Shown: one piece after another, positions 1 through 64,000 of the stretch
Layout: the number at the start of each line of letters is the position of its first letter
How positions within the stretch are numbered: the stretch's first letter is position 1
NCBI GenBank assembly: GCA_035515475.1
Contig: DATJBF010000005.1
Coordinates: forward strand, 41,420-105,419
DNA: 64,000 nt
From: Verrucomicrobiia bacterium
GTDB lineage: Bacteria > Verrucomicrobiota > Verrucomicrobiia > Palsa-1439
Direction: 5' to 3'
Translations under genes and position numbers: made by a program
The notes under the pieces: model-generated
Seen by the model: the letters and a program-made list of their open reading frames with translations, nothing else
Databases searched by the model: none
What the model was told of the DNA's origin: nothing

Positions 1-622
1 GGTGCGGCGTAGCGATGGTCACCAAACGTCGCACACCATGATCCGTGGGCTTGTTCAAGAGGTAGTAGTGCGACAGCAGTCCGCCCAGCGAGTGGGCAAC
101 AAGGATAACGTTTGGGCTGTCAGCGCCAGCGCTGGCACGATAGGCCACGCGAATTGCCGCAATGCGTTCGTCCAGCGTTTGCCGCCCGTCGGCGGGCGCA
201 TTCTGCGTGGTTCCTTTATACGGATTTGGAAGCGGCCAGCCGTCTCGATCCGCTGCCCAGGCGTTCCAGCGAATCGTGTCGAAGGATTGCCGGTCGCGCG
301 TGCTCACTCCCGGCCTGTCGCCGTAGTTGAAGGTGTGGAGAAATGCGTACTGGGTGGCACGTTGTGCGGATGTGTCGATAGGCAACGTGTTCGGAGCTTG
401 ATATGCGCCGAAGCTCGTATGCAACGCGTCTATCGCATTCTGCCAACCGGAGTCGTTTGCGTTAATCCCATGGACAAACAGAATGGGTTCAGGACGGTAG
501 ACACGCGGATCTTGTTGGGGCGGCGGGAGCCTCCATTCAAGCACCTTGGAAGTCTGCGACAGAGCCGAGAACTGCATGCCGCAGAGAAAGCAGATGCCCA
601 AGGAGAAGATACGCTTCACCAT
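1..622 (-). CDS. alpha/beta hydrolase, lipase-like (partial; 3' end lies before window start)
   Basis: Manual minus-strand translation from ATG 622..620 gives MVKRIFSLGICFLCG... (signal-peptide-like) and a nucleophile elbow VILVAHSLGGLLSHYY (G-H-S-L-G). There is no stop in the window, so it is absent from the ORF track. The start overlaps the stop of the upstream TolB-like gene (ATGGTGA). Confidence 0.6.
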   Translation of the reverse strand, partial: MVKRIFSLGICFLCGMQFSALSQTSKVLEWRLPPPQQDPRVYRPEPILFVHGINANDSGWQNAIDALHTSFGAYQAPNTLPIDTSAQRATQYAFLHTFNYGDRPGVSTRDRQSFDTIRWNAWAADRDGWPLPNPYKGTTQNAPADGRQTLDERIAAIRVAYRASAGADSPNVILVAHSLGGLLSHYYLLNKPTDHGVRRLVTIATPH

Positions 623-1845
623 TTGCTTTCCCTTTGAATGTCGCTGGATGCGAGAATCCACATCTTTTCCATCGCCTCATCAGAAAGCTGAATTCCTCCA
701 CCCCAGCCGCTGCAAAGAAATCCGAGTTTGCCCCAATGAGGCATCACGATGTTTGCAGGTTGGCCATTCAACTTCGGCCAGTTCTGAACCTTTGGCGCTC
801 CATATCCGACCTTCTTGCCCGTGGATACGTCAACGATTCCTGCACTGACGGCAAAAATCCTCTTCCCGTCCGGGCTCCACGCCGGGTAGGTGCCAACGAT
901 TCCCTTGGTTTGCCAAGTTGGTTTGGCCTGTGGGTTGCCAATCTCACGTTTGTTCAAACCATCGAGATCCACCAGCCACAACGTTGCTCCTACCCAAGCG
1001 TCGCCAAAGCTGTTACGGCCAAGGTGAATCCACGGATTATGTACATATAGAACGCTCTTCCCATCAGGGGACACGCGGGGTTGAGTATCCACAGGACCAT
1101 CGGTTAAATAGGTGGGCTTCTCTCCATGCTCATCGCACTTAACTATTCTGGAGGAATTGGTTCCACGCCACGATTCGGCGAACACGATCCACCGACCGTC
1201 TGGCGTCCAGTTGGGGCTGTCAATTGCCTGCAGGCCGTTTTCTCTTTGCTCCGGCGTGATGATTCGTTTCAGTTCCCTACCGTCGAGATTGACCGTCCAA
1301 AGACCGGTGAGGTCACTACCTGCAAACGTGACCGACAAAGCTATCTTGCGAGTCTTCTCGTTCACGTCCATCCAGGTGGACTGCGCCTGGGTGTCAATCG
1401 GATACCGCACGTCATGCCACAACTCCTTGAGTTCGGTCTTTTCGCTGCCGTCCGGCTTCATCTTGCAGAGATAAATGCTGATGCCGTGGCCGACGTCCTC
1501 GGTCGTGCTGCCAGAAAGCGGATCGGGCACAAGGCGCTTCTTGCGGGTGAACCGCCCCACCTGTTTGAGAAAGTAGACTTCTTCTTCAGTATTGCTGAAT
1601 TGTGGCGGTTCGTTGGTCTTGGCCGACAGCCTCATCGCGGGTCCCCAATCGGCGCAGAGATACTCGATGTTCGCGAATTCTTGAGCGGATGCGGTGCTTA
1701 CGATAAGCGCGATGGCAAGAAGAGACCCCACGTGAAACGTGGCAAGCTTCGACAGGCTCAGGGTGACATTGTTAGGAGGGCTCGATTTCATCAATCTACT
1801 GCGATGGGAATTCGAAAGAAACGGCTGAGAATCAGGTCTGTTCAT
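616..1845 (-). CDS. TolB-like periplasmic WD40/PD40 beta-propeller protein
   Basis: 409-aa ORF with N-terminal signal/TM (probable start at MKSSPP, about 1791) and repeated PD40-like motifs (WTPDGRWIVF, SPDGKSVLYV, WSPDGKRIFAVS). Confidence 0.7.
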   Translation of the reverse strand: MNRPDSQPFLSNSHRSRLMKSSPPNNVTLSLSKLATFHVGSLLAIALIVSTASAQEFANIEYLCADWGPAMRLSAKTNEPPQFSNTEEEVYFLKQVGRFTRKKRLVPDPLSGSTTEDVGHGISIYLCKMKPDGSEKTELKELWHDVRYPIDTQAQSTWMDVNEKTRKIALSVTFAGSDLTGLWTVNLDGRELKRIITPEQRENGLQAIDSPNWTPDGRWIVFAESWRGTNSSRIVKCDEHGEKPTYLTDGPVDTQPRVSPDGKSVLYVHNPWIHLGRNSFGDAWVGATLWLVDLDGLNKREIGNPQAKPTWQTKGIVGTYPAWSPDGKRIFAVSAGIVDVSTGKKVGYGAPKVQNWPKLNGQPANIVMPHWGKLGFLCSGWGGGIQLSDEAMEKMWILASSDIQRESKW

Positions 1846-2087
1846 TATTCAGTGTCTCCCTCTCGGCTCATCCGAAGAAAAGAACCGCATCTCAACCCTT
1901 CCAACCAGCACGGATTCTTTCGCTTTCGGCCGAAAGTTCAAGACAAAGTGATCTCATGTGTGACCCGTTTCCATGCAAGCCGAGCGGGGGGCGTAGAACT
2001 CTGTCACGACGGATCGGCGCTTCCACGTACGGATACGTGGGGACGCCTGTGGAGGAGGCCTTGAGACTACGAACGGAGATTCACCGC

Positions 2088-4943
2088 CTATTTCCGGTCG
2101 ATCGCTTTCTGCAGGAACTGGCCGGTGTAGGACTGCGGGACCTGGCAGATCCGTTCGGGCGGACCTTCGGCGACGATGCGGCCACCCGCGTCGCCACCTT
2201 CAGGGCCGAGATCGATAATCCAGTCGGCACACTTGATGACGTCGAGGTTGTGTTCGATAACGAGCACGGTGTTGCCGGCATCGCGTAATTTGGTCAGCAC
2301 CTCGAGCAGTTTGGCGATGTCGGCAAAATGCAGACCCGTCGTCGGCTCGTCCAAGATGTACAGCGTCCGACCCGTGGCTTTCTTGGCCAGTTCGGTGGAA
2401 AGTTTCACGCGCTGCGCCTCGCCCCCGCTGAGCGTGGTCGCCTGCTGGCCGATCTTGAGATAGCCCAGCCCGACGTCCTGCAGCGTTTGCAGAATGTCGC
2501 GGACCTTCGGCACGGCGCGGAAGAACTCCTCGGCTTCATCAACAGTCATGTCGAGCACGTCGGCGATGTTGCGGCCTTTGTAGGTGATTTCGAGTGTTTC
2601 GCGGCTGTAGCGTTTCCCGCCGCATTGCTCGCACGTCACATACACATCGGGCAGGAAGTGCATTTCGATCTTGATGATCCCGTCACCCTGGCACGTTTCG
2701 CAACGGCCGCCTTTGACGTTGAAACTGAACCGGCCCGGGCCGTAGCCGCGGACGCGGGCGTTGGGCAATTGCGCAAACAGCGTGCGAATGTGGTTGAACA
2801 TTCCGGTGTACGTGGCGGGGTTCGAGCGGGGCGTGCGGCCAATGGGCGATTGATCGATGACGATCACCTTGTCGAGTTCTTCGACGCCAACGATCTCGTC
2901 GTGCGCGCCGGGCCGGTCCTTGGCGCGGTAGAATCTTCGGAACAACGCTTTCCGCAGAATCTCGTCCACCAGCGTGCTCTTCCCGGAGCCGCTCACTCCG
3001 GTGACGCAGATGAGCGTGCCGAACGGAAAACGGACGTCGATGTTCTTGAGGTTGTTCTCGCGTGCGCCGCGAACGGTGAGCCACCCGCGTTTCGGCGGGC
3101 GGCGGGTCTTCGGCACGGGAATCTGCAACTCGCCGCGGAGATACCGGCCGGTAAGTGATTTCGGGCTGTCCAGAATTGCCTGCAGCGGTCCCGCCGCCAC
3201 GAGGTGGCCGCCGTGCAACCCCGCGCCGGGGCCGAGATCGACGACGAAATCCGCGGCGCGAATGGTGTCTTCGTCGTGCTCGACGACGATGACGGTATTG
3301 CCGAGATCGCGCAACCCCTTGAGGGTGTCGAGCAAGCGATGATTGTCGCGCTGGTGGAGACCGATGCTCGGTTCGTCGAGGACATAGAGCACGCCGACGA
3401 GCCCCGCGCCGACCTGTGTGGCCAGGCGAATCCGCTGGGCTTCGCCGCCTGAGAGCGTGTCGCTCTGGCGATCGAGCGTCAGGTAGGAGAGCCCGACGTT
3501 CTTGAGAAAGGTGAGCCGCGAGCGAACCTCCTTGATGATCTCGCCGGCAACTTCCTGTTCGAACTGCGTCAGTTCCAGCGAGGCCAGGAACCCGAGCGTC
3601 TCGTCGATGCTCATGCGGGTGAGATCGATGATCGACTTGCCGGCGACCGTGACCGCCAGGCTCTCGGGACGCAGGCGCGCGCCCTTGCAGTCCGGGCACT
3701 GCATGGCCACCATGAATTGTTGCAGCCGTGCCTTGGTAAACTCGCTGTCCGTCTCGTCGTAGAGTCGTTCGAGGTTGGGGATGACGCCTTCGAACGGCTT
3801 TTCCATTTTGCGCCACGCGCCCTTCCGCCAATAAGTGAACTGGATCTTTTCGTCGCCCGAGCCGTACAACAATCCCTTCTGGGCGTTCTCGGGCAGGTCC
3901 TTGAAGGGGACTTCGATGTCGATGCCATAATGCTTGGCCAGACCGCGCAGCAACATCCGGTAATAGATCAGCAGACGCCGCCCGCCGCGACGCCACGCTG
4001 CGATCGCGCCGTTGGCGACCGATTTGTTCCGGTCGGGCACAATCAGATCGGGATCGAAAAACGGTTTCGTGCCCAGGCCGTGGCAGGTCCGGCATGCGCC
4101 GTCGGGCGAGTTGAACGAGAAATGTCGCGGCGTGAACTCGCCGTAGCTGATGCCGCATTCCGGGCAGGCGTTCTGACTGCTGAACAGACGTTCCGACCAC
4201 GGCGCGGTGACCGGCGTGGTCGCGGTGCGGTACAACGCCAGCAGCAGGCCCGAACCCCACTTGAGCGTCGTTTCGACCGAATCGGCGAGCCGCGCCCGGG
4301 TTCGAGGGAAGGCAGTCAACCTGTCGACGACCAGTTCGATGTCGTGGTTGCGGCGTTTGTCGAGCTTGACTCCGTCGGACAGGTCGAGAATCTCACCGTC
4401 GACGCGCGCCCGCACGAACCCCTCGCGTTTGATGCGGGCAACCACGTCGCGGAATTCTCCCTTCCGCTTGCGCACCAGGGGCGCCAGCAGCATGAGTTGC
4501 GTGCCGTCGCCAAGGTCCAGGATCTGGTCGACGATCTGGCTGGTGGTCTGGGTGGTGATGGGACGCCCACAGCGGTAGCAATGCGGTTTGCCGATGTTGG
4601 CGAAGAGCAGGCGCAGGTACTCGTAAATCTCGGTGGTGGTCGCGATGGTCGAACGCGGGTTGCTGCCGCCAAACCGTTGTTCGATGGCAATCGCCGGGGA
4701 GAGCCCCTCGATGTAGTCGACGTCGGGCTTCTGCAGGTGCTCCAGGAATTGTCGCGCGTAAGCCGACAAGCTCTCGACGTACTTCCGCTGGCCCTCGGCA
4801 TAGATGGTATCGAATGCGAGACTCGATTTGCCCGAGCCGCTCAATCCCGTGACGACGATGAGCTTCTCACGCGGGAGGTTGAGATGGATGTTCTTGAGGT
4901 TGTGCTCCCGGGCGCCGGCAATAATGATGGAGTCTTTGGGCAT
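2088..4943 (-). CDS. uvrA: excinuclease ABC subunit A (UvrA)
   Basis: Two ABC ATPase modules ([35 protein letters not shown]; second Walker [11 protein letters not shown]), zinc-finger cysteines, about 950 aa. True start is probably [19 protein letters not shown] at 4943; the ORF-track start at 5087 is an upstream extension. Confidence 0.95.
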
Positions 4944-5110
4944 CGCGTTCGCCGCCAAATCCCGAATGATTTCAAAGTTCCCATTATAACCATGGTCTTT
5001 CCTTATCCCAGCGAAATTCGCCGGAAAGCGCTGGCATATCACCTGCTCAAAGGAATTGGCGTGGCAATAGCCACGAGAAAGCAACAACCTAACAGGGAAC
5101 CAAGGGACTC

Positions 5111-5434
5111 ATGGAAGCGACCGCAACGGAATTCGAACAAGGCGCTATCAAGCATGGCGACAAGCAGTTGGAGCAATTGCACAAGCAGATGGAAGCGCTG
5201 TACCAGAATCTGCGCACGGTTCGCCATGCCGTCAATAACAACGTCGCCGTGATTATGGCGATGGCCGAGTTGACCCAACGCAATCCGGCCCAATGCCAGA
5301 AACTCAGCCAACTCTGCCTCGACAAGGCACCGCAGATCGCCGCGGCCATCGGAGGGTTCACGGAACTCTTTGAGGGCGCCGTCAGTTTGCAGGAAGAACT
5401 GGACAGTCACACACCCGTCAGCCCGCGATCGTAG
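5111..5434 (+). CDS. hypothetical small protein (107 aa)
   Basis: Non-overlapped ORF in the intergenic space between uvrA and the histidine kinase, with good coding-like composition. No recognisable family. Confidence 0.3.
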   Translation: MEATATEFEQGAIKHGDKQLEQLHKQMEALYQNLRTVRHAVNNNVAVIMAMAELTQRNPAQCQKLSQLCLDKAPQIAAAIGGFTELFEGAVSLQEELDSHTPVSPRS

Positions 5435-5453
5435 GTGAATCACTGCGGTTCCG

Positions 5454-7094
5454 ATGTTGGCGCCCCCTCATGAATCGGGGCGTTCGCGCCGGCATCGGCC
5501 GCCCGTTCAACCAGAGACGACGGTGAGCGCCGACGATACATCTGAGGGATTGACCTTTGAGCAGGTTCGCCATCTCGAAAACGTGAATCGGCTCAAAGCC
5601 GAGTTTCTCGCCAACTGCAGCCACGAACTCCGCACACCGATTCACGCCATCATTGGCTATGCCGAACTGCTGCTCGACAGCGTCTACGGGCCGATGACCG
5701 ACGAGCAGGAACAAACGGTCCGGTTCATCCACGAAAGTGCGCAAGACCTGCTGGACCTCGTCAACAACCTGCTCGACCTCTCCCGCATTGAAAGTGGCCG
5801 CGCCGACCTGGTCCTCCACTCGTTTGACCTGCGCGATCTCATCAGCGAGTTGATCGGCCAGCTCAAACCGATCGCCGATGGCAAGCACGTCGAGCTCACC
5901 TCCTCGGTTCTCGTGAATCAACCCCTCATTCGGACCGACCGGGGCAAGCTCAAGCAGATCCTCATCAACCTCGTCGGCAACGCGATCAAGTTCACCGACC
6001 GCGGTGGGGTGACCATTGCCGTCTCCGTGGTGTCGCAACCTGGTGCCGGCGGCCGCGCCAACCCGCGATTTGCCATCGACGTGCGGGACACCGGCGTCGG
6101 CATTCCGCCCGACCAACTCGACCGCGTCTTCGAGAAGTTCTACCAAGTGGACGGTTCCGCGCACCGGGCGCACGAGGGCACCGGCCTTGGCCTGTATATC
6201 ACCAAGCAACTGGTCGATATGCTGGGAGGCGACATCGCAATCCAGAGCACGCCGGGCCAAGGGACCACCGCGACGGTATCTCTTCCCCAAAATTATGAGG
6301 AGATCGAAGGGATCCACCGGTTGCGGTCGCACATTGCCGCGGCGGGTAACACGGCGCGCGGCCCGGACGGCGACGGTCAACGCGTCGTCCTGGTGGTCAG
6401 TGAACGCCCCGACATCGCGCGCATTCTCGCCGACGGTCTGGGTTCCCACGAGTACGACGTTCGGACGGCGGGCGACGCCGAAAGAGCAGTGACGCTCGCG
6501 TGCAAGCTGCAGCCGCTGGTGATCCTGCTCGACGCGCAGGATTCCTCCTCGGATTTGTGGTCGACGTTTCAGGAATTGAAGATCAAACCGGAAACGAAGA
6601 ACATCCCGACCATCTTTCTTTCCAACAGCAGCGCCCACGGACTGGGCATGCCGTTGGCCGTCGCCGCACCACTCAGCCCGCGCGACGTTTTGCGCAGCGT
6701 CCGCGCCGCCACGTCCGCCGGCAAGAAGAACATCCTCATCGTCGACGACGAAGAAAGCTTCCGCGACGTGCTCAAGTGTGCGCTCAAGGATGAGGGCTAT
6801 CACCTCGCCGAGGCGACCACGGGCACGGAGGCCATCGCCAAGCTTGAAGAAGGCAAGCCCGATTTGTTGCTGTTGGATCTGAATCTCCCCGAACTCGATG
6901 GGTGGGGCGTGATCCGCTACATCACGCAGCAGGAGAAACTCAAGGACATGCAAGTCCTGGTCATCACGGGCGTGATGCTGGACGAACACGAGTCCGCCAC
7001 AATTCAGACGCACCAGTACGCGTTCATCAACAAGGAAGATTTCAAAGTCAACCGGGTGGTGAAGACGGTCGCCAGCCTGTTGGACATGAGGTGA
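5454..7094 (+). CDS. hybrid sensor histidine kinase/response regulator
   Basis: HisKA H-box FLANCSHELRTPIHAIIGYAELL, HATPase_c N/G boxes (NLVGNAIKFT, DTGVGIP, GTGLGLYI), then a degenerate and a canonical receiver (ILIVDDEESF...LLLLDLNLPELDGW). No TM or sensor domain. Confidence 0.85.
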   Translation: MLAPPHESGRSRRHRPPVQPETTVSADDTSEGLTFEQVRHLENVNRLKAEFLANCSHELRTPIHAIIGYAELLLDSVYGPMTDEQEQTVRFIHESAQDLLDLVNNLLDLSRIESGRADLVLHSFDLRDLISELIGQLKPIADGKHVELTSSVLVNQPLIRTDRGKLKQILINLVGNAIKFTDRGGVTIAVSVVSQPGAGGRANPRFAIDVRDTGVGIPPDQLDRVFEKFYQVDGSAHRAHEGTGLGLYITKQLVDMLGGDIAIQSTPGQGTTATVSLPQNYEEIEGIHRLRSHIAAAGNTARGPDGDGQRVVLVVSERPDIARILADGLGSHEYDVRTAGDAERAVTLACKLQPLVILLDAQDSSSDLWSTFQELKIKPETKNIPTIFLSNSSAHGLGMPLAVAAPLSPRDVLRSVRAATSAGKKNILIVDDEESFRDVLKCALKDEGYHLAEATTGTEAIAKLEEGKPDLLLLDLNLPELDGWGVIRYITQQEKLKDMQVLVITGVMLDEHESATIQTHQYAFINKEDFKVNRVVKTVASLLDMR

Positions 7095-7097
7095 TTC

Positions 7098-7844
7098 ATG
7101 CCACACCTGTTATTGATCGAGGACAATCAACACATCCAGCGAATCTTCCGCGAACGGTTGCAGCGCGAGGGGTTTCAAGTGGCCACGGCTGACGACGGCG
7201 AACAGGGTCTGCAGCGGGCCCGGGACCTTCGGCCCGACATTATTCTGCTCGACATCATGTTGCCGAAAATGGATGGGCTCGAGGTCTTGAAACATTTGCG
7301 GGAGGACGCCGCCCTGGCCAACATCCCCGTCTTCATGCTCTCCAACCGCAGCACGAGCAACGACATCCAGCACGCCCGCACGCTGGGGGCCCGCCGGTTC
7401 TTCGCCAAGGGCACCTCCGCGCTCCACGACGTCATGTGGCACATTCGTCACGAATGCGATTTCAAAAAGGTGCTGGTATGTGCCCCCAACGCCGAGGCTG
7501 CTGCGCCGATCGTTGGCGCGCTCGAACATCCCCAGGTGCTGTGCTCCGTGGTAACCGTGTTTGCCGACGCCATTGGCACCGCCTCGCGCGGGTCGCCCGA
7601 CCTAGTCGTTCTCGATGCCCGTCCACCGGCGGCGAACGCGTGTACGGCCCTGCAACAACTCAAGTCCAGTGCAGCGACGAAATCCCTGACTGTCGTCGCT
7701 GTGGGCGTGGACGAACCAGCGACCCACCGGGCCGATGCGTTGGTGGACGGCGCGCGCCTCGCCACCGACCTGCGCCCCATCGTGATGAAATCCCTCGGCG
7801 TGGAGCCGGCGGAGGTACCGGCGTTGGCCGCCGTGTCCGGTTAG
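7098..7844 (+). CDS. response regulator (CheY-like receiver plus C-terminal domain of unknown function)
   Basis: LLLIEDNQHIQRIF...DIILLDIMLPKMDGLEVLKHLRE receiver motifs. The start overlaps the kinase stop by 4 nt, suggesting an operon. Confidence 0.8.
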   Translation: MPHLLLIEDNQHIQRIFRERLQREGFQVATADDGEQGLQRARDLRPDIILLDIMLPKMDGLEVLKHLREDAALANIPVFMLSNRSTSNDIQHARTLGARRFFAKGTSALHDVMWHIRHECDFKKVLVCAPNAEAAAPIVGALEHPQVLCSVVTVFADAIGTASRGSPDLVVLDARPPAANACTALQQLKSSAATKSLTVVAVGVDEPATHRADALVDGARLATDLRPIVMKSLGVEPAEVPALAAVSG

Positions 7845-7846
7845 CC

Positions 7847-9679
7847 TCAACGCGGCGCCGCGTCCGCTTCCAATTCCTCGAGGCGCTCCTCGATCGTCAC
7901 CGCCGTCGATTGCACGCGGCACAGGTGCGCGTACAAGCCGTCCTGGGCCATCAACTCCTCGTGGGTGCCGCGCTCGATGATCCGGCCCGACCGCACCACG
8001 ATGATCTGATCGGCGTTGCGCACGGTCGAGAGCCGGTGGGCGATCACGAAACTCGTGCGATGCGCCATGAGTCGCTCGAGCGCTTCCTGGATCAGTTTCT
8101 CCGTTGCCGTGTCCACGCTCGCAGTCGCTTCGTCGAGAATGAGTATCGGCGGATCTTTCAGCAGCGCCCGGGCAATGCTCACCCGCTGTTTCTCGCCCAC
8201 GCTGAGTTTCACCCCGCGCTCGCCGACGCGGGAGTCGTACCTCTCGGGCAAGCGCATGATGAACTCGTGGCAGTTGCCCGCCCGGGCCGCCTCGATCATC
8301 TCCGCCTCCGAGGCTCCGAGTCGTCCGTAGAGAATGTTTTCGCGAATGGTGCCGTTGAACAAAAACGCTTCCTGCGACACGATGCCGATCTGGTCGCGCA
8401 GCGATTTGAGCGTCACCTCACGAACGTCGTGGCCGTCGATCAGGATTTGTCCGCCCGTCACGTCGTAAAACCGCGGGAGCAGATTCACAATCGTCGTCTT
8501 GCCGGCCCCGGTTGGTCCGACCAGCGCGATGGTCTCGCCCGGGCGGGCGTGGATCGTGACCTCCTGCAACACCGGCAGGGCCGCGCGGTATTGGAAGCTC
8601 ACGCCGCGATATTCGACGGCGCCGCGCGCGCGGCCGCTGAATTCCGCCGCTCCGCCTGTCTCGGCCACCTCGATCGGCGCGTCGAGGATGTCGAACACGC
8701 GTTCGCCCGCGGCCCGTCCCGCCTGGAACATCTGGTTCAGCCCGTGCAGCGAGCGCACCGGCTGATACAGCATTCCGAGATAGGCGAGGAAGCCGACGAG
8801 TTTGCCGAGGCTGAGTTGATCGGCAATGACCGCCCGGCCACCGAGCCAAAACACGATGACGTAGCCGAGCCACGCGCTGAATTCCATCGCCGGCGAGTAC
8901 ATCGACCAGGCCCCCATCACCCGCAGGGTCGAGCGCCGCAGGGTCTGGGCCCGCGACTGGAACCGGCCGAGTTCGTGCGGTTCGCGTCCGAAGCCCTTGA
9001 TCTGGCGGATGCCCTGCAGGTTGTCGTGCAGCAGGGCGTTCAGCGCCGAAGTCGCCTGGCGCACTGCGCGGTAACGCTTGTGCGCGGTCATCGTGTAAAT
9101 CAGCGCGCCGGCGGTCAGCAGGGGAATCGGGAGCAGCGACCAAAACGTCAGCCGCGCGTCGAAGTTGATCATCATGAACACAACGCCCACCAACCCCAGC
9201 AGAGCGGTCGTGCCCTGTTCGATACCGTCGATCAGCACTCGCTCGACGGCGTTCACGTCGTCGATGACGCGGGTCATCAAATCGCCCGTGGCCCGTTGGT
9301 CGTAGTAGTTGACCGACAAGCGCTGCAGTTTGTCGTAGAGATCGCAACGCATGTCGAAAATCACGCGTTGTTCGAACCGGTTGTTGAGCTGGATCCGGAG
9401 AAAGTTGAACAGATCGCGCAGGAAACACGCGAGCAGCAGCAGTCCGGCCATCACGAGCACGAGATCCATCCGCCGATGGGCAATGACATTGTCGATCATC
9501 ACCTGCGTCAGCTTGGGAAACGCCAGGCCGGCGACCGTGGAAATGACCGCACAAACGACTGTGCCGACGCCAAACCATGGGTAACGCCGCAGGTACGCCG
9601 ACACGCGCACGAAGATTTCGCGGGCGCTGCGCCGCCGCGCCACCATCGTCTCGTCGTTCACGGTGTCGTGGTGAACCAT
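7847..9679 (-). CDS. ABC transporter permease/ATP-binding protein (MsbA-like exporter)
   Basis: Six-TM N-terminal domain plus C-terminal NBD with Walker A GPTGAGKTT, signature LSVGEKQRVSIARAL and Walker B ILILDEATASVD. The ORF-track start at 9778 is probably an extension; likely start is MVHHD/MVARRR near 9679-9646. Confidence 0.9.
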   Translation of the reverse strand: MVHHDTVNDETMVARRRSAREIFVRVSAYLRRYPWFGVGTVVCAVISTVAGLAFPKLTQVMIDNVIAHRRMDLVLVMAGLLLLACFLRDLFNFLRIQLNNRFEQRVIFDMRCDLYDKLQRLSVNYYDQRATGDLMTRVIDDVNAVERVLIDGIEQGTTALLGLVGVVFMMINFDARLTFWSLLPIPLLTAGALIYTMTAHKRYRAVRQATSALNALLHDNLQGIRQIKGFGREPHELGRFQSRAQTLRRSTLRVMGAWSMYSPAMEFSAWLGYVIVFWLGGRAVIADQLSLGKLVGFLAYLGMLYQPVRSLHGLNQMFQAGRAAGERVFDILDAPIEVAETGGAAEFSGRARGAVEYRGVSFQYRAALPVLQEVTIHARPGETIALVGPTGAGKTTIVNLLPRFYDVTGGQILIDGHDVREVTLKSLRDQIGIVSQEAFLFNGTIRENILYGRLGASEAEMIEAARAGNCHEFIMRLPERYDSRVGERGVKLSVGEKQRVSIARALLKDPPILILDEATASVDTATEKLIQEALERLMAHRTSFVIAHRLSTVRNADQIIVVRSGRIIERGTHEELMAQDGLYAHLCRVQSTAVTIEERLEELEADAAPR

Positions 9680-9770
9680 GCGAAACCATAGGCTGGGCGG
9701 CGCCCGGATGCACGTCCAAAAAATATCTTGCAATGATAAGGTGCTTTGGTAAAGGCTTGCGTCAGGTGAG

Positions 9771-10550
9771 GTGGCCATGCGATTTGGTGGAACTCAATCG
9801 ACGGGTCGGTTTCGGATTGTCTCGTGGGCGGTGGCCGGGTACGTGACTGTCGCGTCCGCACAGGCGGGCTGGCTCGATTTCCTGAAGCAAGGAGCAGGGT
9901 CTACCAACTCCAGCGCTGCGTCCCCCACGGTACATCTCTCGGCGGACGAGATTGCCAGCGGACTGAAGGACGCACTGGCCAAGGGTGCTGAGACGGCCAT
10001 TGGCAATCTGAGCAAGACGGACGGTTTCCTGAAGAACCTTGAGGTGAGGATTCCGCTGCCCGATTCGCTGGTGGAGATCGAGAAGGGCTTGCGGCTCGTG
10101 GGCCAGCAGAAGTACGCCGACGAGTTTGTCGCCGCGCTGAATCACGCCGCCGAGACGGCGGTGACCGAGGCCGGACCGATTTTCAGCGAGGGGATCCGGC
10201 AGATGACCGTGGCGGATGCGGAGCAGATCCTCAACGGAGGGGACGACGCGGCCACACAGTATTTTCGGAAAGTGGGCGAGTCCCGCATCCAGGAGAAGAT
10301 GTTGCCGGTTGTGAAAGCCGCCACTGAAAAAACCGGGGTGACGGCCGCCTACAAGAATTTCATCGGCAAGGCGGGCTTCGCGGTCGTGCTTTCAAACAAG
10401 AAGGACTTGGACATCGATGCCTACGTTACGCAGAAGGCCACGGACGGGCTGTTCAAGATGATCGCTGTTGAGGAGAAGGAGATTCGGAAGAATCCGATGG
10501 CGCGCACCACGGATTTGTTGAAGAAAGTGTTTGGCTCAGCCGTCAAGTGA
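9771..10550 (+). CDS. secreted hypothetical protein (DUF4197-like by recollection)
   Basis: 259 aa, N-terminal signal peptide (FRIVSWAVAGYVTVASAQA), no TM. Confidence 0.5.
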   Translation: MAMRFGGTQSTGRFRIVSWAVAGYVTVASAQAGWLDFLKQGAGSTNSSAASPTVHLSADEIASGLKDALAKGAETAIGNLSKTDGFLKNLEVRIPLPDSLVEIEKGLRLVGQQKYADEFVAALNHAAETAVTEAGPIFSEGIRQMTVADAEQILNGGDDAATQYFRKVGESRIQEKMLPVVKAATEKTGVTAAYKNFIGKAGFAVVLSNKKDLDIDAYVTQKATDGLFKMIAVEEKEIRKNPMARTTDLLKKVFGSAVK

Positions 10551-10616
10551 GTTTGCCGTGGGCGCAGGTGCGTTCGCGGAGTTGTTGTTCTAAACCAGCA
10601 TTCAATCGGAGGCGAC

Positions 10617-11414
10617 ATGCATCGAATCAAATTGTATATCGCAGCAACGTTCGTGGTCACAGGACTACTGGCGGGCGTCGTTACCGGCCGGGCCGACGGC
10701 GTGCCCGCCGCTTCAGCGCCGCCCGACAGCGACGTGGTCAAGGATTGGCATGGGAGCATCGCGTTGGGTTTGTCGGTCACGCAGGGCAACAGCAAGACGC
10801 TCACGGGCAACGGGGCGTTTGACCTGGCGAAATTTTGGAAGATGGACGAGTGGCGGCTTGGTGCCGACGGCCAGTACGGAGTGAACAACTTCGGGTCGAG
10901 AACCAACGAGGTGACCAACGCCGAGAACATTCACGGATTCGCGGACTACAAACACTTGTTTACCGAGCGATGGTACGGCAGCGGACGCGTCGACGCCTGG
11001 CACGACGATGTGGCCGATTTGCAGAACCGGGAAGTCGTCGGTCCGGCCGTCGGTTACTTTTTCATCAAGAGCGATGCCTCCCGCCTCCACGGCGAAGTCG
11101 GCGCCGACTACGAACACCAGCGTCAGGGAGGCGACGACAGCAACTTCTTCACTCTCCATCTCAATGAGCGCGCCGAGCACAACTGGGGCAAACAGGCGAA
11201 AGTCTGGGAAGAAGTCACCTACCTGCCCAAGGTGGATGACTTCAGCACCTATCTGCTCATCAGCGAACTGGGCGCGGAAGCATCCATGACCGCTCAATTC
11301 AACCTGCGCATCGTGTTCCAGGATCGCTATAACAGCGACCCGGCCCCAGGCCGGGTCCCCAACGATCTGGCGATTTTGGCGTCACTGGTTTATAAGTTCG
11401 GACCGGCAGAATAG
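10617..11414 (+). CDS. DUF481 (YdiY-like) outer-membrane beta-barrel protein
   Basis: Signal peptide; WHGSIALGLSVTQGNSKTLTGNGAFDLAKFWKMDEWRLGADGQY pattern and alternating-hydrophobic strands typical of DUF481; C-terminal aromatic-rich end (LVYKF...). Confidence 0.6.
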   Translation: MHRIKLYIAATFVVTGLLAGVVTGRADGVPAASAPPDSDVVKDWHGSIALGLSVTQGNSKTLTGNGAFDLAKFWKMDEWRLGADGQYGVNNFGSRTNEVTNAENIHGFADYKHLFTERWYGSGRVDAWHDDVADLQNREVVGPAVGYFFIKSDASRLHGEVGADYEHQRQGGDDSNFFTLHLNERAEHNWGKQAKVWEEVTYLPKVDDFSTYLLISELGAEASMTAQFNLRIVFQDRYNSDPAPGRVPNDLAILASLVYKFGPAE

Positions 11415-11443
11415 AAACCATCGGAATAAGTTAGGAGGCCACG

Positions 11444-11872
11444 ATGAGAATCATTCGATTGCTCGCCGTCATCACCTTGTGCACCGGATTGCTGAGCGCT
11501 TGCAGCAAGCAGGAACGCGCGCCCGCGGCACGGTCCGCTCCGCCGTCCGCCGTCGAAGCGCCCCAGACCGCCCCCGAAGTCCAGAAGCAGGCTGAAGCGG
11601 CCAAACCGGCAGCGGAACAAGCCGCCCAATCGGCCGCGTCGACTGCGGACAGCATGATCGACAAGGCCAAAGCGCTCGTTGCCAGCAGCAAGTACTCAGA
11701 AGCGATGGATGTGTTGAACAAACTGTCCGCGATGAAGCTCACGCCCGAGCAGCAGGAGATGGTGAACGACCTGATGGCCCAGGTGAAGCAGGCGATGGCC
11801 GGCACCGCGGCTACGGAGGCAACCCAGAAAGCCAAGAACGCGGTTGGCGGCATGCTGGGCGGCAGCCAGTAG
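11444..11872 (+). CDS. Ala/Gln-rich lipoprotein, hypothetical
   Basis: Signal peptide with lipobox-like LLSAC; low-complexity A/Q/E-rich body; RBS AGGAGG upstream. Confidence 0.5.
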
Positions 11873-11919
11873 ACTGGTCTCAAACCCCGCAACCCGATTC
11901 ACCCGAGAGGAGAAACGCC

Positions 11920-12366
11920 ATGGGAATGATCAAGGAATTCAAAGAGTTTGCCATGCGGGGCAATGTCGTCGACATGGCCGTCGGCATCATCATCGGCGGC
12001 GCGTTCGGCAAGATCGTAACGTCGATGGTCAACGACGTGCTGATGCCGCCCATCGGGGTGCTGTTGGGTGGTGTCGATTTCGCCAGCCTGGCGATCAAAG
12101 TCAAAGACGCCACGGTGGACGCCGCCGGCAAAACGACGCCGGCCGTGATCATCAGCTACGGGAAGTTCATCAACACAGTGCTCGACTTCGTCATTGTCGC
12201 GTTTTGCATATTCATCGTGATCAAGGCCATGAACGCGATGAAACACAGGCTGGAGCACGCGCCGGCGGCGCCTTCCGCGCCGACGACGAAGGAATGTCCC
12301 CGGTGTTTCTCGACCATCCCGATCAGGGCCACCCGTTGCCCGCAGTGTACGTCGGATATCAAGTGA
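11920..12366 (+). CDS. mscL: large-conductance mechanosensitive channel MscL with C-terminal zinc-ribbon extension
   Basis: [31 protein letters not shown]...MPPIG is near-identical to E. coli MscL TM1. Two TM helices; extra C-terminal CPRC-x12-CPQC. Confidence 0.9.
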
Positions 12367-12523
12367 GCCGGTTGCAGCCGCGCTTTCGCGAGGCGCGGTG
12401 GTGGCAGTTCGGTGTGAACGGCCGGCGGTGGGTTTGCCGCCCCGGCCCGCCGGCTTGACCGCTGCCCGTGTTCGCCGCTAGTATGCGTCGCGGGCCACGA
12501 GCCGTCTGTCCCGGAAAGCATTC

Positions 12524-14491
12524 ATGTCGCAGACTGACATCACTTCGCTGCAAAGGGAAGGCCGCAAGTTCAAGCCGCCGGCCGCATTCGTCCGGCAAGC
12601 CCACATCCGATCGCTGGCCGAGTACCGCAGGCTATACCGGGAATCCCTGCGTACCCCCCGGAAGTTCTGGGCGCGCATGGCGAAGGAACTCCATTGGTTC
12701 AAGCCGTGGAAGAAGCTGCTCGAATGGCGTGAGCCGTTCGCCAAATGGTTCGTCGGCGGCCAGATCAATCTCAGTTACAACTGCCTCGACCGGCACCTCG
12801 CAGGGCCGCGGCGCAACAAAGCCGCCCTCATTTGGGAAGGCGAACCTGCCGGCTTCGGCAATCCCGGCGAGACCCGCGTGCTCACCTACACCGATCTGCA
12901 TCGCGAGACGTGTCGATTCGCCAACGTGCTGAAGCGGAACGGCATTGTCAAAGGCGACCGCATCATCATTTACATGCCGATGGTTCCCGAAGCGGCCATC
13001 GCCATGCTCGCGTGCGCCCGCATCGGCGCGACGCACTCGGTCGTGTTCGGCGGGTTCAGCGCCCAGGCGCTCATCGATCGCATCCATGATTGTCAGGCGA
13101 ACATGGTCATCACCGCCGACGGCGGGTTTCGGCGCGGGCAGATCGTTCACTTGAAGAAGAACGTGGACGAAGCACTCGAGCAATGCCCGAGCGTCCGGCG
13201 CGTCATTGTATTGCGGCGCACCCACAACGAGATTCACATCCAGGAAGGCCGCGACGTGTGGTGGCACCGTGAACTGGAGTACGTCGGTGCCGATTGTCCG
13301 GCGGAAAGACTCGATAGCGAACATCCGTTGTTCATTCTCTACACCAGCGGCAGCACGGGCAAACCGAAAGGCGTGTTGCACACCACGGCCGGCTACCTGC
13401 TCGGCGTGTATCTGACGACGAAATACGTGTTCGACCTGAAGGAAGACGACACGTACTGGTGCACCGCCGACATCGGCTGGGTTACGGGCCACAGTTATAC
13501 GGTGTACGGCGCGCTCGCCAACGGCGCGACCACCGTCCTGTACGAAGGCGCGCCCAACTGGCCCGAGCCGGACCGGTTCTGGCGCCTCGTTGACAAATAC
13601 AAAGTCACCATTTTCTACACGGCGCCGACCGCCATCCGGGCGTTCATGCGCTGGGGCGACGAATGGCCGCGCAAACACGACCTCCGTTCGCTGCGCCTGC
13701 TCGGCACCGTCGGCGAACCGATTAATCCCGAGGCGTGGATGTGGTATCACAACGTCATCGGCCGGAAACGCTGCCCGATCGTGGACACGTGGTGGCAGAC
13801 CGAAACGGGCGCGATCATGATTACGCCGCTGCCCGGCGCGACGCCGACCAAGCCCGGCAGCGGCACGTTACCCTTCTTTGGGGTCGACGCGGCGGTCGTC
13901 AACCGGGAAGGCAAGGAACTCCCACCCAACGTCGGCGGCTACCTCGTCATCCGGCGTCCGTGGCCGTCGATGCTGCGCACGATCTACGGCGACCCGGAAC
14001 GGTTCAAACACCAGTATTGGAGCGAGATCCCGCACGTGTATTTCACCGGCGACGGCAGCCGCCGCGATCCGGACGGCTATTTCTGGATCGTGGGTCGCAT
14101 CGACGACGTGCTCAACGTTGCCGGCCATCGCATCGGCACCGCGGAGGTCGAAAGCGCGCTCGTCTCCCACCCGAAAGTCGCCGAAGCCGCCGTGGTGGGC
14201 CGGTCCGACAGCTTGAAGGGCCAGGCGCTGGTCGCGTTCGTCACCCCGCGCAGCGGCGTGCAAGTCACGCCCGAATTGAAGGACGAACTACGCGACCACG
14301 TCGCCAAGCAGATCGGGTCGCTCGCCAAGCCCGACGACATCCGGTTCACCGACGCGTTGCCCAAGACGCGCTCGGGTAAAATCATGCGGCGACTGTTGAA
14401 AGAGATCGCTGCGGGTGGCGACGTCAAGGGCGACACCACCACGCTGGAAGATTTCTCCGTCATCGCCAAGCTGCGGGCGGAGGAAGAATAA
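12524..14491 (+). CDS. acs: acetyl-CoA synthetase (acetate--CoA ligase)
   Basis: 655 aa; AMP-binding motif [19 protein letters not shown], catalytic-Lys region [13 protein letters not shown]; full-length match to Acs architecture. Confidence 0.95.
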
Positions 14492-14577
14492 TCCCTTCAA
14501 CTCTCGCGCCGGGGTTTGCCGCCGGCAGCCGTTGGCTTCCGACGGCGCCGACGGGGGCCGTGGCGCGTTCTGCCGGG

Positions 14578-15357
14578 TCACTTGTTCTGCTCGTGGCTGG
14601 GGAGGGCTTTCTCGAGCGAGTTGAAGAATCCCTTGGTCGATTTCTCGAGTTCTTGAGAAGCGCCCTCCAACGCTTTGCCGGTCGAATCGGTCACGCCACT
14701 GAGGTTCTTCTTCAAGTCGTTGACGTTGACGCCGATATCGGGCAGACGCACCTGGCTCATCATGGTCATGAGCACCAAGCGGGTGATGTCGGTGGAATCC
14801 GTGATGTCTTTGTACGTGGCGTCGACGTTCAACGGGATGGTGCGCTCGGAAAGTTTGCCTTTGCTGTAATCCTCGATGGTTACCGTACCGATATGAATCC
14901 GCAGTTGGTCCACGCGATACGACGTCTTCTTGCCGGTCTCGGTCTTGGCGGAGTCGGATCCCGTGCCGCTGGAGGATGAGGTGACGCCTTTCAATCGTTG
15001 CACGTTGGATTCGCCCTTGGCGTTTTTGACGACGACAATCTGTTTGAGGTTCACCAGCATGTCGTTGATGTGCGGCGCGCCGGCCAGCATCGAGCCGAGC
15101 CGGTAATCCATGCGGAACTCCGGGAGATCGACGAACATCTTCTCTTCGAAGTCGGGCGGGTTCATCAATTTCAAGTTGCGTACGTCGAGCTTGCCATTGA
15201 GCAGGCCGACGTTGACGGAGCCGATTTCCAAGGGGAACCCCGTCAGTTTTTTGGTGCCCACCTCGACGGACAAGCGGGCGATGACGTTGCGCCCGAGGAT
15301 CAACACGACCGCCAGTACCAACAACCCGATGCCGAGCCACCGAAGGAATTTTTTCAT
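14578..15357 (-). CDS. hypothetical membrane-anchored protein
   Basis: 259 aa, N-terminal TM (LGIGLLVLAVVLILG), Ser/Thr/Lys-rich soluble domain; family not recognised. Confidence 0.5.
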   Translation of the reverse strand: MKKFLRWLGIGLLVLAVVLILGRNVIARLSVEVGTKKLTGFPLEIGSVNVGLLNGKLDVRNLKLMNPPDFEEKMFVDLPEFRMDYRLGSMLAGAPHINDMLVNLKQIVVVKNAKGESNVQRLKGVTSSSSGTGSDSAKTETGKKTSYRVDQLRIHIGTVTIEDYSKGKLSERTIPLNVDATYKDITDSTDITRLVLMTMMSQVRLPDIGVNVNDLKKNLSGVTDSTGKALEGASQELEKSTKGFFNSLEKALPSHEQNK

Positions 15358-15433
15358 GTTTTGCTTTTAGCCTCCATCCTCTGCACAATCAACCCGGAAG
15401 GCGTTTGGGTCAAATCGGGGCCACGAGATACCC

Positions 15434-16303
15434 ATGATTCGATTGGGGGCACACATGTCGATTGCCGGCGGGGTCGATCGCGCGTTGGAGCGCGGGGCGT
15501 CGATCGGCTGCGACACCATCCAGGTTTTTCTGAAGAGTAACCGGCAGTGGCGGGGAAAGAAGTTGACGGCGGCGGAAACGCAGCGGTTTCACGTACAGCA
15601 GCAGGCGACGAAGATCGCGCCGGTGTTCGCGCATGCGTGCTATCTCATCAATCTCGCGGCGGCAGCGGGACTCACGCGGCGCCGGTCCATCGCGGCGATG
15701 ATTGACGAGATCCAGCGGGCGACACAACTCGGCGTGCCGTTTATCGTGATGCACCCCGGCGCGCACCTGGGCGCGGGCGAGCGGCTGGGGTTGCGCCGCG
15801 TCGCGCGCAGCTTGGATGAGGTGTTCCGGGCGACGCGGAACAGCCCGGTGAAAATCGCGCTCGAGACGACGGCAGGGCAGGGGAGCAATCTCGGTTATCG
15901 GTTCGAGCATCTCGCGGAGATCATGGGGTCGGTCGCCGCCCCGGAGCGTGTGGCCGTCTGCATCGACACGTGTCATTTGTTGGCGGCGGGTTACGACATT
16001 CGCACGCCACAGGGTTATCGAGAAACGATGCGGAAGTTCGACCGGGTCGTCGGTTCGAACCACGTAGTCGGGGTCCACCTCAACGACTCGAAGGCGCCGC
16101 TCGGTTCGCGGGTTGACCGGCACGCGCACATCGGCCAAGGGCACATCGGGTTGTCGGGATTCCGCAGCGTGCTCGGCGACGGGCGCTGGCGCGGGTTGCC
16201 GATGGTACTCGAAACGCCGAAGAGCGACGATTTGCACGAAGACGTGGAAAACCTGCGGGTCCTGCGCCGGCTGTCTCGACAAAAAAGTCTCCCCCGTGGC
16301 TAG
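15434..16303 (+). CDS. nfo: endonuclease IV (deoxyribonuclease IV, AP endonuclease family 2)
   Basis: GAHMSIAGG, ETTAGQGSNLGYRFEHL, CIDTCHLLAAGYD and VHLNDSKAPLGSRVDRH motifs align with E. coli Nfo along the full length. Confidence 0.9.
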   Translation: MIRLGAHMSIAGGVDRALERGASIGCDTIQVFLKSNRQWRGKKLTAAETQRFHVQQQATKIAPVFAHACYLINLAAAAGLTRRRSIAAMIDEIQRATQLGVPFIVMHPGAHLGAGERLGLRRVARSLDEVFRATRNSPVKIALETTAGQGSNLGYRFEHLAEIMGSVAAPERVAVCIDTCHLLAAGYDIRTPQGYRETMRKFDRVVGSNHVVGVHLNDSKAPLGSRVDRHAHIGQGHIGLSGFRSVLGDGRWRGLPMVLETPKSDDLHEDVENLRVLRRLSRQKSLPRG

Positions 16304-16313
16304 GCGGGGGAGA
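16281..16313 (-). terminator. putative rho-independent terminator for htrA (hairpin plus U-tract on minus strand)
   Basis: Inverted repeat TCTCCCCCG-N8-CGGGGGAGA at 16288..16313, preceded on the plus strand by AAAAAAG (a T-run on the minus strand). It lies in the last codons of convergent nfo, just downstream of the htrA stop (16340). Confidence 0.45.
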
Positions 16314-16339
16314 CCCTTCGCGCGTGGAGGACGCCAATG

Positions 16340-17835
16340 TTACTTGGTGCCCTTCAGCACGACGAAAGTGGACGTGCCATCGCGTTGAACGTACAGTAAC
16401 CCGCCTTTGTCGCGGTCGATCTTGGCGATGGCGGCCCGGAAATCTTCAGCGGAACGAACGGGCGCGCGGTCGATCTCGGTAATCACGTCGCCGCGTTGCA
16501 ACCCCTTGTCCTGGGCAACGCTGCCGTCAGCAACGTCGGTGACGACGACGCCCGCGGTGCTGCCGATATTGAGGCGGTCCGCGAGCTCCTTCGTCAAGGA
16601 CTGGACCGTCAGACCGAACGCGCTTTCGGCCTTCGGTTTGCCGGTCTGCTGGTGGGACGCCAACTGGAGACGGTCCGGCATCTCGCCGGTTTGCAGCGCG
16701 ACCTGGATTTTCTTCCCGCCGCGCCAGACGTCGAGGACGACCTTCTGGCCGATTTGTTTGCGGAGAATCTGCTGCTGCAGTTCCTTCGGCGTCTTCACCG
16801 CCACGCCATCCACTGCGACGACGATGTCGGCCGGCTTCAGATCGCTGCTGGCGGCGGGCGTGTCGGCGTGGATTTCCTGCACGACGACGCCGTCCTTCAC
16901 GCCGTTGGCGAATTCGGCGAGTTCCTTGTTGTCGGACAGGGACTGGATGCCGATGCCGATCCACGGCCGGACGATCTTGCCCTTCTCGATCAGCTGGTCG
17001 GCAATCTCCCGGGCCATGTTGATGGGGATGGCGAACCCGATGCCACGATTCAGTCCGCGAATGGCCGTGTTGATGCCGATGACGCGGCCTTCGATGTCGC
17101 AAAGCGGTCCGCCCGAATTGCCGGGGTTGATGGACGCGTCGGTCTGGATGTAATCCTCGTAGGCGCTGCCGCTCTGGCTCCAGAGCGCGGACCGCCCTTT
17201 GGCGCTGACGAAACCGACGGTGAAACTGTAATCGAGTTCGTAGGGGGCGCCGATCGCGATGGCCCACTGGCCCACTTTGACTTCATCGCTGTTGCCGAGC
17301 TTGGCCGCCGTCAAATCCTTCGCGTCGATCTTGACCACGGCGATGTCGGTCCGGTCGTCCGCGCCGACGACTTTGCCGGAATACTCCGTGCCGTCTTCGA
17401 GATGCACGGTAATCGTGTCGGCGCCATCAACCACGTGCTGGTTGGTGAGAATATAGCCATCGCGACGAAAGATGATTCCCGAGCCCTGAGCGTCGATGTC
17501 GCGCGGATGCCCCGGCGGCAGTTGCCGGAAGAAAAACTCGAACGGTGTGCCCTTAAACTGCTGACCGTTGTCGTCGCCGTTATCGTCCTGTGATTCGACC
17601 GATACGCCAATCTTGCGCTCGGTCTTGATGACGACGACTGCAGGGCTGGCCTGATCGGCGACTCTCTCGAAAGCGCTTTCCAGGCGCCGGGCCAATTCGA
17701 GGTCGCTGTTCGATGCTTGAGACCGTGCCGTCGCCGCCGACAAGCAGACGGGAGAGAATGCCGTCAAACAGAAGGCCAGCCCGATGGTCCACCACCGGGC
17801 TGTTCGGAGACCGCCACGCGAAATTGACTTGTCCA
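16340..17835 (-). CDS. Do/HtrA-family periplasmic serine protease with PDZ domains
   Basis: Trypsin-like core with GNSGGPL and catalytic His/Asp context, followed by PDZ domains. Signal peptide after probable start MDKSISRGG (about 17835); the ORF-track start at 17968 is an extension. Confidence 0.9.
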
Positions 17836-18098
17836 TAAAATTCAACCCATTGACCCGGCTCGTACGGGTCCGTTCAAGATTGCCGACGCGACTGACCTGG
17901 GGCGCCATGCCACAGCGAATATGGACGAAAACGCGCGACTCGGCAAGTGCTGAGGAAGCGGTGGCCATACGTCCGTCTGTGGCGGCGCTTTGCGAGCGGC
18001 GAGGGTCGTCGGCGGCGTGGACGACCGGGACAGGCCCACCTCAAGCCTGCGTTGACAAGGCGGGCGATTCCGATAACCTTGGTTCGCGGGTCAATTCC

Positions 18099-19037
18099 AT
18101 GATTGCCACGGCTGAGACCACCGAACTTCAGGAACGCGTGCGCGAGCTGAAAACGCAGCGCAACGCCGTCGTCCTCGCGCACAACTACCAGGTGCCCGAG
18201 TTGCAGGACGTCGCCGATTTCGTTGGGGATTCGCTCGGCCTGTCGTTCAAGGCGAAGGAAACCGACGCCGCCGTGATCCTGTTCTGCGGTGTGCATTTCA
18301 TGGCCGAGACGGCAAAGATCGTCAACCCGAAGAAGACCGTGTTGCTGCCCGATCTCGAAGCGGGCTGTTCGCTGGCCGATTCCTGCGACGCGCGGTCGTT
18401 GGCCAGATGGAAGGAAGCGCATCCCGACGTCGTCATCGTCGCCTACATCAACTGCACCGCCGCCGTCAAAGCGCTCGTGGACATCATCTGCACGTCGAGC
18501 AACGCCGTCAAAGTGGTCGACTCGATCCCGGCCGACAAGAAGATCCTGTTCGTGCCCGACCAGAACCTCGGTCAATGGGTCGGGGCGCAGACGGGCCGGC
18601 AAATGATTTTGTGGCCGGGCGCGTGTTCGACTCACGTGCTGTTCACGCACAAAGCTCTCTTCCGGTTGAAACAGGAGTATTCCGACGCGAAGATCGTGGC
18701 GCATCCCGAGTGTCTGCCGGCAGTCCGCCTGATGGCCGACGAAGTGTGTTCGACCGAGAAAATGGTCGGCTATTGTCGGAACTCGGTCGCGCACGAGTTC
18801 ATCATTGCGACCGAGTCGGGCATGTTGCACCGGCTGAAGAAGGAATTGCCCGACAAAGTGTTCATTCCCGGTCCGACCGACACCTGCCACTGCAACGAGT
18901 GCAGTTTCATGAAAAAGAACACGCTGGAAAAAGCGGTGGCCGCGTTGGAGAATCTCGGGCCCGAGGTCACCCTCGACGAAGACACCCGCCGCCGCGCCCT
19001 CGTACCAATCGAACGAATGCTGGCGTTGGGAAAATAG
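18099..19037 (+). CDS. nadA: quinolinate synthase NadA
   Basis: VVLAHNYQVPELQDVADFVGDS, ILFCGVHFMAET and cysteine ligands for the [4Fe-4S] cluster. Probable start MIATAETTE at 18099 (313 aa); the ORF-track start at 17784 is an extension. Confidence 0.9.
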   Translation: MIATAETTELQERVRELKTQRNAVVLAHNYQVPELQDVADFVGDSLGLSFKAKETDAAVILFCGVHFMAETAKIVNPKKTVLLPDLEAGCSLADSCDARSLARWKEAHPDVVIVAYINCTAAVKALVDIICTSSNAVKVVDSIPADKKILFVPDQNLGQWVGAQTGRQMILWPGACSTHVLFTHKALFRLKQEYSDAKIVAHPECLPAVRLMADEVCSTEKMVGYCRNSVAHEFIIATESGMLHRLKKELPDKVFIPGPTDTCHCNECSFMKKNTLEKAVAALENLGPEVTLDEDTRRRALVPIERMLALGK

Positions 19038-19207
19038 CTGTCGGTGTTCGGCGATCGGCTTTCCGCCCGGAGATGTCATCCGAAGAACTGGACGATTCAG
19101 TCTGAAGCAGCTACAGTCTTAGCCTCGGGCAGAACCCACGACAACCGGCCGACGTCGTACGGCGTGGGCGGTGGACATTTTATGATGATCGGAAGGAGAA
19201 TCCGCAA

Positions 19208-19660
19208 ATGATAACCAGAAGAGACGTAGTGATCGCAGTTGTTGCCGCCTGTGCGACGCTGGCCGCCGTGGCCTTGGCCCAGTCGTCCGGCAAGACGGTG
19301 ATGAAATCGACGGTGTTCGACTGGAACGGCGTCAAGGCCGAGCCGACGAAGGTGGGGGCGCGGCGGCAATTCTTCGAGGCGCCCACCGCCACGCTCGACC
19401 AACTGTCGTGTCATGTCACCACGCTGAATCCGGGTGAGATGCCGCACGCGGGGCATCAGCATCCGGCGGAGGAATTGATCATCGTCAAGGAAGGGATGAT
19501 CGAAGCGGTACAGAACAGCGTGACGAATCGCGTCGGGCCGGGTTCGATCGTGTTCGAAGCATCGAACGAGTATCACAGCCTGCGGAATGTGGGGCAGACG
19601 CAGGCGAGTTACTACGTGATCAAATGGTTCTCTCCCGGGATGTTGAAGGACAAGAAGTAG
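19208..19660 (+). CDS. secreted cupin-domain protein
   Basis: Signal peptide; cupin motifs (HQHPAEELIIVKEG...VGPGSIVFEASNEYHSLRNVG). Confidence 0.6.
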   Translation: MITRRDVVIAVVAACATLAAVALAQSSGKTVMKSTVFDWNGVKAEPTKVGARRQFFEAPTATLDQLSCHVTTLNPGEMPHAGHQHPAEELIIVKEGMIEAVQNSVTNRVGPGSIVFEASNEYHSLRNVGQTQASYYVIKWFSPGMLKDKK

Positions 19661-19784
19661 GAATCGAACCTGTCGTTCAGGCGTAGGTTCGGCCGAAGCT
19701 CACGCTTCGGCTACAGGGCGCAAACAACTTCCAGCGCACCATTCGCAGGTCGCGCTGCGGCTAGGGTTTCTGAGCCGCCCGATG

Positions 19785-20264
19785 TTACGGGCTGATTTTC
19801 AGGCGTTCGAGATCTTCTTCGCCTTCCATGAGGACGCCCTGTTCCTTGTACGTTTTGAGCATGAAATGCGTGGCGGTGCCGGTGACGCCATCGATGGTGG
19901 CGAGTTTTTCGGCGACAAACTGGGCGACCTCGCGCAGAGAATGGCCCTCGGCAAAGATCAACAGGTCGTACGCCCCGCTCATGAGAAACAGCGAGGTGAC
20001 CTCGTCGAACTTGGCGATGCGCGTGGCGATGCGGTCGAACCCGCCTTCGCGTTCGGGCTGGATCTTCACTTCGATGGCGGCCTTGACGAGGTTGGTGTCG
20101 ATCTTGTCGTCGTTGATGACGGCTTTGTAGCCCAGGATGATCTTGTCGTCTTCGTACTGCTTGATGCGGCGTTCGACTTCGTCAGCGGGCAGGTCCAGCA
20201 TTTTCGCCAGATCGACGGGTGTTCGCAACGCGTGTTCTTCGAGGAGTTTGAGGAGCGGATCCAT
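19785..20264 (-). CDS. Lrp/AsnC-family transcriptional regulator
   Basis: N-terminal HTH (DPLLKLLEEHALRTPVDLAKMLDLPADEVERRIKQY) plus C-terminal RAM domain; probable start MDPLLK at 20264. Confidence 0.85.
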   Translation of the reverse strand: MDPLLKLLEEHALRTPVDLAKMLDLPADEVERRIKQYEDDKIILGYKAVINDDKIDTNLVKAAIEVKIQPEREGGFDRIATRIAKFDEVTSLFLMSGAYDLLIFAEGHSLREVAQFVAEKLATIDGVTGTATHFMLKTYKEQGVLMEGEEDLERLKISP

Positions 20265-20378
20265 GGGGACAGTGTAGGGTTCGCGGTTCAAAGTTCAAGG
20301 TTTATCCCCGGCCACGGGTCCCAAGTTCGCCGTTGCCGTCGGCCGATGGCGTGTGCTAGAGTGCGCGGGTCAGCCGGT

Positions 20379-20455
20379 CGGGACGTAGCGCAGTCTGGTA
20401 GCGCACTTGCATGGGGTGCAAGGGGTCGCGAGTTCGAATCTCGCCGTCCCGACCA
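20379..20455 (+). tRNA. tRNA-Pro (anticodon GGG)
   Basis: Cloverleaf folded by hand: acceptor CGGGACG/CGTCCCG, D-arm GCGC-AGTCTGGTA-GCGC, anticodon stem CTTGC/GCAAG with loop ATGGGGT (anticodon GGG), T-arm GCGAG-TTCGAATC-CTCGC, discriminator A, encoded CCA. Confidence 0.85.
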
Positions 20456-20470
20456 TCTACCGTCTTCGGC

Positions 20471-21265
20471 TCAGATCGTCAGGTACGCGGCAAAGAGCTC
20501 GCCGAACAGCACGCTGATCTCCATGACATAGAGCAATCCCGTTGCGGGCTGATTGGCTTTCCGTTGCACGCAGTCGAGGACCATGAATCCCAGCACCAGC
20601 GGCAAGGCGAGCCCCCACAGCAGCCGCATCAGGAAGAAGAACAGGTTGCCATGGATCGACCACAGCGACGGGATGAACGTGCGGGCGAGATTGGGGTCGT
20701 AATCTCTCAGGAGCACCACGGTGGCCAGCACGACCAGGCAGCGCAAGCCAACGGCTCCCAAAACGATCTGTGTGAACCGGAGCAGGTGCTCGAACGAGAG
20801 CCGGCGCATCAGGAGATACCAGTGGCCGAGGATCATGCCCACCGTCGCGGCCCCCAGCAGCAGGGCGCCGGACAATACGCTCGCGTCGAAAAACCCCGGT
20901 GCGGTGGTCACGATGCCCCGGGCGGCCAAGGTTTGTTCCGCCAATGGCAGTAATCCAAAGATGAAACCGACAAAGCCCGACGTAATGAGGAGCACGCGGC
21001 CAAGGTCCGGCCTGCTGAGCCGGAACGCTCCGTAAGCCGCCGTGGCACCGATGACCGTCAGGCCGAGGAACCGCACGGCCATCCAGTCCGACTGCAGGGA
21101 GATTTTCGCCAGCAGAAGTGCCGCGGCAGTCACCACCGCACTGAGCAGGCTGGTGAACGTGAAGAAGCTCGAACGGATTTCGCGGGGCGGTACCAGACAG
21201 AGCATCAGCAAGGTACCGATGCTCAGTTCGGTCAGGACAATGGAAAGGACCTGAATCAGTTTCAT
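20471..21265 (-). CDS. polytopic inner-membrane protein, hypothetical
   Basis: 264 aa with about 8 predicted TM helices; no recognisable motifs. Confidence 0.5.
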   Translation of the reverse strand: MKLIQVLSIVLTELSIGTLLMLCLVPPREIRSSFFTFTSLLSAVVTAAALLLAKISLQSDWMAVRFLGLTVIGATAAYGAFRLSRPDLGRVLLITSGFVGFIFGLLPLAEQTLAARGIVTTAPGFFDASVLSGALLLGAATVGMILGHWYLLMRRLSFEHLLRFTQIVLGAVGLRCLVVLATVVLLRDYDPNLARTFIPSLWSIHGNLFFFLMRLLWGLALPLVLGFMVLDCVQRKANQPATGLLYVMEISVLFGELFAAYLTI

Positions 21266-21338
21266 TCGTCAAGCAGCCTTGGTTGGCGCGGCGCTGGATA
21301 TCGTCCCCGGTGTCCCGTGGCCCACTGCACAGCGCACA

Positions 21339-22709
21339 CTACTGGCCCACGACGACGACCGAGTTCGAGCTACCGTAGCCGTCGGGCACCAGTGAGGGAT
21401 TCTCCGGGTCGGCCATCCATTTGCCGTCCACGATCAGTTTGTACACGTAGCGGCCTGCCGGGAGTCGCACAGTCGCGGCCCATTCGCCGTTCGGTTTCTT
21501 GTGCATGGGCGTCTCCGTCGGGCTCCAATTGTTGAAGTCACCGGCTACCGCCACGGTATTCGCTGTGGGAGCGGTCAGCGTGAACTCGATGTTCCAGAGC
21601 TTCGGCGGTGGTGGCGGCGGTGGTGGCGGCGGCGTTGCCGGTGGCGTCGGTTTTGGAGGTTTCACGACTGCCGTCGTCGTGGGTGTCGGTTTCGAAACCG
21701 TCGTCTTCTTTTGTGGTCGCGTGGCGGCCGGCTTGTGGAGGAACCAATACGCCAGGGCCAGTACGCCGATGGCCGCCAAGATGCCCACGATGAGATTGAT
21801 GATCAGCGGCACCGGGGACTTTCTCGGCGGCGGAGGAAGCGGTTCTGGCGGTTTCGGTTCCGGATGCAGGTCGACGCCCAGCCGCTTGGCGGTGGCCTCG
21901 GTCTTGGCCTCCTTGAGGTCCTCCAGCAGCGCGTCGTAATCGCGGTAGCGGAGGAGAATGCTCTTGTTAAGCATTTTGTCCACGACTTCTTCCGTCTTGC
22001 GGGTGACGTCCGCGCCGAAATCGCGGAGCAGCGGAGGTTTCTCGTTGAGCCGTTTCTCGGCAAGTTCCTCGGGCGTGTCGGCTTCAAAAGGTGGGTGGCC
22101 CGTCAGCATCTGGAACAACGTGGCCCCGAGGCTGTACACGTCGCTGCGGAAATCTTCCGCGCGTCGTCCGACCCGCTCGGGGGAGATATAGTACGGCGAA
22201 CCCCAGATGCCTTCGCCGGGCGCGACCTCGACGTTGGCCAGTTTGGCCAGCCCGAAGTCGAGGATCTTGGCTCCGGTGTCGTTGGTAACGAAGATATTCG
22301 CCGGCTTGATGTCGCCGTGGATCATTTGGTTCTTGTAGGCGGCGCGCAGCCCCTCGACAACGTCGGTCGCCAGGTCGAGGGCGCGCTCCTCGTTCATCGG
22401 CCCGTCCTTTTCGATGATCTCGCGCACGGTGCGGCCCTTGAGCAACTCCATCACGATGTAGTACTGCGCCGATTCCTCGCCGACGAAATAGATCTGGACG
22501 ATGTGGGGGTGGCTGATGGCGGCTGCACTGCGGGCTTCTTCCAGGAAATCGTTGAGGAACTTCGGATCGCGCGCCAGGTTTTCGCGCAGGACCTTGATGG
22601 CCACTTCACGATTGAGCGTCGGATCGAACGCGCGGAAAACTGTGCCCATGCCTCCGTGCGCGATTTCCTCGAGCAAGTTGAAATGACCCAGCTTTGACGA
22701 AAGCGCCAT
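21339..22709 (-). CDS. Ser/Thr protein kinase with Pro-rich linker, TM segment and C-terminal CBM48/AMPK-beta glycogen-binding-like domain
   Basis: Hanks kinase motifs (VAIK, HGDIKPANIFV, DFGLAKL, GSPYYISPE). PPPPPPPPPP linker and TM (LIINLIVGILAAIGVLALAYWFL). C-terminal FTLTAPTANTVAVAGDFNNWSPTE...YVYKLIVDGKWMADPENP resembles AMPK1_CBM. Confidence 0.85.
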   Translation of the reverse strand: MALSSKLGHFNLLEEIAHGGMGTVFRAFDPTLNREVAIKVLRENLARDPKFLNDFLEEARSAAAISHPHIVQIYFVGEESAQYYIVMELLKGRTVREIIEKDGPMNEERALDLATDVVEGLRAAYKNQMIHGDIKPANIFVTNDTGAKILDFGLAKLANVEVAPGEGIWGSPYYISPERVGRRAEDFRSDVYSLGATLFQMLTGHPPFEADTPEELAEKRLNEKPPLLRDFGADVTRKTEEVVDKMLNKSILLRYRDYDALLEDLKEAKTEATAKRLGVDLHPEPKPPEPLPPPPRKSPVPLIINLIVGILAAIGVLALAYWFLHKPAATRPQKKTTVSKPTPTTTAVVKPPKPTPPATPPPPPPPPPPKLWNIEFTLTAPTANTVAVAGDFNNWSPTETPMHKKPNGEWAATVRLPAGRYVYKLIVDGKWMADPENPSLVPDGYGSSNSVVVVGQ

Positions 22710-22726
22710 GAACCTTACGCATTCTA

Positions 22727-23530
22727 GTGATTCTTATCTCGGGCGCAAGCTTTGTTGTCAGTTTCCGGCAGGGCCGATTTTCGGGCCTCCGGCAGGGGTC
22801 CAGCCCCGCCTTGCGGTCCGTCGGGGTTTCCGAATACAATGGCGCTGTGGACGAGGTCGCCCATAACCTCGATCGCGTTCGGGGACGAATGCGAGCCGCG
22901 GCGGCGCGCGCGGGGCGCCGATCCGAGGACGTGACCTTGGTCGCCGTCAGCAAGACGGTGGAGCCCGAGCGGCTCGAGGCCGCACTGGCGGCGGGCCAGA
23001 TGTTGTTTGGCGAAAGCCGGCTGCAGGAGGCCAAGGCCAAGATCCCATTGGTATCGGGCCGCGCGCACTGGCACATGGTGGGCCACCTGCAGTCGAACAA
23101 GGCCCGCGACGCCGTGGCGTTGTTTGAGTTGATTCATTCCGTCGATAGCGTGAGACTGGCGGTTGAATTGAACAAATGGGCCGAGCGCGCCGGCAAGACA
23201 CAGGTGATCCTGCTCGAAGTAAACGCGTCGGGCGAGGCCAGCAAGTTCGGGTTGGAGCCCGAAGACGTCGAGGCCGCGCTGCGCGAGATCAACCGACTGC
23301 CGCGTTTGGAGGTGCAGGGACTGATGACCATCGCGCCCTTGAGGGACAACGTCGACGAAGTCCGGCCCTGCTTTCGCCGGCTGCGCGAACTCCGCGATCG
23401 CGCCGGGCTGCGGGAGTTGTCGATGGGCATGACCCACGACTTCGAGGTCGCGATCGAGGAAGGGGCCACGATGGTACGGATCGGCACGGCGGTTTTTGGA
23501 GAACGACAACGACATGAGCCTACAGAATAA
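22727..23530 (+). CDS. yggS: YggS-family pyridoxal-phosphate homeostasis protein
   Basis: Aligns with E. coli YggS ([12 protein letters not shown]..., [44 protein letters not shown]). True start probably GTG near 22847 (about 228 aa). Confidence 0.85.
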
Positions 23531-24332
23531 GACCATCGCGTTCATCGGTGCGGGCAACATGGGCGAAGCGCTGATTCGTGGGCTGCTGTCGGCAAAAACT
23601 GTCCAGCCGTCCCAAGTGATTGCCACGGACGTGCGCCCCGAGCGGCGTGAATTCCTGGCCCGGACGTTCGGCGTCCGGACCGGCCACGACAACGCCGACG
23701 CGGCCCGGGCCGCCGACATCATCCTGCTCGGCGTCAAACCCCAGCAGATGAGCGAGGCGTTGGCCGGCGTCAAGTCCGTTATGGCCAGGTCCAAGTTGTG
23801 TATCAGTATCGCCGCCGGTGTTACCACCGCCCGCATCGAACGCGAACTGGGAGGCCAGGCGCGCGTCATCCGCGTGATGCCAAACACGCCGGCGCTGGTG
23901 GGCGCCGGGGCGGCGGCGTTGGCGAAGGGAGCGCACGCGACCGACGCGGACGTGCGAACAGCCGAGACGATTCTGGGCGCGGTGGGCATCACGGTCCGTG
24001 TTGAAGAGAACCTCCTCGATGCCGTGACAGCGCTCAGCGGCAGCGGGCCCGCGTATGTTTTCCGCGTGACGGAAGCAATGATCGACGGGGGTATCGCCGC
24101 CGGGCTTGATGAAACCCTGGCGAGAAAACTGGCGATCCAGACGGTCTGGGGCGCAGCGAAGTTGATGGCCGACAGCGGCCGGGCGCCGGAGGAGTTGCGT
24201 CGACAGGTCACTTCACCCGGTGGTACGACGGAGGCGGCGCTGAGAGTGATGAACGATCGCCGGCTGGCGGAAACTTTCGCCGAGGCGATCAAGGCGGCGG
24301 AAAATCGCTCGCGGGAACTTTCTGGCGCTTGA
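23514..24332 (+). CDS. proC: pyrroline-5-carboxylate reductase
   Basis: N-terminal Rossmann [18 protein letters not shown] and ProC C-terminal dimerisation domain ([13 protein letters not shown]); 17-nt overlap with yggS. Confidence 0.9.
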
Positions 24333-24468
24333 CCGGGCGCTCCCGTGACCGTTCGTGTCCGCCGATGAGAAAATGATGCGCCAACCGCCTCCCTAGGGTC
24401 CACCACCCGGGTGTTGCACCCGGATCAAGCGAGTCGGTTGGCGCGAGGCTGTTTCCATTGTGTTCCAC

Positions 24469-25833
24469 CTAATAGACGAACGTCTCGAGTTCGTACCGGG
24501 CGACGTAGGGACGTCCCCGTTGCGGGTCGAATCGCAGTGCGGCACGGATCGCCTGCTCCTGCTCGCGCATTTCTTGGGGCGTAAGCGGCTCGACGCCCAA
24601 GGCGCGGGACTCCTCATCGTAACGGCTACCGCAGTAAATCACCAGGGGCGAAAAATAAATGTAATCGCCCGTCGACAACGAAAGCTCGTTCAGTACCTCC
24701 GCGGTTTGCTGCCGGTGCGCCGCATCGAACGCCCGGCCACCCGCGCCCAGAAGCACGATCACGCCGACGGCGATGCGTGCTTCCTTGAGCGCGTGAACGC
24801 AGCGCTGCATCCGCTCGGCAGTCGCCGGTTTGCAGAGCCAGCGGAGCAGATCGTTGCTGCCGGTTTCCAGCCCGATGTACACCCGGCGCAGTCCGTGTTC
24901 GCGCAGCCGGTGGAACTCGGGCGCCGTGTGGGACTTGCCCGTGAACACGTCGAGGAACGAACTCACCCCGTCGAAGCGCGTCTTGCTGCCGTACCACCAG
25001 TGCACGGGAACGGAATTCTGTTCGGCCGGGGGGAACTCAAAGTGTTCGTGCAGCACGCCGAAGAACTCGCGGAGCGTGTCTTCGGGCAGCGCCAGCGCGT
25101 TGGCTTGGCCCAGCAGAATCGAGCGTCGGGCCCGCAATCCCTCGCCGTGGAACGCCACGGCGTCACGCACGTGCTGGCGGAATTGCTCGGTCGTCTTGCA
25201 GTCGTAAAACACACCCCGATACAACTCGCAGAAGAGACAGCCGCCATACGCGCAGCCTTCCGTGGCCTGCAGCACGAGCGCGTTGTATTGGTCGGGGGGC
25301 AGAATGGCGACCCGCCCGTACATTTGATTGAACCGCTGGGCATCGGCCCGGGCCGCTTCGACGCCGAACTTCGTGGCGCGCTCCAAGAGCGGCGTGAGCG
25401 TTTCGACGGCCTGATGAACGGACGGTTTCCCAAACTCAATCGCGAGCGCGCCATCGTTCAGCCGTGCCAGAACCTTCACGGCCTGCGACTGGGCTTGGTC
25501 AACAACCGCGTCGGCGCTATCGGCGAGCAGTCCGCGCTCCACGCCGCCGCCCTCGTCTTTCGGGCGTTTCCGCGTGACGAGCACCCGATGAGACAGGCCG
25601 CGACGGTGATACACGTTCGGCTCGGCGACCTTCAACAGCCGGCCATCGAGGTCATAGTGCAACGCGTGTTCGGGCTGGTCGAAGTACAGCGACAATTCCG
25701 CAGGCGAGAGCGCCACGTAAACATGTCCGCCACCCGACAACCGCACTTGGATTCCCGCCGTCAGTCCGGGCACCTCGCCGAGCGTCCGGTTGCGCTGGTA
25801 GCGCAGAACCGATTGTGCGGCGGTCGCCGTCAC
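24469..25833 (-). CDS. radical-SAM-like protein with non-canonical CX4CX2C motif and about 230-aa N-terminal domain of unknown function
   Basis: CAYGGCLFC cluster motif followed by aromatic residue, then GLETGSNDLL and C-terminal half-barrel resembling Elp3/B12-type radical SAM. Probable GTG start at 25833 overlapping the stop of the upstream AhbD-like gene (GTGA). Confidence 0.5.
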   Translation of the reverse strand: MTATAAQSVLRYQRNRTLGEVPGLTAGIQVRLSGGGHVYVALSPAELSLYFDQPEHALHYDLDGRLLKVAEPNVYHRRGLSHRVLVTRKRPKDEGGGVERGLLADSADAVVDQAQSQAVKVLARLNDGALAIEFGKPSVHQAVETLTPLLERATKFGVEAARADAQRFNQMYGRVAILPPDQYNALVLQATEGCAYGGCLFCELYRGVFYDCKTTEQFRQHVRDAVAFHGEGLRARRSILLGQANALALPEDTLREFFGVLHEHFEFPPAEQNSVPVHWWYGSKTRFDGVSSFLDVFTGKSHTAPEFHRLREHGLRRVYIGLETGSNDLLRWLCKPATAERMQRCVHALKEARIAVGVIVLLGAGGRAFDAAHRQQTAEVLNELSLSTGDYIYFSPLVIYCGSRYDEESRALGVEPLTPQEMREQEQAIRAALRFDPQRGRPYVARYELETFVY

Positions 25834-27035
25834 GTCCGTAAGGCCTCGCTGTAGGCCGGCTCGACCGGGGCCGGGCTGATTTCCTCGTCGGTCAGGTAAC
25901 ACGCAGGATCGGACGCCCACGGGTCGCCGTGCACCTGGAGAGCGCGCACGCGGAAGCTGCCCCCGCAGATGTCCTTGAACCGGCACTCGCGGCAGCGGCC
26001 CTTGAGAAGCGGGAGCCGGTTGCGGAGTTGGGCGAGCAGCGGAATCGAATTATCGCTCCACGTCGCGCTGAACGGGCGTTCCTTCACGTTGCCCAGCGTC
26101 GCGCTTTGCCAGAACTGGTCGGGATGAATGTTGCCCTGGGTGTCGATGTTGGCGATGCCGATGCCCGAGGAGTTGGCGCCCCCCCCGTTCCACTTCATCC
26201 ATTCATGGACCTGCTTCGCGCGGGCCGGGTTGACGGTCTGGAGCTTCAAATAGACGTACGCGTTGTCGGCATGATTGTCGACCGTGAGGATCTCCTTGCG
26301 CATGCCGCGTTCGTGAAACACGCGGGTCCGCGCCAGAATGATCTCCATCGCCCGGCGGATCTCGGTGGGCGTCAGTTCGTCCGCCCGATTTCCGCGGCCC
26401 GTGTACACGAGGTGATAAAAACAGGCGCGCTGGATTCCTTCGGCTTCGATGAAATTGAAAATGTCGTGCAGATCCATGCAGTTGCGGCGGGTGAGCGTGA
26501 GGCGGAGGCCGACTTTCTGTCCGACCAGTTGGCAGGCGCGGATGCCGCGTACCGCGGCGTCGAACGCGCCTTTCTTTCCGCGGAACAGGTCGTTGGTCTC
26601 GCCGATGCCATCGAGGGAGATGCCGACGTAGGCAAGTCGGATCGCTTTGAGCTGCGCTGCGATGGCCTCGTCGATGAGCGTGCCGTTGGTCGACAGTGTG
26701 ACGCGCAGGCCCCTGGCCGCCGCGTAAGCCATCAACTCCATCAGGTCGGGCCGCGTCAGCGGTTCCCCACCCGAGAACAGGACGGCGGGGATGCCGAATC
26801 CGGCCAGATCATCGAGCACGGCTTTGGCGTGGGCGTTGGTCAGTTCGCCGGGATACTTCTGGGCGTAGCTGTCCGAGTAACAGTGCACACACCGGAGGTT
26901 GCAGGTGCGGGTAACGTTCCAGACGACGATGGGTTTACGTTCAGCGGCGGTCTTGGGGGCGTCGGGACCGTGGCCATAACGGAGGTGATCCGCCGGTTGT
27001 TCTGCTCCACAATAGAGCTTGGTGATATTGACCAT
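25830..27035 (-). CDS. radical SAM/SPASM enzyme, AhbD/NirJ-like (putative heme synthase of the siroheme-dependent pathway)
   Basis: KPIVVWNVTRTCNLRCVHCY canonical CX3CX2C, GGEPL, and C-terminal SPASM cysteines (CRECRFKDICGG...DPACY). Fused AhbA/B and hemA are present elsewhere in the window. Confidence 0.75.
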   Translation of the reverse strand: MVNITKLYCGAEQPADHLRYGHGPDAPKTAAERKPIVVWNVTRTCNLRCVHCYSDSYAQKYPGELTNAHAKAVLDDLAGFGIPAVLFSGGEPLTRPDLMELMAYAAARGLRVTLSTNGTLIDEAIAAQLKAIRLAYVGISLDGIGETNDLFRGKKGAFDAAVRGIRACQLVGQKVGLRLTLTRRNCMDLHDIFNFIEAEGIQRACFYHLVYTGRGNRADELTPTEIRRAMEIILARTRVFHERGMRKEILTVDNHADNAYVYLKLQTVNPARAKQVHEWMKWNGGGANSSGIGIANIDTQGNIHPDQFWQSATLGNVKERPFSATWSDNSIPLLAQLRNRLPLLKGRCRECRFKDICGGSFRVRALQVHGDPWASDPACYLTDEEISPAPVEPAYSEALRT

Positions 27036-27556
27036 TGTTCACCTCATTCAGTGCGAACCCGTAAACTGCGGCAACAGCGTTAGCACCGGCTATGCCCCGT
27101 CAAAATCGGACTCGGGGAATACTTGCGCAACTCATTGATTGGAGGAAGGATGAAAAGGGTTTTCTGGTAGGACGCCGTGTAGACTGGCCACTGGCGAGCC
27201 CGCCAAGTTGTCAGTGCCCGGTATGAGCCGGGACAATTTGTCGGTCGGTCCCACGGGGCCCACGGCCCTGTGCAACCGTCCTTGACGGAGCGCGGTTGGA
27301 CCCTCTATACAGGCTTCAGAATCCGATGTCGACAGGAGGCTCCTCCTGATGCGCCGGGCAGGTCTGTTCGGGACGGCGCCGCGTCGATTACGAATGCGGC
27401 GGTGCGTGGCTCATCAACCGGGAGCACAGGCCGAGTTTGGGGGAGATGGTCATCCAGTGAGACAACTATGGTTCAAGAAATTCCGTCCAACAATTAAGCG
27501 GAACACCGGTTGGGCGGCCACTGAGACATGACGTCGATATCCCGCAGGGTGACATT

Positions 27557-28264
27557 ATGCCGAAACTGGACACCGAACTGCATGTGAAGATGTTTCGGGC
27601 CGGGAAACGGCGACGAAGCCTCACTTCACGGATCCGGAAAGCGATCAAGGTGTTACTCGGCAAGGACGACGTGTACGGACTCGAATGGGGTGACCCGGAC
27701 GTGTTCCCTCCCTTGCGGCACGTTCGAGATCATTTCGTCATGCCGTATCTCGCGCCTGACAAAACGGTTGTGGAGATAGGTCCTGGTGGCGGGCGGTGGA
27801 CGCGCTATATGCTCTGCGCCAAACAGATTTATGCGGTTGATTACCATCAAGAAATCCTGAACGAACTCAAATCGAACTTCGACGCTGCGAACATCGCCTG
27901 CGTCAAGAACCACGGGGACGATTTTCCGAACATACCAGATGGGTCGGTTGACTTCTTGTTTTCTTTTGGAACGTTCGTGCACCTCGACGTCGATCTCATT
28001 GATCGCTATCTTCGAAACATGAAACCGTTGCTGAAGCCCGGGAGTCAGGTCGTCATTCAGTATTCGGACAAGACCAAGCCTCGGGGCCGGAGCAACGAAG
28101 GGTTTTCGGAGAATGACCCCGATAACATGCGAAAGCTTGTCCTGTCTCACGGCTATTCGATCCACGAAGAAGATTTGGAAACGCTGGCGCACAGTTCGAT
28201 TGTTCGGTTTGGGCCTCCCAAGGTCGGCACGGGCCCGGAGGCGACGGCGAGAGCCGGTAAGTAA
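27557..28264 (+). CDS. class I SAM-dependent methyltransferase
   Basis: Motif I VVEIGPGGGRWTRYM, motif post-I AVDYH, Rossmann-like pattern; 235 aa. Confidence 0.7.
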   Translation: MPKLDTELHVKMFRAGKRRRSLTSRIRKAIKVLLGKDDVYGLEWGDPDVFPPLRHVRDHFVMPYLAPDKTVVEIGPGGGRWTRYMLCAKQIYAVDYHQEILNELKSNFDAANIACVKNHGDDFPNIPDGSVDFLFSFGTFVHLDVDLIDRYLRNMKPLLKPGSQVVIQYSDKTKPRGRSNEGFSENDPDNMRKLVLSHGYSIHEEDLETLAHSSIVRFGPPKVGTGPEATARAGK

Positions 28265-28692
28265 CCCGCCTCAGTTCTCTTTCGCAGGCTCGCGGCGCTC
28301 ATGCCGCATCGGTTATTCCGGGCTTGGTGGCTGGCTAAGCGTCTGCTCTCCGGTGGGATGCCAACGGCGGTGATTCTGATCGTGATTCTGCGGGAACACC
28401 GGACAAGTTCGGGAGGGGCGCGAATCGGTCGACGCGGGAGGGTGTTGGCTGGGCATTGGTTGCCGGCAGCGCTCCCTAAGCATTCCACTGCGCTGCCGGC
28501 CCCAAGCTTGAGCCCGCCTGACCGTCTATCGCGACCCACGATGCCGGGGAGGGAGACGCCCCGGCGAAATTGCCTGGCCACACCGCAAAAGAACAAACGG
28601 GGTGAAACGTGAAAGCTGACCGGACTCAGCAAAACCGTTTCGCTAGGGTGGAATCTAGCACTTCGACGGGGAAGGAGCTACGCTTGGCTTGT

Positions 28693-29577
28693 CTACTTCT
28701 TAACCCGGATTGACAAGCCCCGACGGGCGCGGAACTCCGATGGCGAGCAGCCAACCTGGCGACGAAAAGCCCGGTTGAAATACGGAATGGAATCGAACCC
28801 GGCCTCGAACGCGACTTCGCTGACCCGCAGATGGCGGTTCAGCAACAGCTTCTTGGCCGCCTCGATGCGCAACTGCGTTCGGTACTCGGTGAAGGTCAAC
28901 CCGGTCTGTCTCTTGAACAGCTTGCAGAAGTGGCAGGGACTGATGTGCAAACGATCGGCCAATTCGCGCACGGTCGTGGCGCGGTCGCCCTGTTCGGCGA
29001 AATAGGCCTCGATCTTCTGCAGCAGCGGCGACCGTTGGCCGGCTTCTTCCAGCAACAGACGCTGGCCGCACTCGGCGAGATACTGCGCGAACATCTCCAA
29101 CAGCGTTTCGACGGCGTGCAATTTCTTGGTGTCCAGCGACGGGCTTGCGTGCCAACTGGCCTGCAGGGCGTTGACCCGAGATTGCAGTCCCCATTTCTTG
29201 AGTTGGCCCGTCAGCCGCCGCAACTGCACGGCGTCCAGCGTCCCGAGGGAGAAAGGCCCGGCCAGCAGATTCCCCACGTGACGGCCCCCGATCACGACCG
29301 GCGTTACCAGCTTGATCAGCCCGGCGGGACATTGGCAATGCGCGGCCCGGCCCGTGCCCGCGGCCTTGCGCTCGGCGGTCAAGAGTCTTTGCTGGCACAA
29401 CTCCCCGCTGCCCGGGCCCATGCAGCCGTCGATACAGAACAGTGACGAGAGCGGCGTGCCGGGTTTTCCGCTGCCGCTGGCCGGCAACAACGTCAACGGC
29501 AGCCCGGTCGCGCAGCTAAACGCGACCTGTTGCCGCCGGACCGCGTCCGACTTCACGAGTTGCTGCCAGATATCCAT
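28693..29577 (-). CDS. AraC-family transcriptional regulator with Cys-rich N-terminal sensor domain
   Basis: C-terminal dual HTH (VRELADRLHISPCHFCKLFKRQTGLTFTEYRTQLRIEAAKKLLLNRHLRVSEVAFEAGFDSIPYFNRAFRRQVGCSPSEFR). N-terminal domain carries C-x3-C and C-x-C pairs (CIDGCMGPGSGELC, HCQCPAGL). Confidence 0.8.
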   Translation of the reverse strand: MDIWQQLVKSDAVRRQQVAFSCATGLPLTLLPASGSGKPGTPLSSLFCIDGCMGPGSGELCQQRLLTAERKAAGTGRAAHCQCPAGLIKLVTPVVIGGRHVGNLLAGPFSLGTLDAVQLRRLTGQLKKWGLQSRVNALQASWHASPSLDTKKLHAVETLLEMFAQYLAECGQRLLLEEAGQRSPLLQKIEAYFAEQGDRATTVRELADRLHISPCHFCKLFKRQTGLTFTEYRTQLRIEAAKKLLLNRHLRVSEVAFEAGFDSIPYFNRAFRRQVGCSPSEFRARRGLSIRVKK

Positions 29578-30813
29578 TCAGATTCCCCCGAACAGATGGG
29601 CCGGTTCGTGCATCCGTTTCGGCTCGTACACGCAAAACGGCTCTTCGGCCATGTAATCGCCTGCGGCGTGAAATGCCCGAGCCCGACAGCCGAGGCAGAT
29701 TCTCTTGAACTCGCACAGACCACACTTGCCTTCGAGTTGGTCGACGTCGCGCAAGCGGGCGAACACTTCCGAATCGTTCCAAATGTCGCGAAGGTTTTTC
29801 CGCTTCACGTTGCCCGCGCTGACCGGCAGATAGCCGCAGGGGAACACCTCGCCGGTATGCGACACGAAACAGACGGCACTGCCCGCCAAACAACCCTTGG
29901 TCATCGCCGCCATGGCCCCGGAAGAAGAGGGAGGATGGGGTATGGTTGATGGTTGATGGTTGCCGGTGGAGGCAGGCGATCGTTCCGCTCGCCTCTGGAA
30001 CGAGGCTCCGGCGCGCCCGTCGGTCTTCGCCCGTTGCCCGTCGTTCCTCTCCCTACGTTCTTCCGCGAGGCGCTGCCGCATCACGCGGAAGTAGTGCGGT
30101 GCGCAGGTGGCCTTGAGATGGACCTCACCCAGTTTGGTCTTGTCGTACATCCAATTCAACACGCGCTCGTATTGCTCGGCGGGAAGCATGTTCGATTGCG
30201 CGATTTGCACGCCACACCCGACCGGCACGAGCATGAACAGGTGCAACGCGTCGGCGCCCAGTTCCAATGCCAGCGAATAGAGTTGCTCGATCTGGTGAAC
30301 GTTGTGGTTGGTAATGGTGCAATTGATCTGCATGCTCATCCCGAGCCGACGCAGGTTGCGGAACCCGCGCAACGCGGCGGCGAGCGAGCCGGATTGACGG
30401 CGGAACTCGTCATGCGTCGTTTCGTCGGCGCCGTCGATGCTGATGGCCACGCGGCGGATACCACAGTCCACAATGGCGTGGGCCAGATGCTCGTCGATGA
30501 GCGTGCCGTTGGTAGCAAGCGCCACAGGCAGGCCGGCGTCACGCGCGCAAGCCGCGATCTGAAAGATGTCGGGTCGGAACAGCGGTTCGCCACCAGAAAG
30601 TACGAGGATCGGCTTGGCGAACTCGGCGAGGTGACGAACGAACTGGAACGCCTCGACCGTCGTCAGATCGTTCTTCATCAGGTCCTTGCTGACGTCGAGG
30701 CGCCGACAGTGAATACATTCGAGGTTGCAGCCAGCGGTGGTCTCCCAGAAGAGGAGCCTCAACTCATGATTGTCCAGTCCCGCGCCCATTGCCGCACAAT
30801 GGGGGTTTAGCAC
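29578..30813 (-). CDS. radical SAM/SPASM enzyme, AhbC-like (putative Fe-coproporphyrin III synthase)
   Basis: LLFWETTAGCNLECIHC CX3CX2C motif, GGEPL, and C-terminal SPASM cysteines (CFVSHTGEVFPCGY...CGLCEFKRICLGCRARAF). Low-complexity linker before the SPASM domain. Confidence 0.7.
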   Translation of the reverse strand: MLNPHCAAMGAGLDNHELRLLFWETTAGCNLECIHCRRLDVSKDLMKNDLTTVEAFQFVRHLAEFAKPILVLSGGEPLFRPDIFQIAACARDAGLPVALATNGTLIDEHLAHAIVDCGIRRVAISIDGADETTHDEFRRQSGSLAAALRGFRNLRRLGMSMQINCTITNHNVHQIEQLYSLALELGADALHLFMLVPVGCGVQIAQSNMLPAEQYERVLNWMYDKTKLGEVHLKATCAPHYFRVMRQRLAEERRERNDGQRAKTDGRAGASFQRRAERSPASTGNHQPSTIPHPPSSSGAMAAMTKGCLAGSAVCFVSHTGEVFPCGYLPVSAGNVKRKNLRDIWNDSEVFARLRDVDQLEGKCGLCEFKRICLGCRARAFHAAGDYMAEEPFCVYEPKRMHEPAHLFGGI

Positions 30814-31303
30814 TGTCGATGCCAGAGAGGGTGCCAGTTTGACAATAACTTGTCGTACAACGGCTTTCGAGGGCTGGTTCGTGGTCGCTAGAACGCCACA
30901 AAGCTGACAATTTGGCGGCGTGTGGGGGACGCCTCGACAACTTGTCTCGGTCGTCGATGGTGGGTATACGATGCTGGATGCTGGACGGTGGTGACAGGGT
31001 CTGCGACCGATGACGCTGGAACTTCAATCAGGTTTCGGTCGTCTCCCGTCGCCGATCCTCTCATCGCCGATTTCTTATCTTCTCCCCTTGCGCTTGCGAG
31101 GTTCGGGCGTAAGTTCTAGCGAGAGAGCCGAGCGGACACCTCTCAGCACTCAATGGGAAAGGCCTTCGGGCTTACCTCGACAAAGATCGGGGATTTAGGA
31201 ATCGGGGAGTGCGACACTCGGCTCTCTTTTTTTGTGAGTTTCGGACATTGCTCGAGCCGGTGCCGTGAGCGACCGGGACTCGATCATCTTGGAGGCCGAC
31301 CGC

Positions 31304-33322
31304 CTAGAACCGCACGGTGCAGCTGGCGCTGGCGAGGTGGGCGATGTAGTTGTCGACGCCGCCGCTACTGCGGTCGTCGTAGGCATAGTATCCGTAGCGG
31401 AGGCGGGCGATGATATGATTGGAAATCCGGTGGGTGAGACCGACGAGCAGCCCGTGGCGTTGGTAGTCCAATCCCAACGGGAGACCGGCGGCTGAGTTGT
31501 CGGTGAAATTGTCCGAGCGGGAGTAGGTGTACTCGACGTTCACGTCGGTCTTCTTGTCGAGCGCGTAGCCGGCGGTGCCCATGATGGTGTACACGTTGCC
31601 GACGTAATCAACCACGGCCGGGTTTCCATTGGCGAACGACGAGGTGCGCGTGTCGTCAAGCGAGAAGAGGCCGGTCACGTACAGGCGCGCGATCGGCGTG
31701 ACCGTGGCGCTGACGCTGTAGATATTGGCGTCGAAATTGCCCGAGGTCAGTTCGCCACCCGGCGCCAGCATGGGAACGGAGTCGGTGGTGGTCTTGATGT
31801 CGGTGGCCAGCTTCTGGTAGCGGAACGCCACGTTGAAGTAGCGGCAAGGGCGCAGCGTCAACTTGGCGGTTACCTCGTCCTCGATAAAGTTCTGTCCCGT
31901 AATGAACGCGGGATAGCCCGCGATCGTGTCGAGAGTGTGGTCGTAGTCGTTGTCGTAGATGCTGTGGCGGTACCGGCCGGCGAGGGTGACCCGGGGAAGC
32001 GGCGCGGTGTTGAAGCCGACGGTGTAATCCTGGCGCCAGATGTCGGTATCGGTCTTGCGGGCGAAATCCAGCGCGGCGTCTTGGGTCTCGCGTTCTTCGA
32101 GGTCGATCGACTGTTCGTTCCACCGTCCTTCGGCGTAGAGCGTGGTGAACGGAATCTTGGTGTAGCGCAGCCCGACGGTCTCTTCGAGGCTGCGCTTGTT
32201 GTTGCTGCTATGAATGAGCGCTTCGGGGCTGTTGGTCGCGCCGCCGCCCGCGAGCTGGGTCAGGAACGCGTCGGTGAATCCATGGGTGTCCGTCTTCTCG
32301 GCCTCGGCTCCGGCGGCGATGGTCAAGCCGGCGAACGGGCCGAACATGGTGTTGAAGTTGACGACGTGGGAGTCCACATCGACGGCAATCACACTCGTGA
32401 CCCAATCCCGGTCAAACGGAGCACTGAACGGCTCGGTGTTGATGGACAGGCCGCCGCCACCGTTGAGGCTGGTGAACAAATACCCGAGCGACCAATACAC
32501 CTTGTCGTTTACATGCTGGTCCATGCGGAACGCATTGGAGAACTCGTCGTGATGGTAGTGCTCGGTGACGGTGACGGTCTGGCCGGCGGCGGAGACCAGG
32601 TTGGTGGAGGCATCGTGCCGTTGGTCGACGTTGCGAGGATGTTCGTAACGGAATTGATCGGCCAGATGCAGGCTGTTGATGTCGTGTTCCACGTCGGCCT
32701 TGATGATGTCGACCGTCTCATTGACGTGCTCGTAGGACGGGAAGATGTTACGGGTGGTGATGCCCTGGGTGGTGGCGCCCCATTCCAACAACGATTCTTG
32801 GCCCTGGCGGATCTGTCGCTCCACACCCAAGGTAAGCTTCGGCAGGTTCGGCAGCGTCAGCCCCACCTCGGCGAAGGCGTCGCCGTGGCGGACAAACAGA
32901 TCCTGCGCGGTCCCGAACGCAGGTGGAACCAGACCCCGGAAAAACCCACCGGCGCTGTCGTAATACGACTGGAATTCGGTGAAACCTCCGCGGACGAAAC
33001 CCACGTCGGGGTTCACGATTTCCAGCCGCAACTTGTAGTCTTCGTCGTCGAAGAGTGCCCGGCCTTGGACATTCAACTGCCAATTCTTGTTGAGCTTCTG
33101 ACTATAGGTCGCGTCTTCGATCCCGCCCGACCAGCCGTTCTTGATCCACCAGTCCTGACGGAACTTGTTCGCGTCGCCCTTCACGGTAACGTACTGGCCC
33201 CCGGATGTGACGCTCACTTCGGGAGGCGACGTCGAGTTGGTTTCCGCCGTCGTGGCCGGGGGAGACACGAGCGCGAGCGCGGGAAGGCCGATCATGAACA
33301 TTATCAGGATCGATCGTTTCAT
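31304..33322 (-). CDS. large outer-membrane beta-barrel protein (MtrB/PioB-like porin of a porin-cytochrome conduit)
   Basis: Signal peptide (MKRSILIMFMIGLPALALVS), about 670 aa of alternating amphipathic beta-strand pattern rich in Y/G/T/N, and terminal residue Phe (…CTVRF). Immediately downstream of two multiheme cytochrome genes in the same orientation. Confidence 0.6.
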   Translation of the reverse strand: MKRSILIMFMIGLPALALVSPPATTAETNSTSPPEVSVTSGGQYVTVKGDANKFRQDWWIKNGWSGGIEDATYSQKLNKNWQLNVQGRALFDDEDYKLRLEIVNPDVGFVRGGFTEFQSYYDSAGGFFRGLVPPAFGTAQDLFVRHGDAFAEVGLTLPNLPKLTLGVERQIRQGQESLLEWGATTQGITTRNIFPSYEHVNETVDIIKADVEHDINSLHLADQFRYEHPRNVDQRHDASTNLVSAAGQTVTVTEHYHHDEFSNAFRMDQHVNDKVYWSLGYLFTSLNGGGGLSINTEPFSAPFDRDWVTSVIAVDVDSHVVNFNTMFGPFAGLTIAAGAEAEKTDTHGFTDAFLTQLAGGGATNSPEALIHSSNNKRSLEETVGLRYTKIPFTTLYAEGRWNEQSIDLEERETQDAALDFARKTDTDIWRQDYTVGFNTAPLPRVTLAGRYRHSIYDNDYDHTLDTIAGYPAFITGQNFIEDEVTAKLTLRPCRYFNVAFRYQKLATDIKTTTDSVPMLAPGGELTSGNFDANIYSVSATVTPIARLYVTGLFSLDDTRTSSFANGNPAVVDYVGNVYTIMGTAGYALDKKTDVNVEYTYSRSDNFTDNSAAGLPLGLDYQRHGLLVGLTHRISNHIIARLRYGYYAYDDRSSGGVDNYIAHLASASCTVRF

Positions 33323-33332
33323 GAGCGCATCC

Positions 33333-34199
33333 CTAGTACCGCAAGTGGGAGTTGACATCCGAACCATGCACCGCGGTGTGACAGCCGGCGCTGAAACAGG
33401 TGCCGCGGCTCAGGAACGGCGTGTGATCGAACTGGCCGATGATGGTCATGCCCCCCGAGCCGGGCAGCGCGACCTGGGCGTGGCATTTCAGGCACAGATT
33501 ATTGTCCTGCTCGGTAAGCAATTTGTCGTTGATGGAGCCGTGCACGTTGTGGCAGGTGGTGCAGCCCTCGCGCAGTGCTTCGTGTTCGAACACGTGCGGC
33601 CGGGCCTGCTCGCGGTGGCATCGGGCGCAGGTCTCATTGGCGCGGGTGAGAAACGTGCCTTTGGCCTGCATGATGTTTTCGCCGTGCGGATCGTGGCAAT
33701 CGGTGCAACTCATTCGGCCTTCTTTGACCGGATGATGGTGGGGAAGGCTGAACTCCGCGTTCTTGTCGAGATGGCATTGAAAACACATGTCGGGGCCCTT
33801 GCCGGAGATGATAAATCGATCCTTGGGCGTGCCGCCGCCGGCATCAACGTGCAGGCTGCCCGGCCCGTGGCAGGATTCGCAGCCCTGGCCCTCGACCCGC
33901 TCCCCCTCGCCGGGAATCTGGATGCGGGCATGCGCGGTGAGTTTGAAGTTCTGGACTTCCTTCTCGTGGCAGAGCGCGCATTGGTCCATGCCGACGTACT
34001 TCGCCCCGGGAATCATCGGCGGCGCCACGACAACCCGGTCCACCGTCGCACAAGAGATCAAGAGTCCGACGATGGCGATGCCGCCGATGATGCTTCCCAG
34101 GTACAGCTTCCTGGAAGTAGCCGTGCTCAAGGCCTGTCCTCGTTCAGCGGAGGTCCGCGCTCGGGAAATCGCCGGTAACACCGCCGTAGGGATTGCCAA
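33333..34199 (-). CDS. periplasmic octaheme c-type cytochrome (MtrA/OmaB-like)
   Basis: 7 CxxCH plus one CX4CH (CALCH, CESCH, CFQCH, CTDCH, CARCH, CTTCH, CLKCH, CFSAGCH) in about 260 aa; N-terminal signal/anchor. True start probably slightly downstream of 34199 (the ORF overlaps the upstream stop). Confidence 0.85.
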   Translation of the reverse strand: MAIPTAVLPAISRARTSAERGQALSTATSRKLYLGSIIGGIAIVGLLISCATVDRVVVAPPMIPGAKYVGMDQCALCHEKEVQNFKLTAHARIQIPGEGERVEGQGCESCHGPGSLHVDAGGGTPKDRFIISGKGPDMCFQCHLDKNAEFSLPHHHPVKEGRMSCTDCHDPHGENIMQAKGTFLTRANETCARCHREQARPHVFEHEALREGCTTCHNVHGSINDKLLTEQDNNLCLKCHAQVALPGSGGMTIIGQFDHTPFLSRGTCFSAGCHTAVHGSDVNSHLRY

Positions 34200-36732
34200 C
34201 GGTGGTCGTCCGCCTGTCGAACGTGTTCGTACTGAGCATCGTGTAGGTCCACTGCAGGAGGCGGACAGTGTAAGCGGTATTATGCACGCCGTGGCTCAAC
34301 TCGCGGGCGATCATCTGGTAGTTCCAGACGGCGGCATGCTGAGCGGTCGCCACAACCGTGTTGGTGGAGTACCCACTCCAGAACGGGTAACCGGCGCTAT
34401 GCTTGAGGGAGTTTGTCGCCGTCGAGCTGTCCACGCAATTCGTCATCTTGTCTTCCAGATTGGCCAGCAGGCCATCGACTTCCGTCTGCACGCCGCTGAC
34501 CGTGCCGTCACCGTTGTAGTCGGCCGCGCCGGGGAACCCGCTTCGGACAATCGAGACGTGATCGAAACCTTCGGCTTCCGTAACCGGATCCACGCCGGCG
34601 TGGCACTGGTTGCACGCGGCAATGTCATCTTCCCCCGTCAATCGGTCGCTCATGCTGAACGTGTGATCGCCGACCGTGTTCACGCCGGCGTTATACATGT
34701 GGCAATCGATGCACTTGGCCACACCGGAGTGCGCCGAGTTTTCGAGGGTGACGCTAGCCACCGGCACGAGATTGGTCACTCCGCCGGTGACCACCGTCGC
34801 CACCACATTGGTGACGGTGTCGAACCCGAGGAGGATGTCGGTTGCCGTGCTTTCGTGGGGTAAGCTACTCATGTAATACGGCTTGCCGCTGCTGACTTGG
34901 TACGGATTCGCGCGGGCGTTGTGGCATTGCATGCACAACGCGGAAGCGCCCTGACCAGTCAGGACGGCATTGGTGCCGGTCGAAGTATCAATGCTGTCGA
35001 GCGTGACCGTGTCATACACCCGGACCTGATGAGCATCCGCCGGGAACATCGCGACGTTGTGTGGATCGTGGCAGGCCTGGCAGGTGAGCCGGCCGGCTTC
35101 CAAGCGCGTGAGCGCCTTGCCCTTCAGGTAATCGACGAAGCTCGTCGGCGAATGGCACTTGGCGCACGAAGGGTTGGGGGCTTCGCCGATCGACACGGAA
35201 AGATATTCATCATCGGCGCCGTGCGGTCCCAATCTCCATTGCTTGGGCCGGTTATGGAAATGGCCATCCTGATGGCAAGTGGCGCACACGGCGACGTCCA
35301 GGTTGGCCGACTCGGCACCGGGGTGCTGGCTACCAGGGCCGTGGCAGCTTTCGCACTGGATGTTGGCCTTGTTCTGCAACGCCGCCGGCATCGCCGCATA
35401 GTTGCCGTACTGCAGCACGGTGGGGAACGTCCAGCCGACTTCCTGCTGGACCGCGTAAAAGTTTCCATTAGTTGCCGAAGGTGACTGGTTGTAGCCCACG
35501 GTATGGCAGGCCAGACAGCTGGCATTGTACGAGGAGCCCAGCAGCCCGTCGATGCCCCGCTGGGCCATCGTGGCGTGCAGCGTCTGGCTCCACGGCGTGT
35601 AGTAATCTTCCAATCCGACCAGCGGGCTGGTTCCGTGACACGACGCGCAGGTGGCGACCCCGACATACGTGGCTCCCCGCACGGTCACGAACGAAGAGTT
35701 TGTCTTCCCGCCGCCGCTCACTGTCAGTTGCAGGACATAATCACCTTCCGCGTCCGGTTCCAGGGACGGCGTGCGTGTCTTGGAGCCCACCAACACCGCG
35801 GTCGAACCGGTCGGCTTGGCCGTGATACTCCAACTGTAGGTCGAGGCGTTTGTTCCGTTGGGTGCCCCGGTCAAGTACTGTCGCTCGCCGAGCGGGATGG
35901 ACGGCTGTCCCGGTGAAACACTGGTCGAAATCACCGTGACGGTACCCGTCGCGGCATGCGCCGCATCCGAAACGATGACTTGAAGATGGTAGGTGGTCGC
36001 CGTTACCTGCTCTGAGGTGAAGTGGACGAGGTTCGAGTTCGTCGCCAGATCGTACGAGTTCTCCAGATCGACGGGATCCAGGACGTTGGTGACGCCGCCG
36101 CTCGTGACGTCCAGCAAATTAGTGAAGCTGGTGAGCGGCAGTGTGTTAAATGTCGGCGCATTTGTGGTCGTGGAACTGAACGTCGCGTTTGTCCGCACGT
36201 CGGTGTCGGTCAGGCTCCAGGCGTACGTGAGGGGCGGAGTGAATCCGTTGGTCGAGACCGCGTCCGCGTTGACGGCGACGTTCGTGTTAAATCCGACATC
36301 GTAAAGAGTCGTTTGCGGCGTGGTGGGCGCGGCGGCTGCGCTGATCGTAATCAGAACCGACTTCTGGCCGATGTTCCGGCGACCGAGCTTCGCTTTCACG
36401 CGCAGCACGGCTGTGCCCAGGAAATTGGTCGGGATCGCCACCGAGTCGCTCGTTACCGACATGACACCGGCGACGACTGAGTTTGTGAGGGCGGGGAAGA
36501 GCACCCGTAATTTCTTACCCGTGAGCCGGCCTTTGGTAACGAGAACACCCGGGCTCGTCACGGTCAGATTGAGTTGATACGTGAGCGTGCCGCCGGATGT
36601 CGGGCTCCCGCCGATCTGGAGCGTTCCCAGTTGGGCTGGTGGAGGTTTGGCCGCGCAAACGGGCTGCAAAACCGAAGTCACCAGCGCGCCGACCAACAAG
36701 CTGGTGCCAACAAACAAGGCGTGTCGAGACAT
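34144..36732 (-). CDS. large secreted/cell-surface 9-heme c-type cytochrome with N-terminal beta-rich (Ig-like) repeats
   Basis: Start MSRHALFVGTSLLVGALVTSVLQPVCA (signal) with GGAGGA RBS. About 380 aa of Thr/Ser/Val-rich strand-like repeats, then 9 CxxCH (CASCH, CLACH, CESCH, CATCH, CAKCH, CQACH, CMQCH, CIDCH, CNQCH). Confidence 0.85.
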   Translation of the reverse strand: MSRHALFVGTSLLVGALVTSVLQPVCAAKPPPAQLGTLQIGGSPTSGGTLTYQLNLTVTSPGVLVTKGRLTGKKLRVLFPALTNSVVAGVMSVTSDSVAIPTNFLGTAVLRVKAKLGRRNIGQKSVLITISAAAAPTTPQTTLYDVGFNTNVAVNADAVSTNGFTPPLTYAWSLTDTDVRTNATFSSTTTNAPTFNTLPLTSFTNLLDVTSGGVTNVLDPVDLENSYDLATNSNLVHFTSEQVTATTYHLQVIVSDAAHAATGTVTVISTSVSPGQPSIPLGERQYLTGAPNGTNASTYSWSITAKPTGSTAVLVGSKTRTPSLEPDAEGDYVLQLTVSGGGKTNSSFVTVRGATYVGVATCASCHGTSPLVGLEDYYTPWSQTLHATMAQRGIDGLLGSSYNASCLACHTVGYNQSPSATNGNFYAVQQEVGWTFPTVLQYGNYAAMPAALQNKANIQCESCHGPGSQHPGAESANLDVAVCATCHQDGHFHNRPKQWRLGPHGADDEYLSVSIGEAPNPSCAKCHSPTSFVDYLKGKALTRLEAGRLTCQACHDPHNVAMFPADAHQVRVYDTVTLDSIDTSTGTNAVLTGQGASALCMQCHNARANPYQVSSGKPYYMSSLPHESTATDILLGFDTVTNVVATVVTGGVTNLVPVASVTLENSAHSGVAKCIDCHMYNAGVNTVGDHTFSMSDRLTGEDDIAACNQCHAGVDPVTEAEGFDHVSIVRSGFPGAADYNGDGTVSGVQTEVDGLLANLEDKMTNCVDSSTATNSLKHSAGYPFWSGYSTNTVVATAQHAAVWNYQMIARELSHGVHNTAYTVRLLQWTYTMLSTNTFDRRTTTVGNPYGGVTGDFPSADLR

Positions 36733-36757
36733 GTCTTTTGTCCTCCAGCCAACCATC

Positions 36758-36777
36758 TTGGCAGGGCACGTGCCAGC
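36758..36777 (-). promoter_or_regulatory. candidate sigma-54 (-24/-12) promoter upstream of the 9-heme cytochrome gene
   Basis: Minus-strand sequence CTGGCAC-GTGCC-CTGCC matches TGGCAC-N5-TTGCW except for one position, about 25-45 nt upstream of ATG 36732. The adjacent gene encodes an NtrC-type sigma-54 activator. Confidence 0.35.
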
Positions 36778-37078
36778 CCGCCTCTCGGGCTCCACAAGGA
36801 CCTAGCCATCAAACGCTTAATAAGCCTTTAGCTCTTTCGTCGGTCGAGGTAAAGCTAATTCTAGCGCGACTTCGCTCGGTCGATTGCGTGATTCCGCGCG
36901 GACTCCGCGATGGGTGTCGTCGCGCCGGCGCCATTTCATGCGGGTTTCAGGGAAGGCGAGCGCCCGTGGCACAACCACTGCTGGGCCGAGACGCGCATGT
37001 TATCGGCCAAAGTACTCTGGTCTGTCGTCGCCTTGATTGGGCTCGCGGTTCTGGCTCTTTCGGCCATCGTGATTGTCA

Positions 37079-38476
37079 TCAGCACGTCGCCGCGCTAGGC
37101 TCGCCCGCCGCGTCCAGCAAACCGTACTTCACCAGCCGCCGTCGCAACGCGTCGCGTTCGATGCCCAACAATTCCGCCGCGCGGGTTTGGTTGCCGCCGG
37201 CGCGCTCCATCGCCTGCAGGACGAGTTCGCGTTCGACTTCGGCCAGCGCCACGCCCCGGCCGGGCAGTTCGACCACCCATTTCCCGTTCTTCTTCACGCC
37301 GGCCCGGATTTCAGGAGGGAGATGCTTGGGCTGAATGACGTCGTCGGATTCCAGGATGACCAACCGTTCGACGGCGTTGCGCAACTCGCGGACGTTCCCC
37401 GGCCAATCGTAACACCGCAGCGCGTCCCCGGCCTCGGGGGACAATTGTTTCGGCGACTTCTTGAATTCTTCGGCAAAGTGCTTGAGAAAATGTTCGGCCA
37501 ATTGGGGAATGTCCTCGCGTCGTTCTCGCAACGGCGGGATGTCGACCGAGATCACCTTCAGTCGATAGAGCAAGTCTTGGCGGAACTCACCACGCGCCAC
37601 GGTTTCGGTGAGGTTCTTGTTGGTGCAGGCGATGACGCGGACATCCACCGCGATGTCCTGCGTACCGCCGACCCGGCGAAATTGCCGGGTCTCGAGTACG
37701 CGCAGCAACTTGGCCTGCATCGCCGGTTTGAGGTCGCCGATTTCATCGAGCAGCAACGTGCCGCCGTCGGCCAACTCGAATAACCCTTTCCGGGACGTCT
37801 TCGCGTCGGTGAACGCGCCGCGCTCGTGGCCGAACAATTCGCTTTCGAACAGGTTTTCCGGCACGGCCGAGCAATTGATGTCGAGGAACGGATGTTCGGC
37901 GCGTCGGCCGCCGAAATGGATCGCCCGCGCGGCCAGTTCCTTGCCCGTCCCGTTCTCGCCTTCGATCAGCACCGTGGTCGCGTCGCTTTCGGCAATCTTG
38001 GCGAGCAACTCGCGCGCAGCACGCATCGGGGGGCTTTGGCCGACGAGATTCTCCAGACCAAACTTCCGCGCCTGTTGGCGTTGCAGGCGGGCGACTTCAC
38101 GGCGCAGCTTTAATTCCCCGCGCGCCTTGTCCAGCGCCACGCGGACCTCATCGAAGTCGAACGGCTTGCACAGATAATTGTGGGCGCCGAGCCGGACGCA
38201 TTCCACCGCGCGGGCGATGCCCGTATCGGCGGTCAACATGATGACGGCGATTTCCTTTCCGAGATTCTTGATTTCCTGCAGCACCTGGACGCCGTCCATG
38301 CCGGGCAGGCGCAGATCGAGCAGCACCAGATCGTACCCATCGTTGCGGATCAGGTTGAGTCCTTCCTCGCCGCTGGGGGAGGTCTCCACCTCGTAGCCTT
38401 CGCGCATCAGCTTTTGCTGAAGCGACCAGCGCACCAGCTTCTCATCGTCAATGACCAATACTTTGGCTCTAGCCAT
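37079..38476 (-). CDS. sigma-54-dependent response regulator (NtrC family)
   Basis: Receiver (KVLVIDDEKLVRWSL...LVLLDLRLPGMDG), AAA+ sigma-54 interaction domain (GENGTGKELAARAIH, ESELFGHERGAFT GAFTGA motif) and C-terminal Fis-type HTH. Confidence 0.9.
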   Translation of the reverse strand: MARAKVLVIDDEKLVRWSLQQKLMREGYEVETSPSGEEGLNLIRNDGYDLVLLDLRLPGMDGVQVLQEIKNLGKEIAVIMLTADTGIARAVECVRLGAHNYLCKPFDFDEVRVALDKARGELKLRREVARLQRQQARKFGLENLVGQSPPMRAARELLAKIAESDATTVLIEGENGTGKELAARAIHFGGRRAEHPFLDINCSAVPENLFESELFGHERGAFTDAKTSRKGLFELADGGTLLLDEIGDLKPAMQAKLLRVLETRQFRRVGGTQDIAVDVRVIACTNKNLTETVARGEFRQDLLYRLKVISVDIPPLRERREDIPQLAEHFLKHFAEEFKKSPKQLSPEAGDALRCYDWPGNVRELRNAVERLVILESDDVIQPKHLPPEIRAGVKKNGKWVVELPGRGVALAEVERELVLQAMERAGGNQTRAAELLGIERDALRRRLVKYGLLDAAGEPSAATC

Positions 38477-39983
38477 GGCTGAATACCTCCTCCCGTACGT
38501 CCGCTTCGGACGGAGCCCAGGCGGCAAATTCCAGGGTGAACGTGCTTCCCCGGCCGACGTCGCTGGTCACTTCAATCACGCCCCGGTGTTTTTCCACGAT
38601 GGTCCGGGTAATGGCCAATCCCAGTCCTGTGCCGCGGTGTTTCGTCGTGAAGAACGGCGAGAAAATCTTCCGCAGGTTCTCCGGCGCGATGCCGTTGCCC
38701 GTGTCGCAGATGCTGACGCGGACGGACCGATCGTGACCGGGCCGCAACACTTTGTTCAACGTTTCCGCGCGCACCGTCAACGTACCGCCGTCGGGCATCG
38801 CTTGAACGGCGTTCAGGAGGACGTTCAGGACCGCCTGTTGAACTTGGGAACTATCGGCGCAGATCGGTGGCAGGTCGGCCGGACACTGCTCGACAATTCG
38901 CACGTGCTGCTTCTGAGCGTCGGGCCGAATCAGCCCGAGCATGGGCTTGATGATATCGCTCACGGCGCAGGCCGCGATCTCCGGGTCGCGCTGGCGCGAG
39001 AAATCCAGCAACTCCCGCAAGGTGGCGTTCAAGCGCGCGATCTGCCGCCGGATTTCGGCGACAATCTCGCCCTGCTGTCCGTTGCCGCCGTTTTCCGACA
39101 GCACTTCCACTGCCGCGCCGATGCCGGCCAACGGATTGCGGATCTCGTGGGCGATGCCCGCGGCCAGTTCGCCAATCGAGGCGAGCTTGCCCGCTTGTTG
39201 GATCTGCTTCTCGTGCGACTCGTGCAATTCGCGTTTGGCGGCATCGAGGCTCTGCAGCATCCGGTTGAAACCGGTGGCGAGCTCGCCGATTTCATCTTTG
39301 GTCTGCGCGGCGACCCGAACGTTGAGGTCGCCGGCCTGGACCTTGCGCATTTGTTCCAAGACCTGACTGACGGGTTGAGTGACCAGCCGGACGATGAGCA
39401 GCCACAACACAACGCCGACCAGCACGAAGATCACCACGCCGTAGGCGATGAGCAGATTGCGGTTGCTGGCCACGCTGGCTTCGGCGGGCGCGAGGGACCG
39501 TTCCAGGACAATCGCGCCGTTGTATCGCTGCCGGGGATCGTGACATTTCTGGCAGCTGTCGACGTTGGTGACCGGGCGCATGGCGACGGCGAGACGTTCG
39601 CCGTTTTCGGTCCGCTCCCCCTGCAGCACACGGCCTTCGCCGAACAATTCCGGCGGCACGGTCATTACGGCGTGCTCGATCTCCTGGGTTTCGGTCGAGA
39701 ACGCCACCGTGCCGTCGACGCGGATCACGCGGCCCCGGCGGATTTCGTCGCTGGCCTGCATCCGCATGAGGAATCCCTGCAACTCCAGATGGCGATCGCT
39801 GAGCATCACGCCGTTGAGGTACTCGTGCACCATCGAGGCCGCGATGAGATTCTGCGCCTGGGTGCGCTCGTGCCACCATTCGCTTTGGACGCGAATCACG
39901 AAATACGTGTAGATCCCGATTACCATGGCAACCGTTACGCCGACGGCCACGAGAACTTTCGCCGTGAGATTACGTCGCAGCAT
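38469..39983 (-). CDS. sensor histidine kinase with periplasmic heme-c-binding (CxxCH) sensor domain
   Basis: Two TM segments flank a periplasmic domain of about 150 aa containing CQKCH. HAMP, HisKA (IAHEIRNPLAGI) and HATPase_c (DTGNGI, GTGLGL) follow. Overlaps the downstream regulator start by 8 nt. Confidence 0.85.
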   Translation of the reverse strand: MLRRNLTAKVLVAVGVTVAMVIGIYTYFVIRVQSEWWHERTQAQNLIAASMVHEYLNGVMLSDRHLELQGFLMRMQASDEIRRGRVIRVDGTVAFSTETQEIEHAVMTVPPELFGEGRVLQGERTENGERLAVAMRPVTNVDSCQKCHDPRQRYNGAIVLERSLAPAEASVASNRNLLIAYGVVIFVLVGVVLWLLIVRLVTQPVSQVLEQMRKVQAGDLNVRVAAQTKDEIGELATGFNRMLQSLDAAKRELHESHEKQIQQAGKLASIGELAAGIAHEIRNPLAGIGAAVEVLSENGGNGQQGEIVAEIRRQIARLNATLRELLDFSRQRDPEIAACAVSDIIKPMLGLIRPDAQKQHVRIVEQCPADLPPICADSSQVQQAVLNVLLNAVQAMPDGGTLTVRAETLNKVLRPGHDRSVRVSICDTGNGIAPENLRKIFSPFFTTKHRGTGLGLAITRTIVEKHRGVIEVTSDVGRGSTFTLEFAAWAPSEADVREEVFSHG

Positions 39984-41247
39984 GCCGGGCCTCCCGGGCC
40001 ACCCCGACGGATGTTGGCGAAACCGGCGCACCGGCCGCCGGGTGCTCAAACAGCGGCAGGTAGCGGGCGGCCAGGCCAAAAATGACCAGGCCAAACGAGA
40101 GCAGATTCAACGTGATCACGATCTCGATCCACGAGGGAAAATAATGCGAGCCGGTGGCGGGCAACAGGCCGATCCAGGCCACGTTGAGCCGGTTGAGAAT
40201 TACTCCGACGATCACCGGGATCGCGGCGGCAAACGCCCAGCGCCGGCGGCCCGACCACCGGGTCTTCAGCAGCACGAACAACGGCAGCGTCAGCAGCACC
40301 ATCTCCACCGTGAACGTGAATCCTTGGAGCGGATAGGCGAACACGTCCACCCACGCGTTCCGCGCCGTGAGATCGGCAATGCGCAGGAACAAATACAACA
40401 TCAGGAACGGGGTCATGCTCTTCGCCAGCACCGTCAGCACCTTCGGATCCAGTGGCCGCCGGAACATCCAAAACGACAACGCCGAAACGAAAATCGCCAT
40501 CGCGAAACCGGAGACCAATGCGCTGATGAAGAAAAACACGGGAATGAACGGCGAATACCACAACGGCAGCAGCTTCTCGGGCACGATCAGAAACAACGAG
40601 CCGAGCGACGATTGATGCACGGTCGACAGCACCACGCCGCAGATCACAGCAGGAACGGTCACGGCGTGGACGAAATGCTCCAGGCGATGCCAGCCGAGCT
40701 TCTGGAGAACAATCGGCGCAAACTCCACGGTCAACACGCACGTGTACAGGATCACGCACCACGAGACCTCGAAGAGCACGGACCGATGCTGCCAGCTCAC
40801 AATGGGCATCCAGATTTTGTAGTAGCGTCCGAGATCGACGATCAAGGCTCCCGACGCCGACAGCGTGTAGCAGAGATAAGCGGCCAGGACGATGGGACGC
40901 AGGATCGGGTAGAAGGTCCGAATGCGAAACACGTACGCCATGCACGCGGTCAGAAACCCGCCGGCGGCAAAGGCGATTCCGCACAGAACCATCGCCTTCC
41001 ACAAGCCCCACGGAAAAGCGTTTGTGAGGTTCGTGACGGCTCCCAACCCGAGCGTGTAGCGCGTCGCAAACGCATATCCGCCGAGACCCCACAGCGCAAT
41101 CAGGAACGCCCACCCGACGACGGCGGCGGAGAACGATCGCGGACGTTGCCGGCCTTCGAGGAACCAGCACGCGACCACCGCCAGACCCGCCATGACCAGC
41201 GCGGCGAAAATGCGAAACAGAATGAGCAGGAAATCCATTTCAGCCAT
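39970..41247 (-). CDS. NrfD/PsrC-family integral membrane quinol-interacting subunit
   Basis: 425 aa, about 10 TM helices, NrfD-like size and hydropathy; follows an NrfC-like Fe-S protein with an 8-nt overlap. Confidence 0.7.
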   Translation of the reverse strand: MAEMDFLLILFRIFAALVMAGLAVVACWFLEGRQRPRSFSAAVVGWAFLIALWGLGGYAFATRYTLGLGAVTNLTNAFPWGLWKAMVLCGIAFAAGGFLTACMAYVFRIRTFYPILRPIVLAAYLCYTLSASGALIVDLGRYYKIWMPIVSWQHRSVLFEVSWCVILYTCVLTVEFAPIVLQKLGWHRLEHFVHAVTVPAVICGVVLSTVHQSSLGSLFLIVPEKLLPLWYSPFIPVFFFISALVSGFAMAIFVSALSFWMFRRPLDPKVLTVLAKSMTPFLMLYLFLRIADLTARNAWVDVFAYPLQGFTFTVEMVLLTLPLFVLLKTRWSGRRRWAFAAAIPVIVGVILNRLNVAWIGLLPATGSHYFPSWIEIVITLNLLSFGLVIFGLAARYLPLFEHPAAGAPVSPTSVGVAREARHAAT

Positions 41248-42145
41248 GCGTTTCCTTCCGGCTGCGCAGACGGGACACGGCGCTGAGGATCAATCCCAGC
41301 CCGATCACAATGTAGGGAACCTTTGCCAGCCAGTTCCAGGTCAAGGCGGGCAGGGGCGTCGTCGGCAGGCCCGTGGGCAGACCGAGTTGCTCCACGGGGA
41401 TATCCGACAGGTACAACCACGAGGTTCCTCCCACCACGCGGTCGCCAAATAACGTGACGTACCGTTTGGGTTGCGCGGCGACGCGGGCCCGGGCTTCCTG
41501 CAAGATGTCCCGGTGTTTTCCATACTTCAACGCGCCCGTCGGACAGGCGGCCACGCAGGCGGGCAAAAGCCCGGCGGCCGTTCGGTCGTCACAGAAATCG
41601 CACTTGTTCACGCGAGGAGTCAACGCGTTGTCCCACTCGTATTTCGGCACGTTGAACGGGCACGCCAGAAGACAGTAGCGGCAACCGATGCATCGGTCGT
41701 CCCGCCAGACAACGGAACCGCGAGCCGTCTTCTCCAGCGCGGCGACGGGACAGACCGAAACGCAGGCGGGCTCCAGACAATGCATGCATTGCCGTTTCAC
41801 GGGGACCTGACGCATCGATCCCTCGGACGTGGGAACGTCGCGGAAATCCACAAACGTCCGCGATTTGAACGTCAGCTTGCCGTCGCCGGGCCCGTACCCG
41901 AACGTTGCGGGCGCCAACCCCGGATAGCCCTGCCGCACCAAGCAAGCGTTCTCGCAAGCCCGGCATCCAATGCACCGCGTGAGATCGACCAGCACCGCGC
42001 CGTCCCGGCTCGCGTCGTGGGACCCGCTTTCGGCTGACGACGCGGTCGCACCGGCCGCCAGCAGCGACAGCCCGGCCATGCCCCGGCGACAAAACGTGCG
42101 CCGCGAGATGCGCTGGGCAAACAGATGATGGCGTGGCTCCGTCAT
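41240..42145 (-). CDS. Tat-exported 4x[4Fe-4S] ferredoxin subunit (NrfC/PsrB/HybA-like)
   Basis: Twin-arginine signal (RRTFCRRGMAGLSLLAAGATA) and four Cys clusters (CIGCRACENAC, CMHCLEPACVSVCP, CIGCRYCLLACP, CDFC...CVAACP). Confidence 0.85.
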   Translation of the reverse strand: MTEPRHHLFAQRISRRTFCRRGMAGLSLLAAGATASSAESGSHDASRDGAVLVDLTRCIGCRACENACLVRQGYPGLAPATFGYGPGDGKLTFKSRTFVDFRDVPTSEGSMRQVPVKRQCMHCLEPACVSVCPVAALEKTARGSVVWRDDRCIGCRYCLLACPFNVPKYEWDNALTPRVNKCDFCDDRTAAGLLPACVAACPTGALKYGKHRDILQEARARVAAQPKRYVTLFGDRVVGGTSWLYLSDIPVEQLGLPTGLPTTPLPALTWNWLAKVPYIVIGLGLILSAVSRLRSRKETHG

Positions 42146-43152
42146 GGTTCCTTCGCGTCGGGAGGTTGGTTGTGCGCGGACGGATCCCGCGCCGGACCCG
42201 AATCACGGTCCTGTTTGCGGGCCCGGAAATGGGGCACGGCATACCCGCAGAATACTCCCAAGAGAAACGCCAGGGCGATCAACGGGACAAACACACGTTG
42301 GTTTGCCTGCAAGTCGGCGCGCAGCTTGGCAGCCTGTTCCTCCAGGGAGCCAACCTTGTTCTCCAAGGCCTCGGGGTTGGCCGCTTTGAGCCGGGCCACT
42401 TCCTGTTCGAGCGTAGCCGTCTCATGGCTTTGGTGGACCATTTCCCGATGGCATCGGATGCAGGTCTCCGCGCCGACCGTGAAGGTGTGGCCGCGGACGC
42501 CCGTTCCGCGGATTTTCGGCGTGCCCGTCGCCAACTCAGGCATGTGGCAGGTAATACAGTGCAGTCCTTGGGAGTGATGCGTCGCGTGGGTGAAATCCTT
42601 GAGTTGTTCGGCGTGACAGGTGCCGCACATCTGGTCGGGATCGTCTTTGCGCAACGCCATGCTATGCATTTTATGACAATCAAAACAGCGGACGTTTTTC
42701 TGGCCGTGGGCGCTGACGCGCCATTCCCCATAGGTGATGCTGTGGCACGCCTGGCAGACGTCCGAGGTCACCGGCAACGCCATCTTCTCCTTGTCGGGAT
42801 GATCGTCCTTCGCCGGGCCGTGACAGGATTCACAACTCACGCCGTCGTGAGAGAATTGCCCGGTTTTCCGGTCGTACTGGCTGGTGTGGCAGACGAGGCA
42901 TTCCCACTTGTTTCCCTGCTGCTCGCGGATCGCCAGGAACTCGGGATTGACCGCCCGTGCGTGGGCCGAGGCCGCCCAATCCTTGGTGTCCTGTTCGTGG
43001 CAGAGCGCGCACCGGTCAGACGCTTTCTCCTCGTCCGCCCACGTCGTCATTACGCCCCAAATGACCAATGCCGAAATCCCAATGACCAGATACCGGCAAA
43101 ATCCGAATGGCAGAAACAGGGGCGCGCGACGTGTTTTTTTGGTGATCGTCAT
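42142..43152 (-). CDS. membrane-anchored octaheme c-type cytochrome
   Basis: 8 CxxCH (CALCH, CLVCH, CESCH, CQACH, CFDCH, CGTCH, CITCH, CIRCH) with N-terminal signal anchor and C-terminal TM (PLIALAFLLGVFCGYAV). Confidence 0.85.
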   Translation of the reverse strand: MTITKKTRRAPLFLPFGFCRYLVIGISALVIWGVMTTWADEEKASDRCALCHEQDTKDWAASAHARAVNPEFLAIREQQGNKWECLVCHTSQYDRKTGQFSHDGVSCESCHGPAKDDHPDKEKMALPVTSDVCQACHSITYGEWRVSAHGQKNVRCFDCHKMHSMALRKDDPDQMCGTCHAEQLKDFTHATHHSQGLHCITCHMPELATGTPKIRGTGVRGHTFTVGAETCIRCHREMVHQSHETATLEQEVARLKAANPEALENKVGSLEEQAAKLRADLQANQRVFVPLIALAFLLGVFCGYAVPHFRARKQDRDSGPARDPSAHNQPPDAKEP

Positions 43153-45248
43153 TTGGTTGTTCCTTGGTCCTTCGGTGCTTGGTCATTGGTCGTTTCCGCC
43201 AATCCCTGCGGTTCATCCCGCCGTTTCTTCCCGATGAGCCACGACGGATTCATCGGGTATTCCTTCGGGTCGAAAATGACCCAGTAGAAGTGCCACACCA
43301 GGATCGCCAGCGTTGCCAGTAGCGCCTCGTAGAAGTGGATCACCTGGGCCACGTCGTGCCACACTTTTGGCAGGAGCCGCAACACCGTGTTGGTGAAAAT
43401 CAACATCGCGCCGGTGATGATCATGACCACCGAACCCCAGACCAGCGCCCAGTACTCCGCTTTCTCGACATAGTTCCAGCGCCGGTGCGGCGGTGGCGTC
43501 TTGCGCAAGCCGAGGTTGTACGCCAGTTGGGCGACGGCGTCCCGCAGATCATGCGGCACCATCCACAACGCCCACAAGTAGCTGCGGCCCCGGCGGGTAC
43601 CGACCAGTGTGAACAAATGGGCCACGAACAATACCGCGAAGGTCCAACCGCAGACGCGGTGGATCATCCCGCGGACGTAGGCCCCCGTTTCTCCGAACGC
43701 TCGGAACGGCCAGCTCCACACCGCGTCGGGGAATTTGTGCGCGAACCCGGTATAGGCCAACAGGACGAACAGTACCAGCAGCAACCAATGTTGGGCGCGG
43801 GCCAGCCGGGTCAATCGCAGTTCCGCGTGCGCATCGGCGTTTACCGCACGGATATGGGCGCGAGTTTTCCGCAGATAGTCGAGCGAATTAAACGCCACCA
43901 TCCCGCCGATGGTCACAACGATCAGCACGATGTAGAGCCGCGAAATGAAATTCACGAGGAACGGTTTGCCCTCCGCCGCGCCGGGCGGGGCATGAATTTT
44001 GAAGAACTCCGCGCTTAACCGCGTGCCGATGCCCGGATGACACTTGCCACACGTTTGCGGCAGATTCTTCGGATTGATGGTGGAAAGCGGGTCGCTGGCG
44101 GGGAGGATGTCGTGCACGCCGTGGCAGGAAGCGCAATTGGCCGCGGTGAGATCGCCGCCCTGCAATGCCAAACCGTGAAAGCTTTGGATGTAGGTCGTGA
44201 ACACGTTCGGGGGCAAGCGGTACTGCGTGATGATCCGCTGCGCCGCGTGACACTGCCCGCAGGTCTCGGGAATATTGGCCGGGGAAACCCGGGACGTCGC
44301 CAGTTTGACGGCCTGGATGGTGTGCTCGCCGTGGCAATCGGTGCACACGGGCGCATCGCGCACGCCCCGCTTGACCGCCTGGCCGTGAACGCTGCGCAAA
44401 TAGGTCTCTTCGACGTTCTCATGGCATTTCCCGCAGGTGTTGGGCACGTTCTGCCAGTACAACTTCGACTGCGGGTTGGTCGATTTGTGCAGGTCGTGCG
44501 AGCCATGGCAATCCGTGCAGACCGCTGCGTTCAGTTCGTGTTTCTTCAACAGCGCGATGCCGTGGACGCTCTCTTCGTAGCTCACGATCGGGCTGCGCTG
44601 GCGCAAATGAAATTTCTCCATCTCCGCCGTGTTGCCGTGGCATCGGCCACAGGTGTTGGGGATGTTGGTTCGATACACGGGCGAGGCGGGGTCGCGGTAA
44701 TTCAGCAACTCGTGGGGATTGCCGTGGCAATCCCGGCACGACGCCGCTTCCGAAACGCCCTTGTGAACGGCCTGGCCGTGATCGCTGTTCAGATAGATCT
44801 GCGTCTCCACCCGATGGCACTGGCCGCAACTGACGGGCTTGAGATGTTCCGCGTGCGGCACGTCCGTGATATCGGTATGGCAACTCGTGCACAGGTTTTT
44901 CCCGTGAATCGAGCGCGAGAATTTCTCTTCATCGATGAACAGCGAGACCACCTTACCTGCGGCGTTCGTTTCGACGAGCGTCTGATCAGAATGGCAGAGG
45001 AAACAGTCGGAATTTTCAATGGCCCGAGCGCTGGCGGCAACCGATAGAGCAGCGATGAGGAAGGCGCATCCCTGCGCCCTGATCCTCTTCGCCGACCAGC
45101 GGGGGCGAGGAGATGCTTGGGGCGCGTTCTCTCTCCCCGGGACGCACGGGAGCGGGTTCGCCGCCAACGTTAACTCATGCCGTCGCATAACTGTGCAGTC
45201 CACTGAGCAGGTAGTTGACGCCGAAGTAGGTGAAGATGACCGAGGCAA
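43149..45248 (-). CDS. CbcL-like fusion: 11-heme c-type cytochrome plus C-terminal diheme cytochrome b (HydC/FdnI-type) membrane domain
   Basis: 11 CxxCH in the N-terminal 420 aa. The C-terminal 250 aa has 4-5 TM helices with conserved His pairs (HWLLLVLFVLLAYTGFAHKF, HRVCGWTFAVLFVAHLF, HDVAQVIHFYEALLATLAILVWHFYW). The true start is probably a non-ATG codon downstream of 45175, since the ORF-track 5' end overlaps the ccsA-like gene. Confidence 0.8.
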   Translation of the reverse strand: MPRSSSPTSASTTCSVDCTVMRRHELTLAANPLPCVPGRENAPQASPRPRWSAKRIRAQGCAFLIAALSVAASARAIENSDCFLCHSDQTLVETNAAGKVVSLFIDEEKFSRSIHGKNLCTSCHTDITDVPHAEHLKPVSCGQCHRVETQIYLNSDHGQAVHKGVSEAASCRDCHGNPHELLNYRDPASPVYRTNIPNTCGRCHGNTAEMEKFHLRQRSPIVSYEESVHGIALLKKHELNAAVCTDCHGSHDLHKSTNPQSKLYWQNVPNTCGKCHENVEETYLRSVHGQAVKRGVRDAPVCTDCHGEHTIQAVKLATSRVSPANIPETCGQCHAAQRIITQYRLPPNVFTTYIQSFHGLALQGGDLTAANCASCHGVHDILPASDPLSTINPKNLPQTCGKCHPGIGTRLSAEFFKIHAPPGAAEGKPFLVNFISRLYIVLIVVTIGGMVAFNSLDYLRKTRAHIRAVNADAHAELRLTRLARAQHWLLLVLFVLLAYTGFAHKFPDAVWSWPFRAFGETGAYVRGMIHRVCGWTFAVLFVAHLFTLVGTRRGRSYLWALWMVPHDLRDAVAQLAYNLGLRKTPPPHRRWNYVEKAEYWALVWGSVVMIITGAMLIFTNTVLRLLPKVWHDVAQVIHFYEALLATLAILVWHFYWVIFDPKEYPMNPSWLIGKKRRDEPQGLAETTNDQAPKDQGTTK

Positions 45249-46017
45249 ACCCGATGACCGAGATCCACGCCGCGCGCTGGCCTTTCCAGCCGCGCATGAA
45301 CCGGCAGTGCAAGAACACGGCGTAGATCAACCACGTGATCAGCGACCAGGTTTCCTTCGGGTCCCAACTCCAGTAGGTGCCCCACGCGGAATTCGCCCAC
45401 ACCGCGCCGCTGATGATGCCGACCGTCAGGAACAGGAACCCGAACGAAATCGTCTTGGCCGTGGCCGCGTCGAACGCATCCACGTAGTCAATGGTGGCAC
45501 GGGCTTCCGTGCCTGTGCGTCCACGGACCGGTACGCCCGTGCCACCTCGGATTCGGACCGCCACGAGATATCCGACGCTCGCCGCAAACGCGACCGCGAA
45601 CGCACCGTAGCCGAGGAAGCAGGTGAACACGTGCACCGTCAGCCAGTTCGACCGCAAGGCGGGCATCAACGGCTTGATCGTCGAATCCTGATACGTGCTC
45701 GCATACGCCAGCGTCAGCACCGCCAGCAACGCCGTCGCCGCTCCCAACGCGGGAATCTCGCGGCGGACCCGCAACGCCAGGTAGACGACCACGACCGCCC
45801 ACGCGAACAACACGAGCGATTCGAACATGTTGCTGAACGGCGCCCGGCCCGCGCTGATCCAACGCAGGACGAGATAAACCGTCTGCGCGATCAGCCCGGC
45901 CGACAGCAGCCCGGTCGCCGCGGTCGCAAAGCGGCGTTTACTGGAAAACAGGTTCGCCGCCGCAAGCAGCAGCGCCGTCAGATAGCCAGCCAGGCTGAGA
46001 TTGAATGCGAACGTCAT
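45175..46017 (-). CDS. CcsA/ResC-family cytochrome c assembly protein (HemX-like, downstream of hemA)
   Basis: WWD-type motif WGTYWSWDPKETWSL with conserved His residues in TM helices. Probable start MTFAFNLSLAGYL; the ORF-track start at 46146 is an extension overlapping hemA. Confidence 0.75.
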   Translation of the reverse strand: MTFAFNLSLAGYLTALLLAAANLFSSKRRFATAATGLLSAGLIAQTVYLVLRWISAGRAPFSNMFESLVLFAWAVVVVYLALRVRREIPALGAATALLAVLTLAYASTYQDSTIKPLMPALRSNWLTVHVFTCFLGYGAFAVAFAASVGYLVAVRIRGGTGVPVRGRTGTEARATIDYVDAFDAATAKTISFGFLFLTVGIISGAVWANSAWGTYWSWDPKETWSLITWLIYAVFLHCRFMRGWKGQRAAWISVIGFASVIFTYFGVNYLLSGLHSYATA

Positions 46018-47101
46018 GGTCGTCCTTTCCGTCGCCTGGAGGGCGAGCCTCCCGGCGAGCCGTCGTCCCCTGCGGTTCGGCAGGAGCCTCACCCTCCACG
46101 TGCAGTTTGGGGAGCAACGCGGCGGTGTGTTTGTCGATGATGGCACGGCACAGCGCCAACTCCTGTTCGCGATGGTGCACGTTGTGGCGCACGATCGCTT
46201 CCAAATCGTCGATGTTGTAAAGGTAAACGTTGTCGATCCGCTGCGCGTCGGGATCGATGTCGCGCGGCACGGCGATGTCGATCAGGAACAGCGGACGGTT
46301 GCGCCGCGTCTGCATCAGCTTCTCCACGTCGGCCCGATGCAGAATCGTCTGGGGACAACCCGTCGAGCTGACCACGATGTCCACGTCGGCCATTCGCTGG
46401 AGACAGTCGTCGAACCGGATCGCCTGACCGTTGAATTCCGTCGCCAGGGCTTGCGCGCGGTCGAACGAGCGGTTGGAGACGAGGATCGATGGGGCGCCCT
46501 TCTTGGCGAGGTGGCGCACGCAGGCTTCGCCCATCTTGCCGGCGCCGATGATCATCACCGTGTGCTTCGACAAATCGTGACGGAAAATCTTCTCGGCCAA
46601 CTCCACCGCCACGCTCCCGACCGACGTGGCGCCGCGGCCAATCGCCGTGCGGGTGCGGATTTCCTTCACCGCTTGAAACGCTTTCTGGAACACGCGGTTA
46701 AGCGTCGCGCCGGTCAACCGCGCGGCATGGGCCGATTCATACGCGTGCTTGACCTGGCCCGTGATTTCGGTCTCGCCAAGCACCATCGAGTCGAGCCCGC
46801 TGGCGACCGAGAACAGGTGGGCGATGGCGTCGGCGCCATCGCGCAGATAGAGATGCTCCCGCACGTCGCAAACGTACTTCGAGAGCAACTGAAACAGCGA
46901 TTTCACGTTGCCGTTGACGGCCGGCGCGACGCCGTAGATTTCGACGCGATTGCAGGTCGAGAGCAGCACGACTTCGTCGAGGCCGCCGACGACCCTGAGC
47001 CGGCAACCGTGGCAGCCGAGCTGCGATGGTGCGATGGCGAGTTGCTCGCGCAATTCGACCGGCGCGGTCTTGTAGCTCAGCCCGGCGACAAAGAGGGTCA
47101 T
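45938..47101 (-). CDS. hemA: glutamyl-tRNA reductase
   Basis: MTLFVAGLSYKTAPVELREQL, catalytic LSTCNRVEIYGV, NADPH-binding IIGAGKMGE; GGAGGA RBS. The C-terminus may be shorter than the ORF-track end. Confidence 0.9.
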   Translation of the reverse strand: MTLFVAGLSYKTAPVELREQLAIAPSQLGCHGCRLRVVGGLDEVVLLSTCNRVEIYGVAPAVNGNVKSLFQLLSKYVCDVREHLYLRDGADAIAHLFSVASGLDSMVLGETEITGQVKHAYESAHAARLTGATLNRVFQKAFQAVKEIRTRTAIGRGATSVGSVAVELAEKIFRHDLSKHTVMIIGAGKMGEACVRHLAKKGAPSILVSNRSFDRAQALATEFNGQAIRFDDCLQRMADVDIVVSSTGCPQTILHRADVEKLMQTRRNRPLFLIDIAVPRDIDPDAQRIDNVYLYNIDDLEAIVRHNVHHREQELALCRAIIDKHTAALLPKLHVEGEAPAEPQGTTARREARPPGDGKDDHDVRIQSQPGWLSDGAAACGGEPVFQ

Positions 47102-47115
47102 GGGCCCCGTCCTCC

Positions 47116-47250
47116 CAAATCCGAAATCCGAAATCCGAAGCCGAGCCGCAGGCGAGACCTGCGCAGCAAATCCGAAACAATTTCCAAACTCAAATTTGGG
47201 AAATTCGGATTTGGCTCGTATTTCGAGATTCGAATTTCGGATTTCATTTG
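47116..47250. repeat. AT-rich array of direct and inverted AAATCCGAA/TTCGGATTT motifs between resB stop and hemA start
   Basis: aaatccgaaatccgaaatccgaag (three or more direct copies), aaatccgaaacaatttcc...gggaaattcggattt (imperfect 18-20-bp inverted repeat), ttcgaatttcggattt. Local GC is far below the flanks. Confidence 0.7.
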
Positions 47251-48446
47251 TGCAGCCATGGATTCAGGTAGAACACGATGAACAAGCCGGCGATCATCAG
47301 GCTGAATCCCGCATAAACGACGGGCACGCCGGGATCTTTCACGACCTGCAACGACGTGTAGCTGAGGTCGTTGGGGTCGTAGCCCGATTGATAGAACGTG
47401 TAGCCTTTGTACGAGAACGGGCTATTGACCTCGACCTGGCGCTCACCCACGACCGTTCCTCCATCGATCACATCCACCGTGCTGCGAAATGACTTGATTG
47501 GCCCGCGGGGCATCGGCTCGCGCGGTGTTGCCCCGTCGTCCTGATAGACCATCTGCAGGGGACTCGAGGCGGTCGTCTGCCCGCCGGGACCGTGCATCGT
47601 GAAATCGGGGAACTTCGCGAACAACCAGCGGTGGTTGGAATACGATGGCCCGGCGACGGCTACAAGGATCGCGGGGTTGCGCGGTTCGTTGGACCGGCTC
47701 GTCACCTCTTTCGTGTTCGTATCGATCACGAAATCGGGGACGTATTTCAGGATCGTGATCTTGAATTCGCCGAGCGTCTGTTCGACGCCAAGCTTGATCG
47801 GCAGGCTCGCCTGAAGCTTCTTTTCAGGCCACGCCACCAGCAACGCGGGGCCGCAATCGGTGTGCGACAACGCGCCGTTCTCCGATCCGTCGCCGGACTT
47901 CTTCTGGTCATACGTTTCGATCTCGAACTTTGTCAGGTGAATCGCAAACGGGAGCGGCTTGACGCCGCGGTCGTCCACAAACTGCGCGGCGGTCTGGCCT
48001 TCGCGGAATTCGAGGTAACCCTTCTGTCCCCACACGCCGCGGATCACGCCGCCCGCCAGAATCATCAGGATGCTCAGGTGCGTGAGCATCGAGCCGAATG
48101 CCCGGCCGCGCGCATAGCCCGTTGTCCGTCGGACGGTGGCGAAGCGCCGCGTGCTGCATACGGCGACGGTCGACGACAGCACGCACAGCAACGCGATAAA
48201 CCACCACGAGGAGAACGTGTGTGTCAGCCCGGCCTTGCCGAGCCAGTCCATGCGTGCCGTTGCTTCGGGGTGCCTCGCAAGGTAACGCGCGACGTCCGCG
48301 CCTTGCGGCAACAGCGTACCGAGAACGCAGGCAGCGGCGATGATAACGACGACGCCAACCGCGAATTTCACGGAGGAGAGCTGGTCGAAGATGCGCGAGG
48401 TCAGCGATTTCCTGGATGTAACCTGTGTGGAATGACCTTGCCCCAT
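47244..48446 (-). CDS. ResB/Ccs1-family cytochrome c biogenesis protein (System II)
   Basis: N-terminal TM (FAVGVVVIIAAACVLGTLLPQ), large periplasmic domain, C-terminal TM; size and topology match ResB. Probable start MGQGHST at about 48446. Confidence 0.65.
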   Translation of the reverse strand: MGQGHSTQVTSRKSLTSRIFDQLSSVKFAVGVVVIIAAACVLGTLLPQGADVARYLARHPEATARMDWLGKAGLTHTFSSWWFIALLCVLSSTVAVCSTRRFATVRRTTGYARGRAFGSMLTHLSILMILAGGVIRGVWGQKGYLEFREGQTAAQFVDDRGVKPLPFAIHLTKFEIETYDQKKSGDGSENGALSHTDCGPALLVAWPEKKLQASLPIKLGVEQTLGEFKITILKYVPDFVIDTNTKEVTSRSNEPRNPAILVAVAGPSYSNHRWLFAKFPDFTMHGPGGQTTASSPLQMVYQDDGATPREPMPRGPIKSFRSTVDVIDGGTVVGERQVEVNSPFSYKGYTFYQSGYDPNDLSYTSLQVVKDPGVPVVYAGFSLMIAGLFIVFYLNPWLHK

Positions 48447-48727
48447 GGCCACCTTTCGTGTGACGGGCGGTGGCTTAGCAGTGGCCTTGCCAGTGGATGC
48501 CGCAGGTTGGGGCGACGGTCTGTAAGCGCTTGGCCTACAGTCGATTGCCGTGCGCGAAATCGCGCAGGCGACGAATCGGCTGCGCCGATCGTCGACCGAC
48601 AGATTGGCGGCGGGCTCCCGTTTCATGACAGCTTGTCATCAGTCGCCAAGCCAAGAGGCGATAGGGGGACGCGCTGCGTTGCAACCGAATCTTTGACTCG
48701 GCTCCGCTATTCGTCGCGGTGTCAACC

Positions 48728-49381
48728 CTACGGAGGTGTCGTGCGTGTGAGGTAGCTCCTTCGCGATTCCCTCACTTGGAAGCCGATCCGTTTCTTCGGC
48801 GGCGGTTCTGGCAGCGCAGGTAGGTCGATGATGTCCATGACGCGTTGGAGGATGGTGACGATGGCCGCTTCGTGCACATCGAGCCGGTCCTTGAGTTCCT
48901 TTTCCAGCGCGGCGAGTTTGCGGGCTTGTTCGCGGGTCGCGGTCAGCGTGGCGCGCATCTTCACGAAGGCGCGTACGACAAACACGCTCATGTCGACGGC
49001 ACGTGGACTGTTGAGGACGTTTGCTGCCATAATGGCGCCGTGCTCCGTGAAGGCAAAGGGGAGATAGCGGCGGCCGCCCCTGCGTTTTGAGGTCACAATC
49101 TGTGACCTCAAAGCTCCTTCGGAACCGGTCACAAATTGTGATCGGTTCGATGCGGTCACAAATTGTGACCGCATGGCTTCAAAGTCCTCAGCGTTCAATT
49201 GGAACATGAAATCCGATGGAAATTTCCTCGAGTTGCGTTTGACTGCCTGATTCAAAGCCTTTGTTGTCACGCCGTAAACCGCTGCCAAGTCGGCATCGAG
49301 CATGACCTTCTGACCGCGAATCTCGTAAATCAGCCGGTCAAGATATTCCACCCGAATTACTGAGGGCTTCTCCTGAGCCAT
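48728..49381 (-). CDS. ORF6N-domain protein (phage/mobile-element-associated DNA-binding family) with internal triplicated RSQ(F/I)VT repeat
   Basis: IRGQKVMLDADLAAVYGVTTKALNQAVKRNSRKFPSDFMFQL ... RRYLPFAFTEHGAIMAANVLNS is the ORF6N signature. The canonical LRSQIVTS segment is preceded by two extra RSQFVT copies. Confidence 0.7.
   Translation of the reverse strand: MAQEKPSVIRVEYLDRLIYEIRGQKVMLDADLAAVYGVTTKALNQAVKRNSRKFPSDFMFQLNAEDFEAMRSQFVTASNRSQFVTGSEGALRSQIVTSKRRGGRRYLPFAFTEHGAIMAANVLNSPRAVDMSVFVVRAFVKMRATLTATREQARKLAALEKELKDRLDVHEAAIVTILQRVMDIIDLPALPEPPPKKRIGFQVRESRRSYLTRTTPP
49091..49170. repeat. three in-frame copies of a 17-bp perfect/near-perfect palindrome GGTCACAA(A/T)TTGTGACC with extended compensated arms, inside the ORF6N coding sequence
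   Basis: Copies at 49091-49107 (ggtcacaatctgtgacc, arms extend to ttgaggtcaca/tgtgacctcaa), 49127-49143 (ggtcacaaattgtgatc) and 49154-49170 (ggtcacaaattgtgacc, arms tgcggtcacaa/ttgtgaccgca). Spacings of 36 and 27 bp keep the reading frame. Confidence 0.8.
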
Positions 49382-49582
49382 CGCCGGGTAGTATGCCAAT
49401 GCGAGTCAGTGGCGGCAAGTCTCTCGTGACAGGTGTCAGCAACCGGACGAGGAACGCTCACGGCGCGCTCAGCGAGCACGCCCTACCAACGACCGTCAGG
49501 CGGAAACACTCGCGCCACTGCAAAAAAACGCCGGCCCGGTTGGTGACCGCGCCCGGCGTCGGCAGACAGGTCTCGGGAAAAC

Positions 49583-50176
49583 CTAGTGTTTGACCTTGGG
49601 ATCGGGATGCGCGATCAGCGCGAACGCCTGCTCGTAATCGAACCCGACTTTCTTGCCGTCCTTCGTCGTGTAGCGGTCGGGCTTCCAGGTTGGGTTCTGG
49701 CTGTTGTGGCACATCTCGCAGCTCTTCGACGCCGGATAAACCAGACCGCCCTCGATGGCTTTCGCGCGGTCTTCCATCGTGCTCTTCGCCATGTATTTCT
49801 TTCCGGGACCGTGACAGGATTCGCAGGTCACGCCATCTTCGGGTTTGATTTTTTCCGTCGCGACGCTCTCGGTGAAATTGTAGGCAGTCGAATGGCACCG
49901 GAGGCATTTGCCGCTGGTCTGGGGATTGTCAACGCCGACTTTGGCGCCCGCCGCTTTGGCCTCGGGCGTCCCGAGCAACTCGAACGCCTTGGCGTGTGGA
50001 CTAGCCTGCCACTTGGCCAGGGCGTTGCCGCTGTCTTCCGACTTGTGACAGAGGCCGCAGGTTCTGGCGCCGACGTAACTGGCGGCGTCGCGGTCAGCCG
50101 CGCTGCTGCTGAGTGAGATTAGCATTCCGGCTGCGAGAGTCACGCAAAGGGTCGATATCGGTGTCCGGTTCTTCAT
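49583..50176 (-). CDS. periplasmic tetraheme c-type cytochrome
   Basis: 197 aa from MKNRTPISTLCVTLAAGMLISLSSSAA (signal) with CGLCH, CLRCH, CESCH, CEMCH. The 533-aa ORF-track entry is an artefactual 5' extension. Confidence 0.8.
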   Translation of the reverse strand: MKNRTPISTLCVTLAAGMLISLSSSAADRDAASYVGARTCGLCHKSEDSGNALAKWQASPHAKAFELLGTPEAKAAGAKVGVDNPQTSGKCLRCHSTAYNFTESVATEKIKPEDGVTCESCHGPGKKYMAKSTMEDRAKAIEGGLVYPASKSCEMCHNSQNPTWKPDRYTTKDGKKVGFDYEQAFALIAHPDPKVKH

Positions 50177-50289
50177 CGTCAAGGCTCCTTGAATGACTGG
50201 TTCGTGTTCTGACCGGCTACTCCTCTGCCGGGCGATCATACCGACATCCCAGATTTTTTCCACACAAAAATGTTCGTCGTCAAACGTCC

Positions 50290-51486
50290 TTACCGTTCGC
50301 TCGCTGTGCGCGATTTCGCACCGACCGTCCCCGGATTTGGCGCGGCCTCGTCGGTTGGCGGCAGACGATGCGGCACGCCGTAGATGTCGAAGTGGTACCG
50401 GACGCCGACGATGCGGACGTTGGTTTCCGAAAGATGGCCGACAACACCGAACGCCACGGCCAAGACGACCGCCACGATGCCCACCGTCACCGCGATGGGG
50501 CGTTTCTTCGGATGCCGTTCCCGGCTGCGGTCCAGGAACGGCCAGAACAACAGCAGCAGCGGTGGGATCATCGAGACGAACAAACCGAGCGTCTTCGGGA
50601 AATACTTCAGCAACTGATACGTCGACAGGAAATACCATTCGGGTTTGATGCCTTCGGGCGTCACAAACGGATCGGCTTTCTCTCCCAACTCGACCGGCCA
50701 CAGCATGATCAGCGTCACGAGCACGCCGATGAGCACGCAGAACACCACGCCTTCCTTCAGCACGTGCTCCGGGAAAAAAGGGACCGCGTGCTTTTTGTCG
50801 ATGGGTTTCTCTTCGCCGACGCGTTCCATCGTGGCCAGCCCTTGTACGCGCATCAGGAACAGGTGTGTGGCGATGAGCATCGTCAGCACCCACGGCAGCA
50901 CCACCACGTGCAACACGTAGAACCGGGCCAGCGTCTCGCCGGTCACGCCTTCGCCGCCGCGCAACAGCAGTTGAATGTAGTTGCCGACCAGCGGGATTGC
51001 CCCCGTGATCTCGGTGCCAACAGTCGTCGCCCAGTAGCTGAGTTGGTTCCACGGCAGCAGATAACCCGTGAACCCGAAGGTGACGGTGCAACCAAGGATG
51101 AACACGCCCAGTACCCAGGTCAGTTCCCGCGGCTTCTTGTAGGCGCCCATGAAAAACGTCCGCATCATGTGGATCAGCACGCACAGGATCATCAGCGTCG
51201 CGCCCCAGGCGTGCAGCCCGCGAATCAGCCAGCCGAAATGCGCCTTGGTCATGATGAACCGCACGCTCTCGAACGCCGTGTTGGTCGTCGGCCGATAATA
51301 GATCATCAGCAGGATGCCCGTGACGACCTGGTTGACGAACAGGAACAGCGACAAACTGCCGAACGTGTGCCAGAAACCCGTGGCCTGCGGCAGCGGCTTG
51401 TGCAGTTGGTCGTCGGCGAACTTCTCGGCCACGCCGATGTCGAAGCGCTGCGCCAGCCAGTCGTGGATTCGCGGAGGCAATTTCAC
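50290..51486 (-). CDS. cytochrome b of a Rieske/cytb (bc1/b6f-type) complex, with fused subunit-IV-like C-terminus
   Basis: FGSLSLFLFVNQVVTGILLMIYYRPT, conserved heme-ligand His pairs (HFGWLIRGLHAWGATLMI...VLHVVVLPW), PEWY-like region (PEWYFL), 398 aa. Confidence 0.9.
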   Translation of the reverse strand: MKLPPRIHDWLAQRFDIGVAEKFADDQLHKPLPQATGFWHTFGSLSLFLFVNQVVTGILLMIYYRPTTNTAFESVRFIMTKAHFGWLIRGLHAWGATLMILCVLIHMMRTFFMGAYKKPRELTWVLGVFILGCTVTFGFTGYLLPWNQLSYWATTVGTEITGAIPLVGNYIQLLLRGGEGVTGETLARFYVLHVVVLPWVLTMLIATHLFLMRVQGLATMERVGEEKPIDKKHAVPFFPEHVLKEGVVFCVLIGVLVTLIMLWPVELGEKADPFVTPEGIKPEWYFLSTYQLLKYFPKTLGLFVSMIPPLLLLFWPFLDRSRERHPKKRPIAVTVGIVAVVLAVAFGVVGHLSETNVRIVGVRYHFDIYGVPHRLPPTDEAAPNPGTVGAKSRTASER

Positions 51487-51920
51487 GCCGGTTTCACCAT
51501 GACTTCGCCGTTGATCACCACCACGCCCTGCTCGGGCAACGGCCGCGGCGGCGGACCCGCCACGGGGCGTCCATCAAGGTCGAAGAATCCCCCATGACAC
51601 GGGCAGGCGATCTCCCGTCGCTGCGGATCCCAGCCGACGACGCAGCCGAGGTGCGTGCAAATGGCCGAGAACGCGCGAAACCCTTGCGGAGTATGGACGA
51701 CGATGACGGGGTGGCCGCTTACCGCCACGATTTTCGCCTGCCACTCGGGAAAATCGGCGGCCTGGCCGGCCGACACCGTCTGGGTACTGGGACCCCGGCG
51801 CTGGGCCGGCCACACGTAGCTGAGCACCGGCGCGACGAACCCGACGGCCCACGCGACCAGACCGCCGGTCAACACCCAGTCCAGAAACGACCGGCGTGAG
51901 ATTCTCTTTTCGTCACTCAT
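51483..51920 (-). CDS. Rieske [2Fe-2S] iron-sulfur subunit
   Basis: Tat-like RRSFLDW, TM anchor, and boxes CTHLGC ... CPCHGG; 4-nt overlap with cyt b. Confidence 0.9.
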   Translation of the reverse strand: MSDEKRISRRSFLDWVLTGGLVAWAVGFVAPVLSYVWPAQRRGPSTQTVSAGQAADFPEWQAKIVAVSGHPVIVVHTPQGFRAFSAICTHLGCVVGWDPQRREIACPCHGGFFDLDGRPVAGPPPRPLPEQGVVVINGEVMVKPA

Positions 51921-53136
51921 CCTTGTCCCTATGTTCGATTTGCCGGCGTTTGGCCCAGAACAACACCGCCATCAAGAGCAGGAACACCCAGATCGGCACC
52001 AGCGCGCCGCGTTTCCAGCGTTCGAACCGCTCCAGGCCCGCGACGTCCGCCAGCGTCTGGTGAACGATTTCCTGGGCTTGGCCAGCCACGGGCTGCAGTT
52101 CTTTGACCGACAACGTGTGTTGGAGCGCCTCGAGTTGCGTTACCTGCGTCTTGGCTTCCTGCAACAGCAACTGATCGTCCTCGGTCGCCAGCCCGCGCAC
52201 GGTGGCGTCGTGAACGGCCGCGTCGGCCCGTTCGTAGCCGGCCTGTTCTTTGCGAATCAGCCCCGCCACCGCGTCGCGCACCGCCAGTTGCTTGGGATCG
52301 TTGGCGTGACATTGGATACAGGCCTTGGCGAATAATTCCACCGACGCCTTCTGGATGGCATGGTGGCCGTGGCAACTGATGCATTCGTTGAACAATCCGA
52401 CGGACACAAGTTCGGCGTGGGGACTCTTGTCGAACAACTCGCGCTGGCGAACGTGACATTTCCCGCAGACCTCGCCCACTTCCTTCGTTCCCGGCGGCGT
52501 CGCCCCGTGGCTGCCGTGGCAGGTAACGCAGGTCGGGGCGCTCAGGTCGCCTTTCTCGAACAGCATGTACGCGTGGTAACTGGATTTGTATTGGGTGATG
52601 ATGTCGGTCGGCAGCTTGTATCCTTCCATCAACCTCGCGTTGCCGTGACAGTGGCCACAGGTGTCGGGAATGTTCGTCGGATACACGTGGGCGTCGGGCG
52701 ATTTCACTTTGAGGATATCGTGGACGCCGTGGCAGTCGACGCAGACGGCGACGTTCTGGTCGTTGTGCCCGAACAGTTGCTCGCCGTGCTTGCTGGTCTT
52801 GTAGCGGTCGAGTTGATCCGTGGGCAGGCCGTAGGGATTCATCTTCCGCACGTCGCTGTGGCAACTGGCGCACAACTCGGCGATCGCCTGCTTGGTGTCG
52901 GGCCGCTTGAAATTGTTCGTCGCGTGCGCGGTCTCGTCGGTCGCGTTCGGGTCGCCGCCGTGACAATCCACACACGTCAGCCCGGCCTGCGCATGGGCGC
53001 TGGGGGCGAACAACGTCTTCTCCTTGACGTGGCACTTGAGACAGGAGATCTCGGCAGCCGACGCCGGGACGGCGACGGCCAGGGACACCAGTGCCCAGCC
53101 GATTACATCGAGGTGCCGTTGTGGCAATCGCTGCAT
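51913..53136 (-). CDS. 9-heme c-type cytochrome subunit with C-terminal TM anchor (cytochrome c component of the Rieske/cytb complex)
   Basis: Signal MQRLPQRHLDVIGWALVSLAVAVPASA; CLKCH, CVDCH, CASCH, CVDCH, CGHCH, CVTCH, CGKCH, CISCH, CIQCH; C-terminal TM ALVPIWVFLLLMAVLFW; 8-nt overlap with Rieske. Confidence 0.85.
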   Translation of the reverse strand: MQRLPQRHLDVIGWALVSLAVAVPASAAEISCLKCHVKEKTLFAPSAHAQAGLTCVDCHGGDPNATDETAHATNNFKRPDTKQAIAELCASCHSDVRKMNPYGLPTDQLDRYKTSKHGEQLFGHNDQNVAVCVDCHGVHDILKVKSPDAHVYPTNIPDTCGHCHGNARLMEGYKLPTDIITQYKSSYHAYMLFEKGDLSAPTCVTCHGSHGATPPGTKEVGEVCGKCHVRQRELFDKSPHAELVSVGLFNECISCHGHHAIQKASVELFAKACIQCHANDPKQLAVRDAVAGLIRKEQAGYERADAAVHDATVRGLATEDDQLLLQEAKTQVTQLEALQHTLSVKELQPVAGQAQEIVHQTLADVAGLERFERWKRGALVPIWVFLLLMAVLFWAKRRQIEHRDKDE

Positions 53137-54689
53137 CTCTGGCCTTTCCAGGCGTCGCCCAGATCTTCGGACGGATGCTGAAACTCGAAACCTTGGGCGC
53201 TCAACGTTTTCAAGTCCGTTCCCGGTCCTTGCGCGATGATTGTATGACAACTATTGCAGTCTGCCGAGATCGTTTTGCGTTCGGCTTGTGGTGAGCCTGC
53301 CGAACCCGCTTGTGGTGAGCCTGTCGAATCCACCTGTGGTGAGCCTGTCGAATCCACGGCGGCGTGCTCGCCGTCGTGACAGCGGAAACAGCCGGGCCAT
53401 TGGAAGTGGCCGATGTTGTTCGGATACACTTTCCAGGAGGATCTCATCTCGGGGAAGAAATTTTCGCGATAGATCTTCTGCACCTCGATGATGGCGCGGT
53501 GGATGGTCGCGGGGTCGGACGAGGCATATTTCTTGGAGAGTGAGTCGGCAATCTTTTGCAGGGCTTCCGGCGTCGTCTGGTAGTCGGCGGCGAGTGCGTC
53601 GACCGCATTTTTCTTGATCGAGGGCAATGCCGGATCGATCCGCCCCAGCGACAGCGCAATGTCCACCGCCTCGTCGGGCGAGAGGAAGATATGCGTGGGC
53701 CGGTTGTGGCAATCGATGCAATCCATCCGCCGGATCGCCGCGCTGGTGATCTGGTCCGGTTTCAGTTTGCTGTCCTTCGCCTCGTAAACGGTCACGTGAC
53801 CCTGGCGGTCGGTGATCCGCACCCAGGGAATCACCTGGCGCGCTTCATCGGTGGCGATGTACTCGACTTTGTTGGCCACGTTCATATGCCAGTGGATGCC
53901 GCCGACGGGGCCGTGGGTCGGGTCGCCGCCGCCGACCTTGAGCAACATCTGGATCGTCCACGGGCTGTTCTTTTCGTCGTACTTGAAATGCGTGCGCACC
54001 TTCTCGATCGCACCGTAGAACTTCTGCGGCCAATGGCATTGCTCGCAGGTCTCCTGGGCCGGCCGCAGGTTCTTGACCGGGGTCGGAATCGGGCGCGGAT
54101 ATTTGTCGAACAACGTGGCGTAGACCTGGTAGCTCCCCGATAATTTCGATTTCACAAACCAGGTCGCGCCCGGGCCGATGTGGCACTGCACGCATTCGAC
54201 CCGCGCGTGCGACGAGTTGTGGTAGGCCGTGAACTCCGGTTTCATCACTGCGTGACAGGTCTGCCCGCAGAACTGGACGGACTCGGTGAACTCATACGTC
54301 CGATAACTGCCGAGGGCCGTGAACAGCAGGAACACGAACGTGACCACCACCACGATGATGAAGGCCCGGCGCTGGCGCGGGATGTTGAGATCGATGCGCG
54401 GGAGACGCGGGATTTGGCCCGGCAAGACCCGCCGCCGCTGGCGCCGTTCCAAAAGCACGCCGATCAGAATGAGCAGCAAACCCGCGAACAAAAATCCCGG
54501 CGCAATCAGATACGTCAGGATACCCATGTACGGATTGCTGAACCCCGCGAAGAAATCGATGGCAATGAGACACACGACCGCGAAGAAACTGCAGGCGGCG
54601 AGAATGATGCCGGACAGACTGATCCAATTCTGAATCAGCGGCGGAACCTTGCCTGCTCCCGGATTCGGTTGCGTGCTCTCCTCGGGCAT
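53103..54689 (-). CDS. ImcH-like inner-membrane 7-heme c-type cytochrome (NapC/NirT-family quinol dehydrogenase)
   Basis: 2-3 N-terminal TM helices, then NapC/NirT-like heme 1 (FCGQTCH, CVQCH), CEQCH, CIDCH, CFRCH, CNSCH, CSDCH. 528 aa matches the ImcH description (7 hemes, NapC/NirT homology, N-terminal TMs). Confidence 0.75.
   Translation of the reverse strand: MPEESTQPNPGAGKVPPLIQNWISLSGIILAACSFFAVVCLIAIDFFAGFSNPYMGILTYLIAPGFLFAGLLLILIGVLLERRQRRRVLPGQIPRLPRIDLNIPRQRRAFIIVVVVTFVFLLFTALGSYRTYEFTESVQFCGQTCHAVMKPEFTAYHNSSHARVECVQCHIGPGATWFVKSKLSGSYQVYATLFDKYPRPIPTPVKNLRPAQETCEQCHWPQKFYGAIEKVRTHFKYDEKNSPWTIQMLLKVGGGDPTHGPVGGIHWHMNVANKVEYIATDEARQVIPWVRITDRQGHVTVYEAKDSKLKPDQITSAAIRRMDCIDCHNRPTHIFLSPDEAVDIALSLGRIDPALPSIKKNAVDALAADYQTTPEALQKIADSLSKKYASSDPATIHRAIIEVQKIYRENFFPEMRSSWKVYPNNIGHFQWPGCFRCHDGEHAAVDSTGSPQVDSTGSPQAGSAGSPQAERKTISADCNSCHTIIAQGPGTDLKTLSAQGFEFQHPSEDLGDAWKGQRCSDCHNGTSM
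53286..53357. repeat. 24-bp tandem direct repeat x3 inside the ImcH-like coding sequence (encodes VDSTGSPQ x3)
   Basis: ttgtggtgagcctgccgaacccgc / ttgtggtgagcctgtcgaatccac / ctgtggtgagcctgtcgaatccac; in frame, located between hemes 5 and 6. Confidence 0.85.
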
Positions 54690-54901
54690 GTTGCGCCGGC
54701 GATTATTAGCGTTGTCGCGCGGGTTGCGTCAAGCGTTCCATCGACTGATGAAGGTAGGGACGCGCTCCGGCGCGTCCACGGGTCATTGGGACGCGGTGCC
54801 CCGCGTCCGTGGCCGCGCCGCAGCGCAGCCCTACCAAGGCTGTTCCTTGATGCCTCCCCAATCTCGACTCGACAAACTGTCCGTGATAAAAGGCGCCCAA
54901 G

Positions 54902-55939
54902 ATGAAATCCGCTGGCGACACGGTAGAAGTCGCATTGCTGAATCAAATCCAGACCGAGGTTCCGGTCGCGGAACATCCGTTTGCCGAACTCGGTCGCAAG
55001 ATCGGCGCGACCGAAGAACAGGTGATTCAGCGGCTGGAATCGCTCAAATCGGCCGGCATCATCCGCCAGATCAGCGCCATTTTCGACACGCGCAGCCTAG
55101 GCTACGCGTCCAGCCTCGTGGGGGCGCGCGTCGACCCGGCGCGCGTGGACGAGGCCGCCGCCGTCATCAGCCAACATCCCGGCGTCAGCCACAATTATCT
55201 CCGGAACCACACGTTCAATCTCTGGTACACCATCGCCGTCTCGCCGTTGAGTAAGCTGGGATTGGAGAAAACCGTCGAGATTCTGCACCGCGAATCCGGC
55301 GCCGAATCGACCCGGCTGTTGCCTACGCTCAAGCTCTACAAGATCGGAGTGAAATTCGACGTCGGCGGAGACGAATCGCGTCCCGACGATCAGGACGCGC
55401 CGCCGTACACCGAAACCAACCGCGCCGCCGACACGGCGCTCACGCCGGCCGAGATCGAGTTTGTTCGCGTCATGCAGCGGGATTTGCTGCTGAAACCGAC
55501 GCCGTTCGTCGATTACGCGCGCGAACTCGGTATCTCGTTTGCCGAATTGCAGGCGATGCACCGGCGGTTCCTCGACACCGGCAAAATGCGGCGGTTCGCC
55601 GCGGTGCTGCACCATCGCCAAGCCGGGTTTAAGGCCAACGCCATGGGCGTCTGGGCCGTGCCCGGTGCTGACGCGGAAGTGGACAGGGTGGGGGAGACGA
55701 TGGCCGGTTTCCGGGTTGTCAGTCATTGTTACAAGCGTCCGATTTATCCCGACTGGCCGTACAACATTTTCACGATGGTCCACGGCAAGACTCGGGAGGC
55801 ATGCGAGCAAACGTTGCGTGCCATCGCCGAAAAGACCGGCATACGAGATCGCTCCGCTCTTTACAGCGCCAAGGAATACAAGAAGGTCCGCGTCCGGTAT
55901 TTCACGACCGAAGAAGAAACGTGGGAACGACAACACTGA
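54902..55939 (+). CDS. fused siroheme decarboxylase AhbA/AhbB (NirD/NirL-like, two tandem Lrp/AsnC-type modules)
   Basis: 345 aa made of two roughly 160-aa AsnC-like halves, each with an HTH and an HNYLRNHTFNLWYT-type motif (second half VVSHCYKRPIYPDWPYNIFTMVHG), as in NirDL/AhbAB fusions. Confidence 0.75.
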   Translation: MKSAGDTVEVALLNQIQTEVPVAEHPFAELGRKIGATEEQVIQRLESLKSAGIIRQISAIFDTRSLGYASSLVGARVDPARVDEAAAVISQHPGVSHNYLRNHTFNLWYTIAVSPLSKLGLEKTVEILHRESGAESTRLLPTLKLYKIGVKFDVGGDESRPDDQDAPPYTETNRAADTALTPAEIEFVRVMQRDLLLKPTPFVDYARELGISFAELQAMHRRFLDTGKMRRFAAVLHHRQAGFKANAMGVWAVPGADAEVDRVGETMAGFRVVSHCYKRPIYPDWPYNIFTMVHGKTREACEQTLRAIAEKTGIRDRSALYSAKEYKKVRVRYFTTEEETWERQH

Positions 55940-56083
55940 GTAGAACACGCTCCTCACGATTTGTCATTTTGAGCGAAGCGAAGAATCTCTCTTTTTTTCG
56001 CGATCTCTCAAACGACTGAGACCCTTCGCTGCGCTCAGGGTGACACCCCATCGTCGTTCCCGGAGCGGTTGCCCTAGAAGAGT

Positions 56084-56461
56084 TTGTGTTACAATACCGA
56101 CCGGAGAATCATCATGGCGCGCAAACAATCAACCGCATCCCGGAAGAGTTTCACCACACAACCCACCCGCCCCGCCGCTCTCGTGGATTACCAATCCGAC
56201 GCCATCGTCAGCCGCGAAGTGCTGAAGAAGAAAACCGGTTCGGTCACGCTGTTCGCGTTCGACGCCGGGCAGGGGCTGAGCGAGCACACCGCGCCGTTCG
56301 ACGCGTTGGTACAGGTGCTGGACGGCGAAGCCGAGATCACCATCGCCGGCAAACGTCACCGGGTGTCAGCGGGCGAATTGATCCTGATGCCCGCGAACCG
56401 TCCCCACGCCCTGAAAGCCGTCCACCGCTTCAAAATGATGCTTGTTATGATCCGGTCGTGA
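56084..56461 (+). CDS. small cupin-domain protein
   Basis: 125 aa; conserved cupin beta-strands (TLFAFDAGQGLSEHTAPFDALVQVLDGEAEITIAGKRHRVSAGELILMPANRPHAL). Confidence 0.7.
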   Translation: MCYNTDRRIIMARKQSTASRKSFTTQPTRPAALVDYQSDAIVSREVLKKKTGSVTLFAFDAGQGLSEHTAPFDALVQVLDGEAEITIAGKRHRVSAGELILMPANRPHALKAVHRFKMMLVMIRS

Positions 56462-56493
56462 GAGCTTTGCTCACGGATTGTAGATCCAACGAT

Positions 56494-58011
56494 TCATTGG
56501 TCGCGGTTGTTGCCTGTTTCAGACTCTCTCCTGATTCGGACCAGAATCTGATCTGTGCCGCTCACGGGGACATCGTCTGATATCAGGTTGACCGCCAGCT
56601 TTGAATCGACAGCGTCGCCCAGGCCCTCGCGCAGTATGACAACAGTCGCTTTTCCAGAACTGCTGCCCTGCGGAATCGTCAGGGGATTGGGCATCACAAA
56701 AACGTTTCGCCCCGGAACGAGGTCGCCCTGTTCGGGTAGTGCCAGCACTACGGACAGATCTCGTGGCGCAACACTATTCAACTTCACTGCAAGATCGATT
56801 GCCCGAGTGCGTTCATTCGATCTGAGAACCACATCCTTCGCCGGCGGCTCCTGAAAGGATACGGAAAGACCTTTCGTTTCCTCCGGGTTGTGCCTGCCGG
56901 TTAACCGAGAATCAGGTCGCGCACCCGAATTGCCCGGCAGGCATCTGGATCTGGTTGGGGCGTCAACGATGCTTTCGAGCACTTTATTGGGGAGATACTC
57001 GAACGTGTTTTTGTTGAACGCAATGAGCGCGTCAAAGGCTCGCCGTCTGTCGTACGGGACAAAGTCGTCCTTCAAGTTCCCAGCGCGCGCCGACTGGATC
57101 TCAGCCATCAGGACGTCAGTCCCCGAATCAAAACTGAAGTCGGCGAACGACACCGTTTTCCGCAGGCCGGAATTCAGTGCTCGATAATGAATCCGGTGAT
57201 TGCGAGGATCGTAGACCACCTGATACTGTGAATTGCTCTGTCGTACGTCGTCCAGAATGTTGAAGCCGTAGTCCACGAGCGAATCACCCGACACATTCAA
57301 GCGGTCGGTTTTCTCGGCCACGTGGAGAAACCTGCAACAGGAACTGGTCACGCGGTAGGGAGCCCGTTTCTCCACCGGCAGTCGCTTCTGCTCCGTCAGA
57401 TAAGCCAACAGATGCTCGTAGGTATCGTTTGTCAGGACAGCATAGGGCAACGCATCGCCCGTGTAGGTTTTGCAGTGGCTATCGACGTACTCAACAACCA
57501 TCGACGCACCAGAGCTGTCGCATAACAAAAAGTGGCTGTCGCCAATACTTCGGCTGGAAATGCGTATGTGCTTCATGCTCTCCAGCACGTCATGGAGCGT
57601 CGCCGAGTTGTCCAATTGGTACTGAATCCATCCGTTCTCGTCGATGGGGAGGCGGTCGTCGGGTTTCGGAAACCTGGTCTCATCCAAACCGAGCGAAAGG
57701 ACGACCAGGCCGGCTTCGTTCATCCCGTCATGGGGCCAGTCCCGCCCCACCAGATTGAAGGTGATACTGCCGTATTTCGACACCCACCGAGCAGGCTTCT
57801 CGGCATAGAGGAGAAACCGCTCGCGCTCGACATTCCGCTTGTTCACGTAGATGTGTCCGGCTCCGAACTGAAAATCAAAGCTAAAGCACACGACGTGACC
57901 ATTCGTTCCGACCATGGAGAATGCCGTGCAAGCAAATGTGCTCTGTCGAGCTGAGGCGATCAGGACAGCGAAGCCCAATAATTTAGCGAAGGTTCTCATC
58001 CTGGTCCGCAT
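56494..58011 (-). CDS. Ntn-hydrolase of the choloylglycine hydrolase/penicillin V acylase (linear amide C-N hydrolase) family with C-terminal extension
   Basis: Signal peptide ending ...QSTFA followed by nucleophile Cys (CTAFSMVG) and conserved MNEAGL motif; about 170-aa extra C-terminal domain; GC lower than background. Confidence 0.7.
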   Translation of the reverse strand: MRTRMRTFAKLLGFAVLIASARQSTFACTAFSMVGTNGHVVCFSFDFQFGAGHIYVNKRNVERERFLLYAEKPARWVSKYGSITFNLVGRDWPHDGMNEAGLVVLSLGLDETRFPKPDDRLPIDENGWIQYQLDNSATLHDVLESMKHIRISSRSIGDSHFLLCDSSGASMVVEYVDSHCKTYTGDALPYAVLTNDTYEHLLAYLTEQKRLPVEKRAPYRVTSSCCRFLHVAEKTDRLNVSGDSLVDYGFNILDDVRQSNSQYQVVYDPRNHRIHYRALNSGLRKTVSFADFSFDSGTDVLMAEIQSARAGNLKDDFVPYDRRRAFDALIAFNKNTFEYLPNKVLESIVDAPTRSRCLPGNSGARPDSRLTGRHNPEETKGLSVSFQEPPAKDVVLRSNERTRAIDLAVKLNSVAPRDLSVVLALPEQGDLVPGRNVFVMPNPLTIPQGSSSGKATVVILREGLGDAVDSKLAVNLISDDVPVSGTDQILVRIRRESETGNNRDQ

Positions 58012-58171
58012 CACCAAATCGTCTTGTCCCATCGCGCCCATTGCAGCATAAAGACGAACCAGCGGCTGGAACGGATACTGGCAAAGTGCGCGGACATGGG
58101 CAAGGGAATTGGAGTTGTCAGCGGTCAGCTATCAGCTTTCGGCGGTCAGCCACCAACGATCGAGTCCGGCC

Positions 58172-58313
58172 GGCGAAGCCGAGATCACCATCGCCGGCAA
58201 ACGGCACCGCGTTCCGACGGGAGAGCTGATCGTGATGCCCGCGAACCGTCCCCACGCCCTGAAAGCCGTCCACCGCTTCAAAATGATGCTCATCATGTTC
58301 CGGTCGTGAGGAG
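58172..58313 (+). pseudogene. 5'-truncated paralogous copy of the cupin gene 3' end
   Basis: 142 bp about 90% identical to 56322..56463. It encodes EAEITIAGKRHRVPTGELIVMPANRPHALKAVHRFKMMLIMFRS versus EAEITIAGKRHRVSAGELILMPANRPHALKAVHRFKMMLVMIRS. Upstream sequence is unrelated, and similarity ends exactly at the stop codon. Confidence 0.6.
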
Positions 58314-58439
58314 ACGGTAGTCCACGAAAACCTTCGGGGTGGACACTGGGTTGCCGGCTAACAGAAGATTGTGTCAAACGCGAGTTCGCGCTGTAACGCG
58401 GGTGGTTCGCGGATGCGTAAGCGAGACCCTAAAGCTGCG

Positions 58440-60200
58440 TTACCGGCCCCAAGGCAGATTGGTCCTCCACGCATCAGTTTTTCTCAAGGATGCGCGCCTA
58501 CTGATTACGCGTTGCCAATCGCTGTTGTCTTGTTTCGAGGCGTAGATGATGTCCACTGCGTTCGGTGCGTCCACTGATTCAACTTGGGCCATCGTGACCG
58601 CCTGCTTCTGGCCTTGAGCCGTTTCGGCGATTACTTTGGCCGCAAATGGTTGTATCGTCATACCTACATCGGCAGGGAGCACGGGGAGACCGAGTTCCTT
58701 TGACAGAGACGCTGCCAGTACAATCCTTTTGCTTTTTAGCTCGTACCCCATCTCAGATATAAGTATCCCACTCGGCGAGAGTTCTTTCGCTAAGTAACCA
58801 ACCCCCAATATGCCGAGGTGATTTCCATATCGACATTCCCGAGGCGGAAGATCCGCGGGGATCTTCCCGAGGATTCTACGGAAATACAGAAGCGCATCTA
58901 ACTCGCTTTCTGTTGTGCCACCAACGTTGCATAGGGCGACAAGTCGGGCGGGATGGTCTCGCTTGACCACACTCCTGTAAGCATCGAGAACCCCTTCGTC
59001 TAGCGCCGTATCAGAAGTATACAGCAGAGCCCCCTTCTGTCTCCCGCTGCGCCGCACAAAGAAAAGGCCAAACCCCATGTTCCTGCCAATGCAGTCACGA
59101 TGAACAGTGGGCAACGCTGTCACGACAATGCCGTTTGAAAGTGGCCACTTGTCACCAGGACGCACAATCTTCAGCTCAAGATAATCCGAACTTGCACCCA
59201 AGTTGATCACTCCCGATAGATAGGTGTAGGCAGACAAGCTCAGGGTCAGTCGTACTCGCCTCTGTCCGTCTCCACGCCCAGGCTCGGCCCGTAAAGTGAA
59301 AGCGGAGCGGGAATGTGAAGTGCGCGGACCGACGTGGCGCTGCTCATAAACGGCGGTTAGCAGGTTAGGGCAGTCGGCCAAGTGGTCCGGATGCGCATGA
59401 GTAATGATGATTTCTTGGATCATATCCAATGATAGATCTGACTTCAGGAATGTTCTTGTGAAGTCGAAACCTGGATCGACAACTACGCCCTCTGTGCCCG
59501 TCCAGAGAAACAGGCCTCCTCCGTAATCCGATTCCACATTGAATATTGGGGAGAATGAATTGAACCGCTTCAGATGGAAAAGGGTCGGAGCTGTCGGCCT
59601 AATCTCCTTGGGGGTCGGCTTGTTTGCACTGAGTAGTTGATTCTCCTCTTCGTTTCTTGCCTCTACAATGCCAAGCCCCAATTCGGTCAATACCTCAAAA
59701 CCGTATGTGTCTCCTCGGTACACCTTCAGCGCATCACGCCAAAATGGGGGCGGCTGTAGATTTTCGAAGTCGGACGGCCGCAACTGGCAGTGTCTGCAAC
59801 CGTTCTGTCCAAGAGCGTAATACACGTTAGCAGCCAATGGATTGTCAAAACGGGTATCCAGTAGGCTGGCGACTTTCAGGCTGACGGCACGGCATGTACT
59901 AATCGACTCTCGGAACTCGCGCACCAAAGCGAGAAAGGTAGATTCTTCCCCCTTTTCCCCGGCTTCGATCAATGCAGTGAGTTTGAGCAGAGGAACAACG
60001 GCAGCCCCAAGGGGTGGCAGATGTACTGGATGCTTCGCACTCGACCCGGTGTGTAGTTGAAGGCAAGTGTTATATGCCCATTCGAAACGATCATCGGCCT
60101 TGGTCACGCCGTCAACGAAGGCATGGTACTGCTCACGTGAGACGAGTCCTTGCTTGTGCAGATGTTCGATTGTCTCCAAGTACTGCTGTGCGGTTAACAT
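58440..60200 (-). CDS. metallo-beta-lactamase-fold hydrolase with about 250-aa N-terminal domain of unknown function
   Basis: MBL motifs (GGGLFLWTGTEGVVVDPG, IIITHAHPDHLADCP HxHxDH, later His/Asp ligands). Probable start MLTAQQYLETIEHL at about 60200, giving a 58-bp spacer to the upstream gene; GC about 50%. Confidence 0.7.
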   Translation of the reverse strand: MLTAQQYLETIEHLHKQGLVSREQYHAFVDGVTKADDRFEWAYNTCLQLHTGSSAKHPVHLPPLGAAVVPLLKLTALIEAGEKGEESTFLALVREFRESISTCRAVSLKVASLLDTRFDNPLAANVYYALGQNGCRHCQLRPSDFENLQPPPFWRDALKVYRGDTYGFEVLTELGLGIVEARNEEENQLLSANKPTPKEIRPTAPTLFHLKRFNSFSPIFNVESDYGGGLFLWTGTEGVVVDPGFDFTRTFLKSDLSLDMIQEIIITHAHPDHLADCPNLLTAVYEQRHVGPRTSHSRSAFTLRAEPGRGDGQRRVRLTLSLSAYTYLSGVINLGASSDYLELKIVRPGDKWPLSNGIVVTALPTVHRDCIGRNMGFGLFFVRRSGRQKGALLYTSDTALDEGVLDAYRSVVKRDHPARLVALCNVGGTTESELDALLYFRRILGKIPADLPPRECRYGNHLGILGVGYLAKELSPSGILISEMGYELKSKRIVLAASLSKELGLPVLPADVGMTIQPFAAKVIAETAQGQKQAVTMAQVESVDAPNAVDIIYASKQDNSDWQRVISRRASLRKTDAWRTNLPWGR

Positions 60201-60258
60201 ACCGCATATATACCGGACTAAGGCACACTCCAGTAAATCGCACGGGCTATCTTCCACC

Positions 60259-62907
60259 TTACGGTCCCTCGATATCTTGAAGTTCAAAATAGACACGACA
60301 AAGCTCTTCGTGGATCTGTTCCAATGGACATATCTTGCTGTAGTGGAGGATGCCTTCCTCGCTAGCGTTTGCGCGTTCCAGCGCCAAATCGCCTTGAACA
60401 TACTGTAGGAACCGAGACACGATTTCCGTGAGTTCCGATTTCGTTGGATCAGGGACGCGCGGATAGCACACCGGGTCAGAAAAAGGAGCAGGGACAAAAC
60501 ACATGAAGTACATTAGTTCCACATAACTGATACGGCTGCTCAGTTCTGTCAGATAGAAAGTCCCGCGGTGCCTAATCGATATCGCTGCCTGGCTTCCTTC
60601 TGTCAACTCGTCGCTTTCCGGCGTTACCTGCGTGAGTCGCGCGGCATTGAGATGCGCAATGGCCGTCCTGATGTCTGTCTTAATGTAACCGAGCCCGAAC
60701 AGATAATCATAAACTTCTGAAACGGACGTGCGCCGCACCTTCCTAAGAATCTCTAGGATCCTAATGGATAGCAACGTGGTCGCGTACCCTTGTACGCCTG
60801 GGACGTGAAACAAATTGACCAAGCTTTGAGGCAGCCGTTGCGGACTCTCCCGGGACAGGAAGAGAGCACGGAAAAGCATATGTTCCGCGATGAAGTTGTG
60901 GCGGAAGGTCTTCGATCGCCAAACTAAACTCTCTGGTGTTCGCTTCATCATGTCCACATAGGGGGAAGATATCAAGTGCGAGAACAATTCAAGGCCAGCA
61001 CGGATGTTGGTGCCTGTGAATCCATCAATGAGGCTGGCTAGGGTAGTTACGGGTCGTTTGCTCTTGGAAGTGCCTACCGGCAGTGAGAGCAGCGAGCGAA
61101 GCTTTGCGAAAGTGGGCATGTATTTCCGACCTCCGCACTCTGCTTGGATGACGTCAATCCTCTTTTCGACTATGCTGCGCAAACTAACCTTCTTCAGCCA
61201 CGTCCGGCTGAACGTATTGTATTCACCATTATCCTGTATGAACAGGGACCTCTCAGGATGTAGACCAATCTTGTCCGCAAAGAGGTCGAACGACGAAGGC
61301 CGACAGGCAACGACGAATTTCAGTCTCTCGTATTGCGTTGCAAACGCACGATGCAGGGCCTCAAGTAGAAGACGCTCGGAATTCCGACTCGCAAGCCGGT
61401 CGATGTTATCAAGGCAGAGAACGAGCCTGCCGTATTTCTCAATACATGCATCAACGAAGCTTCTAACAAAAGTCACCACTTCCGAGTCGAGCATGGCATG
61501 TCGTCGACTGAGGTAGCGACTAAGGTAGACGGACTTCCAGTCCTGCAACCCTTCACGAATGAGATCACCATCCAAATAGGGTACTGCGGGCTCGGTGGAC
61601 GGAAAGGCGCGTTCAGCTATCCAGTCAGCCACGTATCGAATTGGTTTGCCCGGCTGATCTGAGTTGATTTGCAGCCACACGTGGCGAAACCATTCCCAAG
61701 GTCTCTCTCGGAGGCACTGCTCACAGGCGTCAAACGCCATTCTCTCGTTCTCGCAGACACGCCGACTAATCGACTCGGCTAGCTTCAACAATCCAGGCTC
61801 TCCGAGCCTCAACATTATCTCGCGGCGCAACTCATTAGAGACCACATCCTCAAACAGAATGTTTCGCTGCTGTTCAAAATACCACATGGCGCTTCGGAAG
61901 TATCCATGTGGATTCAGATCGCAATATTTCTGAGAAAGTTCTGTCGGCAGTGGACCGGTGTAATGAGCGTCGATATACAACCGAAGGTTTCTCAGTATCC
62001 TTGAGTGTAAGTTGCTGCTGTCTTCGATATAGCCATAGCGCAGAAAATCGACGATGATGTATGGGATATGGCGTTTTCTGAAAGGATCATAGCTACGGCA
62101 GTAGTAATGGAGAAACGAACTCTTCCCGCAACCCCTGCGACCGACTACAAGGTATGTCATCCTAGCATCGTCGGCGTTTAACTCCTTATCGAACACGTTA
62201 ATACTGTCCAGATACCGGTGCGCTGGATCGACGACTCTGTCTGCCTCATCCTCAAAGTTTTCAAGGTAAGCGGGCTCATACGGAACATGCGCGGCTTCAA
62301 ACTTCTTGGTGTTCTCGAGCAGTGCGGCCGTAGGCAACTTGTTTGCAGTGAGAACCAGAATCTGGTCGATATCCCTTCTGACGACCCCATGGTCATACAA
62401 TTCGCAGATTTGTGTTCGCGGGGCTTTTGCAAAGCGAGTTATGTCCAGCAGTTCCTCAACGAGTCTACGGAAGTTAACTTCACTCGATACGACGTACTGA
62501 AGAGTTGTTAGACGGAAACGACTCGACCTCTTGAGCCCGAGATTCCAATCTTCCTTCGCAGATGAAATCAGAAGTACCTTGCGAACGTTACTACCCGACG
62601 ACTCGATTGCACCAGCCCACTCATCGGCGGAATCAATCTGTGCAATCGGACACCCCTGCACCAGCAAGAGGTCGTAGGTCCCTAGCGACAACGTCCGTTC
62701 AAACTGGCCGAGATGTCGCAACCATGTGAGAAAAATATCCCCTGTGTTCATTTCGGCTTGCTGCTTTGCGACAACAGCCGTTTGGACGTCGCGGGTACCA
62801 AGCCATTGGAATCGGAGGGCGGTCATTTGCAGCGCCTCATGTTCAAGGCCTGCTACGAGTATCCTCTTTGTTAAGGTGGGACGATCAGGGTCAGTCTTCA
62901 CACTCAT
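60259..62907 (-). CDS. large P-loop NTPase (882 aa) with N-terminal Rossmann/receiver-like domain and long helical insert; STAND/KAP-like, family unassigned
   Basis: Walker A LVVGRRGCGKSSFL. Candidate Walker B LVLCLDNIDRL lies about 220 aa downstream (alternative NILFEDVV). N-terminal about 200 aa have beta-alpha-beta pattern (RILVAG, DLLLVQG, KVLLISSAKED) without receiver Asp pocket. Low GC (about 48-50%). Confidence 0.7.
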   Translation of the reverse strand: MSVKTDPDRPTLTKRILVAGLEHEALQMTALRFQWLGTRDVQTAVVAKQQAEMNTGDIFLTWLRHLGQFERTLSLGTYDLLLVQGCPIAQIDSADEWAGAIESSGSNVRKVLLISSAKEDWNLGLKRSSRFRLTTLQYVVSSEVNFRRLVEELLDITRFAKAPRTQICELYDHGVVRRDIDQILVLTANKLPTAALLENTKKFEAAHVPYEPAYLENFEDEADRVVDPAHRYLDSINVFDKELNADDARMTYLVVGRRGCGKSSFLHYYCRSYDPFRKRHIPYIIVDFLRYGYIEDSSNLHSRILRNLRLYIDAHYTGPLPTELSQKYCDLNPHGYFRSAMWYFEQQRNILFEDVVSNELRREIMLRLGEPGLLKLAESISRRVCENERMAFDACEQCLRERPWEWFRHVWLQINSDQPGKPIRYVADWIAERAFPSTEPAVPYLDGDLIREGLQDWKSVYLSRYLSRRHAMLDSEVVTFVRSFVDACIEKYGRLVLCLDNIDRLASRNSERLLLEALHRAFATQYERLKFVVACRPSSFDLFADKIGLHPERSLFIQDNGEYNTFSRTWLKKVSLRSIVEKRIDVIQAECGGRKYMPTFAKLRSLLSLPVGTSKSKRPVTTLASLIDGFTGTNIRAGLELFSHLISSPYVDMMKRTPESLVWRSKTFRHNFIAEHMLFRALFLSRESPQRLPQSLVNLFHVPGVQGYATTLLSIRILEILRKVRRTSVSEVYDYLFGLGYIKTDIRTAIAHLNAARLTQVTPESDELTEGSQAAISIRHRGTFYLTELSSRISYVELMYFMCFVPAPFSDPVCYPRVPDPTKSELTEIVSRFLQYVQGDLALERANASEEGILHYSKICPLEQIHEELCRVYFELQDIEGP

Positions 62908-63207
62908 TTCGCCTCCAAGGCGCTACTTCAACGCCGCATTTAGCTTCGCCCTCTGTAACAGACAGGAGATTGCTTCTCCTCACCTCTGCCAAGTTGCTGA
63001 AGGGAGCATCCGACAGTGCTTCTCGTGAAATGAAACGAGGTCATAGAATGTTGCAGATAAAGTCAAAGTCAAGCTTTAACAGCTGCGAGCTCACAGTCAA
63101 AGCGATTCCGTCTTGCTAGGGTTTCAGAATTCACCGACGGCACTGGCGCCATTCTCGCTGGCGATGCGGGTGGGGAATGTGATACAACATCGGGGCGACG
63201 GGGAAGA

Positions 63208-64000
63208 ATGATGAGCGGGAAGAGAAGGTTGTTTACCACTACTGGTGTCGCTGCAATCGCGGCATTCATGATCCTCGCTGCCCCTTGCGTGGGGCAACAG
63301 TCGCCCGAGAAACAGGCTGCCGCACCGTCGGCGTCAAAGCGCGTCCGCGAGCCGGCGGTCGCCGGGCTGTTCTACCCGAAAGATCCAGCCACGCTGTCGC
63401 ACATGCTCGATGCGTTGCTGGCGAACGCGACGCCCCACACAATCGACGGCGAACTCCGCGCGTTGGTTTGCCCGCATGCCGGGTATCCGTACTCGGGGCC
63501 GGTCGCGGCGACGGCGTACCGGCTGTTGTCGGGTCACAATTTCCAGACCGTCGTGCTCCTGGCGGTGAGCCATTACGCCGGTTTTGCCGGGGCGTCGGTC
63601 GCCAACGCCGATGTGTACCGCACACCGCTCGGGGACGTGCCGGTCTCACCGAAAGCCCGGGAACTGGCGAAGACCAGTCCGTTCATGCTCGAACCGCGCT
63701 GCTTCGTGCAGCGACCGTCTTGGTTCTCACAAGCGTCGCACGCCGTGCCGCCCGATGGCGCGGACACGCCGGAGACGTGGGAACATTCCGGCGAGGTACA
63801 GGTGCCATTTCTCCAAAAGACGCTGAAGAATTTCGAGCTTGTGCCGGTCGTCACCGGCGAGGCCGACCCCGAACTGATGGCGCGCGCGCTTGCCCCGCTG
63901 GTGGACGACAAGACGTTGGTCGTGGCGAGCACGGACCTGAGCCATTACCACCCGTACGACGAGGCACGCGCCAGGGACAAGGTCACCACCGATGCGATCG
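63208..64000 (+). CDS. MEMO1-family protein (AmmeMemoRadiSam system protein B-like), partial, continues past window end
   Basis: ATG 63208 then signal-like N-terminus and GLFYPKDPATLSHMLDALL...LVCPHAGYPYSGPVAATAYRLL...VVLLAVSHY...VVASTDLSHYHPYDEA motifs typical of MEMO1/AmmeMemoRadiSam B. No stop in the window, so it is absent from the ORF track. Confidence 0.75.
   Translation, partial: MMSGKRRLFTTTGVAAIAAFMILAAPCVGQQSPEKQAAAPSASKRVREPAVAGLFYPKDPATLSHMLDALLANATPHTIDGELRALVCPHAGYPYSGPVAATAYRLLSGHNFQTVVLLAVSHYAGFAGASVANADVYRTPLGDVPVSPKARELAKTSPFMLEPRCFVQRPSWFSQASHAVPPDGADTPETWEHSGEVQVPFLQKTLKNFELVPVVTGEADPELMARALAPLVDDKTLVVASTDLSHYHPYDEARARDKVTTDAI

Follow-up and report, generated by a model that had tools for sequence, protein, structure and literature searches.

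A CbcL-type bc-cytochrome gene linked to an octahaem cytochrome, FeS and NrfD module in a Verrucomicrobiia bacterium: a candidate link between quinone pool and periplasmic cytochromes

The 64,000-nucleotide stretch of DNA analysed here (the window) contains four intact open reading frames, termed genes A, B, C and D, on the minus strand with overlaps of 4, 4 and 8 nt (Table 1), an arrangement already described in the original prediction. The overlapping array exceeds these four genes and runs ccsA-A-B-C-D-kinase-regulator, after which come a sigma54-type promoter and a putative porin-cytochrome conduit. We infer co-transcription of A to D only from their overlapping, conserved gene junctions. 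The observation itself is confirmed, and the four domain-level assignments made earlier all hold by motif counts and Pfam searches, while the interpretation placed on them is partly supported. The host is an uncultured soil or peat Verrucomicrobium, and the relatives found are all MAGs.

Table 1. Features of the locus (positions in the window)
Feature	Positions	Strand	Description
ResB	47244-48626	-	System II cytochrome c maturation
HemA	45938-47101	-	First step of haem synthesis
CcsA	45175 to ~45900	-	System II cytochrome c maturation; ccsA overlaps A
ResB-HemA-CcsA block	45175..48626	-	Upstream of A, same strand
Gene A, open reading frame	43149-45248	-	
Gene A, from likely start	43149..45188	-	CbcL/MtrH/MtoC-family bc-cytochrome, 679 aa
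A, multihaem c domain	43974..45020	-	Periplasmic; ~aa 57-405 from M21
A, membrane domain	43269..43961	-	~aa 410-640; linker TM helix and FdnI/HydC-like four-helix dihaem-b bundle
Gene B	42142..43152	-	Octahaem c-type cytochrome, 336 aa
Gene C	41240..42145	-	Tat-exported 4x[4Fe-4S] protein, HmcB/HybA/FdnH type; C-terminal TM helix
Gene D	39970..41247	-	NrfD-family integral membrane subunit, HybB/HmcC/NhcC type (Pfam, HybB homology)
Sensor histidine kinase	38469-39983	-	Periplasmic CxxCH; overlapping gene downstream of D
Response regulator	37079-38476	-	Sigma54-dependent; overlapping, downstream of kinase
Kinase-regulator pair	37079..39983	-	
Sigma54-type -24/-12 element	36761..36775	-	TGGCACGTGCCCTGC; directly upstream of first conduit gene
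Putative porin-cytochrome conduit	31304..36795	-	Three genes
Conduit cytochrome	34144-36795	-	883 aa, 9 haem motifs and PKD-like domain
Conduit periplasmic cytochrome	33333-34199	-	7 CxxCH, DmsE/GSU2203 type
Conduit putative beta-barrel	31304-33367	-	687 aa, C-terminus ..VRF

The reading frame of A extends to a TTG at 45248, and translation likely starts at the ATG at 45188 (M21 of the frame), which would overlap ccsA by 14 nt; the orthologous locus L002 has the same arrangement. In A, a signal peptide is followed by the periplasmic c domain, and a single linker TM helix leads to a four-TM dihaem-b domain. Its hydrophobic N-terminal stretch (..ASARA/IENSD) resembles a cleavable Sec signal peptide and is likely cleaved, so that mature A would have five TM helices, not six. 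The c domain carries the 11 CxxCH motifs that had been predicted, arranged as one haem plus five two-haem repeats, whereas that of Geobacter-type CbcL has one haem and four pairs (9 in total); CxxxCH and CxxCK variants are absent from both A and B. All 11 motifs are invariant across 20 homologues and are accompanied by 11 invariant non-motif His, which fits bis-His ligation.

Pfam matches A to Ni_hydr_CYTB (PF01292, aa 479-659, E 1.9e-15) as well as to multihaem families. Five His are invariant in its membrane domain (H467, H510, H524, H618 and H633, numbered from M21). In hhalign, H467 and H510 map to FdnI H18 and H57; the final helix carries H618 and H633, as that of FdnI carries H155 and H169. 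AF2 gave poor models (pLDDT 50 and 55), and the best Foldseek match to A in the PDB, FdnI (1kqf_C), is weak and comes from a poor model. The analogy with CbcL is correct, as A aligns with the 9-haem Geobacter-type protein over both c and b domains and shares the b-domain motifs RW.Y.EK, H..EALLAT......H and P.K.PMN/D with it. Having "11 rather than 9" c haems holds as a count but not as a distinguishing novelty, since members of the CbcL/MtrH/MtoC family with anywhere from 3-23 motifs were already known from 15 phyla, Verrucomicrobia among them (PMC6295460); 11 motifs occur in 63 of 72 full-length relatives and are the norm for a large subfamily.

B starts with a probable cleavable signal peptide, and its C-terminal part forms a long helical stalk that ends in a single TM anchor; the C-terminal helices are modelled at pLDDT 86-95. 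Its eight CxxCH motifs, matching the predicted count, are invariant in 28 homologues and present in 16/16 orthologues examined; the invariance of haem motifs in A and B is far beyond chance. Eight conserved non-motif His for eight haems, together with the absence of CxxCK, suggest bis-His electron-transfer haems. B had been described as doubly anchored. The C-terminal anchor stands, but the N-terminus (..TWA/DEEK; ..ARA/DDE in orthologues) resembles a Sec signal peptide that is likely cleaved, and B is thus probably anchored only once. In some sources, B homologues are labelled 'formate-dependent nitrite reductase cytochrome c552 subunit'. B itself scores too low for a significant match to Pfam Cytochrom_C552 (17 bits, threshold 24).

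The calls of C as a Tat-exported 4x[4Fe-4S] protein and of D as an NrfD-family subunit are sound. The twin-arginine motif of C reads SRRTFCRRG; its 16 Cys fall into four cluster groups (residues 58-68, 120-132, 152-162 and 182-201), and Pfam assigns it a Fer4_11 domain (E 2.8e-23). The best NCBIfam matches, both under their equivalog cutoffs, are HmcB for C (255 bits, cutoff 420) and HmcC for D. HybA also falls short on C (192, cutoff 263), DsrO is weak (103 bits, cutoff 200), and both HmcB and HybA score above FDH-beta. The closest solved relative of C is FdnH (1kqf_B, E 1.8e-38; 33% identity), a rank that may partly reflect availability, as its PDB matches include no HybA or HmcB structure. 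D matches Pfam NrfD (E 1.6e-16) and E. coli HybB (E 2e-50; NCBIfam HybB 265, equivalog cutoff 450). It retains HybB R89, Y99, E148 and H184 and most of the proposed quinone-site and channel residues (Q-site 4/6, P-side channel 5/6). The HybB residues whose mutation impairs Hyd-2 are given as R117, Y127, E175 and H211 (PMC8076601), and D keeps them. By homology, B-C-D combines a membrane module of Hyd-2/Nhc type, one HybA-like and one HybB-like subunit, with an octahaem cytochrome anchored by its tail.

The neighbouring genes are also conserved. The ResB-HemA-CcsA order is kept in Verrucomicrobiia loci, the kinase CxxCH in 14/14 orthologous kinases, and an equivalent of the sigma54-type element in 7/9 orthologous intergenic regions; taken alone, such elements show no statistical enrichment in the window. 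The conduit that the original prediction placed downstream is found there on the same strand, with the gene organisation of the Verrucomicrobia porin-MHC clusters (PMC5615132). Genes for a Rieske/cytochrome b complex and for an ImcH-like protein lie within the window as well.

The order A-B-C-D occurs in ~18/83 A loci, from Verrucomicrobiia, Brocadiia, Omnitrophota and Elusimicrobia, whereas ~80% of related loci carry A without B-C-D. Even the close relatives L006, L007 and L008 lack B-C-D, which marks A as autonomous; in most genomes A is autonomous and B-C-D a facultative add-on, a point missed by the original prediction. Linkage in the other direction is consistent. Among B-family loci at least 46% identical and with enough flank to judge neighbours, from at least four phyla, a CbcL-type gene is adjacent in every case (14/14 metagenome loci, plus L086 and L087), once with A split and the order changed (L085, where B-C-D precedes separate genes for the c and b parts). 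Many of these loci are from closely related Verrucomicrobiia, so that independent observations number only ~4-6 lineages. The B family is small (236 matches, vs >7991 for A), and a remote B-C-D-like trio (28-32% identity) occurs in L107 with no A nearby. While the individual parts are ordinary, the conserved pairing of the two appears to be undescribed.

These genes probably encode inner-membrane proteins that pass electrons from menaquinol to periplasmic multihaem cytochromes and so serve extracellular respiration, A being the core and B-C-D an accessory; our confidence in this reading is moderate. The System II maturation genes, HemA, the haem-sensor kinase with its sigma54 regulator, the sigma54 promoter and the conduit form its context, and A-B-C-D would be part of an extracellular-electron-transfer island. 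In A, a quinone site predicted on the cytoplasmic side of the FdnI-type bundle would be wired across the membrane by two b haems to its 11 periplasmic bis-His c haems. The HybB-like D would hold a periplasmic-side quinone site and a proton pathway, and electrons exchanged between D and the four FeS clusters in the HybA/HmcB-like C would be passed on from there to the tail-anchored B. As an accessory to A and not a system that stands by itself, B-C-D would offer a second quinol site on the opposite side, feeding the same periplasmic haem network as A, from which electrons would reach the conduit. A joint complex is not required, as A functions without B-C-D in most genomes; related FeS/NrfD modules work without a b cytochrome in Nhc, Hyd-2 and Nrf (PMC8076601). 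Comparison with Geobacter CbcL and CbcBA, and with Hyd-2 running in reverse, points to low-potential acceptors (for example humics, Fe(III) oxides) as the probable targets of both parts, with low or no energy yield; Geobacter genetics ties CbcL and CbcBA to such acceptors and to sigma54 control (bioRxiv 10.1101/2021.04.15.440034, 10.1101/2022.08.31.506072).

It is less likely, though worth serious consideration, that A and B-C-D are independent, parallel quinol oxidases that have only their location and regulation within a respiratory island in common. Each would then pass electrons separately to soluble periplasmic cytochromes, at different redox potentials like ImcH, CbcL and CbcBA in Geobacter. 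The prevalence of A alone and the trio of L107 would fit such a division, the ImcH-like protein and Rieske/cytochrome b complex suggest that several alternative quinol oxidases are gathered here, and NrfD/FeS/cytochrome modules suffice by themselves in cases such as Nrf, Nhc and Geobacter Cbc4 (PMC8076601; bioRxiv 10.1101/2025.04.14.648717). It accounts poorly, however, for a B family that was always found beside a CbcL-type gene, even with the order rearranged and A split, and for the 4-nt overlap of the A stop with the B start.

The direction of flow could also be inward, from donors outside the cell or in the periplasm (reduced humics, Fe(II), a syntrophic partner) to quinone, both modules then reducing quinone with energy conservation in the manner of the FDH-N redox loop and of electrogenic Qrc or Hyd-2. 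In favour of this, the best-characterised homologues, FdnI for the b domain and HybAB for C and D together with Qrc and Nhc, natively reduce quinone, and HmcB/HmcC, likewise related to C and D, count among the quinone reductases (PMC8076601); both Fe(II) oxidisers and Fe(III) reducers carry CbcL/MtoC homologues (PMC6295460), and reverse CbcBA has been proposed for ANME-partner sulfate reducers (PMC10553843). We nonetheless regard inward flow as improbable, because Geobacter CbcL is a quinol oxidase by genetics, an FdnI-type b domain would require a donor well below the quinone potential, and the island has an ImcH-like gene, homologues of which have to date been reported from metal reducers alone (PMC6295460). 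A catalytic subunit is the usual partner of NrfC/NrfD-type pairs (PMC8076601), and this, along with the nitrite reductase label that some sources give to B homologues, could make B-C-D the membrane anchor of a periplasmic Nrf-, Mcc- or Psr-like reductase unrelated to extracellular electron transfer. Such a role is very improbable given that the conserved block contains no catalytic subunit of NrfA, molybdopterin or MccA type, and given the suggested bis-His haem ligation of B and its sub-threshold Cytochrom_C552 score.

The proposed menaquinol oxidation by A with an accessory B-C-D can be set beside several known systems. C shares with HybA of E. coli Hyd-2 the Tat signal, 16 Cys and a C-terminal TM helix (32% identity), and D is 31% identical to HybB with functionally tested residues conserved, although both score under the equivalog cutoffs. 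Hyd-2 fixes its electron partner, HybO, in the membrane through a C-terminal TM helix, and B has the same kind of anchor, but C-D is partnered by an octahaem cytochrome instead of a [NiFe] hydrogenase. Like B-C-D, NhcABCD and HmcABCDEF of sulfate reducers combine a multihaem cytochrome c with HmcB-type FeS and HmcC-type NrfD proteins; B, in contrast, is not a c3-type 9- or 16-haem cytochrome, and homologues of HmcD, HmcE and HmcF are absent from the locus.

The original prediction called b-type and NrfD-type subunits in one operon unusual, and the combination is uncommon but not unprecedented. HmcABCDEF also pairs the two, its b-type membrane subunit being HmcE. DsrMKJOP does so as well, with parallels in DsrP (NrfD-type), DsrO (FeS), DsrJ (membrane-anchored multihaem c) and DsrM (dihaem b), and a quinone cycle between its two membrane subunits has been proposed (PMC8076601). 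Both complexes use a NarI-type b cytochrome, whereas that of A is FdnI-type and fused to 11 c haems; the locus, moreover, has no cytoplasmic catalytic subunit (DsrK), and DsrO matches C weakly. FDH-N offers a further comparison, as C resembles FdnH and the b domain of A matches FdnI by profile and, weakly, by fold, so that C may dock on A as FdnH docks on FdnI; the molybdopterin subunit of FDH-N has no counterpart at the locus.

CbcL of Geobacter sulfurreducens (GSU0274) has the same fusion of an N-terminal periplasmic multihaem c domain to a HydC/FdnI-type dihaem-b domain (PMC9129911; PMC6295460; bioRxiv 10.1101/2021.04.15.440034), with five conserved TM His, two of them in the last haem-binding helix, non-motif His that fit bis-His c haems, and homology detectable in both domains. 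A differs by one extra two-haem repeat, by lacking the extra C-terminal TM helix of Geobacter-type CbcL, to which it is only 25-32% identical, and by the B-C-D genes that follow it in this lineage and are not found beside the Geobacter-type gene in L001. CbcBA (GSU0593-0594, G. sulfurreducens), a bc-type quinol oxidoreductase with homologues noted in Verrucomicrobia MAGs, shares a C-terminally anchored multihaem subunit, as in B, and control by a sigma54-dependent response regulator, and its CbcA/CbcB split is analogous to the divided A of L085; yet the C-terminal helix of B has no conserved His, and A belongs to the CbcL lineage, unlike CbcB, which has no sequence homology to the CbcL b domain (bioRxiv 10.1101/2021.04.15.440034). 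The downstream conduit is organised like the Verrucomicrobia clusters that encode a large porin together with one extracellular and one periplasmic MHC; the description of those clusters left the inner-membrane step as a generic box, 'ET in IM' (He et al. 2017, PMC5615132). A-B-C-D are candidates for that step.

Genes A, B, C and D form a compact block of four consecutive, overlapping minus-strand genes, as the original prediction had stated, with intact ORFs and overlaps of 4, 4 and 8 nt between successive frames. A motif scan counts 11 CxxCH motifs in A and eight in B, with no variant motifs in either protein. The domain searches that the prediction had proposed recovered Ni_hydr_CYTB in A, a four-cluster ferredoxin family in C and NrfD in D, bearing out its reading of A as an 11-motif c-type domain joined to an FdnI/HydC-type cytochrome b domain, of C as a Tat-exported 4x[4Fe-4S] protein and of D as an NrfD-family membrane subunit. 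The overlapping array is longer than these four genes, running ccsA-A-B-C-D-kinase-regulator, and resB and hemA lie ahead of it. A probably begins with the ATG at 45188, which leaves a 14-nt overlap with ccsA, likewise seen in the orthologous locus L002.

Features of the A-B-C-D locus and of the surrounding cytochrome island (window positions)
Feature	Position	Strand	Remarks
A, CbcL-like c/b fusion	43149-45248	-	intact ORF
B, octahaem cytochrome	42142-43152	-	intact ORF
C, Tat FeS protein	41240-42145	-	intact ORF
D, NrfD-family subunit	39970-41247	-	intact ORF
Sensor histidine kinase	38469-39983	-	directly after D; single CxxCH (CQKCH) in a periplasmic loop between two TM helices
Sigma54-type -24/-12 element, TGGCACGTGCCCTGC	36761-36775	-	about 30 nt upstream of the first conduit gene
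ImcH-like inner-membrane cytochrome	53103-54689	-	three TM helices, one atypical CX3CH (CGQTCH), six CxxCH
9-haem cytochrome	51913-53250	-	flanks the Rieske/cytochrome b pair
Rieske protein	51483-51920	-	part of the 49583-53250 set
Cytochrome b	50290-51486	-	beside the Rieske protein
Small 4-haem cytochrome	C-terminal part of ORF 49583-51184	-	flanks the Rieske/cytochrome b pair
Fused AhbA/AhbB siroheme decarboxylase	54902-55939	+	alternative haem biosynthesis; flanks the cytochrome island
AhbD-like radical SAM/SPASM haem synthase	29578-30813	-	alternative haem biosynthesis; flanks the cytochrome island; 437 bits against a cutoff of 500
AhbC/NirJ1-like radical SAM protein	25830-27035	-	alternative haem biosynthesis; flanks the cytochrome island

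Across 20 homologues of A, all 11 CxxCH motifs and 11 further His residues are invariant, a pattern consistent with bis-His electron-transfer haems. The N-terminal hydrophobic segment of A ends in an AxA-type cleavage site and is probably a cleavable signal peptide; five TM helices follow. The cytochrome b domain is matched by PF01292 (Ni_hydr_CYTB, FdnI/HydC) over aa 479-659 (E 1.9e-15; 57.6 bits against a cutoff of 30.1) and aligns with Escherichia coli FdnI in hhalign (E 1.5e-4). Candidate b-haem His ligands, on whose presence the prediction depended, are there: H467, H510, H524, H618 and H633 are invariant in the TM region and could ligate two b haems. In the profile alignment H467 and H510 fall on FdnI His18 and His57, and H618 and H633 share the last helix, like FdnI His155 and His169. 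This H-x14-H pair, with its 15-residue spacing, is among the b-domain motifs common to A and a Geobacter-type CbcL fragment. Together the His positions fit a c-type domain lying outside and an FdnI-like bundle with both ends cytoplasmic. The AlphaFold2 models of A (pLDDT 49.8) and B (pLDDT 55.2) are poor and usable only for the b domain of A and the C-terminal helices of B; Foldseek with the A model nevertheless ranks FdnI (1kqf_C) first and the Hyd-1 cytochrome b second, while a profile search of PDB sequences with the b domain gave no meaningful match.

In Geobacter CbcL a nine-haem c-type domain is fused to a six-TM dihaem b domain of the HydC/FdnI type; of its five candidate His ligands, two share the fifth helix, an arrangement also found in FdnI (PMC9129911; bioRxiv 10.1101/2021.04.15.440034). 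The comparator available here was L001, a frameshifted metagenomic locus of Geobacter type reached via the fragment P0122 and distinct from GSU0274, whose reconstructed CbcL gene has nine CxxCH motifs and which tblastn aligns with A over both domains at 25-32% identity (E 6e-32). At L001 (4635-8524) this assembly-frameshifted gene is followed directly by an ImcH-like gene 38% identical to that of the window. With a multi-CxxCH periplasmic domain and a HydC/FdnI-like b domain carrying TM His residues, A is placed in the CbcL/MtrH/MtoC family by its two-domain homology to L001, its FdnI-mapped His residues and the Foldseek ranking. Within that family A has one extra two-haem repeat and lacks the C-terminal helix present in L001, so that its 11 motifs and five TM helices set it apart from CbcL in the strict sense (nine c haems, six TM helices). 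CbcL of the strict G. sulfurreducens type is needed to respire acceptors below about -0.1 V. The departure from nine haems in the original prediction thus holds as a count and does not make A new in kind, since Zhong and Shi had already traced the family through 15 phyla, counting 3-23 motifs per protein; four of their proteins are from Verrucomicrobia, and some members have five TM helices (PMC6295460). More than 7991 relatives of A were found in searches; at least 579 species-level genomes encode one, all those listed being MAGs, and exactly 11 motifs occur in 63 of the 72 full-length relatives. The closest, at up to 90% identity, come from Verrucomicrobiia MAGs. Six homologues of about 1009 aa (P0046, P0048, P0068, P0070, P0073 and P0078) carry an N-terminal AhbA/B (NirDL/AsnC) region and represent either merged gene calls or real fusions in which a haem-synthesis enzyme is joined to a CbcL-type cytochrome.

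The eight haem motifs of B, together with eight further conserved His residues, are held across 28 homologues, again consistent with bis-His electron-transfer haems. The double anchoring originally proposed for this octahaem cytochrome is unlikely: its N-terminal hydrophobic segment ends in an AxA-type cleavage site, so B is probably anchored singly, by its C-terminal helix, which with a long stalk is the only confident part of its model. B is distantly related to the periplasmic cytochrome of the conduit, the putative porin-cytochrome gene set downstream (24% identity). C combines a Tat signal (SRRTFCRRG) and a C-terminal TM helix with four groups of Cys, 16 residues in all, and shares 32-33% identity with HybA and FdnH of E. 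coli. It reaches none of the NCBIfam equivalog cutoffs (HmcB 255 of 420 bits, HybA 192 of 263, FDH-beta 155 of 335, NrfC 94 of 378); the predicted label NrfC-like is the weakest of the four. The block also falls outside the NetBCD/NrfBCD type, with its NrfB-like pentahaem cytochrome and equivalogs of NrfC and NrfD: the NetB model scores 21 bits against a cutoff of 380, on A rather than B, and NrfC stays far below its own.

D carries the NrfD domain (PF03916, E 1.6e-16) and no haem or FeS motifs. A simple hydropathy scan yields 11 hydrophobic segments where the family would be expected to have ten TM helices. D is 31% identical to HybB and keeps four of six Q-site residues, five of six P-side channel residues and all of the N-side channel residues R89, Y99, E148 and H184, including all four HybB residues whose mutation impairs Hyd-2 (PMC8076601, Table 2). 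Its scores of 268.7 bits for HmcC (cutoff 550) and 264.8 for HybB (cutoff 450) mark it as a relative rather than an equivalog, and a search of PDB sequences gave no match. For C and D alike HmcB/HmcC rank best, followed by HybA/HybB, with NrfC much weaker. The trio is best described as a putative FeS-NrfD membrane module of the Hyd-2/Nhc type, with a tail-anchored octahaem cytochrome as its redox partner.

The association of the trio with A is asymmetric. The order A-B-C-D occurs in about 18 of 83 loci with an A relative, in Verrucomicrobiia, Brocadiia, Omnitrophota and Elusimicrobia; in the rest A stands alone, is duplicated or lies beside an ImcH-like gene. At the Binatia-like locus L003 (7929-11914), two A paralogues in tandem, of 691 and 637 aa, precede Hdr-, Flx- and NADH-dehydrogenase-like genes, without B-C-D. 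Among close Verrucomicrobiia relatives, two (L006 and L007) pass from A directly to the conduit without B-C-D, and in a third (L008) the kinase and regulator are kept while the trio is absent. The presence of B-C-D is patchy on a rough tree, implying gain as well as loss, and with these relatives indicates that A is autonomous. Conversely, the B family is small (236 hits), and an A-family gene adjoins B in all 14 metagenome loci with enough flank, as well as in L086 and L087. In L085, B-C-D precedes an A whose c and b parts are encoded by two genes (41-44% identity to A); the only case lacking A is L107, a remote B-C-D-like trio (28-32% identity). Because only four to six independent lineages lie behind this pattern, the linkage of B to A is suggestive rather than conclusive.

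A kinase and a regulator close the array. The CxxCH motif of the kinase is kept in all 14 orthologous kinases, so that this protein probably senses redox state through a c-type haem. The regulator belongs to the sigma54 enhancer-binding proteins, and a TGGCAC-N5-YTGC equivalent of the sigma54-type element upstream of the conduit occurs in seven of nine orthologous regulator-to-conduit intergenic regions, which suggests that the adjacent regulator drives the conduit. The sigma54 consensus is not enriched across the window, so it is position and cross-locus conservation that are suggestive here. Scans for sigma70 promoters and terminators stayed at background level and were uninformative on operon structure.

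The conduit, also foreseen in the original prediction, encodes a PKD-containing cytochrome with nine haems, a periplasmic cytochrome resembling DmsE/GSU2203 and a putative barrel of 687 aa known from a weak Pfam match and a C-terminal ..VRF. By gene content it has the adjacent periplasmic cytochrome, large porin and extracellular cytochrome of such conduits, and it matches the porin-MHC clusters of Verrucomicrobia (He et al., PMC5615132). Upstream, the ImcH-like protein shows the exact pattern described for ImcH homologues. The small cytochrome and resB are separated by an ORF6N-domain gene (phage/antirepressor-like; 48728-49399, minus strand), which the syntenic L002 lacks at that position and which may therefore have been inserted recently. 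Downstream of the radical-SAM genes, a Ser/Thr protein kinase (21339-22709, minus strand) bears a glycogen-binding domain (AMPK1_CBM/CBM48) at its C terminus.

The quinone site of FdnI lies on the cytoplasmic side of the membrane. HybB-type subunits, by contrast, have a periplasmic-side quinone site and a proton path (PMC8076601). From these two sites we infer that A and B-C-D would be two quinol-oxidising entries into one periplasmic haem network, with B-C-D accessory to A and the network passing electrons to the conduit. Quinol oxidation by CbcL at the cytoplasmic side is argued to release protons inside and to generate no proton-motive force, a chemistry that fits low-potential, low-yield respiration (bioRxiv 10.1101/2022.08.31.506072). 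Less probably, A and B-C-D are independent oxidases that are just co-located. Less probable again is inward flow, in which the system would reduce quinone: quinone reduction is what the characterised homologues carry out, and Fe(II) oxidisers have members of the family as well. That B-C-D anchors a catalytic periplasmic reductase is unlikely, as no catalytic subunit is present and B apparently lacks an open haem site.

Beyond two entries into a shared network, we regard as doubtful a single supercomplex of A, B, C and D, with quinone sites on opposite membrane faces acting as a DsrMKJOP/Hmc-like quinone loop or a potential-gated switch. Its sites would lie on the periplasmic side in the HybB-like D and on the cytoplasmic side at the FdnI-type b domain of A, wired by four FeS clusters, 19 c haems and two b haems. 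For each electron sent out to extracellular acceptors, such a complex would govern the amount of proton-motive force that is spent or conserved. If real, it would be a previously unrecognised class of respiratory complex in Verrucomicrobiota, Omnitrophota, Elusimicrobiota and Planctomycetota.

Peat, palsa and soil metagenomes repeatedly yield Verrucomicrobiia of this type; in such habitats methanogenesis faces competition from the respiration of humic substances and iron. Earlier work on Verrucomicrobia found the outer-membrane conduit and left the inner-membrane step blank (PMC5615132); the A-B-C-D locus supplies concrete candidates for it, and in several phyla its octahaem/FeS/NrfD module accompanies CbcL-type cytochromes. 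Cooperation between the two modules, if it occurs, could reveal how energy conservation is tuned to acceptor potential, a task for which Geobacter uses separate enzymes. The haem-c sensor kinase, sigma54 regulator and conserved sigma54 promoter point to a possible redox-sensing circuit governing the conduit.

Several known systems resemble parts of this block. The C-terminal TM anchor of B is as described for Geobacter CbcA, and the small subunit of Hyd-2 is anchored in the same way. Geobacter Cbc6 was considered as a combination of b-type cytochrome and NrfD and rejected, being a Rieske/cytochrome b cluster; it resembles instead the Rieske/cytochrome b set and multihaem partners elsewhere in the window (PMC2825233). 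HmcABCDEF and NhcABCD have c3-type 16- or 9-haem cytochromes together with HmcD or NhcD and, in Hmc, HmcE and HmcF, whereas B has eight haems and no NhcA or HmcA match, and the block holds no such genes. Hmc does unite a b-type with an NrfD-type subunit. So does DsrMKJOP (PMC8076601), and the co-occurrence in one operon that the original prediction called unusual, though real, accordingly has precedent. Both systems differ from the present block in having NarI-type b cytochromes and cytoplasmic catalytic subunits, in place of the FdnI-type b domain of A. The Geobacter clusters checked do not join such a trio of octahaem, HybA-like and HybB-like proteins to a CbcL-type protein, and an incomplete literature search, itself weak evidence of novelty, returned no description of the combination. 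The parts and their general function are known; what is new is their conserved asymmetric linkage, in which B is found with A beside it and A mostly occurs without B.

Follow-up and report, generated by a model that had tools for sequence, protein, structure and literature searches.

Glutamyl-tRNA reductase (GluTR) catalyses the first committed step of tetrapyrrole synthesis and controls the flux through the pathway. In the window of 64,000 nucleotides from a Verrucomicrobiia bacterium analysed here (contig DATJBF010000005.1), its gene, hemA, lies between two genes of System II cytochrome c maturation and ahead of a series of multihaem cytochrome genes. The locus raises the question whether the synthesis, the attachment and the consumption of haem are coupled here, or whether ordinary genes happen to be neighbors.

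Gene Order and Identities

On the minus strand, resB, hemA, ccsA and an 11-haem CbcL-like gene follow one another, all of them at or near the positions where a first-pass annotation had placed them. The gene resB (ccsB; 47244..48446) codes for a 400-aa subunit of the System II cytochrome c synthetase (PF05140, 160 bits), with a start that agrees with the gene call of the public contig and was aligned with relatives; the first-pass annotation had put it just upstream of hemA, which needs correcting for a 142-nt spacer between the two genes. The 387-aa product of hemA (45938..47101) carries GlutR_N and Shikimate_DH domains and scores 360 bits against TIGR01035 (cut-off 209.55), and ccsA (resC; 45175..46017) encodes the haem-handling subunit of System II (280 aa; PF01578, 179 bits). 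The CbcL-like quinol/quinone oxidoreductase (43149..45188) combines 11 CxxCH motifs with a C-terminal HydC/FdnI-type cytochrome b (PF01292).

The remainder of the predicted operon (37079..43152, also minus strand), assigned from domains, haem motifs and gene calls and overlapping at every junction, consists of an 8-haem cytochrome (43152-42142), an HmcB-like Fe-S protein (42145-41240), an HmcC/NrfD-like membrane subunit (41247-39970), a sensor kinase with one CxxCH (39983-38469) and a sigma-54-dependent response regulator with a Sigma54_activat domain (38476-37079), in a gene order also found in relatives. A porin-cytochrome module is located at 31304-36732, comprising an extracellular 9-haem protein, a periplasmic cytochrome with seven CxxCH and one variant motif, and a porin-like protein of ~700 aa. 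The haem demand of the region had been put at no fewer than 57 CxxCH in 25 kb; the recount gave 55 canonical motifs over 20.7 kb (33494-54194), every one of them on the minus strand; the plus strand has none.

CcsA, Not HemX

The Bacillus-type pairing of hemA with hemX, proposed in the first-pass annotation, did not hold. The window protein scores 288.5 bits against TIGR03144 (cut-off 187.6), a model that separates true CcsA (265-288 bits) from HemX-like proteins (81-123 bits), and it retains an intact WWD motif together with H129, H237 and H275. Both the WWD motif and H237 occur in true CcsA only, the HemX-like genes of the phylum having a degenerate WWD. With a ResB partner nearby as well, the assignment as HemX was rejected in favor of a genuine System II CcsA; the HemX-like genes of relatives are found next to another hemA paralogue, as part of operons of the type hemX-hemA-hemC-cobA/hemD. 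Together with ResB, CcsA is predicted to make up the System II cytochrome c synthetase that would export haem and attach it to CxxCH motifs.

Overlapping Junctions and Their Conservation

In the window, hemA and ccsA overlap by 80 nt out of frame, such that the first 26 ccsA codons lie within the 3' end of hemA. The ccsA start was set at ATG 46017, preceded by the SD-like sequence GGAAAGGA, and sequence variability in the overlap gathers at the third codon position of ccsA; a GTG start at 46146 and the 217-aa version of ccsA in public assemblies were both discarded for this ATG. At its other end, the ccsA stop (45175) lies inside the cbcL reading frame, as had been noted, and the two genes overlap by 14 nt from a conserved cbcL ATG at 45188, in agreement with the public gene call. 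A terminator with an independent promoter between ccsA and cbcL had been named as the finding that would speak against coupling; a scan of this junction for a terminator or a promoter-like site found neither.

The arrangement turns up again at 13 loci in genomes and on 40 contigs from metagenomes. An overlap of hemA and ccsA by 65 or 80 nt is present in all 43 complete loci, 32 of which also have an ATG 14 nt before the end of ccsA, and at least nine CxxCH within 2.5 kb downstream of ccsA were counted at 25 of 28 evaluable loci. The genes resB and hemA share a 4-nt start-stop overlap (ATGA or GTGA) in 11 of 12 relatives, and the order resB-hemA-ccsA is kept wherever the sequence of relatives extends far enough. 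To judge from this recurrence in sequence, the gene arrangement is far from chance.

Two hemA Clades

The hemA genes of related Verrucomicrobiota fall into two clades, A and B, with a median identity of 47% between and 64-66% within them, and the window gene belongs to clade A. Their contexts differ sharply: at least four CxxCH on the same strand in the first 3 kb downstream were found at 54 of 58 clade-A loci versus 0 of 17 clade-B loci, the latter showing the order HemX-like > hemA > hemC > cobA-hemD. At most clade-A loci, hemA heads a porin-multihaem cytochrome module, and at ~40 of them it is linked to multihaem genes with no adjacent ccsA. Co-occurrence of both clades was demonstrated in three MAGs only; GC content agrees in 3/3 of these clade-A/clade-B pairs, and in the two pairs with contigs of sufficient length the clade-B contig is the best tetranucleotide match of its clade-A partner.

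An incidental adjacency, with hemA, resB and ccsA as ordinary single-copy housekeeping genes next to cytochrome genes, has in its favor that the window by itself cannot reveal a second copy and that cytochrome-rich genomes offer many chances for such neighbors. Against the mutually exclusive contexts of the two clades, their co-occurrence in three MAGs, and overlapping junctions kept in 43 loci, this explanation is barely credible. The window hemA is most likely other than the housekeeping gene, namely a member of a separate, cytochrome-cluster-linked clade.

Could the clade-A protein have ceased to be a working GluTR and become a regulatory component, e.g., one that senses redox state or binds a partner within the cytochrome system? 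It lacks the dimerisation domain, the window protein aligning with residues 8-318 of the 404 in 1GPJ, and the clade has a specific CxxC at residues 30-33 as well as a recurrent C-terminal PGW tail. Such neofunctionalisation is nevertheless very improbable: the score exceeds the equivalog cut-off, clade A throughout conserves STCNRVE with the catalytic Cys, GETEIxGQ and the NADPH loop GAGxMG, and just four positions carry fixed differences between the clades. Housekeeping clade B is just as short, so the short form says nothing special about clade A.

Candidate Regulatory Elements

Upstream of resB, three elements were located on the minus strand. The perfect palindrome TGACAAGCTGTCA (48626..48638), a candidate upstream activator site, is conserved in nine aligned loci within an intergenic region that is otherwise variable among them, and a second palindrome, TGCGCGATTTCGCGCA (48551..48566), a candidate enhancer-binding-protein site, is conserved in relatives and has a related counterpart upstream of the porin-cytochrome operon. 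A sigma-54-type -24/-12 element, TGGCAAGGCCACTGCT (GG-N10-GC; 48477..48492), lies 31 nt ahead of the ATG of resB and is identical in L008, L009, L010, L013, L014 and L059, while L005 has a variant; the background of this motif type is 0.008 per 350 nt. The element deviates from the textbook sigma-54 consensus at two positions, and matches of equal stringency across the window are not above chance; the argument for sigma-54 rests on positional conservation. Behind the preceding operon lies a hairpin that resembles a terminator, and a second candidate set of sigma-54-type promoter and palindrome precedes the porin-cytochrome operon. From these elements we infer that the resB operon depends on sigma-54. 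Upstream of hemA in 49 clade-A loci lacking resB, no sigma-54-type motif was found, which means that regulation differs across the clade.

One feature sets the window apart. Where resB and hemA of relatives overlap by 4 nt, it has an AT-rich inverted-repeat spacer of 142 nt (47102..47243, minus strand) with CGGATTT heptamer repeats, present as one copy within the window; by comparison with these relatives the spacer is a lineage-specific insertion. Its predicted RNA fold is very stable (-65 kcal/mol, z = -4.25), with a stem spanning the entire spacer, and the hairpin could attenuate read-through. Both its stability and its insertion at a formerly overlapping junction would suit a terminator or processing site, by which resB would be split transcriptionally from hemA-ccsA-cbcL and a further promoter would be needed. 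This is rather unlikely, given that no U tract follows the stem, that a scan in and after the spacer gave no sigma-70-like or sigma-54-like site, that the hemA SD (GGGAGG) comes immediately after the stem, and that the junctions of relatives clearly mark the continuous operon as ancestral.

Proposed Operon and Mechanism

The interval probably forms the centre of an operon conserved in Verrucomicrobiota, resB-hemA-ccsA-cbcL-(8-haem cytochrome)-hmcB-hmcC-sensor kinase-sigma54 activator, which would be regulated and would co-express a dedicated GluTR, a cytochrome c synthetase and their substrates. Gene identities and paralogy are established by the sequence comparisons, and synteny, overlaps and promoter-like motifs are conserved; co-transcription, enzyme activity of this HemA and its escape from HemX control are what we infer from them. 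The haem-c sensor kinase would activate the sigma-54 enhancer-binding protein, and a single transcript would then provide extra GluTR, hence more 5-aminolevulinate and haem flux, added capacity for haem export and ligation, and, as consumers of the haem, the apo-cytochromes. Out-of-frame overlaps (resB/hemA, 4 nt in relatives; hemA/ccsA, 65-80 nt; ccsA/cbcL, 14 nt) may couple translation of successive genes, and a GluTR isoenzyme apart from the hemX-linked one would plausibly escape the HemX-type restraint of GluTR abundance. The coupling of haem synthesis, haem attachment and a haem-hungry operon suggested by the first-pass annotation stands, as physical and probably also transcriptional coupling, and is strengthened by conserved gapless junctions and the candidate sigma-54-type promoter before resB. 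In this soil Verrucomicrobium, haem supply appears to be wired to haem demand via a second, specialised hemA between System II genes.

A different role for the ResB/CcsA pair, compatible with this operon model, would be that of a substrate-dedicated haem lyase for particular or non-canonical haem sites instead of general capacity, comparable to NrfI and CcsA1 of Wolinella, with hemA riding along. System II isoenzymes beside their substrates are established, NrfI serving CXXCK and CcsA1 serving CX15CH (PMC12285233); other clade-A loci have a second, different pair of ResB-like and 635-aa CcsA-like proteins nearby; and He et al. report eight sites (PMC5615132) for the porin module's periplasmic cytochrome, which has the variant motif. 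The CbcL-like and 8-haem proteins immediately downstream, however, are purely canonical in their CxxCH motifs, and one relative (L012) has lost resB and ccsA but retained hemA-cbcL and the remaining operon, which argues that the pair is not indispensable for these substrates. The linkage of hemA to multihaem genes at the loci lacking an adjacent ccsA would also be left unexplained. A dedicated lyase seems unlikely.

Comparison with Known Systems

In hemAXCDBL of Bacillus and Staphylococcus, the gene of a PF01578-family membrane protein likewise lies directly beside hemA; HemX restrains GluTR abundance, and in 94% of the genomes that encode it, its gene is a neighbor of gtrR (PMC5801465). This pairing is matched by the other hemA locus of the relatives, whereas the window gene has the intact WWD motif and the histidines expected of a CcsA that handles haem, a score above the CcsA equivalog cut-off, an adjacent ResB partner, and cytochromes downstream instead of hemC and hemD. 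HemX restrains GluTR; CcsA of the window is predicted to consume its product.

Duplicated haem-pathway isoenzymes are familiar from the hemA/hemT ALA synthases of Rhodobacter and HEMA1/HEMA2 of plants. Shewanella has two ferrochelatases, hemH1/hemH2 (PMC6664582). What these share with the two hemA clades is the duplication of one step of haem synthesis, with differing regulation of the copies for special demand. Those paralogues, however, are not known to lie within cytochrome operons, and the duplicated step is the first here versus the last in Shewanella.

Cytochrome c maturation genes inside the operon of the cytochromes served are shared with W. succinogenes nrfHAIJ (NrfI) and CcsA1 and with E. 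coli nrfEFG (PMC12285233). Unlike these, the window has adjacent substrates with no non-canonical motif, a synthetase split into resB and ccsA with a haem-synthesis gene between the halves, and a type of pair whose dispensability is suggested by L012.

The module at 31304-36732 belongs with the verrucomicrobial porin-multihaem clusters of He et al. 2017 (PMC5615132), and the CbcL-architecture gene with the CbcL/MtrH/MtoC family (PMC6295460); neither paper mentions hemA, ccsA or resB in such clusters, the terms hemA and ccsA having zero occurrences. The mtrCAB clusters, which travel with the passenger genes ccmA-I, glnS and frdABCD (PMC8805035), resemble the window as extracellular-electron-transfer clusters with their own cytochrome-maturation genes and with genes argued to feed haem precursors. 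Those clusters are tied to haem synthesis indirectly, through glnS and frd, and maturation proceeds by System I, whereas here it is GluTR, the committed enzyme, that occurs as two paralogues, and its clade-A gene overlaps that of a System II component, with predicted translational coupling.

Gene order and haem content of the cluster

The window has a G+C content of about 62%, its nearest relatives are all Verrucomicrobiota MAGs, and contigs identical to it were found in ENA and JGI samples (soil/peat metagenome assemblies). Canonical CxxCH motifs number 55 on the minus strand (33494-54194), with none on the opposite strand, and the genes described here are read on the minus strand unless stated otherwise. 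A bc-type operon comes first, comprising a NapC/NirT-type 6-haem protein (54689-53103), a 9-haem protein (53250-51913), a Rieske protein (51920-51483), cytochrome b (51486-50290) and a 4-haem cytochrome (50179-49583); it is closed, in the window and its relatives alike, by a terminator-like hairpin (49549-49532). Between this terminator and the promoter region of resB lies an ORF6N-domain gene (49399-48728, 223 aa, PF10543), which looks recently inserted because no related locus has a gene there. The predicted operon of interest consists of resB (48446-47244, PF05140), hemA (47101-45938), ccsA (46017-45175), a CbcL-like gene (45188-43149) and the genes for an 8-haem cytochrome (43152-42142), an HmcB-like Fe-S protein (42145-41240), an HmcC/NrfD-like protein (41247-39970), a sensor kinase (39983-38469) and a sigma-54-dependent response regulator (38476-37079), and is followed by a porin-cytochrome module (36732-31304).

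The CbcL-like protein combines 11 CxxCH motifs behind a signal-peptide-like N-terminus with a C-terminal cytochrome b561 membrane domain of the HydC/FdnI-like dihaem type (PF01292, 57.6 bits, residues 479-659; 35.7 bits on the FDH gamma-like model TIGR01583). A survey of the CbcL/MtrH/MtoC family reported 3-23 CxxCH in the N-terminal periplasmic multihaem c domain (PMC6295460), and the gene is predicted to belong to this family of quinol oxidases/quinone reductases, an assignment by architecture rather than by comparison with G. sulfurreducens CbcL. At the edge of the cluster, divergent from it, a fused NirD/L-type (AhbA/B-like) sirohaem decarboxylase is encoded (54890-55939, plus strand; two PF22451 and two PF17805 domains), and this gene (family f23) is kept in the same place in several relatives. 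The cluster is thereby linked to another gene of the haem pathway, one that hints at a sirohaem-dependent haem route.

The order resB-hemA-ccsA recurs in 13 genome loci and, wherever the sequence is long enough, in 40 metagenome contigs retrieved by means of a degenerate pattern of 24 nt taken from the hemA/ccsA overlap; at least nine CxxCH follow within 2.5 kb of ccsA in 25 of 28 evaluable loci. One related locus, L012, has lost resB and ccsA and has kept hemA-cbcL with the remaining operon, the ccsA start and its first ~25 codons (MTLVFKLS...) now forming the N-terminus of the CbcL-like protein (L012 11022-11200). Its cytochromes must hence be matured by another system, so that the cluster-borne synthetase is accessory in L012, and some other loci with a related hemA carry a different ResB-like/CcsA-like pair nearby. 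The alternative that ResB/CcsA of the cluster form a substrate-dedicated lyase is accorded lower weight.

HemA and its two clades

The N-terminal catalytic domain of HemA (PF05201, 157 bits) carries the motif STCNRVE, which falls on the active site of 1GPJ in the alignment and holds the nucleophilic Cys of S/T-C-N-R, and the NADPH-binding Rossmann domain (PF01488, 148 bits) displays a GAGKMG loop. On the equivalog model TIGR01035 the protein scores 360.3 bits vs a cut-off of 209.55. From these domains, motifs and the equivalog score, HemA is predicted to be a glutamyl-tRNA reductase (GluTR), reducing Glu-tRNA(Glu) to glutamate-1-semialdehyde. The rival reading of a non-catalytic HemA could draw on the C-terminus, as no match to the dimerisation domain PF00745 was found in the window HemA, and the alignments end at profile position 329/416 of TIGR01035 and at 318/404 of 1GPJ. 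The Verrucomicrobiota HemA proteins compared here (L005-L084, housekeeping copies included), however, all measure ~350-367 aa and have no dimerisation domain, and an equivalog model for a 338-aa GluTR also exists (NF001909). The short HemA is thus a lineage trait and not a disqualifier, and the non-catalytic reading carries lower weight.

When each species was scanned through a single genome, 80 loci were obtained, whose HemA proteins fall into two clades, clade A with the window sequence and the housekeeping clade B, sharing 64-66% identity inside each clade and 47% between them. A truncated HemA as a special feature of clade A was rejected, since clade B is equally short. STCNRVE is invariant across the clade-A alignment (16 sequences) and reaches a conservation of at least 90% in either clade; catalytic and cofactor motifs are kept in both, with only four positions fixed differently between them. 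Core clade A further conserves a CxxC at residues 30-33 (LGCHGCRL; window 47003-47014, minus strand), a possible redox or metal site. Neither clade B nor the deepest branches of clade A nor the solved GluTR structures have it.

The clades differ in their surroundings. Same-strand multihaem cytochrome genes lie downstream of hemA in 54 of 58 evaluable clade-A loci vs 0 of 17 in clade B, and it is against these counts that the possibility of housekeeping genes lying next to the cluster by chance, which is given lower weight, has to be judged. Downstream of clade-A hemA there is one of three arrangements. The first, seen in the window, is ccsA and cbcL in succession; the second is an extracellular-type cytochrome with 9 haems at the head of the porin-cytochrome module reported by He et al. 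(2017; PMC5615132); the third is a 4-haem gene heading a different cytochrome/beta-propeller module. Clade-B hemA, on the other hand, resides in a hemX-hemA-hemC-cobA/hemD operon. Three MAGs carry one locus of each clade; the GC content agrees in all three pairs, and in both pairs with long enough contigs no clade-B locus matched the clade-A partner better in tetranucleotide composition than the clade-B contig of the same MAG.

Assignment of the CcsA-like gene

A gene of the PF01578 family adjoins hemA in the window, a feature which by itself cannot tell HemX from CcsA. The definition of CcsA, the partner of ResB in the System II cytochrome c synthetase, includes a tryptophan-rich WWD motif, flanking periplasmic histidines and a transmembrane histidine (PMC12285233). 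The window protein agrees with this published haem-handling site, with the WWD motif W207-W224 (WANSAWGTYWSWDPKETW) preceded by H129 and followed by H237 and H275, the histidine roles being assigned by position only. Its score on the equivalog model TIGR03144 is 288.5 bits (cut-off 187.6; orthologues 265-269 bits), and its ResB partner is encoded upstream with only hemA in between. The HemX-like genes of the phylum, located directly upstream of clade-B hemA, which is succeeded by hemC and a fused cobA-hemD, reach 81-123 bits on the same model, with a degenerate WWD and no H237; from these genes we derived our own exclusion test for HemX (a score below the CcsA cut-off and no intact WWD/His site). 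Taken together, the score above the cut-off, the WWD motif, the histidines and the adjacent ResB argue that the window gene is not HemX, and these sequence features identify it as a genuine CcsA of System II.

Overlapping reading frames

The start of ccsA is ATG 46017, placed inside hemA in the +1 frame with an SD-like GGAAAGGA upstream, giving an overlap of 80 nt. The overlap amounts to 65 nt in 40 of 43 loci and to 80 nt in the window's lineage (3/43), where, according to the overlap alignment, a GCT to GCG change, synonymous in ccsA, removed the ancestral hemA TAA and extended HemA by five codons; the hemA stop is kept, though moved by 15 nt. Entropies within the overlap at ccsA codon positions 1, 2 and 3 are 0.22, 0.12 and 0.79 (14 loci), and this variability at position 3 indicates that selection acts on the ccsA frame and that the first two helices of CcsA are genuine. 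Conservation of the HemA tail as a sign of a functional tail in this clade was consequently rejected, ccsA being the constrained frame. A HemA-CcsA fusion through a frameshift or sequencing error was likewise dismissed, given that 43 loci preserve the +1 offset together with the ATG and the SD-like AAGGAG. Most clade-A HemA proteins (L016-L061) carry a C-terminal ...PGW...GA... tail, also in loci that have no overlapping ccsA and in which the next gene begins 30-250 nt downstream, so the tail motif seems to be older than the overlap. The automatic calls in the source assemblies (L001/L002) start ccsA at 45828 and yield 217 aa, 63 residues short and devoid of two conserved transmembrane helices; these public calls are too short because of the hemA overlap, and ccsA should be lengthened by 63 residues in the public assemblies.

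No gap separates ccsA from cbcL, whose only plausible starts are ATG 45188 and a TTG 4 nt past the ccsA stop. Of the two, the ATG lies 14 nt ahead of where the ccsA stop ends and is shared by 32 of 43 related loci; in relatives a normal signal peptide begins with it (MRGPDNWWAACVCLL...ARA|IE). The first-pass annotation had the ccsA stop (45175) overlap the 5' region of the CbcL-like frame, which ATG 45188 bears out with an overlap of 14 nt; it had also held that a terminator and an independent promoter between the two genes would speak against its proposal, and a sigma-70/intrinsic-terminator scan of 41000-52000 gave counts at chance level and none at this junction. A terminator-like match at 45974-45955 was discounted as lying within coding sequence. 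The same annotation placed ResB just upstream of hemA, which is right for the order; a spacer of 142 nt (47243-47102) intervenes in the window.

In 11 of 12 relatives resB and hemA overlap by 4 nt (ATGA or GTGA). The window spacer is an insertion absent from these 11/12 relatives, an AT-rich nested inverted repeat of CGGATTT heptamers that folds into a hairpin of -65 kcal/mol (z = -4.25) with no U tract after it. That the hairpin decouples resB from hemA in the window would fit its stability, and is nevertheless given lower weight. An Rfam search of 44900-49700 returned two sub-threshold chance matches only, with no riboswitch or known RNA in leader or spacer, and further copies of the repeat were not found in the window. 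Short, similar heptamer repeats occur in the related locus L071 (8934-9024), and the spacer of another, L015, holds a different 7-8-mer repeat.

Candidate sigma-54 control

Upstream of resB the element TGGCAAGGCCACTGCT (GG-N10-GC, two mismatches to TGGCAC-N5-TTGCW) is a candidate sigma-54 promoter. The position of this element is conserved in 8 loci, which share CTGGCAAGGCCACTGCT (GG-N10-GC; window 48492-48477) 31-46 nt before the resB ATG, in an intergenic region otherwise variable among loci, against a background rate of 0.008 per 350 nt. The window-wide consensus search returned 23 matches vs 31.8 expected and is uninformative alone; the resB-proximal site is credible only because of the alignment with relatives. 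The motif is absent upstream of hemA in 49 clade-A loci without resB and in 18 clade-B loci, and in three related loci (L006, L007, L011) resB directly follows a 4-haem gene without such a promoter. Two conserved palindromes, TGACAAGCTGTCA (48638-48626) and TGCGCGATTTCGCGCA (48566-48551), are candidate upstream activator sites; they lie 60-150 nt upstream, and the operon encodes a Sigma54_activat response regulator that may bind them.

A second conserved sigma-54-type element, TGGCACGTGCCCTGCC (36775-36760, minus strand), precedes the 9-haem PKD-domain cytochrome, with a related palindrome at 36885-36900 upstream of the porin-cytochrome operon. Element and palindrome imply a start of this cytochrome at ATG ~36732, not at 36801, and the porin-cytochrome operon would belong to one regulon with resB-hemA-ccsA. 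Among the genes of the cluster are those for an NtrC-type activator of sigma-54 and for a sensor kinase, the latter (38469-39983, minus strand) with one CxxCH in its sensor region that is conserved in all relatives and a weak match to the Mcp40H-20 haem-c sensor; the operon's own sensor kinase would need System II for its maturation.

Proposed coupling of haem supply to cytochrome synthesis and comparison with known systems

Dozens of multihaem cytochromes raise the haem demand far above what housekeeping regulation provides for, and free haem is toxic. To our knowledge, the matching of haem supply to demand is poorly understood except in Shewanella. The best-supported reading, preferred over the four rivals, is a regulated operon that would co-express a dedicated GluTR isoenzyme, a cytochrome c synthetase and the cytochromes, with the overlapping frames providing translational coupling. 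It would represent a simple genetic answer: a separate copy of the flux-controlling enzyme that sits in the operon, is coupled in translation to haem attachment and answers to a redox-sensing sigma-54 circuit. We infer from the genomic setting of the clade-A isoenzyme, apart from hemX, that it may escape HemX-type restraint.

More tentatively, and with rather more doubt than confidence, clade-A hemA might constitute an unrecognised, "demand-coupled" class of GluTR heading clusters for extracellular electron transfer (EET) in soil, peat and freshwater Verrucomicrobiota. Such an enzyme would stand outside the control of HemX and of haem feedback, with a possible redox gate in the clade-specific CxxC; in one sub-clade hemA would be fused in translation with System II, the ccsA start having been overprinted on the hemA tail, and the making, export and ligation of haem would keep step with the production of apo-cytochromes.

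As a genomic marker, either clade-A hemA or the overlapping resB-hemA-ccsA unit flags electron-transfer clusters in uncultured Verrucomicrobiota of peat and humic waters, and the arrangement suggests a possible route to the heterologous overproduction of multihaem cytochromes.

The open-access literature yielded no account of multihaem/EET clusters with a dedicated hemA paralogue, or of a synthetase split as resB-hemA-ccsA, and hemA and ccsA go unmentioned in the papers on Verrucomicrobial porin-cytochrome clusters (PMC5615132) and the CbcL family (PMC6295460). Maturation genes within cytochrome operons are already known (NrfI, NrfEFG), ccm, glnS and frd travel with mtrCAB (PMC8805035), and in Shewanella the ferrochelatase is duplicated (PMC6664582). 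The first-pass annotation had likened the window to the hemA-hemX pair of Bacillus, an analogy that has to be abandoned, with the window gene above the CcsA cut-off, its WWD motif and H237 present, and no hemC/hemD context. HemX of Bacillus and Staphylococcus occurs in a hemC/hemD context, whereas the window has cytochrome genes downstream. The counterpart of the arrangement of HemX beside GtrR (the GluTR) described by Choby et al. (PMC5801465) is rather to be found in the phylum's HemX-like-hemA-hemC-cobA/hemD loci, the hemC and cobA-hemD context being seen only at clade-B loci.

Follow-up and report, generated by a model that had tools for sequence, protein, structure and literature searches.

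An intragenic palindromic DNA element accompanies ORF6N genes across bacterial phyla, phages and plasmids

Nearly all genes of the widespread ORF6N family carry, at one place in the ORF6N domain, a short palindrome. It is the nucleic-acid symmetry that is maintained there, and this dictates the peptide and the codons used for it. The observations point to a strand-symmetric, DNA-level element that is a family-wide companion of ORF6N genes: neither strand tolerates G·U-type pairs in the stems, and the centre occurs in both orientations. As to what the element does, we tentatively put forward, at somewhat less than even confidence, that it is a candidate cis-acting DNA site recognised by the ORF6N protein of the same gene. 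A search of the literature on ORF6N, on the palindrome sequences and on the topic yielded no prior description of the element.

The starting point was a stretch of 64 kb of verrucomicrobial DNA (64,000 nucleotides, the window below), in which an ORF6N gene on the minus strand contains three units of the element. The first in the mRNA, of the M-type (49150-49174), reads ATGCGGTCACAA-T-TTGTGACCGCAT on the coding strand, encodes M-R-S-Q-F-V-T-A-S and has arms of 12 nt (49150-49161 and 49163-49174) that are 100% complementary around a 1-nt centre. The second, of the N-type (49122-49148), has GAACCGATCACAA-T-TTGTGACCGGTTC on the coding strand and encodes N-R-S-Q-F-V-T-G-S; read as GAACCGGTCACAA-A-TTGTGATCGGTTC it shows 13-nt arms with one mismatch, an A.C on the mRNA strand that is there because the Arg codon CGA stands where CGG would pair. 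The third, of the L-type (49086-49112), occupies the canonical position, reads TTTGAGGTCACA-GAT-TGTGACCTCAAA on the coding strand, encodes L-R-S-Q-I-V-T-S-K and again has 100% complementary arms of 12 nt (49086-49097 and 49101-49112), here around an asymmetric 3-nt centre, its CAG ATT being the flipped form of the CAA TCT (Q-S) found in homologues. The outer arms thus differ between copies and are self-complementary within each, as the sequence-only reading of this DNA had proposed; the units indeed lie within the 49081-49180 region that it had indicated (they span 49086-49174), but they measure 25-27 bp each and not 17-25 bp.

On the plus strand the 17-mer GGTCACAANTTGTGACC is found exactly at 49154-49170 and with one mismatch at 49091-49107 (GGTCACAATCTGTGACC) and at 49127-49143 (...TTGTGATC). 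The three are in frame in the ORF 48728-49381(-) and their starts are 36 and 27 nt apart (12 and 9 codons), so the spacing of 36 and 27 bp given earlier is correct as a start-to-start distance. Dinucleotide shuffles of the window gave a mean of 0.26 matches to the 17-mer and three matches were reached in 0 of 100 shuffles, from which we conclude that the three palindromes are real. Counting arms of 10 nt or longer with no more than one mismatch, the window contains only six palindromes, of which the three in the ORF6N gene are the longest, and no further copy of the 17-mer was found elsewhere in the window, even at three mismatches. A CRISPR-like array was rejected, as the units differ from one another, are separated by gaps of about 1-10 nt and are arrayed in frame inside a gene.

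The gene that carries the three units (48728-49381, minus strand) was recognised as an ORF with a Pfam match and encodes 217 aa when counted from the ATG, an upstream TTG at 49399 being a possible alternative start. The Pfam ORF6N profile (PF10543) matches the protein with E=3.1e-35 and 120.8 bits (cut-off 27.8), in two stretches that are broken apart by the extra repeat units, and the Pfam search gave no other domain above threshold. The protein, which is identical to one from a Verrucomicrobiae MAG, has its ORF6N domain at the N-terminus, where the repeat region interrupts it, and a helical or coiled C-terminal half. AlphaFold models the N-terminal domain with confidence (pLDDT ~90) and residues 80-101, the palindrome-encoded segment between the motifs 'FP.DF.F.L' and 'FTE.G', with a pLDDT below 50. 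A fold search with the ORF6N model for a DNA-binding fold gave nothing significant (the top match was a SKI/Dachshund domain with E=0.41), and a sequence search of the PDB found no solved relative. Other matches included the PADLOC PDC-S05 HMMs (PDLC04869, E=1.9e-48 and PDLC04856, E=2e-46) and PHROG 4792, annotated as 'anti-repressor' (E=1.5e-21); PDC-S05 is a candidate single-gene anti-phage system. In E. coli, one PDC-S05 representative, described as carrying a Virulence_RhuM domain, lowered T7 and T5 plating about 1000-fold, the protein assayed being a different one from the ORF6N protein of the window and the work not being about the palindrome (bioRxiv 10.1101/2024.09.26.614923). The gene has a GC content of 0.53 against ~0.61 in the surrounding DNA. 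Its upstream non-coding region (49382-49531, minus strand), presumed to hold the promoter and leader, lacks a copy of the palindrome in the window, and ~14% of the homologous loci do have an upstream copy. A terminator-like hairpin of the preceding cytochrome gene at 49549-49532 is the sole such site within 48600-49620, and no transposase was seen among the neighbours examined.

To place the window gene in its family we took 231 distinct ORF6N genes out of genome, viral and metagenome collections, the selection resting on protein patterns that lie outside the palindrome-encoded peptide. At this spot, between the two motifs of the ORF6N domain mentioned above, 209 of them (90%; 0.056 expected) have a palindrome in which 10 or more of 12 positions pair, and in 81 it is perfect (0.0017 expected), over a GC range of 0.28-0.67. 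The element is an odd-centred palindrome with a total length of 25-29 bp and consists of a loosely conserved core, GGTC[A/G]CAA-N-TTG[T/C]GACC, in which CAA/TTG is nearly invariant and T9, C12, A13, A14, T17, G18 and A21 are conserved at 90% or more, with outer arms that are variable yet self-complementary. Genes contain one to four units, in frame, and single-copy genes, the existence of which the sequence-only reading had asked about, form the commonest class (65 of 120). The units are gained, lost and recombined in frame. In hybrid units (for example L011, L014, L026 and L048) the left arm belongs to one type and the right arm to another, and proteins that are 65-70% identical carry four unrelated linker types. 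The M-type (ATGCGG..CCGCAT) and the N-type (AACCGG..CCGGTT) recur in homologues and the order M-N is common to many of these, for example the closest homologue, P0002. One copy in the window consists of the canonical LRSQIVTS codons, as had been supposed, but the other two are distinct recurrent unit types and not fresh duplicates of it. Across Verrucomicrobiota, Bacteroidota, Legionella, Acidobacteria and phages, no gene other than ORF6N is consistently linked to the element. For cultured phages the phage collection yielded just four unannotated records, and isolate plasmids were more informative: two plasmids of Segatella copri (2.9 and 4.1 kb) have rep and ORF6N as their only genes, and the intragenic palindrome is the only long one of its kind on them.

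The codons chosen within the element go well beyond what the peptide requires. Under a synonymous-codon null, 5.39 of 14 paired positions are predicted in frame 0 and 11.97 are observed (z=43), and in frame 1 the palindrome likewise exceeds the peptide requirement (z=15). Ile is encoded by ATT in 63 of 64 cases (background 28%), Phe by TTT in 29 of 29 (42%), Arg by AGG in 44 of 82 (5%), Leu by TTG or TTA in 67 of 70 (19%) and Ser by TCA in 57 of 62 (10%), and for Gln CAA is preferred over CAG by 102:11 (41%). Two-sided compensatory changes occur at 12 of the 14 pair positions (428 cells versus 127±9 in shuffles) and surface in the protein as covarying residue pairs (S..V, S..A, C..G, F..G, Y..G, L..A, M..A and N..G). 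Read in one frame, the core DNA encodes R-S-Q-[I/F]-[V/A]-T, and read in a second it encodes V-[T/A]-N-C-D; linkers in the second frame (VANCDH or VTNCDQ) make up 16 of 70 metagenome linkers, and one frame-1 linker (L074) sits within an otherwise frame-0 clade. It had been argued earlier that compensatory arm changes imply selection on the palindrome; that symmetry is maintained stands, whereas arm-to-arm template switching would give paired changes too. The three copies of the window gene, taken alone, could not have decided between selection and arm-to-arm copying.

Copies are also found in non-coding DNA, and there too they stay close to ORF6N. Among 78 genomic loci they are confined to the ORF6N genes and their immediate surroundings, with a density of 1.70/kb in the gene, 0.55/kb in the 500 nt upstream and 0.003/kb in the far flanks (one copy in ~330 kb), the upstream region being ~170-fold denser than these flanks. 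Of the 78 genomic loci 11 have an upstream copy, as do 9 of 70 metagenome linkers and most members of a Bacteroides-type lineage, and downstream copies occur occasionally. They lie at -18 to -160 from the start codon or just past the stop, often as arrays of two to six in mixed frames and with stop codons. In the Bacteroides-type lineage the copy is at -53 to -61 from the start codon, and a tyrosine integrase gene abuts it in the Bacteroides-type element; for the copy at -58 we found no convincing promoter overlap, by eye or by scan, with a Bacteroides-type or sigma-70-type promoter. Arms may be matched between copies, as for the upstream and internal copies of L249 and for the internal and downstream copies that flank the C-terminal part of the ORF6N gene on a Legionella pneumophila plasmid, and an identical 23-bp palindrome is internal in L246 and upstream in L252. 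A linkage of the upstream arrays to type I restriction-modification was rejected, as the conserved upstream gene in L041, L052 and L058 encodes argininosuccinate synthase and is not hsdM.

That the palindrome is a by-product of pure protein constraint, R-S-Q-I-V-T being needed and residue pairs packing together, is almost certainly wrong. The peptide is highly conserved, covarying residues trade size like packing partners (S+V, C+G, F+G, Y+G and L+A), and in a few phage lineages the peptide KSQIVTSS persists despite two adjacent palindrome mismatches, but the synonymous-codon tests (z=43 and z=15), the different peptide made from the same DNA in the second frame and the non-coding copies, which share arms, rule out a peptide-forced palindrome, and the encoded region is modelled with low confidence. 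The same lines of evidence, with the covariation in homologues, agree that the palindrome is kept beyond the RSQFVT peptide, and the simpler account, in which that peptide makes it unavoidable and the complementarity is not kept in homologues, fails. A rare-codon cluster for slow translation was also rejected: the codons are rare in GC-rich and not in AT-rich genomes, whereas the palindrome is kept equally in both, at GC 0.28-0.67, and in non-coding DNA. RNA hairpins in the coding region, the 5' leader or the 3' end, controlling mRNA stability, processing (e.g. by RNase III) or the translation rate of a protein that is kept scarce, are a rather unlikely explanation. The mRNA segment of the window folds into three strong hairpins (-56 kcal/mol, z=-5.65 versus shuffles), the non-coding copies near the start codon or just past the stop lie where leader or trailer hairpins would, and hairpins recognised by a protein classically show a conserved apex, here C-AANTT-G, on a stem that covaries. 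However, RNA helices normally gather G-U far above A-C pairs, and the 207 stem mismatches comprise 49 G.T, 63 A.C (both on the mRNA strand) and 95 others, so that strong covariation goes with no wobble tolerance on either strand, the transcribed one included. The pair next to the centre (k=2), unable to pair inside a hairpin loop, is Watson-Crick in 223 of 236 sites, and the CAA:CAG bias (102:11) concerns such positions as well. Moreover, asymmetric centres occur in both orientations (AAT 98 / ATT 59, AAA 22 / TTT 4 and ATC 9 / GAT 6), which would give different RNA loop sequences; these flips exchange A and T in the centre and Ile for Phe or Gln-Asn for His-Phe in the protein, and a different centre was seen in contigs that are alike but for 3 of 1000 other positions. 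A known RNA family is ruled out by the lack of an Rfam match (chance-level matches with E>6 for the window region, and none at gathering score for 12 related loci), and no U-tract follows the window hairpins. An intrinsic terminator was rejected as well, since neither the window palindromes nor the Legionella downstream copy is followed by a T-tract and the window flanks are coding and without T-runs.

The absence of a wobble preference and the frequent flips of the centre, also between near-identical contigs, would fit a self-maintaining palindrome without function, in which template switching or arm-to-arm conversion in a mutation-tolerant segment copies changes, extends arms, flips the centre and spawns copies, with protein selection as the filter. 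Hybrid units, variable unit numbers and the low model confidence of the segment agree with this, and there is a precedent in the mitochondrial genes of Nematomorpha, where perfect inverted repeats with both arms coding are reported to preserve structure and protein function together (PMC6649704). The repeats described there reach 284 bp and occur in many mitochondrial genes of one animal lineage, whereas the ORF6N unit measures 25-29 bp, belongs to one domain family of bacteria, phages and plasmids and has non-coding satellite copies. We nevertheless regard the explanation as unlikely: retention at one position in 90% of the genes, across phyla, GC contents and two frames, is left unexplained, as are the conservation of the core and the confinement of extra copies to the ORF6N neighbourhood. 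Short perfect palindromes are furthermore deletion-prone, and given this their long persistence suggests selection. A role as recombination or variation module seems very doubtful. Because each copy is a direct and inverted repeat of every other, the palindromes could be crossover points at which segments are swapped, inverted, deleted or duplicated, which would reshuffle the two halves of the protein (N- and C-terminal) or alter the repeat segment in length and sequence. The four linker types in proteins of 65-70% identity, the hybrid arms, the frame-1 linker in the frame-0 clade, the palindrome shared by L246 and L252, the matched copies around the C-terminal part of the Legionella gene and the integrase gene of the Bacteroides-type element are in line with such a role, but inverted or deleted variants between copies were not observed, most genes have a single copy, most loci lack a nearby recombinase, and selection for evolvability alone is a weak force for site conservation.

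The reading that we favour, of a cis-acting site for the gene's own protein, takes ORF6N as the partner of the palindrome, which we infer from their linkage. Iyer, Koonin and Aravind reportedly defined ORF6N in 2002 as a predicted DNA-binding domain. The ORF6N protein, predicted to bind DNA as a dimer, would recognise its own palindrome either as dyad-symmetric duplex or as extruded hairpin or cruciform, the latter being more in keeping with a conserved apex and a covarying stem. The intragenic site, with the upstream sites where present, would feed back on the expression of the gene or titrate the protein, and to keep protein and site together physically would be fitting for an element that is transferred horizontally between phages, plasmids and chromosomes. 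A classical promoter-operator role is not general, because 67 of the 78 loci, like the window, are without an upstream copy. Within the L058 locus the arms differ at covarying positions (GATGCCAA, GGTCACAA, TATCGCAA and CGGTCACAA), which is not expected of one sequence-specific dimer, as symmetry is unneeded where it is not read; symmetry at such positions favours structure-specific recognition, or no recognition. Perfect Watson-Crick pairing and centre flips are, moreover, also expected from arm-to-arm template switching, which counts against tying them to function. A further-reaching version, which we think quite improbable, has the structured DNA element as the primary unit of selection, with the ORF6N gene constructed around this element into a self-referential module; the protein would read, as a hairpin or cruciform, the DNA of its own variable segment, and the module would serve as sensor or trigger of a widespread single-gene anti-phage, anti-repressor or plasmid-maintenance system. 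If so, recombination would never separate the site from its reader, changes in the site would automatically alter the encoded segment, and the hairpins of the gene itself could, for instance, compete with similar hairpins on invading DNA.

Cis sites within the gene of the acting protein are known from parS in spo0J/parB of Bacillus subtilis, the pT181 origin in repC and the phiX174 origin in gene A, and auxiliary operators in coding DNA from lac O2 in lacZ and gal OI in galE. As in these systems, a palindromic or hairpin-forming signal overlaps and constrains codons; a dyad-symmetric site is present inside the ORF6N gene as parS is inside parB, the site and the protein gene are linked, and extra copies occupy nearby non-coding DNA at some loci, the window not being one of them. 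However, the sites of those systems are demonstrably bound and conserved in sequence, whereas the ORF6N element is a putative site with arms that covary freely, and it spans phyla, two reading frames and one to four tandem in-frame copies; ORF6N is not homologous to ParB, Rep or LacI. The Rickettsia palindromic elements (RPE) that Ogata et al. reportedly described in 2000 as inserted in frame into genes resemble the ORF6N units as in-frame palindromic DNA that ORFs tolerate in the form of extra peptide segments, with coding and non-coding copies. RPE measure ~100-150 bp and are dispersed genome-wide into many unrelated genes, whereas the ORF6N units of ~27 bp are part of the canonical domain sequence and essentially absent elsewhere in the genome; an RPE-type element was rejected, as insertion into many unrelated genes was not seen within the 78 genomic loci. 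Structure-plus-sequence recognition on DNA hairpins is known for REP/BIME with RAYT transposases and for HUH-Rep origin hairpins, where likewise a short conserved sequence lies by or at the apex of a covarying stem and copies cluster beside the cognate gene. Unlike those proteins, the ORF6N protein of the window has no HUH/Y1 motif or catalytic domain, and, unlike REP, the ORF6N palindromes are perfect down to a centre of 1-3 nt, intragenic and without genome-wide dispersal. With no copy elsewhere in the window, a single one in the ~330 kb of far flanks and no HUH/Y1 transposase among the neighbours examined, a dispersed repeat of the REP/MITE type was rejected.

An important consequence is that what passes for the 'signature motif' in this large Pfam family, LRSQIVTS or VxNCD depending on the subfamily, reflects an underlying DNA palindrome. 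The family thereby offers a clean natural example, spanning phyla and two reading frames, of a nucleic-acid signal to which the choice of amino acids is subordinate, and a caution that conserved peptides need not be functional in the protein. Phages, conjugative elements, tiny plasmids and candidate defence loci (PADLOC PDC-S05) are rich in ORF6N proteins, and a cis element tied to nearly every ORF6N copy might give a handle on their mechanism. With a centre that flips back and forth and units that come and go in frame, the family also makes a system for studying palindrome evolution under coding constraint.

A point against the reading that we favour is that 54 of the first 80 loci at which the 17-mer was found in phage contigs have no ORF6N gene in the stretch examined. 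In the 12 of these that we inspected, the 17-mer adjoins gene ends, often between A- and T-runs, and resembles a terminator hairpin, so that these copies could be either related elements or ordinary terminators. The real 17-mer matched at least 120 viral stretches and two composition-matched control palindromes 23 and 22, and the matches of the controls were likewise terminator-like hairpins.

The forward strand of the window matches the 17-mer GGTCACAANTTGTGACC three times, exactly at 49154-49170 and with a single mismatch at each of 49091-49107 and 49127-49143; in coordinate order the spacings are 36 and 27 nt, while only 0.26 such matches are expected in the window, and three were reached in 0 of 100 window shuffles. 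Each match is extended outward by its own complementary arms into a unit, at 49086-49112 (12-nt perfect arms, 3-nt centre), 49122-49148 (13-nt arms, one mismatch) and 49150-49174 (12-nt perfect arms, one-base centre), and the three palindromes noticed in the sequence-only reading are thus real. Across the 64 kb, arms of 10 nt or more occur in only six palindromes, of which these are the three longest, and a scan of the whole stretch revealed no non-coding copy. All three lie in frame within an ORF at 48728-49381 on the reverse strand, which reads ...FEA-M RSQFVT AS-N RSQFVT GS-EGA-L RSQIVT SK-RRGGRRYLPFAFTEHG..., the third unit carrying the CAG ATT (Gln-Ile) form of the centre. The encoded protein, identical to one from a Verrucomicrobiae MAG, has an ORF6N domain, whose match to PF10543 (E=3.1e-35) falls into two stretches. 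Its gene lies between housekeeping genes (ResB-like downstream, multihaem cytochrome c upstream), and the GC content of the region (0.53 at 49000-49399, versus 0.59-0.65, about 0.61, in the surrounding ResB-like, multihaem cytochrome c and cytochrome b-like genes) would fit a solitary gene acquired by horizontal transfer.

The proposal that selection acts on the palindrome itself, and not only on the RSQFVT peptide, is supported by codon choice, by sites in a second reading frame and by non-coding copies. When the peptide was kept fixed and codons were redrawn from the usage in the rest of the same genes, 5.39 of 14 positions were paired, versus 11.97 observed (116 sites in 76 genes, z=43). 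The codons involved are strongly skewed: ATT for Ile in 63/64 cases (background 28%), TTT for Phe in 29/29 (42%), CAA for Gln in 102/113 (41%), AGG for Arg in 44/82 (5%), TTG or TTA for Leu in 67/70 (19%) and TCA for the following Ser in 57/62 (10%). When 146 distinct sites were aligned without gaps, two-sided changes filled 428 cells, versus 127±9 with partners shuffled (observed value reached in 0 of 500 shuffles); since these sites were preselected for at least 10/12 pairs, the percentage paired is circular, an objection that does not extend to how diverse the pair types are. Two-sided changes occur at 12 of the 14 pairs, and the opposite possibility, that the palindrome is the unavoidable coding of the peptide and that complementarity is not kept in homologues, therefore fails. 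A constraint on the protein only is contradicted, and we give it next to no credence.

The phenomenon extends to the whole family, which supports the central inference of the sequence-only reading. The 120 best homologues carry one to four motif copies per protein (strict pattern: one in 65, two in 36 and three in 4, the 15 proteins counted as zero having variants such as RSQSVT), so that single-copy versions do exist. Motif residues 2 and 5 covary (S with V or A, C/F/Y with G, L with A), as do flanking residues (M with A, N/D with G, L with S-K), and every covarying pair is as required by a DNA palindrome whose centre is base 1 of codon 4; the proteins alone thus already hint at a constraint on the nucleic acid. 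Using peptide patterns lying outside the motif, we fetched three sets of 80 loci, from genomes (MSVFVVRAF and ELK..RL..H), viral contigs (FTE[HQ]G.. and LD..LA..Y.) and metagenomes ([VI]RG..VMLD and ....VKRN), and scanned a 360-nt window with the linker (the segment between the FP.DF.F.L and FTE.G motifs) in the 231 distinct ORF6N genes obtained. At least 10/12 Watson-Crick pairs were present in 209 genes (90%), at least 11/12 in 170 and 12/12 in 81, where flanking DNA predicted 0.056, 0.010 and 0.0017 per window, respectively. In an unrestricted scan for perfect palindromes with arms of 7 nt or longer, 81 ORF6N genes yielded 84, and 69 of these were the linker site, whose arms mostly measured 12-15 nt. 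Even in more distant ORF6N genes, such as those of Segatella copri plasmids (34-40% identity), a palindrome is present there, with the core pair itself changed on both sides (ATGTGGTCGAAA-A-TTTCGACCACCT, encoding YVVENFDHL, and GAGGTTATCAAA-AAA-TTTGATAACCTC, encoding EVIKKFDNL).

The palindrome is also conserved in two reading frames. An acidobacterial protein (L074), in other respects similar to the window protein, lacks RSQIVT; the DNA at that place, GTGGTCGCAAATTGCGACCAC, is one base out of register and encodes V-V-A-N-C-D-H. Among the metagenome linkers with a palindrome, 39 distinct ones read it as RSQ[IF][VA]T and relatives, and 16 further ones read it in the shifted frame (ELVTNCDQL, EVITNCDNL, QLVANCDRF, ELVTICDRF and others), where 10.7 of 12 pairs were kept, versus 6.65 under the synonymous null (z=15). 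Frames and linkers differ between ORF6N proteins that are only 65-70% identical; the third frame would read TGA within the TGTGA arm. The breadth of its occurrence, together with the two-frame conservation, makes the palindrome unusually clear and open to experiment.

The palindrome is specific to ORF6N genes and the DNA that immediately surrounds them. In 78 genomic loci scanned for a CAA-N-TTG core with arms of at least 9 nt and at most one mismatch, its density was 1.70 per kb inside ORF6N genes, 0.55 in the 500 nt upstream, 0.08 in the 500 nt downstream and 0.003 farther away (1 in ~330 kb). Upstream, the copies are grouped into arrays of two to six (e.g. six in L010, four in L058 and three in L041), which lie between the genes for argininosuccinate synthase and ORF6N in L041, L052 and L058. 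The arrays are non-coding, as the frames of their members are mixed and broken by stop codons, and the members differ in inner and outer arms, each being self-complementary. Five of the six palindromes upstream in L010 (2500-2800) share one open frame (…LRSQVATGS…LRSQIVISK…RPQSVTAS…LRSQSVTLK…MRSQIATGV-stop) with the sixth in a different frame; the array may once have been coding and have decayed, or it may be a small repeat-only ORF.

Genes of a Bacteroides-type lineage have one copy whose centre precedes the start codon by 53-61 nt and a second about 200 nt into the coding sequence. The unusual arm CTTATCACA is common to the upstream and internal copies of L249, and the upstream palindrome of L252 equals the internal one of L246. 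The element carrying these genes also contains ardA (Pfam match) and two candidate integrase, a candidate relaxase and a candidate primase gene, the latter three kinds assigned by eye from the sequence. In L098 (599-1129 and 2378-3607) the ORF6N gene is flanked by ardA (antirestriction) and by a candidate gene for a tyrosine integrase, with the second candidate integrase, primase and relaxase nearby, pointing to a mobilisable or conjugative element. On a conjugative plasmid of Legionella pneumophila (L441, NZ_CP048619.1), the internal TTTAAGGTCACAA-A-TTGTGACCTTAGA has a matching TTAAGGTCACAA-T-TTGTGACCTTAA 18 nt past the stop codon; this copy is not followed by a T-run. This near-identical pair, TTAAGGTCACAA-A/T-TTGTGACCTTA (3156-3182 and 3870-3894, 713 bp apart, opposite centre bases), brackets the C-terminal domain of the 298-aa ORF6N protein.

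In viral contigs the exact 17-mer gave at least 120 matches (at least 83 distinct 33-mers), at least five times as many as two composition-matched control palindromes (23 and 22 matches, 14 and 15 distinct). Among the first 80 of these loci, 12 sites lay inside ORF6N genes, 13 about 57 nt upstream of one and 1 more than 600 bp from one, and for 54 the fetched stretch had no ORF6N gene. In 12 inspected cases of these 54 the palindrome adjoins gene ends, often with flanking A- and T-runs that recall a terminator hairpin; control matches are terminator-like as well, and the 17-mers in such stretches may be ordinary terminators or kin of the ORF6N element. AT-rich phage examples with extended arms are L112 (5409-5443), L128 (7400-7434) and L084 (5633-5659), from L081-L200. 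The window units lack a U-tract and are not terminators.

A strand-symmetric constraint or process at the nucleic-acid level keeps the palindrome and dictates codons and residues. Folding of the mRNA segment, which the sequence-only reading had suggested, was strong (-56 kcal/mol, z=-5.65), as would suit palindromes acting as RNA hairpins. In a selected RNA helix, G-U on the transcribed strand would be far better tolerated than A-C. In 236 distinct sites with at least 9/12 pairs (about 35 of them expected by chance), stem positions 3-12 of the coding strand comprised 2153 Watson-Crick pairs, 49 G.T, 63 A.C and 95 other mismatches; G-U-type tolerance was seen on neither strand, and RNA hairpins are for that reason unlikely. 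The pair beside the centre is Watson-Crick in 223 and the innermost in 174 of the 236 sites, although neither can pair in a hairpin. Asymmetric centres occur in both orientations: AAT/ATT 98/59 (Ile versus Phe), AAA/TTT 22/4 (Gln-Asn versus His-Phe, e.g. SQNVI versus SHFVI in L274) and ATC/GAT 9/6 (CAA TCT, Gln-Ser, versus CAG ATT, Gln-Ile). Two Bacteroides-type contigs with 3 differences per 1000 other positions have A (L257) and T (L258) at the centre of the upstream copy, and L267 has apparently flipped once more; this small sample is suggestive of centre flipping. Such flips and the perfect pairing are accounted for by template switching that keeps a functionless, self-correcting palindrome, a doubtful explanation that leaves the ubiquity, the conserved core and the confinement to the surroundings of ORF6N genes unexplained. 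Units of L011, L014, L026 and L048 have left and right outer arms of different types and look like products of recombination between units; that the palindromes serve as a recombination or variation module seems improbable.

The most economical, though tentative, reading is that the palindrome is a recognition site on DNA for the ORF6N protein itself, because a conserved apex is combined with covarying arms, wobble is absent and the site is tightly linked to a gene for a predicted DNA-binding protein. The protein would recognise the palindrome of its own gene, more probably as an extruded hairpin or cruciform than as a purely sequence-read duplex, and the site would serve feedback on, or titration of, the protein. 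Recognition by ORF6N is made less probable by the heterogeneity of sites within one locus and by most loci having no upstream copies.

AlphaFold (40-sequence alignment) gave the window protein a mean pLDDT of 69.7, with about 90 for the N-terminal domain and below 50 for residues 80-101 (second and third units, between helix 64-78 and strand 109-112), so that this part is not confidently structured. A sequence search found no solved relative and a fold search no significant match (best: SKI/Dachshund domain, E=0.41). The protein matches PHROG 4792 ("anti-repressor") and PADLOC PDC-S05, a candidate single-gene defence system (E=1.9e-48); a PDC-S05 representative with a described RhuM domain, a different protein from that of the window, is reported in a preprint to have lowered plating of T7 and T5 about 1000-fold (10.1101/2024.09.26.614923). 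ORF6N genes also occur on isolate plasmids of Bacteroides, Legionella, Segatella, Sulfuricurvum and others. Two Segatella copri plasmids (L439, NZ_CP152354.1, 2955 bp; L440, NZ_CP152486.1, 4140 bp) have two annotated genes each, for a replication initiator and ORF6N, according to the possibly incomplete PLSDB gene table, and their only long palindrome of the ORF6N type is the intragenic one; this implies that the module matters to the plasmid itself, e.g. for maintenance, copy control or (anti-)defence.

Closest in working are intragenic cis sites linked to the gene of their own protein (parS in spo0J/parB, the origins inside pT181 repC and phiX174 gene A), and among the closest in appearance are the in-frame palindromic RPE insertions of Rickettsia and the coding palindromes of Nematomorpha mitochondria (PMC6649704). 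The element resembles these known kinds, intragenic cis element and coding palindrome. It matches no Rfam family, is not a REP/MITE repeat (no dispersal, no transposase) and lacks the defining properties of a CRISPR array; no prior description was found in papers mentioning ORF6N, by palindrome sequence or by topic, in a literature largely outside subscription journals.

Two minor observations concern the window. A 40-aa antisense ORF (49087-49209, forward strand) also reads RSQ.VT three times (MRSQSVTSKLLRNRSQIVIGSMRSQIVTAW…), because the palindromes are centred on the first base of a codon; nothing suggests that it is a gene. Tandem heptamers (TCCGAAA x3.9 at 47113-47139 and TCGAATT x4.3 at 47216-47245) lie in an AT-richer stretch around where the hemA-like gene ends and the ResB-like gene starts.
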